This document shows, in pieces, positions 1 to 64,000 of a stretch of DNA of 64,000 bases (the first letter of the stretch is position 1; every line of letters begins with the position of its first letter). Below the pieces are notes generated by a model. The model worked only from the letters and a program-made list of their open reading frames with translations. It searched no databases and had not been told where the DNA came from. Source of the DNA: an uncultured virus (IMG/VR IMGVR_UViG_3300025133_000039) (taxonomy: Duplodnaviria > Heunggongvirae > Uroviricota > Caudoviricetes); the IMG/VR virus record IMGVR_UViG_3300025133_000039; one strand, 5' to 3'. Position numbers and translations under genes: made by a program.

Positions 1-1
1 C

Positions 2-223
2 ATCGTTGGCGCTTGCGTAGTAGACCCTGGGTATGAAGGGCACGTCTTCATTAACTTGAACAACGTGTCCAGTACTACTAAGCGTCTTGAGTATGGTCAG
101 AAGATCGCACAGCTGGTTCTAATTCCAATCGTGCACTTCATTCCAGAAGAAGTAGAAGAAATTTATCAAAACCCTGTAGCGATTTCTGATCGCGGCGCTG
201 GCGCACTGGGTAGTACGAACTAG
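2..223 (+). CDS. dut: dUTPase, C-terminal part (5' end lies outside the window)
   Basis: Manual translation from nt 2 gives IVGACVVDPGYEGHV...GQKIAQLVLIP...RGAGALGSTN*, matching trimeric dUTPase motifs III-V (GxIDxxYxG, RIAQ, RGxGGFGST). Confidence 0.9.
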   Translation: MVGACVVDPGYEGHVFINLNNVSSTTKRLEYGQKIAQLVLIPIVHFIPEEVEEIYQNPVAISDRGAGALGSTN

Positions 224-231
224 GAGAGTAC

Positions 232-831
232 GTGAGTTACGACACAGCAATCTTCGACCCTGAAGACTGGAAGACGCTATTGCGTGCCATCCTGCGCCAA
301 GCAATGGATGACTACGTTAAGCTTCAGCACCCAGCCTTCAGGAAGAAGAAGTATTTACAAGAAGCATTTGACAACGCAGTAGCTATGGTGTTCGACGAGT
401 CGTTTAGATTCAAGGCACCAGGGCTAAACAATGACGATGGTGAAGACATGTCGTTCCAGGACTTCTGTCAGGAACTCATGAGCAACCGCGTCAACCTTGA
501 TAACATGCGAAAGTATCTCATCAAGGATGCAAAGGAGTTCTGGGAGAACAAGGAGATTAAAACTCTCTATGTCCCAGAGAGTTTCATTTATGACGGTCAC
601 GTCTACGCCGTTCTTCACTCAGAAGAAGAGCCAGTGATCGATTTTGAAGACAAGCTCATCTATTGCAACAAGCGAGCAACCAACTCGGACAACCAGCTAG
701 AGTTTATGAAGATTGCGACTCAGGTAATGCTTTACCATGAGGAGCTACCCATGAAGGGTGCGAATGTCGAGCAGCTTGGAAAAGCTCTCTTCCGCATGCT
801 CAAGGTAAACTCATGCTTCACTGGACACTAG
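232..831 (+). CDS. hypothetical protein (199 aa)
   Basis: ORF with GTG start and AGGAG Shine-Dalgarno just after the dUTPase stop; no motif recognised. Confidence 0.7.
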   Translation: MSYDTAIFDPEDWKTLLRAILRQAMDDYVKLQHPAFRKKKYLQEAFDNAVAMVFDESFRFKAPGLNNDDGEDMSFQDFCQELMSNRVNLDNMRKYLIKDAKEFWENKEIKTLYVPESFIYDGHVYAVLHSEEEPVIDFEDKLIYCNKRATNSDNQLEFMKIATQVMLYHEELPMKGANVEQLGKALFRMLKVNSCFTGH

Positions 832-1200
832 TTCGGTCGAGGAATACTTACGTATCCCAGGTCGGATGAGTAAGGTTGTTCCAGTCTCAAGGAGTGCGGC
901 TTCCTCAGGGAGTCGCACTCCTTCGTAGTCTGGGCCTTTAACATAGTATTTAGGTCTCAATTTGCGAATTAGTGCAGAGGGCTCACTCTCCTCAAACACT
1001 ACGACTTCGCTAACCCATCTATTGGATTCGAGAACAAAAATGCGGTCGTTCAGTTTGACTGAACGCTCACCGTATTTCTTTACGTTTGCCTGGTTGCCAT
1101 TAATTCCGACTATTAATGGGCCATATTGACACGCCCACTTGAACATTCTAATATGGTCTGCGTGTAGGACATTAAAGTGCCCTGAACATAATACACTCAT
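811..1200 (-). CDS. cytidyltransferase-like nucleotidyltransferase resembling RfaE/HldE domain II (HldC-like)
   Basis: Motifs SGHFNVLHADH (HxGH variant), LIVGIN, YVKGPDY and YSST. Start reassigned to ATG at 1200, which has an AGGAG SD. Confidence 0.8.
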   Translation of the reverse strand: MSVLCSGHFNVLHADHIRMFKWACQYGPLIVGINGNQANVKKYGERSVKLNDRIFVLESNRWVSEVVVFEESEPSALIRKLRPKYYVKGPDYEGVRLPEEAALLETGTTLLIRPGIRKYSSTELVSSEA

Positions 1201-1218
1201 ATATACTCCTGGAGAGAT

Positions 1219-1758
1219 ATGCCTGACCAAACTAGGATAACAGAACCGCGCGGAGCCATGCTTGCTGGCCAAATTTTTGGAAAGCTTGAAGTTCTCAATT
1301 ACTCGCATGTCCATAAGAGAAAAAAGATGTGGACTTGCGTCTGTGCTTGTGGCAACAAAACTATAGTATCGACTGGCCAATTAAGAGCTGGAAGAACAAA
1401 ATCTTGCGGAGTCTCGGCCTGCTCCAGGGGCGATAGACATGGAGAAATCTGGTCATCTTTTTGGAATAACAAAAAGTATGACGCTTCAGCTCGCAACTTA
1501 GAGTTCTCAATCACAATTGAAGAAGCTTGGCAAAAGTTTCTACAACAGAATAGGCGCTGTGCCCTGAGTGGGCAACCAATTTATTTCGGCGCACGCTACA
1601 CACAAGATGAAACTACAGCATCAATGGACCGAGCGGATAACTCTATCGGATATACAAAAGGAAATGTCCAGTGGGTCCATAAAGAACTCAATCGTATGAA
1701 AGGGCAGCTGTCAATGAAAGAATTTAAATCAATCTGTCAGCTAGTAGCCCAAACCTAG
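1219..1758 (+). CDS. phage HNH-type / homing-endonuclease-like protein
   Basis: N-terminal FGKLEV...WTCVCACG...LRAGRTKSCG motif and C-terminal CALSG...SMDRADNSIGYTKGNVQWVHKELNRMK beta-beta-alpha-Me-like motif. Confidence 0.7.
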   Translation: MPDQTRITEPRGAMLAGQIFGKLEVLNYSHVHKRKKMWTCVCACGNKTIVSTGQLRAGRTKSCGVSACSRGDRHGEIWSSFWNNKKYDASARNLEFSITIEEAWQKFLQQNRRCALSGQPIYFGARYTQDETTASMDRADNSIGYTKGNVQWVHKELNRMKGQLSMKEFKSICQLVAQT

Positions 1759-1767
1759 GATTTCCGT

Positions 1768-2475
1768 ATGGAACACCTGTTAATTCCCCTTCTTTTCTTG
1801 TGCTGCCTTGCGCTAGCAGGTTTACTTCTGTGGTCCTGGATTTCCAGGGCTATCGCTGCAGCAACTATCAATGAGAACAATGATATCATAGAAGGCCTCC
1901 ACAGAGAGGCCATCGAGGACGGCGCAAAGTTAAAGAGGCTCGAAGAGAATCGAGACTACTTCAAGGACAAAGCAGATATTCTGGAGGTTGCTCAAGTGCG
2001 CCACCAGGACGAAATCCTCGAAATCGGTAGGCGCGCAGACGCTCACATGGCTGAGTGGAAAAAGACCGAAGAGCTACGGATCCGCAAGGATGCAAAGGCT
2101 CGAAGCAAGTCTATCGTAAAGGGGCTGACCCAGGAGCACTTCGCTCCGTTCTGGATCGCCCCAGACCTCGATCCTAGAGACTTTAGGTTCGTAGGTGACC
2201 CAGTTGACTATGTAATTTGCAGAGGCGCCTCAGCGGTCTCTAAGGGCCTTCAGGACCACGTTGACGAGGTTATCCTAATGGACGTGAAGACTGGGAAGGC
2301 TCAGCTCTCAAAAGTGCAGCGTCGCATTCGAGATGCAATTAATGAAGGAAGAGTCCGGTTTGCTGTTTACAACCCGGACAAAGAGCAAGAACTAGAATTG
2401 CAAAAGCTTCTAGCGAACGACAAAGGAAAAGAAAATGAGACCTCTCTGGAAGACGAAAGTCGTAATCTGGACTGA
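1768..2475 (+). CDS. Holliday-junction-resolvase-like endonuclease (Endonuc_Holl type) with an N-terminal membrane anchor
   Basis: Motif EHFAPF...PRDFRFVGDPVDYV...DVKTG..QLSKVQRRIRDAI; hydrophobic N-terminus followed by a coiled coil. Confidence 0.75.
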   Translation: MEHLLIPLLFLCCLALAGLLLWSWISRAIAAATINENNDIIEGLHREAIEDGAKLKRLEENRDYFKDKADILEVAQVRHQDEILEIGRRADAHMAEWKKTEELRIRKDAKARSKSIVKGLTQEHFAPFWIAPDLDPRDFRFVGDPVDYVICRGASAVSKGLQDHVDEVILMDVKTGKAQLSKVQRRIRDAINEGRVRFAVYNPDKEQELELQKLLANDKGKENETSLEDESRNLD

Positions 2476-2641
2476 GTATGATCCCGACCACCTCGGGTTA
2501 GAACAGCTGGCGCGCGAAGCCAACTCTGGCGATGCTATCTGCTCTCTGCAAATTAGCTTCCCTGTTGAAAGCCCGGAAGATGAACCCGACTGGGAGGAAG
2601 TCAATCATTTCTTTGAGCATGAGGAGAGGGATGAAGAATGA
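2435..2641 (+). CDS. hypothetical protein
   Basis: Small acidic ORF with an ATGA overlap to the next gene. Confidence 0.5.
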   Translation: MRPLWKTKVVIWTEYDPDHLGLEQLAREANSGDAICSLQISFPVESPEDEPDWEEVNHFFEHEERDEE

Positions 2642-3027
2642 CTCAGCAGGTTACAACAACACTCTATGGGCTCCACTATAAGTTCGACTGCGACGACGCC
2701 TACTACGTTTATAAAACGGATAGAGAATGCGAAGCTCAAAAATTACAAATTGCACTTGAGCACCGAGACAATTATGTAGAGCCCGACGTCCCCATTCAGG
2801 ACGTCGTTGACGACTGGGCAGAGTTCACCGACTACGAAGAGAACTTCCTCGACTTTCACGAAGAAATCACTTCGACCGCATTGACAAACCAGGAGCAAAT
2901 CCTCCTAGAAGAAGTGCTTGCATCTGTATCCGACCTGCTTAAAAAGCATGGGCCGTCTAAGAAGAGCACTCAGCTAGAAAAACTACTTGAGGCTTTAGTC
3001 TCTGCAGATACAATTATTTTGGAGTAA
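2638..3027 (+). CDS. hypothetical protein
   Basis: ORF in a tightly packed operon. Confidence 0.6.
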   Translation: MTQQVTTTLYGLHYKFDCDDAYYVYKTDRECEAQKLQIALEHRDNYVEPDVPIQDVVDDWAEFTDYEENFLDFHEEITSTALTNQEQILLEEVLASVSDLLKKHGPSKKSTQLEKLLEALVSADTIILE

Positions 3028-3029
3028 AG

Positions 3030-3437
3030 ATGGCTAACTACAATGCATTTGTACGCTCGTCGTACTTTGCCGTGAACGATATCGAAGCATTTAAGAACTG
3101 GTTTAACGGACTTGGAGCAGATCTCGAGGTTTGGGACGGCAAAAACGACGATGGGGTACCGCTGGTAGCTTTCGGCGGATACGAAACAGTCCCCGATTCT
3201 AGATACAACGAAGAAGTTGGTGACTGGGATGAAATTGATTTCTTCCAGGAGCTACAAGACCACATTACTGATGGGTGGGCCGTTATCATTCAAGAAGCGG
3301 GCTACGAAAAGCTAAGATATCTCAGCACCTACGTATGGACTGTTACCAACGAGGAGATCGACTTCTACAACCCTATGGGTGAAGCTCGTGACGCTCTCAA
3401 AGCAGCAGATCTGTATTTTACTGACGCAACATATTAG
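3030..3437 (+). CDS. hypothetical protein
   Basis: Acidic ORF with a GGAG SD. Confidence 0.6.
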   Translation: MANYNAFVRSSYFAVNDIEAFKNWFNGLGADLEVWDGKNDDGVPLVAFGGYETVPDSRYNEEVGDWDEIDFFQELQDHITDGWAVIIQEAGYEKLRYLSTYVWTVTNEEIDFYNPMGEARDALKAADLYFTDATY

Positions 3438-3444
3438 GAATGAA

Positions 3445-4533
3445 ATGGGAGTAAAGAAAGTAACTGGTATCAAGGAAGTTGATGCCATCGCCGCAGCGCT
3501 TAATAAAAAGTTCGGAACAGAGGGAATCATCTCTCTCGGCCCCCTAATTCAGGAGGTAGAAACTGTTCCTACAGGCTCACTGTCTTTGGACTGCCAGCTA
3601 GGTGTAGGCGGACTTCCTGTAGACCGCGTAATTGAGATCTTCGGACCCACCTCTGGTGGAAAGACGTCTCTAGCACTACAGATTATGAAGCAGTGGGTAG
3701 ACGTGTACGGCTACGACCGTCCACCAGCGTTTATCGACCTAGAACATACGACTGGTATCGACATGATTACCAGTATGGGCCTCGATCCAAACAGGATTAT
3801 CTTTGCGCAGCCCGATACCGCTGAACAGGCGCTACAGCTGGCTGAAGACCTAGGTAAGACGGGGAAGATCGGCATGATCATCTTCGACTCGGTAGATGCC
3901 GCAGAAGCAGAGCGTACCTCTAAGAGGGATATTGGTGAGGCTGGCGTCGCTGACCTACCAAGACTTATGTCTCAGTCACTGAGGCGGCTGTCTAAGCTTT
4001 GTGTGAAAAACAAGGTGATGTACGTATTCATTAACCAGATTCGAATGAAGATTGGTGTGATGTACGGCAACCCCGAAACGACTAGCGGAGGCAATGCGCT
4101 CCCCTTCTATAGCTCGGTCAGGCTACGAGTAACCTCGAAGTATGACAAGAAGCTACTAAACCACCTGAACATGAAGGTTAAGGTGGTCAAGAATAAGTTG
4201 GCACCAGCTGACAAGACGGCAGAATTCGTCTTCAAGTGTGGCTATGGCACCGACACAACACAGGACGTACTCGACTTTGCTAAGGACATAGGCATTCTGC
4301 GCTATGCTAGCGTCTCTACGTTCGTTACCCATGATGGCGAAGAGGAAGTAAGAGTCTCTAGCCAAGGAGGAAAAGATGGCGCCAGAGCCTTCTATCTCAA
4401 CCCGGACAATGCAGCAGATTTCGAGAAGCTACGAGCTTCTTGCTACAGTATCTCCGGAATTGCACCTGCAGTCGGAAACGATTCAGAACCTAGCAGCGAA
4501 CCTGCTAGCCCAGCTGAAGCTACTGGAGCTTGA
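3445..4533 (+). CDS. recA: RecA/UvsX-like recombinase
   Basis: Motifs TGSLSLD.LGVGGLP, Walker A GPTSGGKTS, IIFDSV and FINQIRMKIGVMYGNPETTSGGNALPFYSSVRL. Likely start is ATG 3445. Confidence 0.95.
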   Translation: MGVKKVTGIKEVDAIAAALNKKFGTEGIISLGPLIQEVETVPTGSLSLDCQLGVGGLPVDRVIEIFGPTSGGKTSLALQIMKQWVDVYGYDRPPAFIDLEHTTGIDMITSMGLDPNRIIFAQPDTAEQALQLAEDLGKTGKIGMIIFDSVDAAEAERTSKRDIGEAGVADLPRLMSQSLRRLSKLCVKNKVMYVFINQIRMKIGVMYGNPETTSGGNALPFYSSVRLRVTSKYDKKLLNHLNMKVKVVKNKLAPADKTAEFVFKCGYGTDTTQDVLDFAKDIGILRYASVSTFVTHDGEEEVRVSSQGGKDGARAFYLNPDNAADFEKLRASCYSISGIAPAVGNDSEPSSEPASPAEATGA

Positions 4534-4762
4534 ACAGAATAGGCCAAACCCAGAAGAGCCAATCTACTGCGCTAGCACAGGTAAGCTACTGTTTACCCTA
4601 ATCGATGGCGAGAGCATGGTGAAGCATGAGTCCTGTGGACGATGCACTGAGTGTGGCCACTTCTTTCATCTAGATGCGCTACACACTCCGGACGGAATGA
4701 AGGCTGCAGCATGGCCAATCCACTATGTGGGATACCACTGTGAGGATTGCTGGAATAGTTAA
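4376..4762 (+). CDS. small Cys/His-rich (zinc-finger-like) hypothetical protein; start uncertain
   Basis: CxxCxxCxH and HCxxC motifs; the 5' part overlaps recA. Confidence 0.4.
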   Translation: MAPEPSISTRTMQQISRSYELLATVSPELHLQSETIQNLAANLLAQLKLLELEQNRPNPEEPIYCASTGKLLFTLIDGESMVKHESCGRCTECGHFFHLDALHTPDGMKAAAWPIHYVGYHCEDCWNS

Positions 4763-4768
4763 CTAATT

Positions 4769-4794
4769 GATGGGGCGGGTTCGCCCGCCCCATC
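4769..4794. terminator. GC-rich hairpin with a UUCG loop (terminator or RNA-stability element)
   Basis: GATGGGGCGGG-TTCG-CCCGCCCCATC is a perfect 11-bp intergenic stem; no clear U-tract. Confidence 0.55.
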
Positions 4795-4813
4795 CACTCC
4801 CTAGGACAATAAG

Positions 4814-5095
4814 ATGATTTTCGATTTACGAGGGAACAGAGTTTCCCTGAATTCACCCGTTGTCTTTACTGTGGGAGGCGGCAGTCTTGAGCTTGGCCGC
4901 GTTGTACACTTTTCAAGTGGCCAGCTTCAGCCTGGACACATTCGTGTAGAGGTGCCCTGTATGCAGTGGAACCGCGACCTGCGCATCCACCAACCTGGTG
5001 TTAAAGAGATTAAGCTAAAGCTTAACCGTCACTGGAAGTACGACAATGACGGCACTCCACTCTGTGACAGAGTGATGCTTTTGGAGCAACGATGA
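4814..5095 (+). CDS. hypothetical protein
   Basis: ORF with an AGGA SD. Confidence 0.55.
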   Translation: MIFDLRGNRVSLNSPVVFTVGGGSLELGRVVHFSSGQLQPGHIRVEVPCMQWNRDLRIHQPGVKEIKLKLNRHWKYDNDGTPLCDRVMLLEQR

Positions 5096-5511
5096 GCAAG
5101 AGAGAACGAATCAAGGCAGCTCTAAGGCTAGTCTCCCCTCTACACATCTATAGGTGTGCTAAAGCTTGGAACGCTCCCCTTAAGGTTGACCTAAGTAGCG
5201 ATACCATCGCGCATCCCAGGGTAGGCGCTGCGCTAGTCACGCTTTTAGAGCTGTTTGAAGCCACCTCGGAGGCTAAGAACTTTCTCACCATGAAAGTTGA
5301 GTACCTGGGACTCTATCAGGTTACTATCTCAAAGGTAGGTATCGATCCTTGGCATGCCGCCGGCGTTTACGGGACAGCTCTAAAAGAGGCCGGCATCAAG
5401 CCCCCAAGTATAGAAGGTCGAGCTAGCCTGCTCGACAAGGTTAAAGCAAGGTACATTCTCAACGGCGATCCGTTGCCCGATTGGCTAAAAGAAGATGTTT
5501 GCGAATCATGA
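5092..5511 (+). CDS. hypothetical protein
   Basis: ATGA-coupled ORF. Confidence 0.55.
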   Translation: MSKRERIKAALRLVSPLHIYRCAKAWNAPLKVDLSSDTIAHPRVGAALVTLLELFEATSEAKNFLTMKVEYLGLYQVTISKVGIDPWHAAGVYGTALKEAGIKPPSIEGRASLLDKVKARYILNGDPLPDWLKEDVCES

Positions 5512-5791
5512 ACTTATATTCGCTGCCCCAAGACTATACTCTGCACTAGAAAGTACTTTTCCAAAAGAGGAGGGGTGGCGATGGGACTGGCTCTATGCTA
5601 ACGAAATCAAAGTACGAATAAAGTACGTTAGCAAGGAAGGGGTTAGACATGGGCTCGCTCTCGAACTTAGTGCCAACAATCTGGACGCATCTCAAGAAAT
5701 CCTTGAAATTTATATTCGGGAAGCTATTAAAGCCATCCGACGACAGATATGTGCTTATGCAGATAGATACCCCAAGCAAAATGCCGACTAG
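5495..5791 (+). CDS. hypothetical protein
   Basis: ORF in the operon. Confidence 0.5.
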   Translation: MFANHELIFAAPRLYSALESTFPKEEGWRWDWLYANEIKVRIKYVSKEGVRHGLALELSANNLDASQEILEIYIREAIKAIRRQICAYADRYPKQNAD

Positions 5792-6017
5792 AAGCTGGAT
5801 GCTGCCGCAATCGCTTGGGATGATTTCGGAACCATCTATGGTGCTTATCAAGGAGTACCTCGAAAATAAGTATGCAGGACGAGCAATCTCCGAAGAACTG
5901 CGCAATGTTATGGCCGCCGACGGCGACAGCATTCTCTGTGACCTAGGCTTTAATCACCTGAGAATGTCGGTAAAGACCGAATTCAATACAGCAAATATCA
6001 ATTTCCATTACAGGTAA
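5781..6017 (+). CDS. hypothetical protein
   Basis: In-frame ATG at 5781 fills the gap between neighbouring genes. Confidence 0.45.
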   Translation: MPTRSWMLPQSLGMISEPSMVLIKEYLENKYAGRAISEELRNVMAADGDSILCDLGFNHLRMSVKTEFNTANINFHYR

Positions 6018-6019
6018 AA

Positions 6020-6268
6020 ATGAGCAAAACAGTACTTACGTTCGCCCTTTTGTGGCAGGACCGCACATGGGATCAGCGAGACTTCGAGATCCCAACAGAA
6101 GAATTCGAAGAGACTAGAGCCCGCTGGGACAACGACTTTCTCACCGAGGCAGAAATGACTGAGGGCTGGGAAGCCTGGCTCCTTAACGGAGCGGCCAGAG
6201 GGTTTAAGAACCTCGTTGGCATTCAGTATTGGGGCGACTACCAGCTCGAAGAAGAAGACGAAGAATGA
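6020..6268 (+). CDS. hypothetical acidic protein
   Basis: ORF with an AGGT SD, ATGA-coupled to thyX. Confidence 0.55.
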   Translation: MSKTVLTFALLWQDRTWDQRDFEIPTEEFEETRARWDNDFLTEAEMTEGWEAWLLNGAARGFKNLVGIQYWGDYQLEEEDEE

Positions 6269-7116
6269 GCAAAGAAGAGCTACTAGAGAAGTATCGCGGG
6301 GAAGGTATCTCCGTCCTGGATGACGGATTCGTCAAACTCATTAACTACATGGGTGATGACGATGCAGTCGCTAACGCTGCTCGGGTTTCCTACGCTGCTG
6401 GAACCAAAACAAAGCGTGACAATAAGCAACTGGTTCGCTTCCTGATGCGTCACCAACACTACAGCCCTTTTGGGCAGTGTCAGGTACAATTTCATTTACG
6501 CTTGCCCATTTATGTGCATAACCAATTCATTCGTCACGACCGATTCACTTGGAACATGATGTCCGGGCGTTACTCTGTAATGCCTGATGCAAAGTGGACC
6601 CCAGGAGCCGACGACCTCCGAGGTCAAGGCTCTGGGAACAAGCAAGTTGGCAACGGAGTTCTCGGACAAACTGCAAATGGGGCGGCTGCTGATATCGAGT
6701 ACGCCTATGATATCGCTAGCCAGTCTTACGCCTACCTCCTAGGGGTTGGTGTCTGCCGAGAGCAGGCCCGAACAGTACTCCCTATGGGTCAGTATACTGA
6801 GGGCGTAGTAACCGCCAACCTGGGCGACTGGATGCTATTCCTACGTCAGCGGCTAGACCTCCATGCTCAGCTCGAAATTCGAGTATACGCAAAGGCAATT
6901 GCCTCTATTCTAGAGGAGCTATTCCCTGCAGCCATGGAGGCTTTCTATGACTACCAGCTATACAGCGCGCAGTTTAGCCGCATGGAGCTAGCCATACTGA
7001 AGGGCTTGACTATGGGCGCAACTCGCGACGAGGTCGTTGAATTAATGGAAATCGAAAACCTCAGCAAGCGCGAGCGCAAGGAATTCCTCACCAAGCTTGA
7101 TTACGTATCGGAATAA
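6265..7116 (+). CDS. thyX: FAD-dependent thymidylate synthase ThyX
   Basis: Motifs AARVSY, LMRHQHYSPF, RHDRFTWNMMSGRY (ThyX RH...S.RY), REQARTVLP and HAQLEIR. Start is ATG 6265. Confidence 0.93.
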   Translation: MSKEELLEKYRGEGISVLDDGFVKLINYMGDDDAVANAARVSYAAGTKTKRDNKQLVRFLMRHQHYSPFGQCQVQFHLRLPIYVHNQFIRHDRFTWNMMSGRYSVMPDAKWTPGADDLRGQGSGNKQVGNGVLGQTANGAAADIEYAYDIASQSYAYLLGVGVCREQARTVLPMGQYTEGVVTANLGDWMLFLRQRLDLHAQLEIRVYAKAIASILEELFPAAMEAFYDYQLYSAQFSRMELAILKGLTMGATRDEVVELMEIENLSKRERKEFLTKLDYVSE

Positions 7117-7118
7117 AA

Positions 7119-8435
7119 ATGACTGAAGAACACGCAGGTGACTTTGTGCACCTCCATGTGCACACGGAGTACTCTCTACTAGATGGAATCAATAGAACGG
7201 ATACGCTACCCGAGTATATTAAGGGACTAGGGCAGAAGGCGGTAGCGATTACCGACCACGGTAACGTCAGCGGAAGCTACGAGTTCTTCAAGTCATGCAA
7301 TAAGGCAGGCGTACAACCCATCATTGGGATGGAGGCCTACTATTCTACTGCTGGTAGGAAGATTAAGGAGCGCGACGACCTGGGCCAGAATTACTACCAT
7401 ATGGTTCTAATCGCCCTCAACAATGAGGGGCTTCACAACCTCTTCAAGCTCTCATCTAGAGCGTATGAAGACGGTATGTACTACAAGCCTCGAATTGATG
7501 ACGAGTTGATTGGCGAACTGTCTAGTGGGATTATGGCCACGACCGCATGTCTTGGCTCACGCATTTCTCAGCTGATTCTTAACGATAGAATCGCAGACGC
7601 AGAGTACGTTCTAGACCATCACAAGGCTATGTTTGATGGGCGACTACTCATTGAGCTGCAGCTACACGAAGGCGAGCAGGAGATTGTGAACAAGGTCTTG
7701 TTTGAGCTAGCGGCTAAGAAGAATATGCCGATGGTTCTCACCAACGACTGCCACTATCAGCTCGGTGAAGATAAGTTACTCCACGAGTCAGCTCTATGCA
7801 TGCAAACCGGTGATACACTGTCGAACCCTAAGAGGTTCTCTTTCGGTGATATCGATGTTCACGTAGCTAGTAGGGACTGGATGTGGAACCGCGCAAGCAA
7901 GCTGCACCTACCCTACGAGGTAATCGACAACACTGCCTATGTTGCAGAACTTGTTGACTCAGAGGATTACTTCTCTGATCGGCTCAACCGGTACCCAGAG
8001 TTTCAGGGGCTCGCAGAAGGAATCACTGCACCAGAGGAATTAGCTTACCAAGCCCAGAAGGGGCTGGTGGCGCGCTTTAATGGTGAGATGCCTCCGGAAG
8101 TCTATCGAAAACGGCTGGACCACGAACTACATATTATCAAGAAGATGGGATTCTCCAACTACTTGCTGATTGTGCAGGAGTTCATTGATGCGGCTAGAGA
8201 GCTTGAGGTCCCAGTAGGGCCTGGTAGAGGTAGTGCGGCGGGTTCGCTTGTAGCCTACGCCCTTAACGTAACTCAGATCGATCCAATCAAGTATGACTTG
8301 ATTTTCGAACGGTTCCTGAACGCTGGACGTGGAGCAATTCCCGTTCTATTCAACAAAGAAATGAAGCAGCATATCGTTACCCATACTGGGTGCGGCTGCA
8401 ATCACTCAGGAGGGCTGGTATGTCATCAGCACTAG
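7119..8435 (+). CDS. dnaE: DNA polymerase III alpha (DnaE) fragment 1: PHP domain plus the start of the palm
   Basis: Motifs HLHVHTEYSLLDG, AITDHG, TNDCHY, GPGRGSAAGSLVAYAL and FERFLN; terminates before PDIDIDF. Confidence 0.95.
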   Translation: MTEEHAGDFVHLHVHTEYSLLDGINRTDTLPEYIKGLGQKAVAITDHGNVSGSYEFFKSCNKAGVQPIIGMEAYYSTAGRKIKERDDLGQNYYHMVLIALNNEGLHNLFKLSSRAYEDGMYYKPRIDDELIGELSSGIMATTACLGSRISQLILNDRIADAEYVLDHHKAMFDGRLLIELQLHEGEQEIVNKVLFELAAKKNMPMVLTNDCHYQLGEDKLLHESALCMQTGDTLSNPKRFSFGDIDVHVASRDWMWNRASKLHLPYEVIDNTAYVAELVDSEDYFSDRLNRYPEFQGLAEGITAPEELAYQAQKGLVARFNGEMPPEVYRKRLDHELHIIKKMGFSNYLLIVQEFIDAARELEVPVGPGRGSAAGSLVAYALNVTQIDPIKYDLIFERFLNAGRGAIPVLFNKEMKQHIVTHTGCGCNHSGGLVCHQH

Positions 8436-8644
8436 TAAACTTGAGAGTTCACTCTCTCTGGAACGACCTTCGTGTGCTTACTGAAGCACACGATTTACTC
8501 GAACGACTATACAACTCTGCATCCGTGGAGCAATGGTCAGGATTCATCACAGACATCACGAATAGTGAAGAAGAGTATATCAACCTCTTCGCAGACCTGG
8601 ACGAGATGTTTCGAGGCAGTGACCGGGTTCAGTTGAACCCCTAG
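8420..8644 (+). CDS. hypothetical protein between dnaE fragments 1 and 2
   Basis: ORF MSSALVNL... with a GGAGG SD upstream. Confidence 0.5.
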   Translation: MSSALVNLRVHSLWNDLRVLTEAHDLLERLYNSASVEQWSGFITDITNSEEEYINLFADLDEMFRGSDRVQLNP

Positions 8645-8645
8645 C

Positions 8646-9014
8646 TTACCAAACGGTAGCGCTAATCGTGGAGCCAGTACTAAGCGTAAGAGCTGTAATT
8701 TGGAACGTGGAGATCTGTAGACCTTCAACAGTTTCAATCGTCTCACCAACGCTAGTGAAAACTGGCTGACTAGTCTCTGGCTCCATAAGAATTAGCTGAT
8801 CAGCGCTCTCCTCGTTCTCCTTTAGGATGCGGGGAGAGTTGTTGAGCCGATAAGATATTTCATCTGCGGAATCAGTAGTATTAAACTGAATCCCTCTAGC
8901 AGGTCGCCCAAGGACGTCTTCAACGTCAACAACATCTGCCACCGCAATAGCTGTAATAAGCGCAGTTCGTTCCTGCGACGGGACGTTTCGTGATACCTTA
9001 ACGTATGTAGCCAT
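8646..9014 (-). CDS. hypothetical beta-rich protein, possibly virion-associated, antisense within the dnaE locus
   Basis: 122-aa ORF with a GGAGAG SD that fills the gap exactly. Confidence 0.6.
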   Translation of the reverse strand: MATYVKVSRNVPSQERTALITAIAVADVVDVEDVLGRPARGIQFNTTDSADEISYRLNNSPRILKENEESADQLILMEPETSQPVFTSVGETIETVEGLQISTFQITALTLSTGSTISATVW

Positions 9015-9036
9015 TTTTAAACTCTCCGGGAGAATT

Positions 9037-10632
9037 ATGATTCATGAGATTCAAGCTCATTATATTGATGAGCGGGTAAGGTCGGTAGACCCAGACTTCC
9101 TTCAGTACGAGGAAGAAGCCGCCAAGAAGGAAGACTTAGCTCTTATTTCAGAACTATTGTCTCCCAGTGAGAAGGGAAAGATCAAGCTTCCGAATCCACA
9201 CAATAGCATGATTCTCTTCCTCACCGGTATTACTGATGACTTTGATACTACAAAGGCTAGAGGGGACATGGTGGGCGGCGCTCCTCCAGACATCGACATT
9301 GACTTCTGCGCTGTTGAGCGAAAGAAGGTTATTCAATGGGTGTCAGACAGGTGGGGTCCACGCAAGGTTGCCAACATCATCACGCACGGAACCTTTCAGC
9401 CAAGGTCGCTAGCTAAATCCTACTACAGAGTTACAGAAGGTCAGGGTGCTGACCTGAGCAAGATTCTGAAGGAGATTCCAAAGGCTAAGTTCGGCAAGGA
9501 ACCCTCATATGATGAGGTTTTCGAGGCTCATCCAGCACTACGCACGGAGGCTAAGTTCGAAGGCTTCTCTAATGCTGCAGACAAGATTGGCGGCATGGTT
9601 TCGAACTTCGGAATCCACGCAGCCGGCGTGGTTATCTCTGACTTTCCAATCGAAGAAGTCGTGCCTACATGGCAAAACAAGAATGCTGAATGCATTACGC
9701 AGTTCAACAAGGACGAGATCGAGGACCTTGGCCTAATTAAATTCGACTTCTTGGGGATTGACAACCTAACTGTCATCAAGGAGTGCAAGCGGCTAATCAA
9801 GCGTGACTCGAAAGAGAAGCTTCCTTGGGACTGGGAGTACAACTTCCCAGATGGCGACGAGGCCGCCTACAAGATGATGGCTGCTGGGCTCCTAGCTGGG
9901 ATCTTCCAGTTCGAAACCTCGGAACCAGCTAAGCGATATATCGCGAAGATTAAGCCAGAGGACATCGAAGAGCTTTCAGACATCTCTGCGCTAAACCGAC
10001 CAGGTCCGCAGCAGGCCAAGCTTCCAGAGCGCTACATTCGTACCAAGAATGGGCGCGGACCTGACGAAGATCTTCATGAGAAGATGCTTCAAATCCTAGA
10101 GCCTACTCAGAATACACTCGTGTATCAGGAGCAGGTAATGAGGATTTGCTCCGAAATCGCAGGCTTCTCTCTACGAGAAGCTGATGACGTTCGACGCGCT
10201 ATGGGTAGAAAGAAGGTCAAGGTTCTCAAGGGCTACGAAGAACAATTCGTCAAGGGTTTTCAGGAGAGCGGGCTCGACAAGTCCTACGCTGAAGAGCAGT
10301 GGGATTCTCTACTTGGCTTTGCCGACTACTGCCTCGCCTATGACACAGAGGTTCTCTGCAGGATCGGGTCCTACAGATACCCAGTAAAAATCGGCTGGCT
10401 AGTAGAGAACGAGGCAGGCTTTGATGTCTTTTCCATAGACGAAAAGGGGAACCGCTACGAACAAGAAATTGTTCAGTGGCACGACCGAGGAATGAAAGAG
10501 GTCTTTGAGTACACATTGGAAGACGGAAGTACGATTAGTTGTACACCTGACCACCAGTTCATGACTACTAATGGTGAAATGCATCCCATTGAAGAAATTT
10601 TTGAACTGGGTCTTGAGATGCTTAAGACGTAA
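9037..10632 (+). CDS. dnaE: DnaE fragment 2: catalytic palm/thumb/fingers fused to the N-terminal half of a split intein
   Basis: Motifs PDIDIDF, GIHAAGVVIS, GLIKFDFLG, GIFQFE, LNRPGP, VYQEQVM and RRAMGRKK, then FADY/CLAYDTEV... (intein block A). Confidence 0.95.
   Translation: MIHEIQAHYIDERVRSVDPDFLQYEEEAAKKEDLALISELLSPSEKGKIKLPNPHNSMILFLTGITDDFDTTKARGDMVGGAPPDIDIDFCAVERKKVIQWVSDRWGPRKVANIITHGTFQPRSLAKSYYRVTEGQGADLSKILKEIPKAKFGKEPSYDEVFEAHPALRTEAKFEGFSNAADKIGGMVSNFGIHAAGVVISDFPIEEVVPTWQNKNAECITQFNKDEIEDLGLIKFDFLGIDNLTVIKECKRLIKRDSKEKLPWDWEYNFPDGDEAAYKMMAAGLLAGIFQFETSEPAKRYIAKIKPEDIEELSDISALNRPGPQQAKLPERYIRTKNGRGPDEDLHEKMLQILEPTQNTLVYQEQVMRICSEIAGFSLREADDVRRAMGRKKVKVLKGYEEQFVKGFQESGLDKSYAEEQWDSLLGFADYCLAYDTEVLCRIGSYRYPVKIGWLVENEAGFDVFSIDEKGNRYEQEIVQWHDRGMKEVFEYTLEDGSTISCTPDHQFMTTNGEMHPIEEIFELGLEMLKT
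10330..10629 (+). mobile_element. split intein N-terminal half (IntN, 100 aa), DnaE-type
   Basis: Begins CLAYDTEV and contains QWHDRGMKEVFEYTLEDGSTISCTPDHQFMT (block B TxxH); followed directly by a stop codon. Confidence 0.95.
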
Positions 10633-10656
10633 CTAGCTGTTCAATTTAGACTCTGG

Positions 10657-10696
10657 TAAAGTGAGGGCTCTCGCTATATGCGAAGCCCTCACTTTA
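10657..10696. terminator. long hairpin just downstream of dnaE-IntN
   Basis: TAAAGTGAGGGCT...AGCCCTCACTTTA is a 13-bp perfect stem, with an inner TCGC/GCGA stem. Confidence 0.55.
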
Positions 10697-10713
10697 AATC
10701 CTCTGGAGAAACT

Positions 10714-11478
10714 ATGCCCGGTCCTACAAAACTTGAAAAAGCTGCGGGAGCGCCTGCGGCGTCCTGGACGAAAAAATACTCCGTTGACTGGGTTGCAGAA
10801 TTTTCAGCTAATGGTGCCCACGATTTCAAAACGGGAGGCGCCTATACGGACCAGTTTGGCGCAACCTATGACATTGCAGACCATACGATTCAAGGTGACA
10901 GCGCGACCTCTGTTTTGAGTCTTGCTGCAGGCGGCCTAGTTATTACGACTTCTTCGAATACCGAAATTGCCGTATGTCAGCAAATTGCAGATCTGATTGG
11001 TGACTACGATTTAGGCGATAAGCTCGCCTGGGTTGTAGAGTTTGACGACTCTACAATGGTGAGTAACTGGCAAAGATTTGCTGCATTCTACGGACTATAT
11101 CCGAGTAACATTTTTCAGCAGCAACTTAGATATGACGGATCTACTGGTCTCGAAGATAAACGCAAGCAAAGTAGTCCCGTAAGCGCAAACTCGTCATTGA
11201 ACCGCTACGCCCCTGCGACAGCTGCTGATGTCCTTGGATTGGAAATCCAAAACGGAACATGGGCTGAAGCTTACTACGGCTCCGCCGTACCTTCGGAGCC
11301 CTTCAACTCGATGGTCCAGAGTTCTGAACCCATGAGCATGATCCGAGACCCGAGCGACTTCTCTACAGATCCCTTCTCCAAGGCTACAGCACAAGTTGGC
11401 TGCCACATGAGAAGCAATAGCGGTCCCAACCTGACTTACACGATCAAGTCATTCACCCTATGGAGGTGGGAGGCCTAG
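10714..11478 (+). CDS. hypothetical beta-rich protein (lectin-like or virion-like composition)
   Basis: ATG 10714 with a GGAG SD; Ser/Thr/Gly/Asp-rich. Confidence 0.6.
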   Translation: MPGPTKLEKAAGAPAASWTKKYSVDWVAEFSANGAHDFKTGGAYTDQFGATYDIADHTIQGDSATSVLSLAAGGLVITTSSNTEIAVCQQIADLIGDYDLGDKLAWVVEFDDSTMVSNWQRFAAFYGLYPSNIFQQQLRYDGSTGLEDKRKQSSPVSANSSLNRYAPATAADVLGLEIQNGTWAEAYYGSAVPSEPFNSMVQSSEPMSMIRDPSDFSTDPFSKATAQVGCHMRSNSGPNLTYTIKSFTLWRWEA

Positions 11479-11510
11479 AAGGCTTTTACACTGCAAACCT
11501 TTTCGATAAA

Positions 11511-11963
11511 CTAAAGAATCGCATCCAAGTGAATATCTACCGAATGGATTGGGCTTCCACCCATAAGGCTTGTTGGGCTTAAAAATAGATAGTCTCCAGC
11601 CTCAACAATACGGAGGGCGTCAGATACGAAAGTAAAAGCCTCGATGTGATCTACACCGTTGCCATTCGCTAACGAAACTGTTGCAATCTTTGTGTATGAA
11701 GCAGACGGGCCTGGCCAGGTATAGCGCGCCCGCCAAACCTCTACGTCTGTAGTTCCGGAAGACCCATCCACCCACTGGTGCAAGTGTACATACTCTAGGC
11801 GACCATCCATAGAGATGCCGACTCGATTGAAAGGCGCTGAAACTGCAGCGCTGGGGCTATTGACCCCAGCAGTAACAGTCGAAGAATCAATTACTCCACT
11901 AAAAAACATCGCCAAAGGCTTGTATTGCCTTAAGCCTACAGGGTTTTTGACTGGACCTGGCAT
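11511..11963 (-). CDS. hypothetical beta-sandwich-like protein
   Basis: ATG at 11963 with a GAGG SD; convergent with the 10714 gene. Confidence 0.6.
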   Translation of the reverse strand: MPGPVKNPVGLRQYKPLAMFFSGVIDSSTVTAGVNSPSAAVSAPFNRVGISMDGRLEYVHLHQWVDGSSGTTDVEVWRARYTWPGPSASYTKIATVSLANGNGVDHIEAFTFVSDALRIVEAGDYLFLSPTSLMGGSPIHSVDIHLDAIL

Positions 11964-12043
11964 GCACACCTCTCTGAAAAAGTACTTTCGACCGCTAACT
12001 CTTCAGTCTAAGCTTCTCTGGTACTGTAACAAATGTTAGCTAC

Positions 12044-12068
12044 AAGCCTCCAGCTTCGGAGGCTTTTT
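12044..12068 (+). terminator. Rho-independent terminator-like hairpin
   Basis: AAGCCTCC-agcttc-GGAGGCTT running into a T-tract. Confidence 0.55.
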
Positions 12069-12087
12069 ACTATTCCTGGGAGTAGTG

Positions 12088-12096
12088 TGGTAAACT
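12088..12096 (+). promoter_or_regulatory. possible extended -10 promoter element (TGgTAAACT) for the gene pair ending in dnaE fragment 3
   Basis: TGnTAAACT lies in the intergenic region right after the terminator; no convincing -35. Confidence 0.3.
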
Positions 12097-12161
12097 CTGT
12101 CATCGAGCCCTTGAAAAGCTCAACAATCCAGCCAAACAACCAACTACTAATTAGAAACCCA

Positions 12162-12569
12162 ATGCAACTTAAGAAGCCCCAGAAGCCTGTCACCTATGGT
12201 AACCAAACCATGGTTACTAGAGAAATTGTAGAGGAGCGTGAATTCGCCGTAGAAGAATGTAGCGAAATCGGAGGAGATATCTCAGAAGAGATCCCCGCTC
12301 GCGAATTTCTAAGACAGGTAGGACTAGACCCAGACGACCTGAACAACGTCGATAGCTACTCTCTAATTCTGTCCGTTGAATACGAAGGCGAGTTGAACAT
12401 CATCAACGTCCGAACTATCGAATATCAAGAAGAGACAGAGGCTGAAACGCTGTATCGTGTAGGCCAAGAAAATAAAGCAAAAGCGAGATACCAGGATCAG
12501 CTGGCCTCTTACAAGGCCAGGTTGAATGAAGGAGCAGCACGCTCTGCTTATCTCGAATCTATGAAATAG
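12162..12569 (+). CDS. hypothetical protein
   Basis: In-frame ATG 12162; acidic core with a helical C-terminus; start uncertain. Confidence 0.55.
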   Translation: MQLKKPQKPVTYGNQTMVTREIVEEREFAVEECSEIGGDISEEIPAREFLRQVGLDPDDLNNVDSYSLILSVEYEGELNIINVRTIEYQEETEAETLYRVGQENKAKARYQDQLASYKARLNEGAARSAYLESMK

Positions 12570-12577
12570 GAGAGTTC

Positions 12578-12682
12578 ATGAAGATTGTTTCCAAGCGTTC
12601 GCTTGGGGAACAGTCAACCTATGATATTGGCCTAGCTCAAGACCACAACTTCAGGTTGGATAACGGTTTTGTAGCATCCAAC
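12578..12682 (+). mobile_element. split intein C-terminal half (IntC, 35 aa), DnaE-type
   Basis: Blocks F and G: YDIG...HNF...ASN followed by Cys+1 (CFNKSH). Confidence 0.95.
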
Positions 12683-13891
12683 TGTTTCAATAAGTCACAC
12701 AGCGTCAGCTACTCCATGCTGACATATATTACTGCTTACTTGAAGGCCAACTATCCGGTTGAGTTTTTCTGTGCGCTTATGACTGTGCGGTCAAAGACTC
12801 TGCAGCCAAAATTCTGGGCACAGAAGGCACCCGAATACACCCACGAAGCTGAGCTTCTTGGAATCCCAATTAACCCACCATCAGTCAACGGTTCGGATAT
12901 GGAGTTTTCCATCCGAGACGGAGAGATCTACTTCGGATTCTCAGGAATCCGAGACGTAGGAAAGACTGCCTCCAAGGCCATCGTAAGAACTCGTGGAAAA
13001 ACTCCCTTTAAGGACGTCCATGACTTCCTTTCAAGGACTAGAGGCAGCAAGGTTACTATCAAGACCTTCGTAAGCCTGATTAAGGCTGGCGGTTTCGATA
13101 AACTTGGATACGACCGTGCAGACCTACTCGAAAAGAGTCAGGAGCTTCACGACTTCGCTGGCGACATTATCGCCTTTGAAGAGAGAAAACGGGATGCCGC
13201 GATTCGTCGTTCAGAAAACGCTAGAAAGGACGCTAGAAAAGAAGAAATCATGGAGTTCGTCCGAAGAGCCAAAGCAAAGAAAAAGGCCAAGGATGAACTC
13301 TCTGAAGAAGATATCTGGTGGCTTGAGCGTAAAGATCGACTCAAGACAATGCGGGAAATACTGGCTGCAGAAGATGGCGAAGCCATCGCTGCCGGTATGC
13401 CTCAGCGGGCTCAAGACGAATATGCCGAGCATCTCTCGTTGCGAAAGCTCCCTGCCCTAAAAGAAAAGGAGCCCCCGGTAAAGCCCTCAGTATTGAGAGA
13501 TACAAGGGTTGCATTGAGCATCAAACAGCTTATGGAACAAGCTCACTACATTGGGTGCTATATCGGTGCCCACCCCGCACGCCTTATCGCAAAGCGGTAC
13601 CATGCTACAGACCTAGATAAGGTTTGGATTGGTGAGCAACCAAGAGTTGTGGGAGTTATCAACAGCATCAAAGCTATCGTTACGAGGAAGAAACGTCAGA
13701 AGATGGCGTTCCTGGAAATCGATGACGGCATTGCTATTGCTGAGGTGACAGTATTCCCCCGATTGTGGCAAAATATAGAACATAAGCTAGAAAATGGATC
13801 CCTAATCGTGATGACTGGCAAAGTCGAATCAGAAGAGCCAAACATCAAATTGATTGCGGATTCTATAGAACTCTACAAGGAGCAAGAATGA
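12578..13891 (+). CDS. dnaE: DnaE fragment 3: C-terminal half of the split intein fused to the fingers end, HhH and OB domains
   Basis: MKIVSKRSLGEQSTYDIG..DHNF.L.NGFVASN/CFNKSHS, then YLKANYPVEFFCAL, PPSVNGS, GIRDVG and MAFLEIDDG. AGGAG SD. Confidence 0.95.
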   Translation: MKIVSKRSLGEQSTYDIGLAQDHNFRLDNGFVASNCFNKSHSVSYSMLTYITAYLKANYPVEFFCALMTVRSKTLQPKFWAQKAPEYTHEAELLGIPINPPSVNGSDMEFSIRDGEIYFGFSGIRDVGKTASKAIVRTRGKTPFKDVHDFLSRTRGSKVTIKTFVSLIKAGGFDKLGYDRADLLEKSQELHDFAGDIIAFEERKRDAAIRRSENARKDARKEEIMEFVRRAKAKKKAKDELSEEDIWWLERKDRLKTMREILAAEDGEAIAAGMPQRAQDEYAEHLSLRKLPALKEKEPPVKPSVLRDTRVALSIKQLMEQAHYIGCYIGAHPARLIAKRYHATDLDKVWIGEQPRVVGVINSIKAIVTRKKRQKMAFLEIDDGIAIAEVTVFPRLWQNIEHKLENGSLIVMTGKVESEEPNIKLIADSIELYKEQE

Positions 13892-14970
13892 AGTGGCAGG
13901 AAGAAGAAGAGCACCTATTGCGGCTGCTCATCCCGACCAATAGTCATCAAGAGATTGCGGAAGAATTTGCGCGTCGCCTCAACAAAAGGCTACCTGGTTT
14001 CAGCCAGGAAAGAAGCTATGACGCAGTTCGTAGAAAGTGCGCTAGAGACGGCATTACCGCTGAGGCTAACGCAGATTACACAGAGCCCTATAGCGAGCGA
14101 TGGGAGGCCATCAAGGCCACCCTGGACGACTACGCACTGCAAGCAGAGCATAGAAGCTTCGGAGTTATCGAGGAGGTCGGTAGAAAGATCTTGTGTCTTT
14201 CTGACCTCCACTTTCCTTTCTGCCTCTTCGATGAGTGCGTTAAGGCAATGGAGCTTCACGCTGATGCTGACATCGTTGTATTTAATGGTGACATCTTGGA
14301 TGGCTACATCTTCTCTACGTTCGGAAGAGCGAAGAGAATTGCAGCAATTCACGAGTATCAGGGCGCTTTCGAACTGATCAAGTATGCACAGGAGCGGTTC
14401 CCACTAGTAGTTATCACGAGTGGCAACCACGATGTCCGACCAGCGAAGGCTCTGGCCCGAGCAGACTTTGAGAAGGAAGCTTCTCAAATCTTCAGACCCG
14501 ACCTTCTGGCTCGAATCGCTAACGGTGAAGAGCTAGACGATACCGGGGATGTAGTCGAAAAGCACGACTTCGAAAACGTTGTATACCAGCGTTACGATTC
14601 GTGGTATGTTCGAATTGGTAAGACAATCTTCTGCCACCCCTCCGCATGGAGAGGAAGCTACCCTGGCGGAACGGTAACGAAGCTTAACGACTACTTTACG
14701 AAGAGGTTGGGCTCAGAGGCATACGACTCAATTGTCGTTGGCCACACTCACAGACAGTATAAGGGAATCATTGGCAACGTTCTGCTCATTGAGCAGGGCG
14801 CGATGTGCGCTAGACAGCCATATCAGCACAAGGATGACCTTCGCTACCTACACGCTATGAACGGATACGCAGTCGTCTACCAGGATGACGAGGGTAATAC
14901 CTGTTTCAATCGTAGCAACTTCACACACATCGGCAGCCAACTGCCACCCAAGAAAGATATTCTACTATGA
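13888..14970 (+). CDS. calcineurin-like metallophosphoesterase with an N-terminal HTH-like domain
   Basis: Motifs SDLH, NGDILD, GNHD, CH and GHTH. Confidence 0.85.
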   Translation: MKWQEEEEHLLRLLIPTNSHQEIAEEFARRLNKRLPGFSQERSYDAVRRKCARDGITAEANADYTEPYSERWEAIKATLDDYALQAEHRSFGVIEEVGRKILCLSDLHFPFCLFDECVKAMELHADADIVVFNGDILDGYIFSTFGRAKRIAAIHEYQGAFELIKYAQERFPLVVITSGNHDVRPAKALARADFEKEASQIFRPDLLARIANGEELDDTGDVVEKHDFENVVYQRYDSWYVRIGKTIFCHPSAWRGSYPGGTVTKLNDYFTKRLGSEAYDSIVVGHTHRQYKGIIGNVLLIEQGAMCARQPYQHKDDLRYLHAMNGYAVVYQDDEGNTCFNRSNFTHIGSQLPPKKDILL

Positions 14971-15308
14971 CCGGCCTACTAGACGCCTCCGGACGACCAG
15001 TGCGTCCCCAGATCAGTGACGAGGAACTCGTCCGAGCACTTACTGCAATGAAGATGCGCCTTGATGCTCTCAACACGCAGATCATCAACATGGGCATCTT
15101 CACTGAGTACATGTTTACTCGGCTAGAAGAGTCCGAGATTGATCTCAAGATGGACGAGTTCGAGGTATGGGCTGAGGCTCGCTGGAAGGAAATCCAGGAA
15201 GAGGCTGAGCAGATGCGCAATGCGCAGGTAAACGAAATCAAGAATCTAGCCGCCAAACAGCAGGTTGCCGATTCTACAGAAGAAATGGTCAATTTGTCAG
15301 ATGCCTGA
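14967..15308 (+). CDS. hypothetical helical protein
   Basis: ATGA-coupled ORF. Confidence 0.6.
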   Translation: MTGLLDASGRPVRPQISDEELVRALTAMKMRLDALNTQIINMGIFTEYMFTRLEESEIDLKMDEFEVWAEARWKEIQEEAEQMRNAQVNEIKNLAAKQQVADSTEEMVNLSDA

Positions 15309-16380
15309 AACGAGGTGGACACTAGTTAACCACCTCACCAACGCGCTCAGAAGGGAAAGGGTAGGGGATAAAAAAGCCCCTACCCTTTGGCCCTCACAGG
15401 CTACTGCCGTTCTTGAGAACGAGAATGGTGAGGAAGTAATTGTGGGCAAGTGTCGGCGCGCGCGGTTTTTCCGCTATGTCTCCGACCTCTACCATTACGA
15501 TCCAGAAGAAAACAATCACTGGGAAGAGCTTACTCGTTTCCTAGACGAGCGAAAAGCACCTGTCAGTGACTACATGCAGTGGATTTGGGCTATTGGAAAC
15601 CTCTACGAAGAGTATGTTATCCAGAAGTCCAAAGAGTCCGGTGTATTTATTCGTGAACAAACTCCTGTTTACATCAAGAAGCACAATGTTTCGGGCAAGA
15701 TGGACGTTGAAGTCGTTGACCCTCAGGTGCGAAAGCTCCGGGTCATCGAAGTAAAGTCTGTTTACGGCTATGGCGCGAACATGGTGATTGGCACTGGTGC
15801 CAAGAAGCCTAAGACTGCGCCTGCTCCGAAAGAGGGGAACCTCATGCAGCTAGCTCTATACGACTGGTGGTGGGTAATGCCCCGATCCGAACAGTATGCA
15901 AGGAGCCGGCTGCTCTACGGTGCAAGAGACGATGGCAAGAATGCTGAAATCGAAGTGTGGTGCGAAGTTGAGGAAATCGACGGAACGCCTGTTCACTGGA
16001 TTTGCTATCAGTACATCGAGCCTGACACTCTACCCGCAGACATGCGAGAGCCGGTTAAGACTCCGATCTGCATTGAAAACATCCTGGAGCAGTACGATAA
16101 GACAACGGAAGCTGTCGAAACTCGCACCATTCCGAAGCGGGACTTTAAGTTAAAGTACACTGAAGCGGACTGCAAGAAGCTCTACGACAAGGGTGAACTC
16201 AACCGCGCAGACACTGCAGCGTGGGAGAAGCGTGTTCAACGCATCGAAGACGGCAAGGAGCCCACAAAGCTTCCTAGCGTATCGGAGAAGGGTGACTGGC
16301 AGTGCAGATTCTGCGACTACAGGCATGCTTGCTACAGCAAGACTAACCCTTGGCAGGAGAATGAGGTTCCAGGAGAATGA
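15301..16380 (+). CDS. PD-(D/E)XK exonuclease, Cas4/RecB-like
   Basis: N-terminal CRR, SGKMD...IEVKS, QLALY and C-terminal CRFCDYRHAC (Fe-S cysteines). Confidence 0.8.
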   Translation: MPETRWTLVNHLTNALRRERVGDKKAPTLWPSQATAVLENENGEEVIVGKCRRARFFRYVSDLYHYDPEENNHWEELTRFLDERKAPVSDYMQWIWAIGNLYEEYVIQKSKESGVFIREQTPVYIKKHNVSGKMDVEVVDPQVRKLRVIEVKSVYGYGANMVIGTGAKKPKTAPAPKEGNLMQLALYDWWWVMPRSEQYARSRLLYGARDDGKNAEIEVWCEVEEIDGTPVHWICYQYIEPDTLPADMREPVKTPICIENILEQYDKTTEAVETRTIPKRDFKLKYTEADCKKLYDKGELNRADTAAWEKRVQRIEDGKEPTKLPSVSEKGDWQCRFCDYRHACYSKTNPWQENEVPGE

Positions 16381-16685
16381 GCCTACAACAGTACAAAGTT
16401 GTACTGTGGGTTGATGATCTAGAAATCGAAATAGGTCCCTTCGCTCATTTGTGTGACTGCACGAGTGTAATGGAGGGGCCTATTTACGATATCGCAGATA
16501 TCGTCTCTCGCGGCAACACCTATACCTTGGAAGCCATGGTGATTCACTGTAAAGAAATCATCAAAAAGACAAAAGTCAGGAGAGTCAGGAATGGAAGTCC
16601 TAACGATAATGGGCGACCCGATGGTAGACAACTACCACTGTGGGATGATGGAGGGACTCCGACTCAGGAAGACGGACAGTCATAG
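16377..16685 (+). CDS. hypothetical protein
   Basis: ATGA-coupled; the 3' end overlaps the kinase gene. Confidence 0.45.
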   Translation: MSLQQYKVVLWVDDLEIEIGPFAHLCDCTSVMEGPIYDIADIVSRGNTYTLEAMVIHCKEIIKKTKVRRVRNGSPNDNGRPDGRQLPLWDDGGTPTQEDGQS

Positions 16686-17457
16686 CGTCCCTGGTGGAGC
16701 TAGCAATGTGGCTGCAAACTGTCGAGCGTTACTAGGAGACAGATTCCATGTTGACCAAATCCTAAGAGTAGAAGATCTAGGCCCAGGCAAAAAGCCCTGG
16801 TCCATGAACTACTTTATGGACGAAAACATGAAAGTGGTGTTTGAGCACCCCGAACAAAAACTTGATACAGCCAAGTCCTATTACTGGAGAGAACAATTAA
16901 GATGTCTTACCCAGTTGCAAGAAATCACTAGCCGTGTAATTGTACTGTCAGATTACGACAAGGGAGCCCTCAACGGGGCTCTCCCTGTTCGTTTCGATCG
17001 AGGAATCTATTGCAGTGTAGCAATTGTAGACAGCCGATATCGCAGTATTAATCCCGAGATTCTTAAACACATCGGTGGGTGCAAGATTTGGCACGCGACA
17101 GGTGACGAACTAGATCTCGAATGGGCCCAGGCTATGGGGTTCGACTACATTGTGCACACTGACGGACCTAACGCGGTCATTCTGTACAGAAGTAACTTCA
17201 AGTTTTTACCATTAGGTCCATACCGTGACGGTTATGATGCTTATTTCAGACTAGAAGTGCCTGACACAAAAGTTGTCAACTCTTGCGGTGCAGGAGACAC
17301 AATGGTCGCAGCCATAGCAAGCTGGTACATGATGAATTCCAGAAATCCCAACAACGATCGTCTAGAAGAAGCTGTCCGGTTTGGTATAAGCTGCTGCCAA
17401 GAAGTAATTCAGACACCATTCACTGCTGTCACTACTAACAAAATCACAAACGCATAG
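16591..17457 (+). CDS. PfkB-family sugar kinase resembling RfaE/HldE domain I (heptose-7-phosphate kinase, HldA-like)
   Basis: Motifs MGDPMVDNY, PGGASNVAAN, VLSDYDKG and VVNSCGAGDT. Confidence 0.8.
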   Translation: MEVLTIMGDPMVDNYHCGMMEGLRLRKTDSHSVPGGASNVAANCRALLGDRFHVDQILRVEDLGPGKKPWSMNYFMDENMKVVFEHPEQKLDTAKSYYWREQLRCLTQLQEITSRVIVLSDYDKGALNGALPVRFDRGIYCSVAIVDSRYRSINPEILKHIGGCKIWHATGDELDLEWAQAMGFDYIVHTDGPNAVILYRSNFKFLPLGPYRDGYDAYFRLEVPDTKVVNSCGAGDTMVAAIASWYMMNSRNPNNDRLEEAVRFGISCCQEVIQTPFTAVTTNKITNA

Positions 17458-17466
17458 GAGCGTCAA

Positions 17467-19974
17467 TTGTACATCACCAACCTCGAAGAGGCTGTTGAGA
17501 CTCTACGTGGTCGCCTACGAGACTACCTTGTAATCAAGCTAGGCATTCGATCAAATGCACGCAAGTTCAACTGTTACGTACATAATGAAAACACGCCTTC
17601 GATGGCGTTTAACCCAAAGAAAAACGACGAGCAAGTCTACTGCTTTGGGTGTAATGCAAGCCACGATATCTTCGCGGCTGCAGCAGAGCTAGAGAACCTG
17701 CCCTCCTCTGGGCCGGGCTGGGTTACTCAGACGATTCCGTCACTATGCGAAACGCTAGATATCCCAATCTCCCTCGGTGAGCCTTCGGCTTCCGACAAAG
17801 AGAAGGCGAAGCTCTACAAGCTTTGCAAGGATATCTCCGATATCCTTGAGGCCTCCGAGAATCCTAACAAGGCTTACATGGAGGAGCGGCTCTGGGAAAG
17901 CGGCCTATGCACCATCGGCTCTATCTCAACGGAAGAGCTAACTGCTAGGCTCGTTTCAAAGGGTTGGGACTCTACGGACATTGCAAGCTCGCTTGTAGTA
18001 TCCACTTCTAAGTCTCAGTTCTTTGGCGAGGACAAGATTACCTTCGTGCTAAAGGACTTCAGAGGGCGACCTCACGGTTTCGTGAGTCGCTGTCTTGGAG
18101 AAGACGCTAAGCAGAAGTACATCAACAGTCTAGAGAACCCAATCTACGATAAGAGATACGCACTATTCGGACTTGAGAACGCTTTGCGTTCTGCAAAGAA
18201 GGACGGCCTATACATCGTTGAAGGACCTGGTGATGTCGCTCAGGCTAATCGCCTAGGTAATCATAATGTAGTAGCTGTATGCGGTACTGCTTTTACAGAG
18301 CAGCACCTTCTACTACTCAAGAGTCTAGGCATTCGGAACGTCTACTTGTGTTTCGATTGGGATAACGCTGGGTATCTTGCGACTTCGCGAGTAATCGAAA
18401 ACGTACTTAAAGCCACCTCTGGAATGAATGTGTGGGTTGTAAAGCCCCCGCTAGATGACGAAGGCGAGCAACTCGCCAATGACCCAGATGAATTCCTAAG
18501 GGGATTTGTTCTTGGCGATACGCCTGTAGATAGGACACTAGAGGGGTTGGCGAAAGAGACTGCTTTCGAGTGGCAGCTATCGCAGATGTCTATGAATGAG
18601 ACACCGGATGCTATCTGCACAAGGATGATTCCAGCGATTGCTACTGAGTCCTCAGCTGTACGTCGAGAACTACTCATTGCGACGCTCAGCGAGTTCACAG
18701 GGCTCTCTCATCAGTCCATTGCTGTGGACGTTGACTCGATTAGAGATAATCGCTTCAACGAGCGGAGAGAGGCTATTACAGCCGCAGCCGAGTCCTACGT
18801 AGTCGGAGTAAAGGAAGACCCTGACGGCGCGCTTGCGCTTATGGCGCAGCACGAAGACAAGGTTGCTTTTATTGAGAAGCAATTTGCTCGGAACGTCGTT
18901 GGAGTCAACTATCAGTTGGAGCGATATGAAGCAATTCAGGAAGCTCGACGTCAGGAAGACGGCGACAAGACCGGATTCAAGATGAACTGGCACTCAGACT
19001 TCGCGAGGGCGATGGATGGTGGCCAGAGCTGGGCTTCTGGTTGCCTAACCTACGTTGGTGGGCGCGCAAACTCGGGCAAGACTGCAGTTTGCCTTTCGAT
19101 TGCTACAGACGTAGCGCTTAGTGACGAAGACACTATCGTTATCATCCACACCACGGACGATAGTTACACTCAGATTGAGCCTCGACTCAAGACGAATGCG
19201 TACCGGATGTGCTTCCCAGGAATGGAGCAGCCTTCAATTGGTGCGATGGTGAACCCCAAGAAGAATCTTGCGGGTGCTCCAGCTGAGATGCTGAGAGCTG
19301 TGGCTGAAGCAGACGACGTACTAAAGGGACTCATTTCTAATGAGCGACTAGTCGTAATTGACATGGAGGATGGCTCCACCCTGTCAGTGCTAGAGCGAAA
19401 CGTGAAGTATTACCGGCGCCGCCACCCCAGTAAGAAGATCTTGCTAGTTTGCGATAACACGCACAACTACATGGATTTCCTACAGCTGGACCAGATGGCT
19501 CGGATGACACGTATTGCTAATGCTCAGAAGGCTATGACAGGTAAATATCACCTCGGAATGATTGCGACGGCAGAGTATCGAAAGAACATGCCGAAGGACT
19601 CAACCAAGATGGTGTTGCCCGTTGACGACGACCTTGCGGACGCTCGTGCGCTAATGTATAGACCAAATGTCATCTTCCATGTGTATAATGACCTGCATGA
19701 TCGAAAGGATCATGCGGAGATTTTCTGGAGACAGGAAGAGAAGGCTATGCCTCGACTACTCTTGAACTTTACGAAGAACAAGATTAGTGGATTCAAGAAG
19801 AAGCTCGTTCTGGATCTAGATCCATCCACAGTCACTCTACGTTCTAAGAACGAAGAGACGGCTAGCGACGAAGCAAATAGATATGCTCGCGCGAAGAAGG
19901 ATGGTAACGCATCTATTACGAACGGCGATGTCTACTATGTCGATGCAACGGAATACGAGCCAGTCACAGATTAA
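17467..19974 (+). CDS. DNA primase-helicase fusion (DnaG-like zinc finger and TOPRIM plus a DnaB-like helicase)
   Basis: CYVHNENTPS...YCFGC zinc finger, KYINS, VEGPGD, CGTAF, FDWDNAG, DPDE and Walker A GGRANSGKT. TTG start with an AGGAG SD. Confidence 0.9.
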   Translation: MYITNLEEAVETLRGRLRDYLVIKLGIRSNARKFNCYVHNENTPSMAFNPKKNDEQVYCFGCNASHDIFAAAAELENLPSSGPGWVTQTIPSLCETLDIPISLGEPSASDKEKAKLYKLCKDISDILEASENPNKAYMEERLWESGLCTIGSISTEELTARLVSKGWDSTDIASSLVVSTSKSQFFGEDKITFVLKDFRGRPHGFVSRCLGEDAKQKYINSLENPIYDKRYALFGLENALRSAKKDGLYIVEGPGDVAQANRLGNHNVVAVCGTAFTEQHLLLLKSLGIRNVYLCFDWDNAGYLATSRVIENVLKATSGMNVWVVKPPLDDEGEQLANDPDEFLRGFVLGDTPVDRTLEGLAKETAFEWQLSQMSMNETPDAICTRMIPAIATESSAVRRELLIATLSEFTGLSHQSIAVDVDSIRDNRFNERREAITAAAESYVVGVKEDPDGALALMAQHEDKVAFIEKQFARNVVGVNYQLERYEAIQEARRQEDGDKTGFKMNWHSDFARAMDGGQSWASGCLTYVGGRANSGKTAVCLSIATDVALSDEDTIVIIHTTDDSYTQIEPRLKTNAYRMCFPGMEQPSIGAMVNPKKNLAGAPAEMLRAVAEADDVLKGLISNERLVVIDMEDGSTLSVLERNVKYYRRRHPSKKILLVCDNTHNYMDFLQLDQMARMTRIANAQKAMTGKYHLGMIATAEYRKNMPKDSTKMVLPVDDDLADARALMYRPNVIFHVYNDLHDRKDHAEIFWRQEEKAMPRLLLNFTKNKISGFKKKLVLDLDPSTVTLRSKNEETASDEANRYARAKKDGNASITNGDVYYVDATEYEPVTD

Positions 19975-20008
19975 GGCAGTCTCTGCTACAGGGGCGAGGA
20001 GAGGGGAG

Positions 20009-20368
20009 ATGGGGCTTAGCGGCCCTGTCTCCCCTGCTTTTGTTGATAAGAGGTGGGGTTCAGAACTTCACTTTGCCAACAACAGCGAATACTGCATGAA
20101 GCTTCTCACCATTGAGCCCGGTGATGAGGAGCTATGCTCGATGCACTTTCATCTAGACAAGCATGAGACCATGCTTGTTATTGAAGGTACACTGAAAATA
20201 ACGTATATTGTGGATAAGACAGAGAGATACTTTCTCGTAGGCAAGCATGAGGCATTCACTATCGCTCCAGGCTTCCCCCACAGACTCACGGCTTACGGTG
20301 ACAAAACCTGTCGCTTAGTCGAAGCTTCAATGCCTGACAGCGATCAGGATTCAATTAGGATTTACTAA
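20009..20368 (+). CDS. cupin-domain protein (sugar isomerase-like)
   Basis: Motif KRWGSE...YCMKLL...SMHFH..KHET...PGFPHRL...EAS; start uncertain. Confidence 0.75.
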   Translation: MGLSGPVSPAFVDKRWGSELHFANNSEYCMKLLTIEPGDEELCSMHFHLDKHETMLVIEGTLKITYIVDKTERYFLVGKHEAFTIAPGFPHRLTAYGDKTCRLVEASMPDSDQDSIRIY

Positions 20369-20667
20369 TGCCGCGTAGCAAAGACCTCGGAATCTACTGC
20401 CGAGGAGACGAAACATTTTACTACCTAGAAACCGGTGCCGTTCATATCAATAACACCGTAGACAGACTCCGCAACATCCTCAATAAGCGAGGAACGCTCA
20501 AGTTTAACCCTCAGCAGCCACACAAGGTGGACTACATTGTGAAGAGCTACGAGGATGCCAAGCTTGAGAGCTGGAAGATGCAGCCCGTATATCTTAACGA
20601 ATTCGTCAAGAAGCTCGTTGAAGAGGGTAAGGTCGGAGGACCGAAGGAATCGGCATGGGGACGCTAA
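20368..20667 (+). CDS. hypothetical protein
   Basis: TAATG-coupled ORF. Confidence 0.55.
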   Translation: MPRSKDLGIYCRGDETFYYLETGAVHINNTVDRLRNILNKRGTLKFNPQQPHKVDYIVKSYEDAKLESWKMQPVYLNEFVKKLVEEGKVGGPKESAWGR

Positions 20668-21536
20668 AGAAGAATGTACTTATTGCCGGAGGGGTTGCCC
20701 TCCTACTCCTAATAGCCAGTATTAGCGGATACACCTTCGCAAACCAGAGAGCTGAAGGGAAGTACCTAGATCTACTGGACGAAATGGCCGAGGTTACAGA
20801 GAACCTAAACACTGTTCGCCACAAAAACGTAACTCTCCACAGTCTGCTTGATGGCAAGGATGAGGAGACCAAGGTTCTCCGCGCACAGATCGCAGCAATG
20901 GAGGACAAGCCAGCTGAGATTCGATACGTAGTGCGTACCGAAACCATCGTCGAAGGTCGGACCGAGACGGTAACAGTGCTGCCTGACAACTACACGCACA
21001 GGCTCGGGAACGACCTGGCTGTAGCTTCGTTCAGCTCCAACGGCAACAAAGACGACCCAGAGTTCACGTTTGATACCTTCGACCTGACTTTTAAGAATCA
21101 GATCGTTATTGGTGAAGACGAAACCTCTGTACTGCTTACAGCTACTAGTTCTGCAGAGCCTGAAAAGGAAGTGTATGTAGAAGTTGACAGCGTGGTCTCT
21201 AGAGAGATCCGCAAGACGCCTCTATTTATGCCGAATCTCGGCGTCGGTGTTACGGGCTCACTACTCTTTGAGCCCAATACCCAGGAAACGCCTGTTGGCG
21301 GAGCGGCATCAGCCTCAATCTATATGAGTCTGGTACACCCGAACGAGAACGTTGACGTAATTCAGATTCGAGGTACGTTCAATGCAACAGGGGCTAGGAT
21401 TGGGCTTGACCCAGTGTCCTTCAACATTGCTTCAAAGATACCAATCTTCACTGACTTGTGGCTGGCTCCGGGCATCTCAATAGGCTCGCAGTCTAAGTAT
21501 CCAAGTGTGGATATTACGCTAGGCTCCAAGTTCTAG
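20655..21536 (+). CDS. membrane-anchored or exported protein with a coiled coil and a beta-rich C-terminus
   Basis: N-terminus KKNVLIAGGVALLLLIASISG; terminal ITLGSKF. Confidence 0.6.
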   Translation: MGTLKKNVLIAGGVALLLLIASISGYTFANQRAEGKYLDLLDEMAEVTENLNTVRHKNVTLHSLLDGKDEETKVLRAQIAAMEDKPAEIRYVVRTETIVEGRTETVTVLPDNYTHRLGNDLAVASFSSNGNKDDPEFTFDTFDLTFKNQIVIGEDETSVLLTATSSAEPEKEVYVEVDSVVSREIRKTPLFMPNLGVGVTGSLLFEPNTQETPVGGAASASIYMSLVHPNENVDVIQIRGTFNATGARIGLDPVSFNIASKIPIFTDLWLAPGISIGSQSKYPSVDITLGSKF

Positions 21537-21544
21537 GACTACAT

Positions 21545-22300
21545 ATGCTACCAGCCACTGCTGGTCGAGCAATTACCGAAGAGGAGCTACGCACCTATGC
21601 GAAGTGTTCCCAGCTGCACCATTTTGGCGGAAGCCTAAAGCTTCCGCTGCACCTTGCAGTTGCACAGCAAACCTTCGAACGAGTTGTAATCGACTGTCTT
21701 CGCAATCAGAGTGAAGATCCTACGCGCTACTTACAGTCAGCGCTATCAAGATCTGTATCTCTGCAAGCAGAGAAACCTAAGTTGCTAGAAGGCCAGGTCA
21801 GAGAGCTGCAGAACCAAGTCACTATCTGGGTCGGCAAGATTTTCGAAATCTTGCCTCCCAATATGTATCTACCTATCTCGGGTCCGATTGAACCGAGAAT
21901 CAAGGTGGGTAAATCTGTGATAGATCTGCACATCTCTGCCCTGTTCCGCTCCAGGCGGTACCAAACTGTACACGCCGTAGGCATTGTGCCCTACTCTACG
22001 TCACGAGATATCTTAAGTGACATACCATCCATGCTTAAGCTGAGGATCCTCGAACCACTAGTGAAGAAGCACTTCGCTACACAGAGGCCGCAAGCAAAGA
22101 TTCACCTATTCGCCTGGGGCGAAGGTGGCGAGCTACGCTACGAGAGCATGGATACAAATCAGTTGAACGAACACTATCTTACGATGGTGAAGAATCTTGT
22201 AGGTCAGATAGAAACTGACCATCACTTCCCACTGCTGCCATGCCCATACAAGTGCCCATTTAAGGACGTTTGTGTGCCGAGCAGTCTCTCAGGACCTTAA
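21545..22300 (+). CDS. degenerate PD-(D/E)XK/Cas4-like protein
   Basis: N-terminal LRTYAKCS and C-terminal CPYKCPFKDVC; catalytic D/ExK not evident. Confidence 0.45.
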   Translation: MLPATAGRAITEEELRTYAKCSQLHHFGGSLKLPLHLAVAQQTFERVVIDCLRNQSEDPTRYLQSALSRSVSLQAEKPKLLEGQVRELQNQVTIWVGKIFEILPPNMYLPISGPIEPRIKVGKSVIDLHISALFRSRRYQTVHAVGIVPYSTSRDILSDIPSMLKLRILEPLVKKHFATQRPQAKIHLFAWGEGGELRYESMDTNQLNEHYLTMVKNLVGQIETDHHFPLLPCPYKCPFKDVCVPSSLSGP

Positions 22301-23371
22301 ATGTATCAGAACCCCTTAGAATCGAACTACCTAACTGCAGATGACGTTCTGCTATCGCCTCAGAGTGGAGTGTTAGCTTCTCGGAAGCATGCAGAGATTC
22401 AGCCATTTATCTATACGGCTCCGATGGACACTATTACGGGTAAGGATATGACCGACGCCATGGTTGAACTAGGCGAGTTCCCAGTAGTCTGTCGCTATCT
22501 CCCTGAGTGGGCAGAAGTCTTTGCAGAGCATTATGATAATCCGAATGTTTGGTTTGCAGTAGGCGCCGACCTATCTCCGCTAGACGACGGAATTAGATTC
22601 CTAATGGACAATGGTCAGTTTCAAAACGCCCAGTTGTCCATTTGCGTAGACATCGCGCACGGAGATTCACCCGTAGGTCGAGCAGCAATCGAGAAGCTAG
22701 CTAAGATTCCCCAGGTTAAAAATATCATGTGCGGCTCTATTGCTACGGCCTACCAGGCTAGAGCTATAGTCGCAGCAGGTGCAACACACCTGAGAATTGG
22801 CATTGGGCCAGGCTCGGTATGCACCACCAGGCTAATGACTGGTATTGGCGTGCCTCAGCTGTCAGCTGTCTACAACATCCATAGCGGTCTCGGACTACTT
22901 CGAAGCAAGGTTAAGCTCATTGCCGACGGCGGCATTCGCTATCCAGGAGACGCTGTGAAGTACATGGCGGCTGGAGCAGATGCAATCATGATGGGCTCTA
23001 TGTTCAAGGCTTGCCCTGAAACTCCAGGATGGGAACACTTAACTGAGCCATGGCTTGATGCTGATGGGTTTCCCACCGACGCGGTAGTCACTGGGAAAAA
23101 GGTCAAACGCTACCGAGGCCAGGCTTCAGCCTCTTTTCAGAAATCTCAGGGCTTTTCATTCAAGTGTGCCGAAGGCGCAGAAACTGCAGAGATTGAGCAA
23201 GGAGCATTTGCTGTTGAAGTGATTGAGCAGTTTAGAGGTGGTCTTGCCTCAGCGCTAAGCTACCTAGGTATGACCTCGACAAGGGATCTCTGTCCTGAAA
23301 ATGTCGAATTCATTCGAATTACACCGGCAGGCCTGTCAGAGAACAGACCTCACGCAGTGGTCGCACAGTGA
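22301..23371 (+). CDS. IMP dehydrogenase / GMP reductase family protein without CBS domains
   Basis: Motifs DDVLLSP, APMDT, VDIAHG, GIGPGSVCTTR, IADGGIR and YRGQAS. Confidence 0.92.
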   Translation: MYQNPLESNYLTADDVLLSPQSGVLASRKHAEIQPFIYTAPMDTITGKDMTDAMVELGEFPVVCRYLPEWAEVFAEHYDNPNVWFAVGADLSPLDDGIRFLMDNGQFQNAQLSICVDIAHGDSPVGRAAIEKLAKIPQVKNIMCGSIATAYQARAIVAAGATHLRIGIGPGSVCTTRLMTGIGVPQLSAVYNIHSGLGLLRSKVKLIADGGIRYPGDAVKYMAAGADAIMMGSMFKACPETPGWEHLTEPWLDADGFPTDAVVTGKKVKRYRGQASASFQKSQGFSFKCAEGAETAEIEQGAFAVEVIEQFRGGLASALSYLGMTSTRDLCPENVEFIRITPAGLSENRPHAVVAQ

Positions 23372-23565
23372 TTGACGAAATTATCTTGGACGCAGTCCAA
23401 GGAGCATTAGACAGGGCTCGAATCGAGCTATCTGATTTCGAAATCTCTATTTCGAAACGCGAACAAGCTCTAGCTACTATTAAAAACAATGCAAGCCAAG
23501 CTAGAACCAAGGTAGTAAAGCTAGAAAGCTATATCAGGGAAAATTACGGAGAAGAAATGCTATGA
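23368..23565 (+). CDS. hypothetical coiled-coil protein
   Basis: GTGA-coupled ORF. Confidence 0.5.
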   Translation: MIDEIILDAVQGALDRARIELSDFEISISKREQALATIKNNASQARTKVVKLESYIRENYGEEML

Positions 23566-23849
23566 GATTTCCAATGGAAGTGCTCAAGTGCATCGTCTGG
23601 GGAGAAGTATTCCCAGAGGGCTATGAAAACATCAAGGTAATCGAAGAAGGCGAGTGGATTGACGACGGTAAAACCTCCTATGCCACCTTTGTCTTTGAGT
23701 TCAAAGAGAAGTTCTACTGCTATACTGCGGGAAGGAGTGGTTCCTACCATGCAGAGTACTATTTCGATTGGGAGTGGAGCAACGCGCCAAAGGAAATTCC
23801 AGAGGTTAGACAGGTAGAAAAAACTGTCCTAGTCTGGGAGAAAGTCTAA
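23562..23849 (+). CDS. hypothetical phage protein
   Basis: ATGA-coupled ORF. Confidence 0.55.
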   Translation: MRFPMEVLKCIVWGEVFPEGYENIKVIEEGEWIDDGKTSYATFVFEFKEKFYCYTAGRSGSYHAEYYFDWEWSNAPKEIPEVRQVEKTVLVWEKV

Positions 23850-24109
23850 TGGGAGAGTTCCTAGTAGCAAGGGAGTGGAAGGAGTTCCGCGAAGCAGGAA
23901 TGCTTTGGTGGGCGAATCGTGCGCTCCAAGTATTTGGCTGGGTAATCGTCGCCAGCTACGACGATGAAACCAAAGAATTCCTCGGCATGTTTCCAGCTCG
24001 AACTAAGTACCGTGGTTTCACGGACGAGATTGATGAGCGAGGTTTTACTCGTGTTAGCGAGTGGATGCGCTGCAACGCTGAAGAACTATTAGACGACTGC
24101 GAGGCATGA
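23849..24109 (+). CDS. hypothetical phage protein
   Basis: TAATG-coupled ORF. Confidence 0.55.
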   Translation: MGEFLVAREWKEFREAGMLWWANRALQVFGWVIVASYDDETKEFLGMFPARTKYRGFTDEIDERGFTRVSEWMRCNAEELLDDCEA

Positions 24110-24110
24110 G

Positions 24111-24416
24111 ATGAGTAAGCTAGGTAACTTTGTGATTCTGAGCAAAGAGGTGTTCCTGATGGACCCCACAATTTTTGTTGGGGGTCCTTGGTATCATCTA
24201 GCCTCAGTACGTCGATCTAGGCCAGGGCAGCTGCCCAAAGACTATGTATCGTTTAGGTCTAATGAGGGCAAGGTGTTCATCGAGGAAATCGACGAACGCA
24301 CCCAAACCTTCAAGAAGATTGCAAGCGACGCCGAGTGGGCAGATCTTATGCGCTACCTTAAAGAGCATGGTATATTTAATGTAAGTAAGGGGGAGGATAA
24401 GATCCTTGCGCTCTAA
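24111..24416 (+). CDS. hypothetical protein
   Basis: ORF in the operon. Confidence 0.55.
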   Translation: MSKLGNFVILSKEVFLMDPTIFVGGPWYHLASVRRSRPGQLPKDYVSFRSNEGKVFIEEIDERTQTFKKIASDAEWADLMRYLKEHGIFNVSKGEDKILAL

Positions 24417-24828
24417 GAAGACTCAGTGGAAGACTCAGTTCGAATTAGTAGACAGCTCTTCAAAGCTGCATAGAAGGGTTGGCGAAATCTTCGCAACGGA
24501 CCCGTTCTTTAAGACAATGCGCTGCTTTCAGGAAGTGCCAGTGGCAGCACTGGTTCCTGACTACAGCAACAATTCACATTGTATTGATTGGTACGTCCAG
24601 GAGCTTGCAACTGTTGTAGAAGTTCACGGCGAGCAGCACTACAAAGAGACCAATTTCGGTAACATCAGTGCTGAGGAATCCCGGAAAGCATTTAACAGAA
24701 TGCGCTTCCGGGACAACCTAAAGAAAACAGCACTGGAGGAAGCAGGCTATGAGTACAGAGAAATCGATTTCCGAACCGCAAGACGACTCACCCCAGGTGA
24801 TCTTAAACGAATTGTCCTTGGGGAGTGA
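24406..24828 (+). CDS. DUF559/Vsr-like endonuclease
   Basis: Motif QEVP...IDWY...VVEVHGEQHY...RDNLKK...GY. Confidence 0.65.
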   Translation: MRSKKTQWKTQFELVDSSSKLHRRVGEIFATDPFFKTMRCFQEVPVAALVPDYSNNSHCIDWYVQELATVVEVHGEQHYKETNFGNISAEESRKAFNRMRFRDNLKKTALEEAGYEYREIDFRTARRLTPGDLKRIVLGE

Positions 24829-25423
24829 TGAGTGGAGCCCAGGTCAAATTTGCTATTACGGTCCTGACACCAGAACCCTGTTAATCTCAGGGCCTATCGA
24901 CGACAACGTCTCGGCAGCAGTTGTCTCTCAGATTCTAAAGCTAACGCTTCAGGAGCCAGACGAACCCATTACGGTTCACATCAACTCCGAAGGTGGTGTA
25001 TACTCAGACACGATGGCTATCTATGATACGCTTAGAATGTCTTCATGCCCCATCGTAACTCTGGGCATGGGTGAATGTTCATCAGCGGGACTGATCCTCT
25101 TTATGGCCGGAGACCTTCGGCTCAGCTATCCCAGTACTAGATTCTTCTATCACCCGATTGTAGCGTCTGGCGAGGGCTGTAATAGCCAGCAAATGATGCA
25201 AGGGCAGTTCCGTTTGTACACAGACCAAAACAATGTAATCATTAGACTGATTCAGGAAAGATCTGGAATGTCGGCTGAAGATTGGAACTCATCGTTTAGC
25301 GACAATGTGTTTGCGACCTTCAGTGCAGAAGAGTCAAAGGGCTTTAACATCGTCCACCAGGTACTAACCCCTAAAGAGAAATCAGTCACTTTAGGAGATA
25401 TAGAATATGGCATCCAGAGGTAG
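24749..25423 (+). CDS. clpP: ClpP-like protease subunit
   Basis: Motifs ISGPID, HINSEGG, AIYDTL, CSSAG (catalytic Ser), FFYHP (His) and SAEES. Confidence 0.8.
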   Translation: MSTEKSISEPQDDSPQVILNELSLGSDEWSPGQICYYGPDTRTLLISGPIDDNVSAAVVSQILKLTLQEPDEPITVHINSEGGVYSDTMAIYDTLRMSSCPIVTLGMGECSSAGLILFMAGDLRLSYPSTRFFYHPIVASGEGCNSQQMMQGQFRLYTDQNNVIIRLIQERSGMSAEDWNSSFSDNVFATFSAEESKGFNIVHQVLTPKEKSVTLGDIEYGIQR

Positions 25424-25772
25424 AGGAGCCAGAGCTAAGGGCGCCAACTTTGAACGCGCCCTAGCCAAGAAGCTCTCTGAAGACTTAGGCGTTACAGCCG
25501 AGCGAGGCCTTGCACAGACACGCGGAGGCGGAGCCGAAGTCGCAGATGTCGAGATGGACTTCTTCCATGTCGAAGCGAAAAGGCACAAGCAGGTAAGTAT
25601 TAAGCGCGCCCTGGTTCAAGCCATAGAAGATTGCGCGAAGAAAAACAAGCTACCTGTCGCCATCACAAAGGACGACAGGAAGCCGATGCTTGTTACAATG
25701 GAATACAGACACTGGGTTAAGATGGCGAAGGCCTATATAAAGGAGCAGAAACCAAAGCGAAAGAAACGGTAA
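25407..25772 (+). CDS. Holliday junction resolvase-like PD-(D/E)XK nuclease
   Basis: Motif KGANFERALAK...ADV...HVEAKRH. Confidence 0.75.
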   Translation: MASRGRGARAKGANFERALAKKLSEDLGVTAERGLAQTRGGGAEVADVEMDFFHVEAKRHKQVSIKRALVQAIEDCAKKNKLPVAITKDDRKPMLVTMEYRHWVKMAKAYIKEQKPKRKKR

Positions 25773-25773
25773 G

Positions 25774-26466
25774 ATGTACAAAGTACTTCCGACAGATACA
25801 AGACCAATGCCGCTTGAGGTGTCCTCGACACAGTTTGCTGCAGCCTGGAAGAAGTGCTTTGAAAGTAAACGATCAGATCTTACCGAGCTATTCGAAGTAA
25901 TCCAGCCGTTCATCCTTCACTGGGAACAGCTACTTACAAACGCCGAATACGAAAAAGACATTCACTACATCTCGATGTGTAGCCGCCTCTCGCATGACGA
26001 AGAGTCGGCACTCGTAATGATTAAGGTATGGCTAAAGTATCTAGAGGAACTAAAAGTCTCTGTCAAAGAGGAGTTAGAGTTCATCATGATGCGCAAGATA
26101 AGAAACTTCCGTTTCTTCCCTGAAAAGGCCGAACCAGCCGTCGCAGAGTGGGCTTTTGCCCAATACTTCAAGATGGGTCTGTTAGATCAAATACAAGCAG
26201 TAGTTAAAAAGAGATCAGTCATAAGGACTGTGTCTATCGATCTGCTTGAAGAAAACCAAGAATACGCCTATTATAGTAGCTACCCCGACGAGATGTTGGT
26301 CAGGAACCTAAATCTTGATTCATGGGATAGTTACCTGCTATACCTGCTTAGGCAAGGTATTAACTCAAGTGGCATGTCAGCACTAATGCACATGCCACGC
26401 GCAACTTTCTTTGAAGAGGAACGATTCCTATGGGACTCACTAAGGCAGCGGCAATCGAAGAGCTAG
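25774..26466 (+). CDS. helical protein with a possible C-terminal HTH (sigma-region-4-like)
   Basis: C-terminal LDSWDSYLLYLLRQGINSSGMSALMHMPRATF pattern. Confidence 0.4.
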   Translation: MYKVLPTDTRPMPLEVSSTQFAAAWKKCFESKRSDLTELFEVIQPFILHWEQLLTNAEYEKDIHYISMCSRLSHDEESALVMIKVWLKYLEELKVSVKEELEFIMMRKIRNFRFFPEKAEPAVAEWAFAQYFKMGLLDQIQAVVKKRSVIRTVSIDLLEENQEYAYYSSYPDEMLVRNLNLDSWDSYLLYLLRQGINSSGMSALMHMPRATFFEEERFLWDSLRQRQSKS

Positions 26467-26939
26467 ACCGCTCTCCGAACCCTTCCAACCAGACGGCACT
26501 AGTAAAGAAGATTCTAGGGCCCAGCAAGATTAAGCCAGTTCGACATATCATCCCAGGTGGAGCTACGCTACACGAAGACCTGAACGCAGCTGAGCTTCAG
26601 GGCGCTGTAGCTACTTGGCTACGCCATGTTCGACATTTCACCCGAGTTACGGTCGGTCTATGCAAGGACCCGAAGGTCGTTGAGGGTGGCACACGTCAGC
26701 GTGTTGCGCAGCTCGATGGCGACGGTCGCGTCCCTGAGTGGGACCGCCAGGGTAAGATTTGGCTCGGACAGCAGATCGCCGCTTACGTTACTGAAGAGAA
26801 CGTTCTAGCGGTAGAGGTAGAGAAGGACGGAATTTATACCGTTACGGATAGTTCCGGTGCCTTCGCGCCTGGCTGCGAGTCCTGGGAGCCGTTTATCGAG
26901 TTTGTTCCTGATAGACGCGCCAAGTCTCCGGGGCGATGA
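26430..26939 (+). CDS. hypothetical protein
   Basis: 169-aa ORF with a GAGG SD. Confidence 0.6.
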   Translation: MGLTKAAAIEELDRSPNPSNQTALVKKILGPSKIKPVRHIIPGGATLHEDLNAAELQGAVATWLRHVRHFTRVTVGLCKDPKVVEGGTRQRVAQLDGDGRVPEWDRQGKIWLGQQIAAYVTEENVLAVEVEKDGIYTVTDSSGAFAPGCESWEPFIEFVPDRRAKSPGR

Positions 26940-27319
26940 GACCATTCAAACAACGTGCATCCAGGAGTGATTCAATGACTATCAAACAGGAAAAAGCATG
27001 GCTTGCAAAGAACGCCGAGGCTCGCGCCACGGCGGACAAGGCAGTAGCCGAAGCTGAGAACGCAAAGAGTGCTGCCGAGGCTAGGGCTGCTCAACTCGAA
27101 AAGGAGAAGGCAGATCTCCTACGTAAGCTCGAATACATGCAGGCTGAGGCCGAAAAGGCTGAGAAGAAGGAGAAGCCTCGAATTCCGAAGGCTGAAAGAG
27201 AGAAGCCCTCCAAGGAAGATAAGCCGAAGAGGAAGCCGCGTGTACGCAGAGGCAAGAAGGAGGATAGCGAATCAGTTATCGCTCGTGATGCCGATGGACT
27301 TATCAAGCTAGAAGACTAA
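26936..27319 (+). CDS. hypothetical charged coiled-coil protein
   Basis: K/E/A-rich ORF; the real start may be ATG 26975, which has an AGGAG SD. Confidence 0.6.
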   Translation: MRPFKQRASRSDSMTIKQEKAWLAKNAEARATADKAVAEAENAKSAAEARAAQLEKEKADLLRKLEYMQAEAEKAEKKEKPRIPKAEREKPSKEDKPKRKPRVRRGKKEDSESVIARDADGLIKLED

Positions 27320-27324
27320 ATAAC

Positions 27325-27350
27325 TAAGGGAGCCCTTCGGGGCTCCCTTA
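27325..27350 (+). terminator. terminator-like hairpin with a C(UUCG)G loop
   Basis: TAAGGGAGCCC-TTCG-GGGCTCCCTTA followed by TGTT. Confidence 0.65.
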
Positions 27351-27369
27351 TGTTCCGCAGGGGGCTCTC

Positions 27370-27681
27370 ATGGAACCGATGACAGTTAGTATTGGCGCTG
27401 GGATTTTTGCTGTAGTTAGTGCGATCGGTACCGGAGTTACCGTTTATTACAAACTCAGTGCGTCTTTTGAGAAAAAGATCGACGAAGCGATTGCAAGCCA
27501 AGTGAAAGACTTAGAAGCTAGGACCGAGTTACGTATTCAGGCATTGGATCTTAAGCGCAGCGCTCTTGAAGCCACGGTAGTTCGTAAAGAGGATGTAGCT
27601 GAGCTAAAGTCCGACATGAAGAACCTGGTGGAGAAAGTCGCCGACTTAAAAGGCCTGCTAGAGAAGGCGCTAGAGCGATAG
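27370..27681 (+). CDS. small membrane protein with a coiled coil (possibly lysis-related)
   Basis: One N-terminal TM helix followed by heptad repeats. Confidence 0.5.
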   Translation: MEPMTVSIGAGIFAVVSAIGTGVTVYYKLSASFEKKIDEAIASQVKDLEARTELRIQALDLKRSALEATVVRKEDVAELKSDMKNLVEKVADLKGLLEKALER

Positions 27682-27683
27682 TT

Positions 27684-27902
27684 TTAAAGTAGTGGCTCGC
27701 TTTCTAGCGCGTCCATTCTGGCCTCTAGCGTAGTCATCCTCGTGGAGATGTTATCCAGATCCGTCTGGAACAGCACTACCAGCTCGTTAAGCTGTTGTAG
27801 TGAAGCAAACCTATCCGAAGCAATGTTCAGATTGTTGATGTGCTCCTCAACCGACCTCAGTCGGGCTAGAAGAGCATTGTACTGTACTGTAGTGATCGGC
27901 AT
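27684..27902 (-). CDS. small coiled-coil protein, last gene of the minus-strand operon
   Basis: ATG at 27902, TAATG-coupled to the HAD gene. Confidence 0.55.
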   Translation of the reverse strand: MPITTVQYNALLARLRSVEEHINNLNIASDRFASLQQLNELVVLFQTDLDNISTRMTTLEARMDALESEPLL

Positions 27903-28255
27903 TAGGTCTCTCCAGAGCAATAATTCTCAAGCAAGTTGCGTGTATACCCTACGGTTCTGTGACGATATCCCTTGTCGTCAACGTAGAAGTCCCCAGCTGG
28001 CTTTCCAAAGTACAGCTCGTCGATAGGGAATTCCCAGTCTTCTAGTTGTTGTTCGGTAAGCTCTCTCAAGTTGGCTTCGACTTCTTCTACATTACCATTA
28101 TAGGTACTCATCCCTCTAGCGGTATGAATTACTACGACATGCCCGCTAGCCTTAAGCATCTCAAGCATCTCCTTTGCACCTTCGAATGGCTGGCAATTGG
28201 TGTAAGGTGAGCCACCCTCGCAAAGGGTGTCATCTAGATCGAAAACAATTCTCAT
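27902..28255 (-). CDS. HAD-family phosphatase (capsule-biosynthesis phosphatase type)
   Basis: Motifs VFDLDDTLC, HTARG and FGKPAGDFYVDDK. Confidence 0.85.
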   Translation of the reverse strand: MRIVFDLDDTLCEGGSPYTNCQPFEGAKEMLEMLKASGHVVVIHTARGMSTYNGNVEEVEANLRELTEQQLEDWEFPIDELYFGKPAGDFYVDDKGYRHRTVGYTRNLLENYCSGET

Positions 28256-29304
28256 TATAGAACTGCAGCAGAGAGAAGTTCTTGGTATTCGCTCCTCATC
28301 TTATCTAGCTGAGCTTTCGTGCATGCCTTAGCCTTTTTGAGGAATGGAACCACTGGTCGCTTCGAAAGGTCTTCCCACTTGATTTTCGAAATTCCAGGAA
28401 ACTGATCGAAAGCACTAAGTCTTGTGTCGATACCAATGCCCACGCACTTAGTTCCTGGAATTCCATAAGAGCAAACTGCTCCATGGAGTCGAGCCGAAAC
28501 AACACCCTCGCAAGTGCCGTAATAGCGAAGAAGGCTGTCTGCACAGTTGGTATAGAAGACTGGGGTAACCTTCATGCCTGCTCGGAAAGCTTCAAACTCT
28601 CGCCTGCCGTGGCAGACGATAACTGGATCGTATCCAGCCTTTAAAAACTCATTCCGCAATTTTACAAAGGTGTCGAAGATGTGCTTCATCTTCTTGTCAA
28701 CGTCATTGCTGTCTACAAACTTGTCGGGGAACATGCCGGGGCTAGGAGGGACAAGAGCAACTCTCTTAGGAACTCTGTCCGGTACAACATTCCTACGACT
28801 CGCAGCGAACACTGCAGTGCAGGGCTGGAGCTTTGCATCTGGGCGAACCCTCTTTACAAGTTCGTAGGCGTGATGGTCTCTAGCTGTGATCAAAGAAGCG
28901 TTCTTGAATCTCTCTTTGAGAATCTCCACAGTCTTCTCAGACCCTTCACAGTAGTCTGCGAATTCAGTCGGACTCATGTCTGGGTTCGGGAAGCCCCCTC
29001 CCCCAGCAAGGTGCAGCGTGGTAATTCCTGTTGGATTTATGTACTCTTCCCAAAGCTCCTTGTCGTAGAAAAAGCACCAGTCGTCGTAATTGTTGTACTG
29101 GGGCATTCCGGCATAAACAATTACGCTAGCTTTCTTTACTTCGCTCATGCTGGCTTTGATGTCATTGGGTCCGAATTTAGAGATAAGGTCCCATTGGGTG
29201 GGCCCAAAGATACCTTCCCAAATGTCTTGTAAACCCCAAAAAATGAATCCGTCACCGGGGTTCCCCTTGTTCGGAGACTTGCGTGTAATTACTGGAACTC
29301 TCAT
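28255..29304 (-). CDS. polysaccharide pyruvyl transferase-like protein
   Basis: Motifs GNPGD, ITARD and VSARLHGAV. Confidence 0.7.
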   Translation of the reverse strand: MRVPVITRKSPNKGNPGDGFIFWGLQDIWEGIFGPTQWDLISKFGPNDIKASMSEVKKASVIVYAGMPQYNNYDDWCFFYDKELWEEYINPTGITTLHLAGGGGFPNPDMSPTEFADYCEGSEKTVEILKERFKNASLITARDHHAYELVKRVRPDAKLQPCTAVFAASRRNVVPDRVPKRVALVPPSPGMFPDKFVDSNDVDKKMKHIFDTFVKLRNEFLKAGYDPVIVCHGRREFEAFRAGMKVTPVFYTNCADSLLRYYGTCEGVVSARLHGAVCSYGIPGTKCVGIGIDTRLSAFDQFPGISKIKWEDLSKRPVVPFLKKAKACTKAQLDKMRSEYQELLSAAVL

Positions 29305-30306
29305 TTATCTTCCTAAATGGGCTTGCGCCATTTTAGCTACTTTGTCCGCTTCAATTAGCTTCATACATTTTACATTAAACGGACAAGCTTTGTACCAACA
29401 ACCAAGGCATGGAACCTGAGCGGTTATAGCCTTGTGCGTTGGGTAGTGGTTAATACGAGCCTCTGGAGGAATCGAGCCAAACAAGACTAAAGCCCTTGTC
29501 CCTACTGCTCCAGCACAGTGCATTGGTCCGGAATCTGGTCCGATAAATAAATCTACCTGCTCAATTAATGCTGTCATTTCGCGGACACTCGTCCTGCTCG
29601 CGTCGATTACATTCGAATACCGGCCCCATACGGGGAGCCGGTTGTTGTGATCGAAAACTACGAACCCAACCTCAGGGATGAGTTTTGTAAGGCGCCGAAT
29701 CAAAGGTTCATACTTCTTTAAGGGCCAAGATCTTTTTCCCTCGTTTGAAGCTGTGTGTAACGCGATTACAACCTTTGAATCTTTGAGCTTGCTCAAAGCC
29801 TTCTTTGCTTTTGCTCTCTCCTGAGAGGTTACCACATAGGCTGGTAAAGAAGTCGCTAAGTTTGGTAGGCCTAGGTGCCGAGCGAACAGGTCAATCCTGT
29901 TCATCGGTGGCAAACCCTTGTTCTCATACCCAATGCATACCGAAGTAATGTCAGATACGAAGCCAAAGGCGTTACTATCTACGTAGCGCGCATCTACCAC
30001 CTCGTCGATAAAATCGAGGTTTTTGACAAGCTCGTAATACCTATTATCATGCACGCGATGCATATCCACAGCAAAGACTAGCCTGCAGTTCGGGAACCTA
30101 CGCTTAAGCTCTCGTAAAGACGGAGTGCACATGAGTACGTCTCCGATTCCACCAAGAGCGCGCTTTACGCAGACCGAACCCGTTGGCTCGTCTCGTAGGA
30201 ACCGAACCATGTTGGTAGGCTTTCTACGCTGCCTAGGTCTTTTCCTAGAGCTAGTATTCCTGGGAACCCCAGCTTTTAGTAGGATTTTGGAGGCTCGCCG
30301 CAGCAT
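29305..30306 (-). CDS. glycosyltransferase family 9 (ADP-heptose heptosyltransferase-like)
   Basis: Motifs GGIGDVL..TP..RELK, KRSWP, FIGPDSGPMH.AGA..LFG and CLGCW...CP...CM. Confidence 0.88.
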   Translation of the reverse strand: MLRRASKILLKAGVPRNTSSRKRPRQRRKPTNMVRFLRDEPTGSVCVKRALGGIGDVLMCTPSLRELKRRFPNCRLVFAVDMHRVHDNRYYELVKNLDFIDEVVDARYVDSNAFGFVSDITSVCIGYENKGLPPMNRIDLFARHLGLPNLATSLPAYVVTSQERAKAKKALSKLKDSKVVIALHTASNEGKRSWPLKKYEPLIRRLTKLIPEVGFVVFDHNNRLPVWGRYSNVIDASRTSVREMTALIEQVDLFIGPDSGPMHCAGAVGTRALVLFGSIPPEARINHYPTHKAITAQVPCLGCWYKACPFNVKCMKLIEADKVAKMAQAHLGR

Positions 30307-30309
30307 GGT

Positions 30310-31980
30310 TTACCAGGTCCATTCCACCACTAAGTACATGAGTCCTTCGACACCAGTAAAGTCGTCGTTAACATCAGAACTACCAAGACGGCCTACCTTC
30401 ACATGGAGGTGACCAGTCTTCGTCGTACCTTCAATATTCTGAGAAGCAAACTCGTGGATGACAACGTTGGTTGTAGACGTAGTGTACGTACTCTTCTCAG
30501 TACCGCCCCATCCCGTCCCACCATCAATAGCGAAGGCTTCGCCATCCTCAGTAAGGTGTGCAACCCCGCCGCTAAGAGCATACTCGATCTCCCACACTGC
30601 TCCAGTATTCGTGCCAGACGTATGCTGAAAAGACGCGCCCCAGCATACAAACGAAGTCGGGTTATTACCCGACGTATCTCTCGGCACTGGAACTGGGAAG
30701 CTGCAGTAAGAGTCTTCTCCGCCTGGGAAGATCATCATAGTCGTAGCAGTCGCAACATCTGCTGGCGCGCCACTCGAAAGTTTATCTAGTTGCGGATTTG
30801 CGCCATGGGTCTGCATGTTCTTCGGATAGATAGTAATAGAGTCTACAAGTAGCGCAGGCTGGGTATCGGGCGGCACTGTCCAAGTGCCATCAGCATCAAG
30901 ATACTTGCCAGCCGCAGCATCACCCGCTCCAGGAGCGGGAGCTAGACCTGCTGTTCCGCCAGCACCTGAGTCACCAACGAGCTTAGTTACGTTAATCCGT
31001 AGATCTTCGTCCGCGCCGTCGTTCACCTCGGTGATTACAACCGCTGCAGTTGTGGTGACAATCTTGTCGAACAGGTAACCCGCAGTAGTATCGTTAGACG
31101 TAACCTTGACATTCTCGTCAGAACCGGAGCCCGAAATCGCCTGATCCAGTTTCTGAATAGCTAGTTCTAGCGAATCACCATCAGAGACGGTAGCGATTGC
31201 GCCATGAGCAGAGTAGTCAGGGGTAGAGTCTGCAGCGTCGTCCATTCCAATGAATGTGCGAATCGCACTCAAGTCGTCTACAAGGGTATTCGGACCTCCA
31301 GATGTACTATCAATCACTGTTGGTGGTAAGGTAGTGTCAATGGTTACCTGAGACAGGAGCACGGTCAACGAGAGGGAGGGGTAGGCTGCCTCGCCGGTGA
31401 ATGTGAGACCTGCCCCAGGATAACCGTTGACCAACTGTGTCATAAACTCGTGAATATGCCGCGCTAGCGAGTACGGCAGATCGTTGTTTCCATCACAGTC
31501 GAGTGTGTAGTTTGGACCTAGAATGTCTTTTGAAAGCTGGGTGTCGTTGAGATTTAGACAGGCGATAGCGGACACAAGTGCGCTATCGTCGTAGTCCCCG
31601 ATACTCGTCTCCAGAGAGAAGATATTCTCAATCCGTGCAAGCTCAGCGATAAGGCAATCAATCGTTTCCTTAATGCTTCGAGGTCTCTCGTTCGTCGGAT
31701 CCCAGTAGCACGTAGCAGCACTAGAGGTGGCTGCTCCGAACGTGGTTACTGTGCGACCCTCAAGTCCCAGTGCCAGTGCGTCATCCATCTCCGGTCCGCT
31801 GCGAAGCGCAACAAGGAGTGGATAGATAAGAGCGTTATGCTGGTGGAACAGGGCTGCGAAGTCAGACTTCGTATTCACCTGGAACGACGCTCTGTCTGCA
31901 TCCGTGCGAAGCTTCCCAGTATTACTACCAGAAGCCTGGACCAATGTTCTCAATACGTTGTCAAAGTTCTGGTTCGACAT
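30310..31980 (-). CDS. virion structural protein, tail-fibre-like
   Basis: G/A/T/D-rich; contains fibre-type segments (LELAIQKLD, DTTAGYL, AGLAPAP..G..KYLDADGTW). Confidence 0.55.
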   Translation of the reverse strand: MSNQNFDNVLRTLVQASGSNTGKLRTDADRASFQVNTKSDFAALFHQHNALIYPLLVALRSGPEMDDALALGLEGRTVTTFGAATSSAATCYWDPTNERPRSIKETIDCLIAELARIENIFSLETSIGDYDDSALVSAIACLNLNDTQLSKDILGPNYTLDCDGNNDLPYSLARHIHEFMTQLVNGYPGAGLTFTGEAAYPSLSLTVLLSQVTIDTTLPPTVIDSTSGGPNTLVDDLSAIRTFIGMDDAADSTPDYSAHGAIATVSDGDSLELAIQKLDQAISGSGSDENVKVTSNDTTAGYLFDKIVTTTAAVVITEVNDGADEDLRINVTKLVGDSGAGGTAGLAPAPGAGDAAAGKYLDADGTWTVPPDTQPALLVDSITIYPKNMQTHGANPQLDKLSSGAPADVATATTMMIFPGGEDSYCSFPVPVPRDTSGNNPTSFVCWGASFQHTSGTNTGAVWEIEYALSGGVAHLTEDGEAFAIDGGTGWGGTEKSTYTTSTTNVVIHEFASQNIEGTTKTGHLHVKVGRLGSSDVNDDFTGVEGLMYLVVEWTW

Positions 31981-33998
31981 TAGATGACTCTCACTTGGAA
32001 ATGGTTGATGTAGGGACTAATTCGAGTATCGAGCGAAGAGATAATAGCCTTAACGTAAAGCTGGCTCCCTGTCTCTCTGTGGGTCAGGTACTCAACTGAG
32101 ACACGCTCGTCTCGCCAAGAACCGTTGGTCGGGTCTACCTTCACCTTGAAGTAGAGGTCACCATTGTACTCAACGAGTGTGAAGATTGACAGATCTCTGT
32201 CCCTGTCTTCGTCTTCGAACTTCTCTGGGGTAACGAACTCCAGCAGGGACCCATAGAACTCATCAACACCTTGGTAGATCTGCTCTCCCTGAAACCCAGG
32301 CGCGTAATCGTAACCCTCAACCAGTAGTTTGTGGTTATAAGGGTAGACCGCGTCCTTTGCTTCCAGATCTTCCAAAGTGGTGATGCCCGCCTCAACGTCA
32401 TACCAGTTGGAATCAGCTGTGCGGAATGTATGAGTTCCCTGTGGGAGTCGAATGCGACCAGAAACTAGTCGCTCGTTTACAAAGGCTGACGTAGTACCGA
32501 GGTCTAGCCAGCGCCCTTCGATTTTCTCTACCTGAAGCGTAGTGCTGTATTGAGACGTATCAGCATCGAAGGACCACCCAGCGGTGGTCCCGTATAGAGT
32601 TTTACCAGCCTGAGAGAGATTTCTCTTGATGCGAACAGACTGTCGAACTACGGGGTAGGTTGTGTCATCTACGAAGAGGTTTAGATATGCCTCTTTGCCA
32701 AAGTCAAACTCTAGCTCTTCCTCTTCCGGGAGAACGAGCGAGTGGGTATCCTCTGTAGCATCGAGGAACTCAAAGGTTCCGTCAGGATTCGTATCATGAA
32801 ACTGTACAACGTTTAGGGACTTTCCAGTCCAGGATACTGGCTCGTAGTTAAGACCATCCTTGCTTAGAAAGAACGAAACACTGGTTCTATCAGGAAGTAC
32901 GCAACAAGTATCGGATCCCATAGCTGCCATTGAGAAATCGTATGGGTTACCTTGATCGTCCAATACGTCATATGGGCCCGCATAGAGGACAGACCTCGCG
33001 TCACTTTTGTATTCATCAACGAACAGCTCCAACGAGTCTAGCGTGTAGATGTAGAAGCTCTCTTTGCCGCCTGGGCTCGTATCGTCAGCGGCTGACTTCG
33101 TAAGAAGGACTCGAATCTTCTTGATGCCGGAGAGCCCAATCGAAGCCTGGTTCTCGCCCTTGTAGAACTCTCTCTCTACAGGCTCAACGACGTGGAAGCT
33201 CGATCCGTCTAAGGAGTAGAAGACACTCCAGGTGGTCTTCCCGTTTGCATCGACGGGGGAGCCCGTAAGTCTAAGATCGGTTACCGCGACTCCGTCCGGC
33301 TCGTCAAAGGCTATATCGATAGCAGCGCTAACTCTACCCAAGGGGTAGGGAGTCTTTACATGGTACTCCCAAATGTTGCCGTCTGCTTCTTTGAGAGAAT
33401 CGATACTGTTAATCACCCTAGTAGACAGCAGCCCCTTCGGGGCGATGGTCGTAAACCCTAGGTCTACCTTGCCAAGATCTACCTTCGTGTAGTTCTTGCG
33501 GTTCATAGTGCAGTAGCCAGGCTCTACAGTAACAGTGCTATTCTCAAAGTCAATGTTTTCTTGCGTCTCGAACCCCTCTTCAACTCCGTATACAAAGACA
33601 TCGGTTCGTCCAGCGAGTAGTAGGAGGTTGTTAAGGCGCTTGTCCAGCTGACCTAAAATCTGATCTGAGCGTGCAGCAGATGCGATAAAGACTCGGTAGG
33701 ACTCCTCAAGGAACTCACCCAGCTCTTCAATACGGCTACCTAGCACCCGCATATCATCACGAACCGCTTCGCGGTTTCGGTTCTCCGCTACAGACGAACT
33801 GGTATCTCGGAAGACTGGCGCGGTAATGTCCTGGCCAGAGAAGCCAACCTGCTCAGCACCAGGATACTCTCTACGCTTCTCACGCATTAATTCAAATAGC
33901 TGCGCTCTTGAAGGAGCGCGGCTATTCTCTTTTACGTAGTCCTGAATCACTCGCTTTTTGAAAGCCGACTCATAGGGCGCTGTGAGTAGGTCTGCCAT
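31980..33998 (-). CDS. putative virion structural protein (672 aa)
   Basis: TAATG-coupled acidic beta-rich ORF in the structural operon. Confidence 0.55.
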   Translation of the reverse strand: MADLLTAPYESAFKKRVIQDYVKENSRAPSRAQLFELMREKRREYPGAEQVGFSGQDITAPVFRDTSSSVAENRNREAVRDDMRVLGSRIEELGEFLEESYRVFIASAARSDQILGQLDKRLNNLLLLAGRTDVFVYGVEEGFETQENIDFENSTVTVEPGYCTMNRKNYTKVDLGKVDLGFTTIAPKGLLSTRVINSIDSLKEADGNIWEYHVKTPYPLGRVSAAIDIAFDEPDGVAVTDLRLTGSPVDANGKTTWSVFYSLDGSSFHVVEPVEREFYKGENQASIGLSGIKKIRVLLTKSAADDTSPGGKESFYIYTLDSLELFVDEYKSDARSVLYAGPYDVLDDQGNPYDFSMAAMGSDTCCVLPDRTSVSFFLSKDGLNYEPVSWTGKSLNVVQFHDTNPDGTFEFLDATEDTHSLVLPEEEELEFDFGKEAYLNLFVDDTTYPVVRQSVRIKRNLSQAGKTLYGTTAGWSFDADTSQYSTTLQVEKIEGRWLDLGTTSAFVNERLVSGRIRLPQGTHTFRTADSNWYDVEAGITTLEDLEAKDAVYPYNHKLLVEGYDYAPGFQGEQIYQGVDEFYGSLLEFVTPEKFEDEDRDRDLSIFTLVEYNGDLYFKVKVDPTNGSWRDERVSVEYLTHRETGSQLYVKAIISSLDTRISPYINHFQVRVI

Positions 33999-36900
33999 TA
34001 CTGAAACCTAAATCCTACCGATAGCAGAATGGGGGAGAAGTATCGCTCAAGTCCGGCGATTCTTTTATTGGTTTGAGGCTTGGCCCAGAAGGTCTTAACC
34101 AAAGCGTTCACGTCTGAGAGCCCCTCTGTCCTTAGTGATACTGTGTTCGACTCAGAATCATATTCGTACTTATCAACCTTCCGAACCAGGTCGAAGGCAA
34201 TCTTATAGTTCGTCGCCTTGTAAGTAACCTCTGGTGACTCAACTGAGTTCAAGTCCTCAGAGGCGTACAGGATACCATTCTCATAGTCTACAGAGTATCG
34301 GTTCGAAGAATCATGCAAAGGGTCCTTGTAGTAATACAGGATCTCAATGCCCGCCGCCAATGTCCCTAGTGGTCCAACGTAGACGCTTACCAAACCATTC
34401 TGGAGGTCCAAGCTATACTGCCCGATTCCACTTGGAGTAGATACAAGAGTCGAGAAGACTGAAGTATCAGAGAAGGTCACTCCTAGTGGAGAGTATACAC
34501 CCTCTCGCGCAGCCAATGCAAAAGAGACTACGCCAGTAGAGTCTGCAGTAATCTCGAAAGTGGATTCATTGTTCATTGGAGTTAGTCCAAGGAACTCGCT
34601 GTTACCGTCCATAAACGGCATCTCAACAGGATACCCCGGCGCCGCCGTATCAATAAGGTTCTGTGGAACCGCAAGACTACCGATAACTACGTGGTCATAA
34701 GACAGCGTCATAGCTCTCGGGTTTGCCGACATAATGTCGGGCCTCGTGGCCTCAGTCTGGTCTAGGACTGAGAGCCTAGCCTGCGGGCCAGCGTTGAGAT
34801 TATCACTGACTGTAGTAAATGCTACCGCATCTCTGTTGATGCGGACGCCCCAGGGAACCATATCTCGAACAACCACTGAGAACTGATCGTTACTTAACTC
34901 CTGAATCTGAGAGTTGAGGAAGGTGGTGCGAGCACTATCCGCACTGCCCAGAATCTGACCCAGCGGGTTATTGAGGTACAAGATGCCTCTGACTGGATCC
35001 AAGTAATAATCTGTATCTGCAGTGACTAGGTTCCTACTAGCAACAGAAACGAACGCAACGCTGTCCGCCACGATCTCAAAACTACTCTCTACGATAGAGC
35101 GGTGACCCAGGTCAATCGTCGCTCGGTCCATAGGAAGCAGGCGACTACGCCTAGAGGCGGTCGCCGGAAGGTAGCTAATTCGGATGTTCTCTTTCTCAGG
35201 ATCGAAGTTGTGAGGGATTCCGTGGTAGAAGCCATCACTCTGCTCTTGGAGTAGCATTACCTCTTCGTCGAAAATAACTTCGATTCGTGAGCGGTCTGGA
35301 ACACCAACCAACTCTAGCTCAGTTAGAGTGGAATCAAATCCATACTCTCCTGCAGCGAGTGAAGCGTTGTCAGGGTTGAATACCAACTCCTGACGGTTGA
35401 GTAGAACATGCATTGTCTCGAAATCCAAGCCATCATCCTGGAGGTCGAACGGAAGTGCAACGTTCATTGCCCCAGCAGTACGCGCACGAGCCAGCAGGAC
35501 GGCCTCTGAGAGCTTATCGCTGAACCTCGCGACACCTGGCTGGTAAACAACTGCCGACTTATTCTGAGGTCTCTCAGGCAACTGGAATCGAACAGGGGAG
35601 AAAGCCTTGGATACTCCGCTTCGGAAGAAGTTCAGCTCTACAGGAGCTGTACTGTCTGTGAAGGAGCTTGCGTCGGAGAAAGCTTTTGGCTTTCTTTCGA
35701 CATGTAAACGCCACAAAAAGCTCTCGGATTCACCATCTAAAAGTGTCGTTCCCGTGCAATTCTCACCGACGCCAAGAGCTGTACCAGCGCAAACATTCTC
35801 AGTCCACGTCTCACCTCCGTCAGAACTTACGTCGAACTTAGCCGCATACAGAGGCGAGCTAGCTGGAACGATATCGATAATAGACTCTGCAGCGTAAAGC
35901 GCCCCCGGAATCTTGACCTCTCTAGAGTTGATTCCACCAATGTCTTCGTACTCGTTCTTTCGGAACTCAATACTTCTTAGCGCTACAGCGAACCTCTGAC
36001 GGTTAGCGATTCTCTCATCCACAGTATCGATACGAACTGTGTATGAGCTTGCCTGCTTAAAGGAGATCGAGATAGTGCGACACTTCACTGGAAGGAAGGA
36101 CGTCGCCCAGTGTGTATCCCTACCTACCGGCTTAACTGTAAAGAAGTCGTCTGGAAGTCGAGTGGGTAGCAGGTCACGAATACCCGTGCTCACCTTGTCG
36201 TCCGTGAAGACGATGTCCTGAATCTCGAAGGTAAGTCCGCTGCCTAGGTTCACTGGCTCGATACTAATCTGGTTTACAATCTCCGGAGAGTTTAGCTCGC
36301 AAGTGAGCTGAAGCTCACAGGGGCCTGTATCTAGTCTCTCGTACTCAAACCAGGTATCCGGATTCCCATCTAGTAGGAATGCAGGGTCAGAGTTGTCAGT
36401 CTGAATATCCAGGTCTGAGTTGCCCGCAACGCCACGGCTCTTTGAGCCTACGCGAATACGACCTACGCCCAGGTTGCTAGAGACTTTTACTGGAAGCGTG
36501 GCCAGCCCCTGAGCTGTATCAACAGTTAGCTGTCCCTCCTGAATAAAATCATAGTCCAGATGATTGAAGTTAAGGAAGTTCTCAGAGATGACGTGCTTGT
36601 CGGTAGCCTGATTCCACAGACTTAGCGTCGCTCGCTTTTGGCGCGCGCGACGCAGTGAACCAATTAGCTCAAGTAGAGCAAGCTTCTCGTTATTAAAGTA
36701 CTTGATGTAGAGTCGCGAGATACTACGCAAGCGCTCAAGGTTGAGAAGCAGCAGGTCTCTGGACTGCGCTGCAGCTAGGTCGAAGTCTCTTACGTTTGGG
36801 TGCTCAAATACCGAGACCTTTTCAAGGTCGTAGGTGAAATCAATCAGCTCCTGGAAATAAGTAATAGCACGAGACTCAACGCTAAGCCTTTGCTCAAGCG

Positions 36901-37000
36901 TAGACGCGCGCTTCCAATCAACCAGGAAGCGACCGACGATTTGCTGAAACGCATCCAGATCTGGAACATATCTGTTTGTGCGTACGCTATTAAGACCCAT
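33998..37000 (-). CDS. putative virion structural protein (1000 aa)
   Basis: Helical N-terminus then beta domains (LLDGNPDTWFEY discoidin-like; repeated Y.(L/V)D...G.L segments). Confidence 0.55.
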   Translation of the reverse strand: MGLNSVRTNRYVPDLDAFQQIVGRFLVDWKRASTLEQRLSVESRAITYFQELIDFTYDLEKVSVFEHPNVRDFDLAAAQSRDLLLLNLERLRSISRLYIKYFNNEKLALLELIGSLRRARQKRATLSLWNQATDKHVISENFLNFNHLDYDFIQEGQLTVDTAQGLATLPVKVSSNLGVGRIRVGSKSRGVAGNSDLDIQTDNSDPAFLLDGNPDTWFEYERLDTGPCELQLTCELNSPEIVNQISIEPVNLGSGLTFEIQDIVFTDDKVSTGIRDLLPTRLPDDFFTVKPVGRDTHWATSFLPVKCRTISISFKQASSYTVRIDTVDERIANRQRFAVALRSIEFRKNEYEDIGGINSREVKIPGALYAAESIIDIVPASSPLYAAKFDVSSDGGETWTENVCAGTALGVGENCTGTTLLDGESESFLWRLHVERKPKAFSDASSFTDSTAPVELNFFRSGVSKAFSPVRFQLPERPQNKSAVVYQPGVARFSDKLSEAVLLARARTAGAMNVALPFDLQDDGLDFETMHVLLNRQELVFNPDNASLAAGEYGFDSTLTELELVGVPDRSRIEVIFDEEVMLLQEQSDGFYHGIPHNFDPEKENIRISYLPATASRRSRLLPMDRATIDLGHRSIVESSFEIVADSVAFVSVASRNLVTADTDYYLDPVRGILYLNNPLGQILGSADSARTTFLNSQIQELSNDQFSVVVRDMVPWGVRINRDAVAFTTVSDNLNAGPQARLSVLDQTEATRPDIMSANPRAMTLSYDHVVIGSLAVPQNLIDTAAPGYPVEMPFMDGNSEFLGLTPMNNESTFEITADSTGVVSFALAAREGVYSPLGVTFSDTSVFSTLVSTPSGIGQYSLDLQNGLVSVYVGPLGTLAAGIEILYYYKDPLHDSSNRYSVDYENGILYASEDLNSVESPEVTYKATNYKIAFDLVRKVDKYEYDSESNTVSLRTEGLSDVNALVKTFWAKPQTNKRIAGLERYFSPILLSVGFRFQ

Positions 37001-39131
37001 GCTCTTGGACTTTCAGGGAGTACTGCCTGACGATAAAAGTCAGGTAGTGATTCGTGGTGTTGGGGCGACTGACTAGCACTGTCTGGAACGTACCCTGCGA
37101 GTCTCGCAGCTGCTTAGAAAAGGTTACTCGCCCATTCTTTAGTCGCACTGTCCCCGACCTGTTCAGTTTCTGGTTTCGCTGAATCCTGTACTTAATCCAG
37201 TAGAACTCGTCAGACTTACGGTCTGTGAACCGGATGTAGAATCTTCCCGCCTCTGCGCGGCGACGAAGCTCTTCCCAGTTAGTGATTGTATCAAATGACG
37301 AGTGGTAAGTGGTACCGCCATCAATACTAAACTGGTAATCAGTTCCAAGATTAAGCGCTGTATCCTGCCCAACAAAAACATCAAACGCTGGAACCTGGTC
37401 ACCAGGCCTAACTACGTAAGCTGTACTATCCGTAAGGTCTGGAGCAGGGTTCGCGGGCCACCAGTCAAGACTTGGCCCTGCTAGTACATAGAATGAAAAA
37501 TCATCATTAACAAGATGTACGGTAATAGGAGCGAGTGGTAACCCGATACTCATAGGACCTCTAAAAGTGAAGGTCTCACCGGCCATCAAGCCGTGAGGCT
37601 CAACGGTAGTAATCAAGTTCCCATGAACAGCATCAATAATAAGGTCCCCACTAATGGAAGCAATCTTGTTCTTGACTTCGTTCCACTTTAGGTCTGGGAA
37701 TAGCTTCACTCTGGCATCTGTTCCGCTTGGATCAAGGAACTCAGATTGAGTCGGGTAAGAGTCTGGTAGAGGAATGAGGTCGTCAAGGGTTCGGTTGCCG
37801 TCGTTGTCGAAGAGGCGCGCACCCACATAAAGCTCTTGGAGCACCTGCCCCTCAGGAAGAATAATCTCATCTCGATACGCATCAATACGATCAACCGGGA
37901 CAATCGCCTCTACAAGCTTGCGAGCATCAACACCGATAGGAGACTTCACCTGAACTGGGAAGCTTCTGAAGATTCCCTTGTCCTCGTAGAGCACTGAGCC
38001 TACAGACAAACTCTTCATAGAGAAGTCGAAAACTCGACCAGTTACTTCTACCGAGTCATCAGCGAACTTGCTTAGGAAGCCGGCACCAGACAAAAGCTTA
38101 TTAAGCGCTCGGGCTCTCTCGTCACCTACGACAACTGTGGTCGAGGTAACAGGAGCGAACTGCTCGAAGGTAAGCACGAGATAGCGAGTCTGAATTGGCT
38201 GGAAGAGAAGTGTCAACGCTGTCGGAGACGGAATGGAAACCGTGGACAAACCAACGGTTTCCCCAGCTTCATTCACATAAGATAGTGACTGAAGGGAGAG
38301 CGTGGAGTTTCCACCCGGCTCAATCTCTAGATAGTTCAAGAGAATGTTATTCGGCAACTCAAGCTGCAGGGTCAGAGTAGACCTCGCACTATAAGGATAC
38401 TGATCGGAAGAAGTCTTCTGCTTATATACCCTTGAGGTAGCGTCGTAACCTTTCCTTACAACCACATGTCTGAACACTTTGTTCTTGAGGAACACATTCC
38501 GTGGAGACGTAGTAACCATCGGGGTTAACGTGTCTCCAACATCGGTTGATTCCTGCAGCAAAATCGCATCGATAATTGGAATATCCTGCCTGTTTCTAAC
38601 CGGCAAAGTAATTCCTGCGTTGGGTAGCGTAGATAGGAGGAAACGCTCCGGGTATGAGAAAGAAGTTTTGAAATCCTCAATCCAGTCTGTATCACTAAAC
38701 TGAATCTGGTCATCAATACTGCGAGCCATACGGTTAAGGTGAACTTTATCGTAGTGCTCGATCAACTTAATTTCTTCCTCGCCCACTTCTGAGTCTAGAG
38801 CAAGCACTTCACCCTCGATATCCGATACAGCCGAGAAGATATCTTTCGTGTTTAGAGACACTAATTCGCTCAACTGGGTTGCGTGTCCGTTGACTACTCC
38901 GACGAAATACTTCGAATCTCTCCAGAACTGAGAGTAAGCATTGGAGTTAATCAAGCGCCCGCCCTGGACAGGAGGAGCTGAAAGCACGTCTCCAATCGTA
39001 CGCATAAAGCTTACGGCTAGATCGTCACGCTCCCGGCCCGATGTGTCGATATGATCGATATCGTCAACACGACGCTTCGCGGCGGCGAGCAGCGTTCCTG
39101 CACTCGAAACACGATCCTTAAAGCGGCCCAT
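36990..39131 (-). CDS. putative virion structural protein (713 aa)
   Basis: Same helical-then-beta architecture as its neighbours. Confidence 0.55.
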   Translation of the reverse strand: MGRFKDRVSSAGTLLAAAKRRVDDIDHIDTSGRERDDLAVSFMRTIGDVLSAPPVQGGRLINSNAYSQFWRDSKYFVGVVNGHATQLSELVSLNTKDIFSAVSDIEGEVLALDSEVGEEEIKLIEHYDKVHLNRMARSIDDQIQFSDTDWIEDFKTSFSYPERFLLSTLPNAGITLPVRNRQDIPIIDAILLQESTDVGDTLTPMVTTSPRNVFLKNKVFRHVVVRKGYDATSRVYKQKTSSDQYPYSARSTLTLQLELPNNILLNYLEIEPGGNSTLSLQSLSYVNEAGETVGLSTVSIPSPTALTLLFQPIQTRYLVLTFEQFAPVTSTTVVVGDERARALNKLLSGAGFLSKFADDSVEVTGRVFDFSMKSLSVGSVLYEDKGIFRSFPVQVKSPIGVDARKLVEAIVPVDRIDAYRDEIILPEGQVLQELYVGARLFDNDGNRTLDDLIPLPDSYPTQSEFLDPSGTDARVKLFPDLKWNEVKNKIASISGDLIIDAVHGNLITTVEPHGLMAGETFTFRGPMSIGLPLAPITVHLVNDDFSFYVLAGPSLDWWPANPAPDLTDSTAYVVRPGDQVPAFDVFVGQDTALNLGTDYQFSIDGGTTYHSSFDTITNWEELRRRAEAGRFYIRFTDRKSDEFYWIKYRIQRNQKLNRSGTVRLKNGRVTFSKQLRDSQGTFQTVLVSRPNTTNHYLTFIVRQYSLKVQEHGS

Positions 39132-39134
39132 TGG

Positions 39135-39569
39135 TTACTCCAGAACTAGAGTGACGTATAGTCGTCTACTCACCACACTGGGTGGAGTCTCTAACGTAAC
39201 AGTGAATTCTTTAGTTTCCCCGGATGCCAAATCCGGGAAACTGATTCGATTTTGAAAAGATGAGCCCGCACTCTTTGTCACGTAAGTTGTATCAAGGCCC
39301 ACGGTAATCTTCAAACCGCCAGAAGGCGTTACGCCTGTAACAGTATCTTCGCCCCAGGACTGCAGCTCTAGATAGTCAGTCTCCGGTGCATAATCAGCTG
39401 GGTTGTCCACGTCGCCCACGTTGGACGCTGGGGAGATATAGAACCCCAAGTTTTCGGCAGTACTATCTTCAAGATTAACGACCTTGAAAACGACAGGAGT
39501 ATTGTCTACCAGGTATGGATCAAGGATCTTTGTAGTGTCTACAAGGAATCTTAGTGTGCGTGCAGGCAT
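39135..39569 (-). CDS. putative structural protein (Ig-like composition)
   Basis: 144-aa beta-rich ORF, translationally coupled. Confidence 0.5.
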   Translation of the reverse strand: MPARTLRFLVDTTKILDPYLVDNTPVVFKVVNLEDSTAENLGFYISPASNVGDVDNPADYAPETDYLELQSWGEDTVTGVTPSGGLKITVGLDTTYVTKSAGSSFQNRISFPDLASGETKEFTVTLETPPSVVSRRLYVTLVLE

Positions 39570-41668
39570 TACGGAACCTTTACAGTGAGGATTGGGCTAA
39601 AGGGGTACTCGTTATCAGTGTCAGCTAGGCGGATACCGTACTCGTACACGGCTCCAGACTCTACAGAACTATCAATAAAGTGCATCCCTGGCTCCGGCGT
39701 TGAAGGCGCCGTAATTGTCGAAATGAAAACCCACTCACCGGAGGGGTTGTCTCTTCGATATAGGTTGTAGATCAGGTCCGGCCCTTCCCAAGTAGTCGCC
39801 AAGCGTACCTGAGAGCTGGTCGCCTGAGAGAGTGCAATCAGAACTCTCGGGTAGTCAAACCTTACCAGACCATAGGAGGCAGAAGGAAGGTAAGTGCGAA
39901 GTAGTTCCTTTGCCCTTTCCGGGCTCAGGTCTCCACCGTACTCTTCTAGGAGTGTAATCGGTGCGTGGATAACCATCGCAGCGTTACGCGGAACTTCTTG
40001 TCCGTCTGGGCCGTAACCTAGCTGAGACTGAAGAATTCGAGGGTTGGCGGCAATCGCAGCTTCGAAAGAAGCTTCGGTGATTGCTTCACCAGGCCTTCTC
40101 ACATCAATAATCTCTGAGTCCTCAATTACGGCGGTATCTAGAACTAACACTTCTGAAAGCACGTAGTAGGCATTCCCATTGTCCTGTCCTGCAGCATAGT
40201 TTGTAAACCACGTGTCAGAGGAGAACATTGAACGATACTGGGTTCCAATTACCGTATCGGGGTTAATGGAACCATCAGCATTAAATAATCTGAAGTTGGG
40301 GTAGGTGCGACCAAGCTCCTGCGAAGCGAATCGAATCACGCCGTCCTTGTCAACCCCTAGAACGTGCAGGCCTCTGTCCTCAACATCAACATTCGGAACA
40401 ATGTAGTAGACCCACATCCAATCCAAAGCGTCCTTATTGTAGAGCGGATTCAGGTTAACAAACTTATCTTCTAGATCATTGGCCTCATAGAAGTATCTAG
40501 CGATGAAGGTGGAGTTCGGGTCCAACTCCAACCCTAACGCTACGGTTCCAGTGGAATTATCCCACGATTGAATGTAGTTCGCCTCATAGAAGATGTTAGT
40601 TTCTCCCACTCGCTCGCCATCTAGGCTCGGGTCCGTAGTAAGGGCCGCCGTAAGAACGTCGTTGGCATCATAGATCAGCAGGGTGAAATGCATCGTCCTG
40701 CCTGGCTGAATTCTGATGTTCTCACGAGTAGAAGTAATTACGTTCTCGTTTACCCACAGGAACTTGCCGTAAGTCGAATAAACGAAGGGCTTGAACGGGG
40801 AGAAGGGCTGGCGGTTAAATTCTGGCAGCCGGTAATTTCTAAATGAACCATTCACATGTGTTGAGAAATTACCATTAGACACTCTTAAGTACCACGGATC
40901 CTGAGGGCCTCGCCCTGCCGGAAGTAGCGGCTTGATAACCGATGCTTCGAGCGGTCGAATGAACCAGGGTCCACTAGTGTTGAAAGAGTAGGTGAATCCA
41001 GTTGCTGTCTCCTCTACTGAATATACCGGGTAATCAGTAGTTAGAAGTCCTGTATCCAGGTCGATGTCAGTGTAGTCGGCCACCTTTGCAGCAGGAACCG
41101 AGTTGAGCAACTGGTGGAATGTGTTTCCAACCTTGTCCGAGCCCACCACAAAGTACAAGCGGTACGCCCCTGTATCAGGGTTGTAGTGATTTCTGTAGTT
41201 CGTCCACACCGTTCCTGCTACCAGGTCCTCCTGGTAGCCAGACTCAGTCTCAATCTTCTCTCCATCCTCAATTACGATGAGGCGCAAGTCAGAAAGATTG
41301 TCGAATCCCGTATCATGCCTAAAGAAGAGGGGCTTCTTGGCCCCTCGTTCATCGATACCTAGCCGATCAGTAACTGCTAGGGTCTTGTAGGCTGATGTAA
41401 AACTAGCTCCAGCCGTCTCAATCCAGCCATGCTCCCGAGTCAAAGTGGACAGAGTATTAGCCGGAACCACATAGGTTCGGTCAATATTCTGGACATTTCG
41501 CCAAGAATCTAGCGGCTCAGACTCGAAGTAAGCAATGGGAACTGAAGACGCAGCTACATCCTTCGCATAGATAACACGCTCAACGTACTTGTGCACGTGA
41601 GAGGAAACCGGGTATGCGTCTTCTTGCTCTGGTCCGTGAGCAATGAGTTCGAGAATAAGCTCGGACAT
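39569..41668 (-). CDS. putative virion structural protein (699 aa) with a C-terminal FN3-like segment
   Basis: C-terminal LATTW....YNLYRR...W....FIDSSVESGAVYEYGIR. Confidence 0.55.
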   Translation of the reverse strand: MSELILELIAHGPEQEDAYPVSSHVHKYVERVIYAKDVAASSVPIAYFESEPLDSWRNVQNIDRTYVVPANTLSTLTREHGWIETAGASFTSAYKTLAVTDRLGIDERGAKKPLFFRHDTGFDNLSDLRLIVIEDGEKIETESGYQEDLVAGTVWTNYRNHYNPDTGAYRLYFVVGSDKVGNTFHQLLNSVPAAKVADYTDIDLDTGLLTTDYPVYSVEETATGFTYSFNTSGPWFIRPLEASVIKPLLPAGRGPQDPWYLRVSNGNFSTHVNGSFRNYRLPEFNRQPFSPFKPFVYSTYGKFLWVNENVITSTRENIRIQPGRTMHFTLLIYDANDVLTAALTTDPSLDGERVGETNIFYEANYIQSWDNSTGTVALGLELDPNSTFIARYFYEANDLEDKFVNLNPLYNKDALDWMWVYYIVPNVDVEDRGLHVLGVDKDGVIRFASQELGRTYPNFRLFNADGSINPDTVIGTQYRSMFSSDTWFTNYAAGQDNGNAYYVLSEVLVLDTAVIEDSEIIDVRRPGEAITEASFEAAIAANPRILQSQLGYGPDGQEVPRNAAMVIHAPITLLEEYGGDLSPERAKELLRTYLPSASYGLVRFDYPRVLIALSQATSSQVRLATTWEGPDLIYNLYRRDNPSGEWVFISTITAPSTPEPGMHFIDSSVESGAVYEYGIRLADTDNEYPFSPILTVKVP

Positions 41669-41674
41669 GTCACC

Positions 41675-44101
41675 TTACTTCTTGCCAATGGCACATAGGA
41701 CTCTTTCGCAACCGTCGCCCTGGCTGTCCTGCCATGCAGTACCGATTGCTGCCCTGTATTCACTAAAGGATACACTATTAGGGTCCACTGCTACGCAGTG
41801 ATTTTCCAAAGGCACCAAGTAATCTCCGTCCTTGACTGGACCCACAGTAATAACTGGAACCTGGCCAACGAAGGATACGACCTCTCCGGGCACGCTAGTA
41901 TCCTGGTCATTGCCTACGAGGATTGCTCGACAAGTAATAACCATCGGACTACCGCCCTCGCTCTTCCAGATCTTTCCATCCCGAACGTAGACAATCATAC
42001 CTTCTGGAAGACCAAAGCGGCCATGCTCTTCGCTGTAGGCGACGACTTCCTCAGCGTTAGCATCTGTCCATTCGCCTACGTCACCAATCGGTAGCCACTC
42101 GCCAAAGTCGCTATTGCCAGAAATAAACTGTGCATCACCGGCTGCTCCACCGAGTGGCCAGAGCCCAGCGAAAGCAGGACCGTATGTTGAAATACCGTCC
42201 CACTGCAGGAAGCCCGCAACAGCACTAGCTGGCGCTCCAGAAACTCGCCCACGCCGAGCGCTGCCACTTGAGTAGAAGTTAATCCAGGAGTTACTAGTGC
42301 CTGGACTCGCGATACCATCAAACTCTAATGCAAGGACATCGGCGGTCGCTCCAGCCGACCTGGTGCGCACGATGCACGCGATAGTTCTATCGAACTCCAT
42401 AACGACGCCACTACCGCCAGGGTTTACAGACCCTGCAGATGTGCCACCGAACATCTTAATGACGCGACCTGCTGCAATACTCTGGAAGATGTCATTGCCA
42501 GAGTTAAGCTCGATATCATTTGCAGCAGAAATCTCTGCGTTGCCGGTAAAAGCTGTAGCTGTAAAATCTACACCTGCAACGATATCAACGTCGCCAGAAG
42601 CGGTTGCATCAATGTTTCCAGAAGTTGCATCGATGTCCACGTCGCCAGAAGTTGCAGTTAGATCAACCTCTCCAGCAGTAACGTCGAAAAAGAGCTGTCC
42701 ATCTACTTCAACTCCTCCGCCCCCCAGTGGCTGGGCGGAAATTTTGAGGTCCTGCCCTACGTTCTTGATATATGAACCAAAGCCTGGGACACCGAAATAA
42801 ATGCCGAAGGTAGATACACCAAAGTCCAAGTAACTACCAGGAGACCCGCTCTCCTTACCCATGACGATATCGCCACGCATGACGTTCTCGTCATTAATGG
42901 TGCCGTCAACACCCGACCTGTATCCGTCTCTATGTAAATACTGAGGAAGGAAGTTCGAAGGATTCTGAGACTTCGTGAAAGCGCCGGAGGCCCCAGCATA
43001 GCTCTGTCCGCCAATCAAGTCCTCAAATAGGATCTGATGCTCACCAAAGGCGCCGCTATGATTGTGATTCATAGCTTTTCGACGAAGATCGTCAATGGAT
43101 GTAGTTACATCCGTACCGACGGTAATGATCGAAAACTCTTGTGCGTTGTAATCGGCGGGCTGACCGAGATCGATGCTTCGAGCAATGATCGTATCTGCGT
43201 CACTGTACTCATAAATGGCGTCTCTGTAGACCTCTCTAGTAGTGTTATTTCGCAGGAAGAGGAACCCCTCAGGGATTACGTCCCCTGGGCTGAGGCTGTC
43301 AGTGAGCACTGTAGGTAGCTCAAGCTGCTTGTCAAAGTTAGGATCGTCTGCTGCACTTAGCGCTGAACTAGAAGAGTCTTCGTTTGCCTGCTGGTGAGTA
43401 ACTAGAGGGAGCTGGATTGTGTAAGAGCCATCTGCTGCTGGGCCACTGATTCCAATCTGCTCACTTGAGAGTGAGGCGATCTGGTTCGGGTCAGGAATTA
43501 CGTTGAAGCGAGCGCCCTGGTAGTTGCCTCCACCATTCCAAAGACTTGGATTCGTGTTGTAGCTAGCTGTAGTTCCACCGATAGTCTCCGAGACGCACCA
43601 AACCGTACGACCGGAAATGTAGTAATCTCCGGCTGTATCGAGATCTGCAACGCTCGCTCTCAATGTGGAAAGTACCCCGCCATCGCCAGCGAAAGTGACA
43701 GCTCCATCAGGCGGATATAGGAGGGTAAACTGATGTACTCCAGAATCAATAGACTCTCCAGTGATCGGAGAGTCGCCCTCTAGCCACTGAGGGTTGAGGT
43801 TTGCAGCTGGGCCGATCAGCCTCGCAAGGTTCACCGCGATTGCAGGACGACCAAGCTGATTTGGTAGGTCTGCAACGCCAGCGTTGGCACCAGGTGTACG
43901 CCCCCATGGAATGTTCAGGTACGAGTTTGTAACCGAACTGTACGGATACGACTCTCCCCAAATATCACCTACGGCCTCCTCTAGAAGAGAGAGGCCTAAT
44001 TTAACCTGGGCACCAATAGCGGAGAATTTAATCGCTGAGGGCTGCTCGCCATCGTTGAAATCCGGGACTACTGAGACACCCGACTTAAGCTTGTCAGACA
44101 T
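41675..44101 (-). CDS. tail fibre/spike protein with beta-helix repeats and a C-terminal autoproteolytic chaperone-like domain
   Basis: Repeats GEVDLTATSGDVDIDATSGNIDATASGDVDI; C-terminal SDFGEWLP...VSFVGQVPV...GDYLVP. Confidence 0.6.
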   Translation of the reverse strand: MSDKLKSGVSVVPDFNDGEQPSAIKFSAIGAQVKLGLSLLEEAVGDIWGESYPYSSVTNSYLNIPWGRTPGANAGVADLPNQLGRPAIAVNLARLIGPAANLNPQWLEGDSPITGESIDSGVHQFTLLYPPDGAVTFAGDGGVLSTLRASVADLDTAGDYYISGRTVWCVSETIGGTTASYNTNPSLWNGGGNYQGARFNVIPDPNQIASLSSEQIGISGPAADGSYTIQLPLVTHQQANEDSSSSALSAADDPNFDKQLELPTVLTDSLSPGDVIPEGFLFLRNNTTREVYRDAIYEYSDADTIIARSIDLGQPADYNAQEFSIITVGTDVTTSIDDLRRKAMNHNHSGAFGEHQILFEDLIGGQSYAGASGAFTKSQNPSNFLPQYLHRDGYRSGVDGTINDENVMRGDIVMGKESGSPGSYLDFGVSTFGIYFGVPGFGSYIKNVGQDLKISAQPLGGGGVEVDGQLFFDVTAGEVDLTATSGDVDIDATSGNIDATASGDVDIVAGVDFTATAFTGNAEISAANDIELNSGNDIFQSIAAGRVIKMFGGTSAGSVNPGGSGVVMEFDRTIACIVRTRSAGATADVLALEFDGIASPGTSNSWINFYSSGSARRGRVSGAPASAVAGFLQWDGISTYGPAFAGLWPLGGAAGDAQFISGNSDFGEWLPIGDVGEWTDANAEEVVAYSEEHGRFGLPEGMIVYVRDGKIWKSEGGSPMVITCRAILVGNDQDTSVPGEVVSFVGQVPVITVGPVKDGDYLVPLENHCVAVDPNSVSFSEYRAAIGTAWQDSQGDGCERVLCAIGKK

Positions 44102-46635
44102 TAGCTAGCTTCCAAATGTAGGCCAAAGGCGTGGATACCCTCAGCTTGCGGGTTGATTGTCAGGAAGTTCGCTCCACCAATTCCTGCACCAACGTTTGAT
44201 TCATCAGTTACAAATGTGAATCCTTGAGGAATAGGTAGAACGCCCGTTCTATCGACTCCATCCAGGTACGGAGGCAGGTCCAATCTTAACCGAAGCTTAT
44301 TACTTACTACAACTCGACCCGAGACTGGGTCTGTGCCGTAAGCTTGGAACTCTGCGATGTCCGAGGTTACCACAACGTAACCACCAAGGTTGGATTCTTC
44401 ATCGTAGGGAGCTGGAGTAGGAAGCTCTCTACTTTCAAAAGTAATCGTAGTAGTAGTTACGCTATCAGGGCGCAATGGGTAGAAAGCGCCGAGGTCACCA
44501 GTTACTGGGTGCTGAACATCAGTCCGATACTCGTAGAGTACAACTCTGACTCCATCTAAGAATGCAGGGTCCCACTCCTCTGCCTGCTCCTCTAGAAGCT
44601 GAACATAGTCAACAGTCGAGGTATCAAAGCTCGGAATCGTAGAAGAGAACCCTAGTGTGTAACCAGTGATAGACTTGTCTAGCGAGTCCCGCTCCTCAAA
44701 GATGTCGTCGATAGTACGACGGTACTTAATACCGTCGGCCATCTGAATAATAGCAAGCCCACCCTTGAATCGATCCACATGGTCATGGATTACAACGGAG
44801 GGAACCGTCACTTCCGCCTGGCTACGAGGGCTGCCATCTGGCCAAGTCACAAGGTTTACACCCACTGTTCCTGTAGTCGGAATCAAGAGGCCTTGGCTAC
44901 CAAGAATGCGGTCGTGCTTAAGCACCTGATACACAGTAATGGTGTCAGGGTCTAGTAGAGGGGGCATAGCCTCGGTAACCATTGTCGTCTGCCCGCCAGC
45001 CGCACTAAAGGAAAGCACATCCTTCGCAATCTCATCCCAGCTATAGGGTGAGTTATAGAAGGCGCACATCTCTCCTCTAGGGTTTGTTGTCTGGGTAAAG
45101 CTATTTGCAAACCCGTTCAGATTTCCACCACCAGAGAGCTTTTCTATAGTGACATCGATCCCCTTGATCGGATTATCTGCAGAATCATAGGCTGTTGCTG
45201 TTAGCTTCGCCGTGTCAGTGCCAAAGTAAATAGGGCCAAAGATGTTGCCGCCGATAGGGTCTCTGTCCACAGTCAATTCAATACGAGCAAGATTAGGCTC
45301 CACTGGAGAGATCTGAATGACCTTATTCGTGTCAACGTTGCTCAGAGGCTTGACGTCTAGCGGCGAGTTCTCGTTAGCAGTACGCTCGTCGTATTCTGTA
45401 ACCTCGTACTGGATTCGCGGCACAGCTGTATAGCCAATGAAGATTCTATTAGTCCCGGCAATACCTGCTCCGTGCTGCTGGTCGCTAACCGCAGTGAAAG
45501 CCGGGTGGCCTTGAGCCGGAGTCCCCTCGACACCACGAAGACAGTTGAGGAATGTCAGTCGGCCCTTACCCGTGTACAGAATCTTCTCCGAACCGATTCG
45601 TATAATTCCTTGTTCTGGATACGCGGCGAAGACATCAAAATCTGCTATACATTCGATCTCATCTTCAAAGTCCTCAATATCCGCAGCCAGGTGAACGTCG
45701 GGAGCCTGGTAGCCGCCAGTCGTAATAATGCCTAGGTCATGGTCTACTGTGTAAACTGCGTCGAGCGGGGAGGAGAAATCCAGGCTGTCTACCTCTAGAA
45801 GCTCAGCGATTTTTCCAGAATCACTCACTACGTATAGCGAAACGCTGCCTTCGAGCAGCGGGAAGAACTTCGTAAATACATCGCGACCAGAGGGGTTGCC
45901 TCGGTCCTGCGCTTCAAATACGCCGTCTAGAATTTCCTCAGTTACTACTGTCTCTATATCCTTGTCACCAACCTTTACAATGTGGCGAGAGTCAACGAGA
46001 AGGTCACCATCCCTAATAATGTACTCTCTGTGTCGAACAGAAATGTTGTCAGTGAGGATTGAACCAGAGAGATCTTCTGTTGAAAGCCTCTCGGTTCCTG
46101 AAAGATCCCCAGTAAACTGGGCGGCGTAATCAAAGGCATAGTGCGGACGACGCAAAAAGTCGTCGCCCCTCGTAAAGAGGGCGACTTGAATCGTGTCTTG
46201 TACAGCGTCGTCTCTAAGGGTATGAGTGAACAGGCCTTCGGCTTCGGTCTCGAACTTACTGGTAAAGCTGAAGTCGGAGAACAAGTGGGTCGGTACGGAG
46301 TGAACTGAGTACTTCCCGGCTCTGAGAACCGGCGTCCAGGTCATAGAGTCATTCTTTCGAAGGCTCCTGATGCGAACTAGCTCTGTATGAAGGATGCTGC
46401 CGGACTGCCAAAAGCTTCGCTTAGTTCCATCTCTCAAGCCGGCCGCATGCTCACCGATAAATGTGTTGTGGTATGTAGCCAGTTGGTCACGGTCTTCGAA
46501 TAGGCGCTTATCCCAAATCCACCCGTCAACACTGAAATCCTCTGAGAAGATTCCAGTTGCTACGCCGCCATCATTCAGGGAAGTGACCGTAGAGCTAAGA
46601 GGAACCGTAAGCTCTCCATAGGTAGCCTCTATCAT
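44101..46635 (-). CDS. putative virion/baseplate protein with an Ig-like (Big-1) domain
   Basis: Segment LTATAYDSADNPIKGIDVT...TTNPRGE; also IRIGSEKILY...RGVEGT. Confidence 0.55.
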   Translation of the reverse strand: MIEATYGELTVPLSSTVTSLNDGGVATGIFSEDFSVDGWIWDKRLFEDRDQLATYHNTFIGEHAAGLRDGTKRSFWQSGSILHTELVRIRSLRKNDSMTWTPVLRAGKYSVHSVPTHLFSDFSFTSKFETEAEGLFTHTLRDDAVQDTIQVALFTRGDDFLRRPHYAFDYAAQFTGDLSGTERLSTEDLSGSILTDNISVRHREYIIRDGDLLVDSRHIVKVGDKDIETVVTEEILDGVFEAQDRGNPSGRDVFTKFFPLLEGSVSLYVVSDSGKIAELLEVDSLDFSSPLDAVYTVDHDLGIITTGGYQAPDVHLAADIEDFEDEIECIADFDVFAAYPEQGIIRIGSEKILYTGKGRLTFLNCLRGVEGTPAQGHPAFTAVSDQQHGAGIAGTNRIFIGYTAVPRIQYEVTEYDERTANENSPLDVKPLSNVDTNKVIQISPVEPNLARIELTVDRDPIGGNIFGPIYFGTDTAKLTATAYDSADNPIKGIDVTIEKLSGGGNLNGFANSFTQTTNPRGEMCAFYNSPYSWDEIAKDVLSFSAAGGQTTMVTEAMPPLLDPDTITVYQVLKHDRILGSQGLLIPTTGTVGVNLVTWPDGSPRSQAEVTVPSVVIHDHVDRFKGGLAIIQMADGIKYRRTIDDIFEERDSLDKSITGYTLGFSSTIPSFDTSTVDYVQLLEEQAEEWDPAFLDGVRVVLYEYRTDVQHPVTGDLGAFYPLRPDSVTTTTITFESRELPTPAPYDEESNLGGYVVVTSDIAEFQAYGTDPVSGRVVVSNKLRLRLDLPPYLDGVDRTGVLPIPQGFTFVTDESNVGAGIGGANFLTINPQAEGIHAFGLHLEAS

Positions 46636-46638
46636 ATC

Positions 46639-47529
46639 CTATTCCCCCCACTGAAGTGGATGAACTTCTAGAAGCTCATTATAAACTTTGGCGCCTTCGG
46701 CGTTCAGTCGAATGTACTCATCTTCGCCCGTGATATCACTGGAGAGTGTGTCGTAGTACAGTCGCTCACTATCACTATCGTTTAGCGGGAAGGAGCGGAC
46801 TCGTTGCCAATTCAATTCGTAAGGAAACTGCCGAGCAGAGAAATGACAAAAACTGCGAGCCTCTTCATGAGAGTACACAATCCCGTTGTCAGAGTCCACG
46901 TAGAAGTCCCCGTTACTGGATAGATCTGCCAAAGAGTTCTTGGCCGAATCAAAGACTGGAGTAGCGTTGAAGGAGATAGTCCTTAAGAACTTAACTCCCA
47001 GGTTGTTCATCTTGGTTGCGGCTAGCTCCACGCCGGAATAGTACCTATCGGTCGAACCGAATCTCAATCGGAAGGACTTTAAGTACTCAACCTCGCTCAA
47101 GGGAGCGAGGTATTCTACGCTTAACCAAGGTAGACCTAATAGCGCGCTGAAGACATCTGTAAGCAGGTTGCTGTCTCCGTGCTCGGAGATGTCCAGATCT
47201 ACAACTAGGCTGTCGTTTGCATAGTCATCCCAAACCTTAAACCTTGACGAAGAAACCTCAATGCGAGGATCCGCGACGGGCATACTACCGTCAGGTGTAA
47301 GCACTAAGTCAATCTTGAGAATCTTTCTGTCGAGCGCGTTTACCATTCGTCCTGCAGTTCGGATGAAGCCATCGGTAGTCGCATCCGGCGGATCTCTAAG
47401 CTGGAAAAGGACTCGACGCCTATACTCGGCCATAGATTCAGACTTGAGCCGGGGCATACCTACACCGATACCCACCTCATCAAAAGCGGTTCCGAGAAGG
47501 AAGGGCTGCGGTGTATATGAGTTAGGCAT
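46639..47529 (-). CDS. putative baseplate wedge protein
   Basis: FDEVG...MPRLKSESMAEYRRRV motif typical of wedge proteins; follows baseplate J. Confidence 0.5.
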   Translation of the reverse strand: MPNSYTPQPFLLGTAFDEVGIGVGMPRLKSESMAEYRRRVLFQLRDPPDATTDGFIRTAGRMVNALDRKILKIDLVLTPDGSMPVADPRIEVSSSRFKVWDDYANDSLVVDLDISEHGDSNLLTDVFSALLGLPWLSVEYLAPLSEVEYLKSFRLRFGSTDRYYSGVELAATKMNNLGVKFLRTISFNATPVFDSAKNSLADLSSNGDFYVDSDNGIVYSHEEARSFCHFSARQFPYELNWQRVRSFPLNDSDSERLYYDTLSSDITGEDEYIRLNAEGAKVYNELLEVHPLQWGE

Positions 47530-49114
47530 AAGTCACAGTCACATTGCTGTAGGGTCGTCGGAAGTAGAGTGTCTGGTAGTCAGTATCTACGAAGTAGGTA
47601 TCCGGTGCCGGATCGTACTTAGTATAGCTGCCCGGAAGTGTCAAAGCTAGAAGCCCGTCCTTGTCGAAGAACATGTCTTCTGCTCCAGGTAGCGGTCCAG
47701 GGATATCCTTCTTAGAGGTGTTGGACTCAACATACACTGCGGTATGCGAGATAAACACATCTGTGAGTCCCTGCAGCTCTACTTCGCAGTAGAAGTTCCA
47801 CTGCCCAAGCTCGTCGAAGGTATTCGTGAACTTAAAGTCTGTCCAGCTTTCTTCTGGTCGCCTTGCAGTATTATCTCCGAAGAAGTCGAAGCTGCCACCA
47901 ACCCAAAGCCCCAAGTCATTTAGATACTCTGTATTACCAGAGGGGTTAATGCGTCGAATACGTACCTTCTTGATTGGCGCTCTCAAAATGCGGAACCAAG
48001 TCCACATCGGTAGCTCTTCACCGAACCTTGCACGATGCCTAAGGGGAATGACCTGTACGTAGTGCTCAAAGGTTGACTCCTCCGGAGGAACCTCGAACTG
48101 AGTAAGGCCTATGTCGTGAACATGGATACCTCCAGCATTGTCCAGGACCCAGAGGCTCCCGTCATACGGACTGATATCGAAAGAGATTGGCTGATAAGGG
48201 GTCTCGGTAGTATCAAGCATCTGCTGCCAGGATAGCTCGTCTTCGAAATCCTGGAGCGCTAACTCGATGGTGGGTCTCCGGTAGGACTTGCCCTGGACCA
48301 CGAATCTTTGCGCGGTCTGCAGATAGTTGGTACCACCGTAGTCTACGAGCTTGTAAAGGGCGGGACCCTCTCTCTCTGGGGTGACTGCAGCCCTGAAAGG
48401 GTCTTTCCGGTCGAGGCCCATTAGCCTCGACCCTAGATAGACTTCTACAGTTCCATTGAAGCCAACGAAAACTGGCTGTGCAGTAAGCGCTGAGAAGATA
48501 TCGTTAGTTTTGAAAACCCCATCATCTGAAATGCTAACAATCTCGTCAATCCATAGACCGTTAAGATCTTCTCCTTGGAGATAGACGTAAGCGATACCAT
48601 GGAATCCAGGGATTTCGTTTTGAAGATCATAGAGGGTACTACCTTGGACGCTAATCGTTAGGTGGTCCGGCTCTTCAATAGAAGCAGGCGTCCCAGGCGC
48701 AGCGCTTGTCCACAGAAGCCAGCTAGTTACATTGTGCGCGCCGTCTTCAGTCAGAGTATTTGGAAGCGCCGTAAAGAAGTTCTCAAAGAACTCTGCACGA
48801 ACCAAAGTAATTGTAGAGCTGTCAATATCTCCCGTAACTACATCCGGGTATACAAAACCACTACTTCCATCAGAGTCCTCTTCGAAGACAACGTAGTCCT
48901 CTTCAAGCAGGGGTACCTGGAACAGTTGACCCTGCCCAAGGTCTTGACCCAGGACATCGTCAACTGCCAGAAGCTTAATGTCTTCGACTAGCGCCTGCTC
49001 GTAGTAGTTTGCCCATACAGAAAGCATCCTCTGGCCGACGGACGAAGGGTCTTGCCTAAGTCGAGTCCAGAAGGGGAAATTGTTGGCTAGTCTCTGGGTT
49101 AGCCATCCTTTCAT
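47522..49114 (-). CDS. putative baseplate protein (530 aa)
   Basis: ATGA-coupled directly downstream of baseplate J. Confidence 0.5.
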   Translation of the reverse strand: MKGWLTQRLANNFPFWTRLRQDPSSVGQRMLSVWANYYEQALVEDIKLLAVDDVLGQDLGQGQLFQVPLLEEDYVVFEEDSDGSSGFVYPDVVTGDIDSSTITLVRAEFFENFFTALPNTLTEDGAHNVTSWLLWTSAAPGTPASIEEPDHLTISVQGSTLYDLQNEIPGFHGIAYVYLQGEDLNGLWIDEIVSISDDGVFKTNDIFSALTAQPVFVGFNGTVEVYLGSRLMGLDRKDPFRAAVTPEREGPALYKLVDYGGTNYLQTAQRFVVQGKSYRRPTIELALQDFEDELSWQQMLDTTETPYQPISFDISPYDGSLWVLDNAGGIHVHDIGLTQFEVPPEESTFEHYVQVIPLRHRARFGEELPMWTWFRILRAPIKKVRIRRINPSGNTEYLNDLGLWVGGSFDFFGDNTARRPEESWTDFKFTNTFDELGQWNFYCEVELQGLTDVFISHTAVYVESNTSKKDIPGPLPGAEDMFFDKDGLLALTLPGSYTKYDPAPDTYFVDTDYQTLYFRRPYSNVTVTYA

Positions 49115-50355
49115 GTCACCGATACCTTAAACTGAAGGGAGAGCGAGCCTAGTGTGGCGAACTCATCTTCTGAGAGGGAGTAAGTGTCCGTATCAAGCGT
49201 AACTCTGTCAGAGAGAGTTAGGGAGGTTCCATACCCTCTGCGAACGAAGACTTTATTGAACAAGCTGTCACGCCCTTGTGCGGTTGTGACAGCAAAGAGA
49301 TCTCTGTTCTCTCGCAAGAGGAAGTCTCGCAAGTCCTTAAGATTGATCACGGTCTCAGAAACCTGGGTGCTGAAGTAGCGACGAAAGCTTCTGCGGATAC
49401 CTCGCTCAAGGATAGTCTTCTGCTCCTCACTAAGAGCTTCTCTTGTAAGTAGCTGCATGTCGAAGTCTAGAGTTACAACCACCCCTGGAATCGCTACGGC
49501 TTTCAAACCCGGAGCTGCCATACCTAGTAGATTCTCCTGAACCTGGCTAACCATGCGGCTCGTAGAGAAGCCTTCAGCTCCGAATACAATTACTCCGCTA
49601 GTGCCGATACCAAGGTATCCAGGAATTACTCGTACGTCTAGAACTCCCGGAACAACCAGGCCATCAAGCTTAAGCTTTGCCGCATTAGAAGTTCTAATAG
49701 AGGGGAAGTGCTGGCTTAGTCGGAACCTGAACTGATCGTCAGTCTCCTTGTCTCTAGCATTGATAATCGAGAATACATTCGTACACTTCAGTGTCTGGTT
49801 GGCGGCGTCCGTGTAACCAGTGAAGTTGTGAGTCTCAAGAACCGCCGCGCCTACGTTCTGAGAACTACCAGCAGCTCGGGCTCTTGCGCTAATGAAAGCA
49901 AAGGTCTCACCTGCTAGGAGCGTTGTATCTTCAAGTACAACATACTCAACTGCAGAAACTCCTGCATCGTTTGGCGTAGACGAGATGGTACTCCCTGCTG
50001 TAAGCAGGATATCCGCGCCACCATTAATTGAACCAAAGGTGCCGCCACCTTCTACAAAGAAGGTAAGGCTGCTTTCAAAACGATTAACTTCGGCAAAAGT
50101 TGCCTGTAGTCGAGACAAGCCTTTTCGCTTGTTTCCTACGTTATCAAGGTCTCTAGCTTTCGCGGTGGTTAGCTGGTTGCCAAGAAATGCGGTGCGAGTA
50201 GAGTTTCTGTCATCGATAATCTGTCGAGACAAAACATCAACGAGAGAGCGAGTCGCAGTGTCTGCGCCAAGATTGGTCAACCCCACTCGCGAACCAAGAC
50301 GAGCCTGGAAGTCAGCTAGAGTCTCCGTAAAATTCTTTAGTACTGGAAGTGCCAT
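49111..50355 (-). CDS. baseplate J-like wedge protein
   Basis: Motifs TAKARDLDNVG...LSR, AGSSQNV, ETDDQFRFR and VPGV.DV. Confidence 0.85.
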   Translation of the reverse strand: MALPVLKNFTETLADFQARLGSRVGLTNLGADTATRSLVDVLSRQIIDDRNSTRTAFLGNQLTTAKARDLDNVGNKRKGLSRLQATFAEVNRFESSLTFFVEGGGTFGSINGGADILLTAGSTISSTPNDAGVSAVEYVVLEDTTLLAGETFAFISARARAAGSSQNVGAAVLETHNFTGYTDAANQTLKCTNVFSIINARDKETDDQFRFRLSQHFPSIRTSNAAKLKLDGLVVPGVLDVRVIPGYLGIGTSGVIVFGAEGFSTSRMVSQVQENLLGMAAPGLKAVAIPGVVVTLDFDMQLLTREALSEEQKTILERGIRRSFRRYFSTQVSETVINLKDLRDFLLRENRDLFAVTTAQGRDSLFNKVFVRRGYGTSLTLSDRVTLDTDTYSLSEDEFATLGSLSLQFKVSVT

Positions 50356-50362
50356 GTGCCCT

Positions 50363-50791
50363 CTAGATGTTGCGTGGAATCAACCGGTTATTTCTTAGGT
50401 CGTATGTAAACTGAATCAAGATGGGCTCCTCTGCAGTTGTTCGGACTACAATTAAGAGGATAACCTCGTGCTCTGAAAGTGGAAAGACCTGAACGTCCAG
50501 GTCTGCTGCTCGAACCAGCCCACCTCTTAGAAGCTCATCTGCAACTCTGTTCTTAAGCGCCTCGCCTGTCTCTCTCGTATTAGGCTTGCCAATGAAGTCA
50601 GCCATGTTTGCACCAAGTTCAGGCTGTAAAGCCCAGTCACCTGACGAACTCATAATACGCTTTAGAATAGACTGAATGAAAGCTCTGTGTTCAAAGCTGT
50701 CTGTAACTTCTAGGTCTCCGTTAGGGGCGACTCGAAAGTCGCCGTCCGTAGAGAAGAATAAGTCTCTAAGTGTTGAGTAATCAAAAGCCAT
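50363..50791 (-). CDS. gp25/GPW-like baseplate wedge subunit
   Basis: GDLEV...QSILKRIMS..GDWALQPELGANMADFIG; immediately upstream of baseplate J. Confidence 0.75.
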   Translation of the reverse strand: MAFDYSTLRDLFFSTDGDFRVAPNGDLEVTDSFEHRAFIQSILKRIMSSSGDWALQPELGANMADFIGKPNTRETGEALKNRVADELLRGGLVRAADLDVQVFPLSEHEVILLIVVRTTAEEPILIQFTYDLRNNRLIPRNI

Positions 50792-50792
50792 C

Positions 50793-51137
50793 TTAAAATG
50801 CCATCGCCTTCAGCAGGTTGCCAATGTTTTCAAGCAAATTGAGAATAGGCTCTAGGGGAATTTTTGGAATCTGAGTCGGAGGGGAAGTCGGACCACCAAT
50901 TGCTGACATAGGGTACGGGGTATCTTGGACCATGGCCCCAAATGTCGGAGCAATAGAGCCAAAAGCGATCTTTGACGGCAGACCTCCCTGGAGAGTAATG
51001 CCATCCTCGCTAACAGATACAAACGTCTTGTCGCTTCCACCAATACGAATCTCGTCTTCAAAGACTGAGATGTTCGCTTTGACATCAGGATGATAGAAGA
51101 GCTTAAAGATCTTTGCTGGTCTTTGACTATCGGTCAT
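50793..51137 (-). CDS. hypothetical baseplate/spike-associated protein
   Basis: Lies between the hub-like and gp25-like genes. Confidence 0.45.
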   Translation of the reverse strand: MTDSQRPAKIFKLFYHPDVKANISVFEDEIRIGGSDKTFVSVSEDGITLQGGLPSKIAFGSIAPTFGAMVQDTPYPMSAIGGPTSPPTQIPKIPLEPILNLLENIGNLLKAMAF

Positions 51138-51652
51138 TACTGCTTAGGTCCAATCTTTTCAAAACTCTCACTGAGCGCTTTAATTTCCTTCAGGATGTTC
51201 GCACTACTAATCCCGGAAATGGGTCCAACGGGATTGAATACCTTAGTGTGCGAAGCTGAGTGTGCTTGCCGCTGCTCAAATACGGGCTCAAAGCGCACGG
51301 AACCTCTTTGCATTTCTGATGGAGTACTACCCTTGTATTGAATCTTGCAGCGCTTTCCAATAAGCGCTGCAGGGTTTCCGTAGTTTGTATACAGCTCATG
51401 ATCTGTATATCCAAATCGAACACGGATTCGAGCATTGCCATACTGCTTAGGTAGCTCGACCTCTGCCCAAATGTGACCAACCTGCTCTACGGCGTCCGCT
51501 TCGAGATCTGAATCAGGAGGCCCGAGGACTCCCACAACCTTGCAGCGACCGACTTCACGAAGATGATCCTGAACAGGATAGCCCTGATCAAAACTAGCCT
51601 TGGTCGCACGACGACCGTGAGCACTTCTTCTGTCTGCGGGAGTCATAGTCAT
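51137..51652 (-). CDS. hypothetical baseplate-associated protein
   Basis: Coupled ORF downstream of the giant hub-like gene. Confidence 0.45.
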   Translation of the reverse strand: MTMTPADRRSAHGRRATKASFDQGYPVQDHLREVGRCKVVGVLGPPDSDLEADAVEQVGHIWAEVELPKQYGNARIRVRFGYTDHELYTNYGNPAALIGKRCKIQYKGSTPSEMQRGSVRFEPVFEQRQAHSASHTKVFNPVGPISGISSANILKEIKALSESFEKIGPKQ

Positions 51653-51653
51653 C

Positions 51654-54600
51654 TTACGAACCTGTCATGTTTGAGTGTTCAGCATTGCCAATTCGGCGCC
51701 AACCAGCCATTCCGTAACGCTTCCATTCTGAGATAAGATCACGCGTTCCACCGATTGTATCATCAACAGCATTCACTACGTTACCCTGAATGTTCTTCCA
51801 CATCATCATCGGGTCCTTGTAAGAAAGGCCAGCCACGATAGGAATGCCATTCTTCTGCAGCGGAATAACGCTCACAGCCTCTTCTTTAGAAACCTGGGCA
51901 AAGAGGATCGGTGCAGCGATGAACCAAGCCAAGCCTGGGTTATCGAAACTATCCCTTATCCAGTTTGCGGAGTCAAGGACTGCGGTTGCACCAAGGGCGC
52001 CCGCAGCTGCATTACCCTTAGAGCTGCTAAACCTGCTAGCTCCACCGAGCATACCTCTCCAGAGGCTTTGGCCAGAAGCATTACTCCAGCCCCATTTTAG
52101 AGCCTTGCCGCTCAGCCCGCCCACAGCTCTAAAAGCTCCGTAACCAAGAAAGGCTGTACCGACTGTAGCCGCAGTAGCTAGCCCACCAACAACCATGGTC
52201 TCGCTCGGCCTCTTAGCTAGCTCATCTTCTGGAAGGGTATCCATGATCTGCTGAATAAAATCAGGAGGAACGATCTCGTTCAACTTCTCTTCAAGATGCT
52301 CTCTGTAGCGAGGCGATGGCTTCTCTAGACCATCGATTGCCTGGAGCACTCTCTCTGAGAAGCTTTCTTCGCTAAACCCGAGCCCAGTCTTACCATCCTG
52401 AAAATCCATCACGGCCATGATGTAGAGCTTCATTGCTTCAATGACTGGCCAGGTGGAAATCTCGTTGCCGAACACAATGGCGTTCGGCTTAATTTCGGTT
52501 AGGAAGCCAGTCTCATGAGACATCATATGAGTCACGCGCTCTACCTCAACTGGGCCAATCATATCGTGGTAGTTATCCATTAGGAAGCAAATGTCCCACG
52601 GGCGAATACGCGGATTACCAAGAACGAGAATCTCGCCCCTGTACATCTGGCGCAAGCCATACATTAGGGAAGCTTGCCCATATCTAAGAGCCATGTGATA
52701 GCCCTTGAGGTTCGGATAGTACACAGGAACCATTCGCACCATTGAATCAGGCATTAGTGAGGACGCCTTCATGGTTACGGACTTCGTAGGCGAATTCTTA
52801 GAGTCTGGGTCTCCATCACGAAATTGGACGCTTACAGCGTTAGCCACATTGTGCTCGCTGCCCATCAGCCCATTGTGAACAATATCAGTGTCCGAGCTAA
52901 GTAGGTGGTACCTGCGGAACGGAACAAACCTCAACTCAAGACCCTTCAGGTACTCCCTTAAAGTCTTGTTAGTCATTCGAGTTACAAGAGATAGCTGTAC
53001 AGACTTCTCCAGGTCTTCGAAGGAAAGGCTCTGGGCCGGCATGCCAAGCTCATCACCTTCTGGCTGCAGTTCTCCAGCTGTATCGGAAAGAATCCTGTCA
53101 TAAGCTGCCTGACCGTAAAGCGTAATGAACTTTCTCTCATCAATTTCGCCACTGTCGAGGAACTCTCTCAGAGAGTTGATTCGGTTGATGAATCCATTCG
53201 AAGCAGGCTTCGACCAGAAGCGCTGCGAAGGTACACCAAAGAACATCGTATAACGGAACTTGCGGCCATAAGGGCGCGCTCCGTACACCCACCCTGGGTG
53301 ACGCAAAGACATCTCGTGGAACATGTCCCAAATCGTGGCGTTGATCGGAGTGTACTCACACTCTCCGGGGGTTACTCGCTTGTCTAGATGCCACTTCTCA
53401 GGGTTCGCCCACTTCTGATACCACTTGCTTACCTCAGAAACTGCGTTGCCTTTCCCGAAGACTGTCGAAGCAATACCGTGTAAGGAGAATCGCCCAACAA
53501 CATCGAAGAACCCAAGACGCTTATAGTCCATATAGTCTTTCGGAGAAGGCGGGAATAGGTTGTCATCCTGAGGGGAGAGCATCAGGGAGACCTGGGTTCT
53601 GGTGTACCACTCCTTTACATCTTTGATTGCCTTATTCTTCAGTGGCGAGAGCATCGAGGCCCCCACATTAAGAGTCGCTCCAGCGGCGAAGATAACTGCT
53701 CCGGAGCGAACAACTCGACCAAACTGAGTCCCAACTGCCCCAGCTGCCTGCCACGCCATACGGAAGCCACCAGACTGCCAAAAGCCAGCCCCTAGTGGGG
53801 CAAGAGCCTTGTACCCGATAGCAGCTCTCACAGCGGCTGAACGGTTTACACCAACCAGCAGGTTAGCCATAGCCTTTGTGGCTACTGCTTGGGCAGCTGG
53901 TGAGGCACCAGGGGTAGTTAGAATCTGTGCAGCCCTCAAAACAATTTTTCTATTTGCTCTGGTTAGTCCAAGGAAAGCAGCGCGAGTGGTAATACCATTC
54001 CTTAAGAGGAACGAACGAACACTTCCAGTCTTTGCTCCAGCAGCTAGGCCTGAAGCAGTAGCTGTTCGAATGGAGTTCGCAACTCCAGCCTCGGTAACGC
54101 CAGCCTTAAGGGCTGCCGACCTCGCTGCGCCGACGCCAGCTCGTCCACCACCACCTAAGATAAACCTTCCGGCTCTTCCTAGAAGCGCCCCGCCACCAAA
54201 GCGGGCTGCGATTACAGAGAGACCTGTACCAATTGCAAGAGTTGCTACTGGGTGATGGCTAATCCATCGACCCAGTCTCTGGGTAAAGCCGAACTGTCCG
54301 TTCCATGTACCCCTTGTGTAATCCACAAAGTCGAGACGAGAATCAGTTGATTCTCCATACTGATACAGCTGACCAAACTCCCAGCGCCCAAAGTGTTTAA
54401 GCTCAGGCTCAAGCATCAAGGAGCCTAGCAGTTTATGGGTACTCTGATATACATCAACCTCTGCACCCTCAGACTCAAACTCTCTACGCCCTTTTAGAAT
54501 CTGTACCAGTTCGGTACCGAAAGACTGCACTACGATTTCGGCTAGGTCTCCAGCCTGAGTCCAAACAACATCAACTACTCGTCCAGAGATAAGCACCTCT

Positions 54601-57600
54601 AGAGCATTCGGATCATCCGAATAGCCAGCACGCAACTGCACGTTCAGTCCAGGTCGTAGAACTACTGCTCCAAAAGGCTGGTCATTAGCCGAAGTCAACT
54701 GGATTGGAGAATCCCCGCGAACTCTCGCTGAAGGCTTCTCTGCCTGAATCTTGTCAGTCTTTTCTCGGTCAAAGTAGTCTAGGTCGGTAACTACATTTCG
54801 CTTTGTGCCATCCAGCGTACCTGCAATGTTCTGAAGAACAATAATCGCAGTGTCTGCAGGGTGGTTTCTATCCAAGCTAACGTTGAACTCTTTTACTCCG
54901 TTGTAAGAATAGAAATCATCGAAGTTCAGGAACCTACTCTCATTCTCATCCTCTTCAACAAACATTAGTTTAAAGGTGGGGAAAGCACGACGCATGGTTA
55001 GCTTCTCGGAAACGATATCCTTCGAAGAATCAATAGCAAGCTGCTTGAGCGAAGCAGGATCGAAAGCCATTCGGTGAGCGCCTATATGAGACTGTAGCTG
55101 GGTTCCGCGGATTCCACTCGCCACGGCATCTGCAGTGTCTTGGGTGATGTGCTCGCCCAGGTGTCCCTGCTTAGAACCGAAGAAAATCTCAGTATCATTC
55201 ACCTTGTTGACAAGCTCGACGTACTTGCTCGCATCTGCTCTCGGAACATTAGTGTAAAGGGGATTTCCGTCACCAAGTGATAGGAGCGGAGCCAAAGGCT
55301 TGATGTCCTGCTGGAGTGACTTGAGGATATCGACGCGCTTCTTCAAAGCCTTCTTTTTTGCAGAGATAGCCCTCTGTCCCTGGCGACCCTCAGCTGTTCT
55401 GCCAGCGGGAGATGCGCGACCACCACCGGCGGCAGCCCTTTGCTGCTGCTGGGTAAGTTCGTCAATCTTCTTTTCGATCTGAACGATAGCGTTGTCGCCG
55501 CTCTTCAGCCACTCCTGATAGTCTTCTTCTGCGCCAGCATAGAAAGCCTCCTGCATCGGCCCAGCGTCTGCTGAGAACGAGCCGTCCGCATTCATAAACT
55601 GTACTTCGTCACAGCCTTCAGGGTGATGAGTTAGACGATGAAGTAATGCTGACCGCTCAGTGCCCTCATCCATAATCGTAAGCTGCTCGATGTCCTCTGG
55701 ATCTAATCCACCATCAGTCTGCATTTCCTTAAGGTGGCCGTAGGCACCTCTCATTGCGGGTTCAATGCGATCGGCAACCTGGAGGGCTAGAGCCCCCTGA
55801 AGTGCTCCAGGGCCATCTTCGTAAACACTCCACATGTAGAAATCTGGAGAAGTCTGATGTAACTGATCTGGGTAATACGGGTGAGCTGGAAGCTCAAGAT
55901 CCGGATAGCAACCTGCACCCGTCCACTCGTCAGACTCAATGCCTGCTAGTAGCAATTCGTCTAATCCAAAGACCGCCAGGATGGAGCGGTTGGAAAGAAG
56001 CTCATCTGCAAGCTTACTAAGAGCTGCGTGTAGGTAGCGAAGCTTATTCTCTTCAGTTGACTTGCTAACTGGAAGGCCGACAATGACATTGCCATCGCCG
56101 CGCGAAGTTGGCGGCGATGTAATACCGTCGAACATAGAGTCTTCTCGGTCTTGAATCTCCTTGCTTTCAGCTTCGCGTCGCGCAGCAATATCTGGCGCCC
56201 TGCGCTGGATATAGGCCTCGTAAGGTCTAGCCTCTCGGTAGCTTGTGAGCCCGCCCTCAGTAACCTGCTCAATGGGCCCAGCGCCAATATCGTACCAAGC
56301 AACACTCGCCCTGATGCTCTCTGTAACTTCCTCGTAGGAGCGTCTCAGCTTTAGGCCATTCTGGTTGTCTCCAGCGAAAGCCAATCCAGAAAGAAATGGG
56401 ATTTCGTTAAAGATAAACTCTGGCAGGCCTAACTCTAGGTCAAAGAAGCGCATGTATCGACGCACAACGTTGTGCTCAACGTTGACGGCTTCATTCTCTC
56501 GCATAGCCTTGAGGTGTTTCCACTCCTGCCCTTCAGGAACGAACGGCATAGAGATAAGGTCACCGACACCTCTAAGCGCAGTAAACGTAAATCCGCTAAG
56601 TAAATCTTCCAAGGCGTCCTGGCCGGGCGCAACGATCGAGGGGAACTTAGTTCTAAGCTCTCCTCTATCTACGGCAGGCAGAGACCCAACTTCGACAGGA
56701 ATGTTCCAGAAGTCCAAGATTTTCTGGAACTCACTAGTAAGATCTGAATCAGAGAAGTTGCTAAGGCTAGGAACCTCTGACACGAAGCCGGTGTCCTTCC
56801 CAGACATTCTTCCTAGGAAGAGAACCTGAGAGTAGAAGAAGAAGAAACTTCTCCACATGGAGGGCTCGGTATCTGGTAGGTCGTAGAGCTGTTCTGAAAT
56901 AACGCCTTCGTCAAGAGCCTCCTCTAGGTCGGTCTCAGACATGACAAGACGAGCAACCTGCTGGAGCTTATTCAGCGCCTGGTAGTAGTGAGAAAGCTCT
57001 TCCCAGTTAACTGTTCTCAGTTTAGGGTTGTACTCATAAAACCTGGTAGCGTCAACGACTTGTCGCGTAATGCTGCCATCTCGTCCAGCTTCGTATCCAT
57101 TCTCATCGAAATTGGAGCGCTGAATCTGAATCTCTTCTTCGTAAACATGTAAGTCTGGGTTTTGGCTAAAAGACTCCGCAATTGAATTGAGAGAAGTATC
57201 AATACCGTTTCTACCAAGAGTTTGCGCAGGCCTATTGTCGCCTACCTGAGCCGTAGTGCCTCTCTGAGTCGCTGCAGCACTACCACCAGAAGCATTAATT
57301 AAATCAATAAAGAAATTCTGATTTGCATCGCTTCTTCCTAGGCTGTGCTTCAGTTCAGTTCTCTGTCCATGCTTCGAGCCTGTATTCTCTGCAAGCGAAG
57401 TATACTGAAGTACTTCTGTGTTCCTCCGCGAGCTTGACTCAGCTAGAGTCGCAAACTTGGGATTTTGAGAAAGCGTATCTACTGTTGAGGCATCGAGCTT
57501 GTTAGCAAGAGCCAGCAGCGCAGCCGTCTCGCCCTCATCCGAGAGGGCGAGACTATCTAGAGCGTGCAGGATTTCCTTGCGACGAACATTGAGATCGTCG

Positions 57601-60248
57601 GGGATGTTGTTCACTGGCGTAATTGGGTCTTCGCCATAGGGGTTCGTTTCAGTAACTTCTACAATTACTCCAGACAGCCCTGGGTTTCCGTCAATCGTGC
57701 GGGTTTCGGAAGAGCTAATACTTGTACGCTTCTTTACCTGCAGCTCTCCATTCTCTAGCTGAATTGCATCAGACTCAGAGAACGTTCCGAACAAACGAGT
57801 AATAAAGTGATCTGTTGACGCCGTCCAGCAGTCCGGAACAGGTCGGAATCTGCGCGAGTTGTACTGAAGCTCAGACCTCATGCCCTCAAGCCACTGTGCG
57901 GAATCAGACAAGCCAGCAAGCTTGTCATCATTCGCCAAGGAGACAAACTCAAACTGGAAGATAGGCTCAATAGACCCTAGGTGCTGGTGAGTTGGGAACT
58001 CGGAGCCAAGAATTGGGATTGAAGCAATAACATGAGATAGCCCACCGCTAACACCTGTAAGAACCATTCCCTCTCTATAGAAGAGAGACATATCTTCCGG
58101 TGCTAGCGGGGAGCGCCAATCAATGTCGTTGTTTGCAGAATAAACTGTCTGCATGTTCAGCCTGCGCCAAACACCTAGGACGTCTGCATCGTTCTCGTAG
58201 TATCTCCAACCACCATTGTAAAGCTCTCCAACGATATCCTGGAGGCTCGTCTTTTCTTCTGGAGTTAATCCAAACTCGTCAATCTCTGCCTTCTTTGCGG
58301 CTTCGCCTTCAGCGTAAGCTTGCTGCTCTGGGGAGAGCGCAGAGCGAGCATCAGCGACACTATGCCCAAAGCGCTCTTCATAAGCGTCGGCCAGCGAAGG
58401 ACCAGAAGTAGTTACCTCTGGTGCAGGCTCTGCGTCTTTCTCAACCTCAACAACGGGCTCAGGCCTGTCTGCGACGGGCCCCGTACCAAAGCCATCCTTA
58501 TAGTATCTGAGAGGATCGACCTTAATTCCACGGACCGAGCCACGGCTCTTAGAGATACTCTCCCTGATGCTGAAGTGAAGGTGAACTGGAGTCGCACCCA
58601 GCGAACCAGTGAAACCTGCAGCAGCCTGTGTCGAGCGAGTAGAAATGTTTCCAGTATCACCCGTAATGCCAATGATCTGACCTTGTGTTACCCGGTCCCC
58701 ACCCTTAACAGTAATTCCGTTAGCATCGAGGTGAGCGTAACCACTAATGATATTGTAAGTGCCCTCATCGTCTTGGTGCTCAATGTATAGACGTACACCT
58801 CCACCCTGTCGGTGGTTATTTGGGTTCTCCCAGATGCTTGCAGTCTGAACAACAAAGCCGTCAGCAACCGCACGTACAGGCGTACCTACAGGGCAACGGA
58901 TATCCAACCCCTTATGAAACCTCTTCTGGTCCTTCGCCTCTTCGTTAGTAAGCCCTTCCCTCTGGGCGGAGCCATGTGCTTCCATGCCTCGGTAAAGGCC
59001 CGGCGCAGCCTGTGCTTCCCCAACGTGGTTCTTCTCATCCTGAAGTAGATATTCGTCAGCAATTGGCCAGATGAATCCACTTGATGGGCGAGGACTGGCC
59101 TCGCCACCTGGACGCTCAGGACCAAGGGCTCGATAGATATCGAGAGCTTCTTTCGCAGCGCGCTCCTGCTGGCGCTGCTGCTTCAACTGAATCTTCTGGG
59201 AAAGCTCAACACTCTTGTAGCTGTGGTAAACGAAACTTAGGTTGCGAGACTTCTCATGCATCTTGCGAACCCAAGTGTTGCCCTCACCGCTTGGATACAT
59301 TCCTAGCTCGTGCAGGCCATACACCTTCCGGCGAGTGCCGACGTGCTCCTCTGATGTGCTTAGTAGCTCGCCAATTCCCCACGGCTCGAATCTCTCTGGG
59401 TACTCACCGCCCTCGGTGATATCAGAGTAAACATCAATGCCAAAGTTGTTGAATAGAGCTTTCTGCTGCAGTGTATTAATGTAGCGAACATAGATATTCG
59501 AATCGCTCGGCCTCGTTACAAAACGAGCCGGAGCCATGTTTGAAGGCAGGGGTAGCAGATCGAATACTGAACCTCGGTGGGTAGCCTCAAGATCGTGTAA
59601 GGTGGGTCCCGAGCTACGACGCTCAGGCTCTGCAGCCATTACGTCATACTCCTGTACCGCCTGCCTATCAGAAGCTACAACCTCAGGAAGCAAAGACTGG
59701 AGAGGTCTTAGACCCACGCCGAAAGTAGGAATAGTGAATCGCGCAACAGTCGGGTTCCCATCAAAGAACTCGCCAGTGTCGCCAGAGAGTTCGACAGGCC
59801 TCGTAACCCAATCATCCCTGAATAGGTAGTTGATAGAGTAGGGGAAGTAGTTGAACCAGCGAAGATCAAGCTGCACTACATACGTATTCGGAGCCTTCGG
59901 CATAGGCTCTACGTGAAGCGAACTCATAGTAAATGCCATCTGCTGGAACTGCGGCCAGTGAGGTACCATTGCATGACGCAAGTACTCGCTATCCACATAG
60001 CAGAACGGAGAGTGTCTGAACTGAACGATGAGCCTGTGTAGGTCTAGAATTAGCTCAGGAGTAAAGGTCATCTTTACAGAAACCTGAGCCATTCCGTGCC
60101 CACTAGGAATCTTCGTGGACGCCTTTGAACGAAGTGTCTTCCACTTCCACTCCAAATCCTCCTTGCGCACAGAGATGTGCTGCGGAGGAATATAGAGGTC
60201 AATGTCGTTGATGACGAAGTTCCCCTGGCGGCCAGTCAGGAGTGGCAT
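51654..60248 (-). CDS. giant (2864 aa) baseplate-hub-like virion protein with an M23 peptidase domain
   Basis: M23 motifs HKGLDI, YAHL and HLHF (about 58500-58930). The C-terminal third has LRPG..VQLRAGYS, QSFGTEL and MYRGEILVLGNPRIRPWD, resembling phage hub proteins. Confidence 0.7.
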   Translation of the reverse strand: MPLLTGRQGNFVINDIDLYIPPQHISVRKEDLEWKWKTLRSKASTKIPSGHGMAQVSVKMTFTPELILDLHRLIVQFRHSPFCYVDSEYLRHAMVPHWPQFQQMAFTMSSLHVEPMPKAPNTYVVQLDLRWFNYFPYSINYLFRDDWVTRPVELSGDTGEFFDGNPTVARFTIPTFGVGLRPLQSLLPEVVASDRQAVQEYDVMAAEPERRSSGPTLHDLEATHRGSVFDLLPLPSNMAPARFVTRPSDSNIYVRYINTLQQKALFNNFGIDVYSDITEGGEYPERFEPWGIGELLSTSEEHVGTRRKVYGLHELGMYPSGEGNTWVRKMHEKSRNLSFVYHSYKSVELSQKIQLKQQRQQERAAKEALDIYRALGPERPGGEASPRPSSGFIWPIADEYLLQDEKNHVGEAQAAPGLYRGMEAHGSAQREGLTNEEAKDQKRFHKGLDIRCPVGTPVRAVADGFVVQTASIWENPNNHRQGGGVRLYIEHQDDEGTYNIISGYAHLDANGITVKGGDRVTQGQIIGITGDTGNISTRSTQAAAGFTGSLGATPVHLHFSIRESISKSRGSVRGIKVDPLRYYKDGFGTGPVADRPEPVVEVEKDAEPAPEVTTSGPSLADAYEERFGHSVADARSALSPEQQAYAEGEAAKKAEIDEFGLTPEEKTSLQDIVGELYNGGWRYYENDADVLGVWRRLNMQTVYSANNDIDWRSPLAPEDMSLFYREGMVLTGVSGGLSHVIASIPILGSEFPTHQHLGSIEPIFQFEFVSLANDDKLAGLSDSAQWLEGMRSELQYNSRRFRPVPDCWTASTDHFITRLFGTFSESDAIQLENGELQVKKRTSISSSETRTIDGNPGLSGVIVEVTETNPYGEDPITPVNNIPDDLNVRRKEILHALDSLALSDEGETAALLALANKLDASTVDTLSQNPKFATLAESSSRRNTEVLQYTSLAENTGSKHGQRTELKHSLGRSDANQNFFIDLINASGGSAAATQRGTTAQVGDNRPAQTLGRNGIDTSLNSIAESFSQNPDLHVYEEEIQIQRSNFDENGYEAGRDGSITRQVVDATRFYEYNPKLRTVNWEELSHYYQALNKLQQVARLVMSETDLEEALDEGVISEQLYDLPDTEPSMWRSFFFFYSQVLFLGRMSGKDTGFVSEVPSLSNFSDSDLTSEFQKILDFWNIPVEVGSLPAVDRGELRTKFPSIVAPGQDALEDLLSGFTFTALRGVGDLISMPFVPEGQEWKHLKAMRENEAVNVEHNVVRRYMRFFDLELGLPEFIFNEIPFLSGLAFAGDNQNGLKLRRSYEEVTESIRASVAWYDIGAGPIEQVTEGGLTSYREARPYEAYIQRRAPDIAARREAESKEIQDREDSMFDGITSPPTSRGDGNVIVGLPVSKSTEENKLRYLHAALSKLADELLSNRSILAVFGLDELLLAGIESDEWTGAGCYPDLELPAHPYYPDQLHQTSPDFYMWSVYEDGPGALQGALALQVADRIEPAMRGAYGHLKEMQTDGGLDPEDIEQLTIMDEGTERSALLHRLTHHPEGCDEVQFMNADGSFSADAGPMQEAFYAGAEEDYQEWLKSGDNAIVQIEKKIDELTQQQQRAAAGGGRASPAGRTAEGRQGQRAISAKKKALKKRVDILKSLQQDIKPLAPLLSLGDGNPLYTNVPRADASKYVELVNKVNDTEIFFGSKQGHLGEHITQDTADAVASGIRGTQLQSHIGAHRMAFDPASLKQLAIDSSKDIVSEKLTMRRAFPTFKLMFVEEDENESRFLNFDDFYSYNGVKEFNVSLDRNHPADTAIIVLQNIAGTLDGTKRNVVTDLDYFDREKTDKIQAEKPSARVRGDSPIQLTSANDQPFGAVVLRPGLNVQLRAGYSDDPNALEVLISGRVVDVVWTQAGDLAEIVVQSFGTELVQILKGRREFESEGAEVDVYQSTHKLLGSLMLEPELKHFGRWEFGQLYQYGESTDSRLDFVDYTRGTWNGQFGFTQRLGRWISHHPVATLAIGTGLSVIAARFGGGALLGRAGRFILGGGGRAGVGAARSAALKAGVTEAGVANSIRTATASGLAAGAKTGSVRSFLLRNGITTRAAFLGLTRANRKIVLRAAQILTTPGASPAAQAVATKAMANLLVGVNRSAAVRAAIGYKALAPLGAGFWQSGGFRMAWQAAGAVGTQFGRVVRSGAVIFAAGATLNVGASMLSPLKNKAIKDVKEWYTRTQVSLMLSPQDDNLFPPSPKDYMDYKRLGFFDVVGRFSLHGIASTVFGKGNAVSEVSKWYQKWANPEKWHLDKRVTPGECEYTPINATIWDMFHEMSLRHPGWVYGARPYGRKFRYTMFFGVPSQRFWSKPASNGFINRINSLREFLDSGEIDERKFITLYGQAAYDRILSDTAGELQPEGDELGMPAQSLSFEDLEKSVQLSLVTRMTNKTLREYLKGLELRFVPFRRYHLLSSDTDIVHNGLMGSEHNVANAVSVQFRDGDPDSKNSPTKSVTMKASSLMPDSMVRMVPVYYPNLKGYHMALRYGQASLMYGLRQMYRGEILVLGNPRIRPWDICFLMDNYHDMIGPVEVERVTHMMSHETGFLTEIKPNAIVFGNEISTWPVIEAMKLYIMAVMDFQDGKTGLGFSEESFSERVLQAIDGLEKPSPRYREHLEEKLNEIVPPDFIQQIMDTLPEDELAKRPSETMVVGGLATAATVGTAFLGYGAFRAVGGLSGKALKWGWSNASGQSLWRGMLGGASRFSSSKGNAAAGALGATAVLDSANWIRDSFDNPGLAWFIAAPILFAQVSKEEAVSVIPLQKNGIPIVAGLSYKDPMMMWKNIQGNVVNAVDDTIGGTRDLISEWKRYGMAGWRRIGNAEHSNMTGS

Positions 60249-63200
60249 TTAATCTCCTAGGATTCGGTCGATGTAAGAGCCGGTAATCGGCCTACGTGAG
60301 TCATTGATTCTAACAGAGGACTGACCTCCGATTCCATTCATGAAGTTCGTCAGCCTTGAGATGGCTTCCGGCCCACCTACACTTCCTCGGACCTGATAAG
60401 CATTAGAACGAGCGAAGTATGTCTCTGGCGTATTGATAGGAGTATCGGGCGAACCCATCATTCCCATATCGGCTGAAGAGCGTCCAGCACCAGTGCTAGA
60501 TGAGAGTAGTGTACCCTGCGCAATCTCAGATTGCACCCTGTGGGACATATTCTCACCAGGCATAGACAAAGGAGTAGGAGCGTATCCCTCGAATCCCGTC
60601 ATTGCGCCAACCGCTAGAGAACCCGCTAAGCCTAGGGCGATGGGCGCAATTAGTCGCTTATCCAATCGAGAAGCAGCACCACTCACCTGGTCAAAAATAG
60701 TCGTAGCCTTAGCAACGCGGCGCTCGATGTCACTCATTTGGCCAAGAGCGATAGCGGCCTGTTCTAGACCACGGTTTTGAATTGCTGCTTCATACGACGA
60801 AACTGCATCAGCATTCTGTAAGAACCGAGCTAGCTGCTTATCTGTTTCGGGAACTCCGCTTGGCTGGCGATTTGCGATGCTCTGTAAGAAGTCCACGATA
60901 GAGTCTAGGTCAAAGCTAATTCCCTTTACCCCAGCGCTCAGATTCGCAATCATCTCAGCACTAGCGCCGCCGGTCATCCCAGACATTCCTTGGATAGTTA
61001 CTGCCCCTGTTGCAAGCTCCTGACCCCTGAATGTCATATTTTTCAGGACAGACTTCATCGCGTCAGAGCCTTCGCCACCCATCATTTGATGAATAGCCCA
61101 ACGCAGCGGCCTTCCCATATCTACAGGTGAGTCAAGCTTCTTAGCCTTCAGCAAGGAGTCTTCTTGAAGAACCTTCAATAGGTCCCAAGAAGCTCCAGCG
61201 ATCTCACGAGTCTCATCCGTTCCGTAGCGAACGATTCCACTACGCAAATTTCCGAAAGCTACGTCAATCGCGCCTACATCCTTAGCCATGATCTCCTGAG
61301 CAATTTTGCCTTCTGTGAACTTGTGCAAGTTCTCAGCGATAGCACCCGGAGCTACTGTCGACAATACCTTTCCAGTTTCTGCAATTCCAGCCTTGGCCTG
61401 CTGCCTAAATACAGAAGTGCGAATAGCAGACACGAAATCTCTTTGCATCGACGACTTCCTGTTCATGCCGCCCAATACCTTGCCAGCAGATTTGTCTGAG
61501 AGGAAGGTGAAGTGATAAGCATCAGAGTCGAAGTCACCAAACATCTTGTTAGCCCAGTCAACATTGAACGTCTGAGTTGAACCCATCCCCTTAATATTGA
61601 CATTAGCTGTCATCTTCGGAATATAGACTTCACCACCACCATGGCCCGCCCAGCTATCAACAGACTGAGACATAGCGTCAAAGAATCTCTTCTTCTGCTT
61701 CCTTCCTAGGCCAGCTACATCATGGAAGCTACTTACCTTTAGGCTTCTTGCAAGTCGACTACCAGTCTTGGTCCCAGTAAAGGCTTGGAATGCTCTGTCC
61801 GCCCCACCGGTAAACTCTCGTGTATCGCGAAACACTTGTGTTGGAGTAACGTGTGAGGGTGCAAGCGTGGGATATCGTCCACCAATGGCAACTAGGCCTT
61901 GGTGTGCGCCGCGCTCCTGGCCTGTGAAGAACATGGAGAAGCGCCTACTCATATCAGCTTTTGCAGCTTCGCGGGACATACCCTCTGCCGTTGCTCCAGA
62001 CATAAAAGTCTTCATAGCATCAGTGAATGCAGCAGTATTCATAAATACTGCCTGACCGCTTGCAGCTCTATAAGACCTAATCGCTCTCGCCTTCGAGGCG
62101 GCGTTGCTACCGCCTCGAATATCATTAAGCATATCAAGACTAGAACCCTCAGGGAAGACAGAGCCAAGCATAGACCCTCTGGTGACGTTTGTCATCGCGC
62201 CGGCAAAGAGGTCCGTCATGTTTCCGCGAAAGGCTCCTAGGCGGTCCTGGGCGACCCTGAATGCCTTTGAGCCAGCACCCTGCGCAGTGGAAATTCGGAG
62301 TAGGTCATCATGAAGGGTTTTTACATTGCGAACGTACTGAGGAAAAATCTCAGTGGATGAACCATCTGCAGCACGAATAGAAGTCCCTTTCATGTTCTCT
62401 AGAATGTCTCCACCTGGTAGGAATACAGAGGAGGATCCACCAAAAGCTTTCTCTGCGGCGGCTTGCACCTGCCTGTTCCCAGTGAAGTCGAGCGCAAGAC
62501 CATCAGGGCTTTGCCTAAGAAGTGCTTCTACGGCTGCTTCTCCACCACCGCCAGCGGTGACAGACTTAGTGAACTTCTCCCAGTTCATCAGCGTTGGTCC
62601 CTCAACGCCTAGCTTGTGTGCGGCTCTCACGTCACCAAGACTAGTGTGACCTATCATCGTTGACATAGTCTTAGATAGCCCGCTCGCGACAGACATGTCA
62701 CGACCAATGTTCTCCTTGCGCGCCAGGAACGAAGTCATTACTTCGTTTACTTCATCTGCGTTCATACCCATAGTGTTTCGTAGGCGCTCTGCAAGGAACT
62801 TGAATGAGCGAGGCTCTATAGAACCTTTCGCCGCACCGTATGTTAGGTACGGTGTCGGCGCCGCTGTAAGGGAGCCCATCCCTATAACGGCCTTAGACTC
62901 AATGCCTTCCATAACGCCTGCTACCGCACCCTCCCCAAATGAACCTCGGATTGAGGCTTCGAGCCCAGAAGCGAATCCCTTTCCTGCGAATCTATTTCCT
63001 ACAGCGTGAGCACCGCCTAAGACGGAGCCAGCCATTTGTGGAGAAATGTCATTCATGTATACCGCTGCAGACAATACTTCGGTAGCAAAACTAGTCGCAC
63101 GCTGGAGCTTGAGGGCTTGTGTCAGAGGGGTCTTGGCTCCTCTAAGAGTCGCGGCATCTAAGCCTGCGCCTTTTGCGAACCAGGCATGTAGATCGTCAGC

Positions 63201-64000
63201 CCCACCGTTGGACCCCCAGGGCCCCAGGCCTAGCAGATCTAATCCACCAACCATCTGGTTAACAAGATTGTCAACAGACTTACGTAACATCGCGCCACTG
63301 GTGAAAAGTGTGCGATTCATATCCATCCCGGCTTCTCCAAATAGGGTCGCCGCAGTCATCCCACTACTACCTACAGGGATGCCTCTGAGCATCTTTCTAA
63401 TGGCGCTTTCGTCTGCTTCAAGAGTTGTTCCCTTGAATAGGTCACCGAAGAGCTTAGTTCTCCCAGTGGAGAACTCAGCCTTTCCATGGATATGAATCTT
63501 GTGCTGCGGGTTCCTTCCGCCAGTCACACTTCCAGAAGCCCTGAGGTGCATACCGGTCATATCGGGATGAGCCTTGATGAAAGCTTCCCTACCTTGAGGA
63601 CCCATTCCGAGCGCACCCTTATGACTTAGAATTTCAGCTCTAGTCAAATAGACACTCTCGCCCTTGCTTGTAGCATGGGTAATCCTGTTGAGTAGCTTAC
63701 GAGAAGAGAGATTGTGTTCTTTTGGGTTTAACACAGTCTTAACATATGGTGAACTGATGTTAGTCCTACCAGGCATTATTGCTTCGCCTTCGCCAATTCC
63801 GAAACGAGTACTAGTCTTCTTCTCAGACATGTCAAAGAAGATAGCCTTGTTCATAGAACCCGAGACCATATCGTTGGCTACAGACATGTTTCCACCGTAG
63901 ACCCTACGATCAGTTCGGCGCCCGACAGTAACGTTGGCTTGATTGTGGTGTGGGAAGATAAAGGTATCCCTTCCAAGCTGCTGGCCACGCCGAGCAGTTG
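60249..64000 (-). CDS. very large virion protein, 5'-truncated by the window edge, with two-barrel RNA-polymerase-like motifs
   Basis: The frame stays open from ATG 63887 to the window end. Contains TKLFGDLFKGT, GGRYPTL and MFGDFDSDAY. Confidence 0.6.
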   Translation of the reverse strand, partial: TARRGQQLGRDTFIFPHHNQANVTVGRRTDRRVYGGNMSVANDMVSGSMNKAIFFDMSEKKTSTRFGIGEGEAIMPGRTNISSPYVKTVLNPKEHNLSSRKLLNRITHATSKGESVYLTRAEILSHKGALGMGPQGREAFIKAHPDMTGMHLRASGSVTGGRNPQHKIHIHGKAEFSTGRTKLFGDLFKGTTLEADESAIRKMLRGIPVGSSGMTAATLFGEAGMDMNRTLFTSGAMLRKSVDNLVNQMVGGLDLLGLGPWGSNGGADDLHAWFAKGAGLDAATLRGAKTPLTQALKLQRATSFATEVLSAAVYMNDISPQMAGSVLGGAHAVGNRFAGKGFASGLEASIRGSFGEGAVAGVMEGIESKAVIGMGSLTAAPTPYLTYGAAKGSIEPRSFKFLAERLRNTMGMNADEVNEVMTSFLARKENIGRDMSVASGLSKTMSTMIGHTSLGDVRAAHKLGVEGPTLMNWEKFTKSVTAGGGGEAAVEALLRQSPDGLALDFTGNRQVQAAAEKAFGGSSSVFLPGGDILENMKGTSIRAADGSSTEIFPQYVRNVKTLHDDLLRISTAQGAGSKAFRVAQDRLGAFRGNMTDLFAGAMTNVTRGSMLGSVFPEGSSLDMLNDIRGGSNAASKARAIRSYRAASGQAVFMNTAAFTDAMKTFMSGATAEGMSREAAKADMSRRFSMFFTGQERGAHQGLVAIGGRYPTLAPSHVTPTQVFRDTREFTGGADRAFQAFTGTKTGSRLARSLKVSSFHDVAGLGRKQKKRFFDAMSQSVDSWAGHGGGEVYIPKMTANVNIKGMGSTQTFNVDWANKMFGDFDSDAYHFTFLSDKSAGKVLGGMNRKSSMQRDFVSAIRTSVFRQQAKAGIAETGKVLSTVAPGAIAENLHKFTEGKIAQEIMAKDVGAIDVAFGNLRSGIVRYGTDETREIAGASWDLLKVLQEDSLLKAKKLDSPVDMGRPLRWAIHQMMGGEGSDAMKSVLKNMTFRGQELATGAVTIQGMSGMTGGASAEMIANLSAGVKGISFDLDSIVDFLQSIANRQPSGVPETDKQLARFLQNADAVSSYEAAIQNRGLEQAAIALGQMSDIERRVAKATTIFDQVSGAASRLDKRLIAPIALGLAGSLAVGAMTGFEGYAPTPLSMPGENMSHRVQSEIAQGTLLSSSTGAGRSSADMGMMGSPDTPINTPETYFARSNAYQVRGSVGGPEAISRLTNFMNGIGGQSSVRINDSRRPITGSYIDRILGD

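Follow-up and report, generated by a model that had tools for sequence, protein, structure and literature searches.

Among the virion RNA polymerases (RNAPs) described so far, gp96 of Thermus phage P23-45 is fused to the tape measure (PDB 8h2m; PMC10770324), and gp66 is the virion RNAP of phi14:2, a crAss-like phage (PDB 6vr4; bioRxiv 10.1101/2020.03.07.982082). Two-barrel RNAPs are said to share eight invariant residues, among them an Asp in barrel B (PMC2919709).

Here a stretch of 64,000 nucleotides from an uncultured Caudoviricetes virus (IMG/VR IMGVR_UViG_3300025133_000039; the window) was analysed, at the end of which a gene is fairly likely to encode a single-chain two-barrel DNA-dependent RNAP that would be made late, become part of the virion and reach the host by ejection. 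Like P23-45 gp96, the protein is a single chain with two (here predicted) barrels, a DxDxD loop and hydrophobic segments, and is encoded in the tail module; moreover, most near-complete relatives carry a putative partner, non-virion RNAP, and, as around gp96, there are phages in which the RNAP is missing from this position. However, gp96 measures 5002 aa against 1732 aa here, and its phage has a non-contractile tail where a contractile one is encoded here. The polymerase core is central and takes up ~60% of the chain, unlike in gp96, and whereas gp96 is clampless, a helical connector of ~190 aa is predicted between the barrels. With phi14:2 gp66 the protein shares a similar size, a single-chain two-barrel design, probable delivery by the virion and a non-Gly residue at the fourth position of the Asp loop, yet no sequence match. 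The phi14:2 protein is cargo of a podovirus-type head, whereas the gene here lies in a myovirus tail operon. Enzymes of the QDE-1/RDR2/YonO type (including 0305phi8-36 gp99) are non-virion and gave the best full-span structural matches; the protein here differs from them in having no PF05183 match, no conserved Asp at the expected place in barrel B and a spacing of 110-147 aa between RxP and DxDxD.

Results

Complete gene and its motifs

On the minus strand, one frame stays open from the window end to a stop at 60249 (1249 aa). An IMG/VR contig (L001) with 99.94% identical DNA over 10.6 kb supplied the complete ORF of 1732 aa, the recovery of which had been proposed by an earlier sequence-only reading, and the window holds its residues 484-1732 (Table 1). 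That reading had described a giant, Gly/Ala-rich protein with polymerase motifs in N-to-C order. All of these motifs were found in one minus-strand frame and in the same order, with TKLFGDLFKGTT at 63458-63423, EVYIP at 61631-61617 and GDFDSD at 61538-61521 (all minus strand). The motif IGGRYPTL is also present, but its full span is 61886-61863, the range 61863-61877 given earlier covering the RYPTL part. Within the window's 1249 aa there is a single DxDxD and a single RxPxL, separated by the claimed 114 aa, and the composition is indeed rich in Gly (12.2%) and Ala (11.4%), with no Cys. The protein is large, but at 1732 aa the word 'giant' is generous.

Table 1. Features of the candidate RNAP gene and its downstream neighbours (window coordinates unless stated otherwise).
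Feature	Position	Strand	Basis or detail
Last 1249 codons of the RNAP gene (aa 484-1732 of 1732)	60249..63998	-	ORF
5' 483 codons of the RNAP gene	outside window, L001 8552-10000		L001 contig
R486-x2-Q489 motif, start of the Rpb2 hybrid-binding-aligned region	63981..63992	-	84/86 each
Predicted half resembling beta/Rpb2, including barrel B (aa 476-872)	62832..63998	-	model
IGEGEAIMP, with invariant G554 preceded by E553	63771..63797	-	G 86/86
K665-x-F-x4-K672, candidate catalytic lysine pair, barrel B	63432..63455	-	alignment
Helical connector between barrels, ~aa 905-1090 (predicted)	62178..62735	-	model secondary structure
Barrel A, double-psi beta-barrel with inserts, aa 1095-1316 (predicted)	61500..62165	-	model
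R1191-Y-P1193 (RxP motif)	61869..61877	-	R 85/86, P 86/86
Predicted insert of helices within barrel A (aa 1208-1272)	61632..61826	-	model helices 749-797
D1305-F-D1307-S-D1309 metal-binding loop	61521..61535	-	each Asp 86/86
Long post-barrel helices, aa 1330-1436, bridge-helix/trigger-loop position (predicted)	61140..61460	-	model
Hydrophobic transmembrane-like segment, aa 1598-1619	60591..60656	-	Kyte-Doolittle 1.84
Conserved C-terminal tail, INDxRRPITxxYxDR	60249..60308	-	alignment
Baseplate hub, 2864 aa, with M23 peptidase (PF01551), adjoining the RNAP gene downstream	51654..60248	-	ORF adjacency
Contractile baseplate genes (171, 114 and 142 aa; baseplate J, 414 aa)	49111..51652	-	PF04865, phrog_6, phrog_120

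Conservation of the putative active site

The family was aligned as the query plus those 85 of 134 relatives that are 1300-2100 aa long, the remaining 49 being excluded. These 86 members are ~20-30% identical, and five of the 1732 columns are invariant (D1305, D1307, D1309, P1193 and G554). K665 and the Phe of its motif are each kept in 84 of the 86 and K672 in 80 (Arg in four more), with the lysine spacing of 7 found in 85; the DxDxD, R/K-x-P and both basic residues co-occur in 84. The DxDxD and the lysines, on whose conservation among homologues the RNAP reading had been staked, are therefore kept, a result in favour of the reading. In terms of PMC2919709, the RxP motif is equivalent to Rpb1 R446/P448, while the basic pair of Rpb2 (K979/K987) lies 8 residues apart and that of the beta-aligned region here (K665/K672) 7 apart.

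Two caveats had been raised earlier. DFDSD does depart from the DFDGD of known enzymes and is rare even within the family (2 of 86, with Gly at the fourth position in 68), yet the caveat dissolves, since the active phi14:2 gp66 also has a non-Gly residue there (DFDID). The long RxP-to-DxDxD distance, with a median of 124.5 aa and 110-147 aa in 73 of the 86, is a family trait, and the model shows an insert of helices together with a hairpin, so that this caveat dissolves as well; most of the distance is due to the predicted insert at aa 1208-1272.

For the barrel-B Asp (D837 in Rpb2, D709 in QDE-1), the family is without a conserved counterpart at the expected place. By motif order the expected site is E553, where Asp occurs in 2 and Glu in 34 of the 86 members (followed by Ser in 17 and Gln in 11), and D539, 14 residues upstream of that position, is Asp in 65. 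Judged by its place where the alignment to the Rpb2 hybrid-binding area starts, the R486-x2-Q489 motif may have a related role. The window's copy differs from the family at L482, S1092, S1308 and Q1384.

Predicted structure

An AlphaFold model of the polymerase region (pLDDT 87.2, pTM 0.87) was not the all-helical tape measure that would have spoken against a polymerase, but has two barrel regions resembling RNAP beta and beta'. Structural searches of the kind suggested earlier likewise returned RNAP beta/beta' and phi14:2 gp66. With Foldseek against the PDB, the rows listed were all beta/Rpb2 chains (best E 1.7e-3), with no row at E <= 0.001. In a wide structural search (VIA) of 48,161 chains, the best 20 ranks were all taken by two-barrel RNAP chains, the N-half of the model matching beta/Rpb2 and the C-half beta'/Rpb1. 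Full-span matches were QDE-1 (Z 10.1, rmsd 4.3, 361 aligned over model residues 5-988), P74 gp62 (Z 9.1) and P23-45 gp96 (Z 6.8, rmsd 4.5, 329 aligned); ZmRDR2 scored Z 9.1 and phi14:2 gp66 Z 5.7 (410 aligned). The Z values peak at 10-11, and TM-scores are 0.13-0.18. The best 50 structural matches listed do not include PolD DP2, which excludes nothing.

By domain, model residues 7-403 match vaccinia Rpo132 677-1027 (Z 10.7, rmsd 4.6, 268 aligned), and residues 626-847, barrel A, match the designed double-psi barrel 7dww (Z 5.7, rmsd 2.8, 83 of 86 residues); barrel A also aligns to CDC48/VAT-N barrels. As modelled, the protein thus has a beta-type followed by a beta'-type double-psi barrel, which places it in the two-barrel superfamily, and the two-barrel polymerase fold is almost certainly the one adopted. 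The Rpb1/beta' alignments start in the helical connector, which is possibly clamp-like: it matches the archaeal clamp 3qqc at Z 5.9, a score that unrelated four-helix bundles equal. The post-barrel helices, with E1385, G1392, E1429, K1434 and K1436 conserved, fall inside the ranges aligned to QDE-1, gp96 and gp66. A second model, of aa 1-600 (pLDDT 75), matched generic helical bundles only (Z <= 7.3); it includes an alpha/beta domain at ~aa 205-465.

Searches for known families

Neither a polymerase nor a tape-measure family was matched by the protein in Pfam and PHROGs, and in Pfam no PF05183 was found for it or its relatives (28 relatives, E <= 0.1); membership of the YonO/RdRP family (PF05183) was thus rejected. 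A weak RNA_pol_Rpb1_4 match in one relative (E 0.066) falls in the wrong region and was discounted. Against PDB sequences, no polymerase was matched by phmmer or by profile, the gp96 chains being absent even at E <= 10 (phmmer and a 50-sequence profile). With no sequence homology found, orthology to the P23-45 gp96 family was rejected too. By tblastn against annotated phages, no known family was found.

Gene neighbourhood and slot proteins

The position directly upstream of the hub gene, as earlier noted, was borne out in the window and in relatives. The hub is homologous to 0305phi8-36 gp147 and ME3_37 (phmmer E 1e-26 to 1e-29). In 15 loci picked by the C-terminal tail motif alone, independently of the active site (and including some near-duplicates and the window's own locus), the hub lies downstream in all 15, a homologue of 0305phi8-36 gp145 lies upstream in the 13 with DNA there, and DxDxD is present in the 14 that reach that part. 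The RNAP gene is one gene away from the tail chaperones, with the gp145-like gene in between.

The same slot, between a gp145-like protein and the hub, is occupied by 0305phi8-36 gp146, ME3_36, WH1 gp095, Edson 0920, KLEB27-3 gp034 and MTATph1 CDS0027, which are all Cys-free and annotated merely as hypothetical, structural or tape-measure proteins. RxP and DxDxD are present in the ME3, WH1, Edson and KLEB27-3 proteins, and ME3_36 has DG at the barrel-B Asp position. These slot proteins showed no significant similarity to the family by sequence or profile: ME3_36 was not significant by BLASTP, HMM or hhalign (P = 1.1%), and KLEB27-3 gp034 reached E 0.005 at best (26 test proteins). These two are therefore linked to the family through slot, motifs and Foldseek, sequence similarity not being significant; the six structural matches at E <= 0.001 included BFVD entries with lengths fitting ME3_36 and WH1 gp095.

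Signs of packaging and ejection

Cys is absent from all 86 family members. ORFs of at least 500 aa without Cys are few (3 of 25 in relative G002 and 3 of 21 in G005), namely the RNAP protein, its gp145-like neighbour and one protein that bears a nuclease. Cys suppression has been reported for N4-type ejection proteins (PMC11445570). A hydrophobic segment lies within the last 220 aa in 73 of the 86 members. For 0305phi8-36, the annotation gives both gp145 and the slot protein gp146 as constituents of the virion on the basis of mass spectrometry. From gene position, zero Cys and the C-terminal hydrophobic segment we infer injection, and the RNAP is quite probably virion-borne and ejected. That it is itself the tail-length ruler is conceivable, if somewhat doubtful.

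A second polymerase in relatives

In four of five near-complete relatives (G003 being the exception) a second, Cys-rich polymerase was found, with GDDDGD and 14-32 Cys, and weakly matching PF05183 (E 0.0024). A motif made of a hairpin, a T-tract and A..GG (ATGG-type) occurs only beside this polymerase. It has four copies each in G002 and G005 (0.05-0.1 in shuffles), clustered at the genome end, and G001 carries a variant in three similar copies; the strict motif is missing from three of the five genomes. Neither the second polymerase nor the motif was found in the window or in the 10 kb upstream of it, and no promoter-like repeat was found in window positions 1-30000. A recent duplication giving rise to the virion and second polymerases was unsupported, since members of the virion family were missed by a second-polymerase profile (best E 0.39). 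ME3_309 had no match among the five relatives; the second polymerase of ME3 is thus not closely related to that of this clade. The two-polymerase layout of the relatives resembles the virion and non-virion pair of P23-45.

Discussion

The single-chain two-barrel RNAP reading, first made from motifs, is supported by the model, the structural matches and motif conservation, and an active RNA polymerase is very probably encoded, catalysis being judged from the conserved residues. An ejected two-barrel nucleotidyl transferase of another kind (a primase, a polymerase that makes DNA or copies RNA templates, or a motor that draws in the genome and whose RNA product is of little importance) is unlikely. 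It would fit the best single-chain structural match, QDE-1, being an RNA-silencing polymerase, the unconserved barrel-B Asp, the 3'-5' exonuclease domain of family member P0132 (PF01612, E 4e-27) and the N-terminal region of Bacillus slot proteins, which resembles an RNase_T-type exonuclease protein. However, the RxP Arg and all three Asp are retained, as they are in RNA polymerases (PMC2919709), genes for DnaE and a primase-helicase are already present in the genome, no exonuclease was matched by the window's protein, and the two-polymerase layout with its local signal motif parallels P23-45.

That the polymerase is active but unpackaged, working in the cytoplasm late in infection and merely encoded in the tail operon, is quite improbable: gene position by itself is no proof of packaging, but the lack of Cys in all 86 members against the many of the second polymerase, the hydrophobic C-terminal segment and the finding of slot protein gp146 in virions argue against it. 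It is very improbable that the polymerase fold is dead and merely underlies a structural protein, whether for tape measure or ejection. For such a protein speak the 'hypothetical tape measure' label of the 0305phi8-36 slot, the absence of polymerase motifs from the 0305phi8-36 and MTATph1 slot proteins, the ESM Atlas matches (all below 0.9 and tape-measure-like, with tape-measure clusters at 0.87-0.88, at lead level only) and the four deviating positions in the window's copy; yet the sole invariant residues at ~25% identity are the catalytic ones, the pattern expected from selection for catalysis. A conventional helical tape measure whose motifs resemble those of polymerases by chance, for which the missing family or sequence match to polymerases might speak, is refuted by the alignment conservation, the confident alpha/beta model and its matches to RNAP barrels.

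As an RNAP, the protein would be made alongside the tail proteins late in infection, built into the virion and ejected at the next. Barrel B would supply K665/K672, and barrel A R1191 and the three Mg-binding Asp. It would probably travel unfolded with its Cys-free gp145-like neighbour, cross the envelope and stay tethered through its C-terminal hydrophobic segment, then transcribe, at the end of the genome, a small region of pre-early type that may include the second, non-virion polymerase. This last step is modelled on P23-45, where gp96 does so for gp64, and its basis in the relatives would be gene content and the local hairpin motif.

A wider, tentative and on the whole rather unlikely reading is that tails of 0305phi8-36/ME3-like myophages carry a modular Cys-free payload with a swappable enzyme in the cargo slot. 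The gp145-like protein would be a ruler or channel beside the cargo-slot protein, which would be an RNAP here and in ME3, a polymerase plus exonuclease in WH1 and KLEB27-3, and, for 0305phi8-36 as for MTATph1, just an exonuclease. The RNAP would be threaded unfolded via the tube, refold and be membrane-anchored; transcription from the hairpin/T-tract signals would pull in the genome end; and the enzyme would work without the otherwise universal barrel-B Asp.

Tail-delivered two-barrel polymerases have so far been characterised in one siphophage group, that of P23-45. The present family has at least 134 representatives at 50% clustering in contractile-tailed phages, is undetected by Pfam and PHROGs and is unrelated in sequence to the P23-45 type. 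If the wider reading is true, ME3, a cultured jumbo phage that the literature lists without an RNA polymerase, would have two. The family may help to probe which residues among the 'eight invariant' ones of the active site are really needed, and offers predicted rifampicin-independent single-chain polymerases together with candidate promoter or terminator signals. In cultured phages, tail delivery of a folded 1000-residue enzyme, and a take-over that starts without host RNAP, become testable. This phage group may thus bring its own transcription machine at infection, as would probably some of the cultured relatives that are annotated without one.

Full-length protein and residue conservation

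A single minus-strand frame, open from the end of the window to a stop at 60249, holds all the motifs from which a sequence-only reading had proposed a diverged two-barrel RNA polymerase (RNAP). The missing start of the gene was supplied by a near-identical viral contig (L001; 99.94% identity over 10.6 kb), giving a protein of 1732 aa (hereafter the slot protein; numbering refers to the whole protein), of which residues 484–1732 lie inside the window. No match was found in Pfam, PHROGs, PDB sequences or annotated phages. HMMER, run in full against 1.84 billion representatives, found 134 relatives at E≤0.001, mostly of 1650–1800 aa and 23–33% identity.

The query was aligned with 85 relatives of 1300–2100 aa (49 fragments or outliers being excluded). 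Five of the 1732 columns (G554, P1193, D1305, D1307 and D1309) are invariant in all 86 sequences, and R1191 (85/86), K665 (84/86), K672 (80/86, plus four with Arg) and K723 (83/86) are nearly so; R486 and Q489 are each found in 84. The Asp loop reads DFDGD in 27 members and has Gly at its fourth position in 68; the DFDSD of the window, earlier a caveat, is a rare variant (2/86), and this copy differs from the family at L482, S1092, S1308 and Q1384. The distance from RxP to DxDxD, a second reservation, spans 66–429 aa across the family, with the median at 124.5 aa, and its length is therefore a family trait. Among the eight invariant residues of two-barrel RNAPs defined in the available text of PMC2919709, the barrel-B Asp appears to be the one feature out of line: the position preceding G554, where motif order would place it, carries Glu in 34 members, Ser in 17 and Asp in 2 of the 86.

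Predicted structure

A polymerase fold is predicted by the AlphaFold2 model of aa 470–1480 (50 sequences; pLDDT 87.2, pTM 0.87; model residue 7 is aa 476), in which a five-helix insert and a hairpin separate RxP from the Asp loop, as the long spacing had been thought to require. With Foldseek against PDB, the check proposed earlier, every match listed was a beta/Rpb2 chain, of which the best had E 1.7e-3 and none reached 0.001, and in a VIA search of 48,161 chains ranks 1 to 20 were all two-barrel RNAP chains. By VIA, model residues 7–403 align to beta chains, among them vaccinia Rpo132 (Z 10.7, rmsd 4.6, 268 aligned), residues 464–1011 to Rpb1/beta′ (Z 7–8.4), and the whole span to QDE-1 (Z 10.1, rmsd 4.3, 361 aligned), ZmRDR2 (Z 9.1), P74 gp62 (Z 9.1), P23-45 gp96 (Z 6.8) and phi14:2 gp66 (Z 5.7, rank 32). 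Residues 626–847, containing RxP and DxDxD, align to double-psi barrels in isolation (7dww; 83/86 residues at rmsd 2.8). Single Z scores are middling; in the model, the weight lies in the order of beta-half, connector and beta′-half and in the conserved residues within those halves, which with the conserved DxDxD and lysines supports the two-barrel proposal. The N-terminal model (aa 1–600, pLDDT 75) comprises long helices and an alpha/beta domain, and its structural search gave no telling match.

The tail operon slot and its occupants

In L001 the sheath and tube genes come first, then two paralogues of the tube gene, a pair of chaperone-like genes, a gene for 1377 aa, the slot gene, a 2864-aa hub and baseplate genes, matching the tail operons of 0305phi8-36 (a Bacillus phage) and ME3 (an Acinetobacter phage). 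The slot gene takes the position of gp146 in 0305phi8-36, which was named tape measure chiefly from length (PMC2147016, available part). Synteny was sampled in 15 IMG/VR loci, including the window's own and near-duplicates, retrieved by a DNA pattern that was taken from the C-terminal tail and holds no active-site information. The hub gene lies downstream in 15 of 15, as the earlier reading placed it; a gp145-like gene lies upstream in 13 of the 13 loci with DNA there, and DxDxD is present in all 14 extending that far. The gp145-like gene directly follows the chaperones, and either its product or the slot protein may be the tail-length ruler. The window's hub has an M23 peptidase at aa 443–563 and, near aa 2010–2210, a long hydrophobic stretch rich in Gly and Ala; hubs of relatives measure 2800–3300 aa.

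A BFVD structural search gave six matches at E≤0.001. Two are ME3 proteins by organism and length: ME3_36 (1603 aa), in the slot position, with REP, GDHDQD and KFFSVGSK kept in five relatives; and ME3_309 (798 aa), which stops at RNP and has an endonuclease-like ORF (ME3_308) and ME3_307, bearing DVDGD, after it. This arrangement suggests that ME3_309 and ME3_307 are probably halves of an interrupted second single-chain RNAP, split by what is probably an intron. Judged only by its length, a further match corresponds to half of WH1 gp095. RYPT and ADxDGD, 38–40 aa apart, occur in WH1 gp095, Edson 0920 and KLEB27-3 gp034, the last of which also has an RNA_pol_Rpb1_2 match (E 0.015). The slot proteins of these three phages and ME3 are Cys-free, annotated merely as hypothetical or structural, and without significant sequence similarity to the family of the window. 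Those of 0305phi8-36 and MTATph1 are without polymerase motifs and have an exonuclease-type region in common; the slot enzyme therefore differs between lineages. In MTATph1 a transposase and a 313-aa ORF resembling the C-terminal portion of the slot protein follow the slot gene. One family member (P0132) has a 3′–5′ exonuclease domain. In Microcystis phage Ma-LMM01, a giant protein with a PLD domain (BFVD A0A7J4) matched weakly (E 3.4e-5, TM-score 0.14, rmsd 31).

Coordinates of features in the window, cultured phages and relative genomes (G001–G005)
Feature	Record and coordinates	Strand	Remark
Slot protein, key residues	Window 60249–64000	minus	K665, K672, R1191-Y-P1193, D1305-F-D1307-S-D1309
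Hub	Window 51654–60248	minus	2864 aa
Split DnaE-type DNA polymerase	Window 7119–13891	plus	Three ORFs (438, 531, 437 aa)
Auxiliary metabolic genes	Window 16591–29304
ME3 slot protein	L003 22328–27139		RxP, DxDxD
WH1 slot protein	L005 17377–24924		RxP, DxDxD
KLEB27-3 slot protein	L006 19289–26593		RxP, DxDxD
Edson slot protein	L007 14377–21924		RxP, DxDxD
0305phi8-36 gp146	L002 23930–31543		Exonuclease-type
MTATph1 CDS0027	L004 23375–30731		Exonuclease-type
ME3_309–ME3_307	L010 32114–36849 (KU935715 222114–226849)	minus	Unannotated
Third large Cys-free protein	G005 127605–130769; G002 155483–158821; G003 5437–8508; G004 30602–33742		Start of structural module
Hairpin, T-tract and ATGG-type motif	G002 160300–161098 and 1–5250; G005 118860–125700; G001 7570–11800

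Possible signs of ejection

Cysteine is absent from all 86 family members. Among ORFs of at least 500 aa in two complete relatives, merely 3 of 25 (G002) and 3 of 21 (G005) are Cys-free, namely the slot protein, the gp145-like protein and a 1050–1110-aa protein with an SNase domain, while hubs have 4–15 Cys. Cys suppression in the N4/DEV virion RNAP and ejection proteins has been tied to periplasmic passage (PMC11445570, available part), yet slot proteins without Cys are also seen where the phage host is Gram-positive, so periplasmic passage cannot be the full explanation. A hydrophobic segment lies at aa 1598–1619, and within the last 220 aa in 73 of 86 members; together with Cys absence it would be an indirect sign of ejection. 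The third Cys-free protein, a candidate injected nuclease, has an N-terminal LDIET-type motif (exonuclease-like, by eye), a hydrophobic middle segment and, in G005 and G002, the SNase domain (PF00565).

A second polymerase in relatives

Four of five near-complete relatives carry, away from the tail operon, another large ORF in which RxP and GDDDGD are present (14–32 Cys; weak RdRP match to PF05183, E 0.0024, below cut-off); it was not found in the linear record G003. A hairpin with CTTCGG loop, T-tract and TTTTA(A/G)(T/C)GG occurs in four copies each in G002 and G005, only around this gene and on its strand, versus 0.05–0.1 expected from 20 mononucleotide shuffles. The strict pattern was not found in G001, G003 or G004; three similar copies lie just upstream of the gene in G001. 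The motif may serve as terminator, as promoter or in both roles. In P23-45, according to the available part of bioRxiv 10.1101/2022.12.01.518664, gp96, which is fused to the tape measure, uses AT-rich promoters to transcribe pre-early genes, among them that of the gp64 polymerase; the slot protein and second polymerase would mirror this pair, in a layout known here from the relatives' genomes.

A metagenome contig (L047, reverse) overlaps window positions 1–127 at 100% and extends 10 kb upstream of position 1, with ORFs that resemble dUTPase, ribonucleotide reductase (810 aa) and ThiF, as judged by eye on their translations; this stretch holds no polymerase motif. In the window, intein-like matches and other ORFs lie between the DnaE pieces, suggesting introns or inteins, and the auxiliary metabolic genes encode PfkB kinase, cupin/mannose-6-phosphate isomerase-like protein, IMPDH, ClpP, glycosyltransferase 9, pyruvyl transferase and HAD phosphatase.

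Interpretation

The slot protein is likely an active, virion-borne single-chain RNAP that would be carried in the virion, ejected together with the gp145-like protein and transcribe a pre-early end region; its catalysis, packaging, route, anchoring and promoter use are what we infer. Some other nucleotidyl-transfer job is unlikely. We give slightly less credence to a non-virion enzyme; gp146 and gp145 of 0305phi8-36 are annotated as virion proteins by mass spectrometry. A dead scaffold is a shade more doubtful still, and a chance origin of the motifs hardly credible; the complete motif set is retained in 84 of 86 members.

The slot protein would work like P23-45 gp96 and phi14:2 gp66 (bioRxiv 10.1101/2020.03.07.982082, available part) but is not an orthologue of either by sequence. 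No description of an RNAP in a gp146-type slot was found in the mostly open-access literature searched; ME3, WH1 and Microcystis entries were not found in ten supplement files of PMC10770324, whose family alignments may include relatives, and a term search of the available text of PMC10684548, PMC13434306 and PMC13282480 gave nothing further. The family of the window's slot protein is a sequence-distinct family of probable virion RNAPs in contractile-tailed phages, which can be tested in cultured phages.
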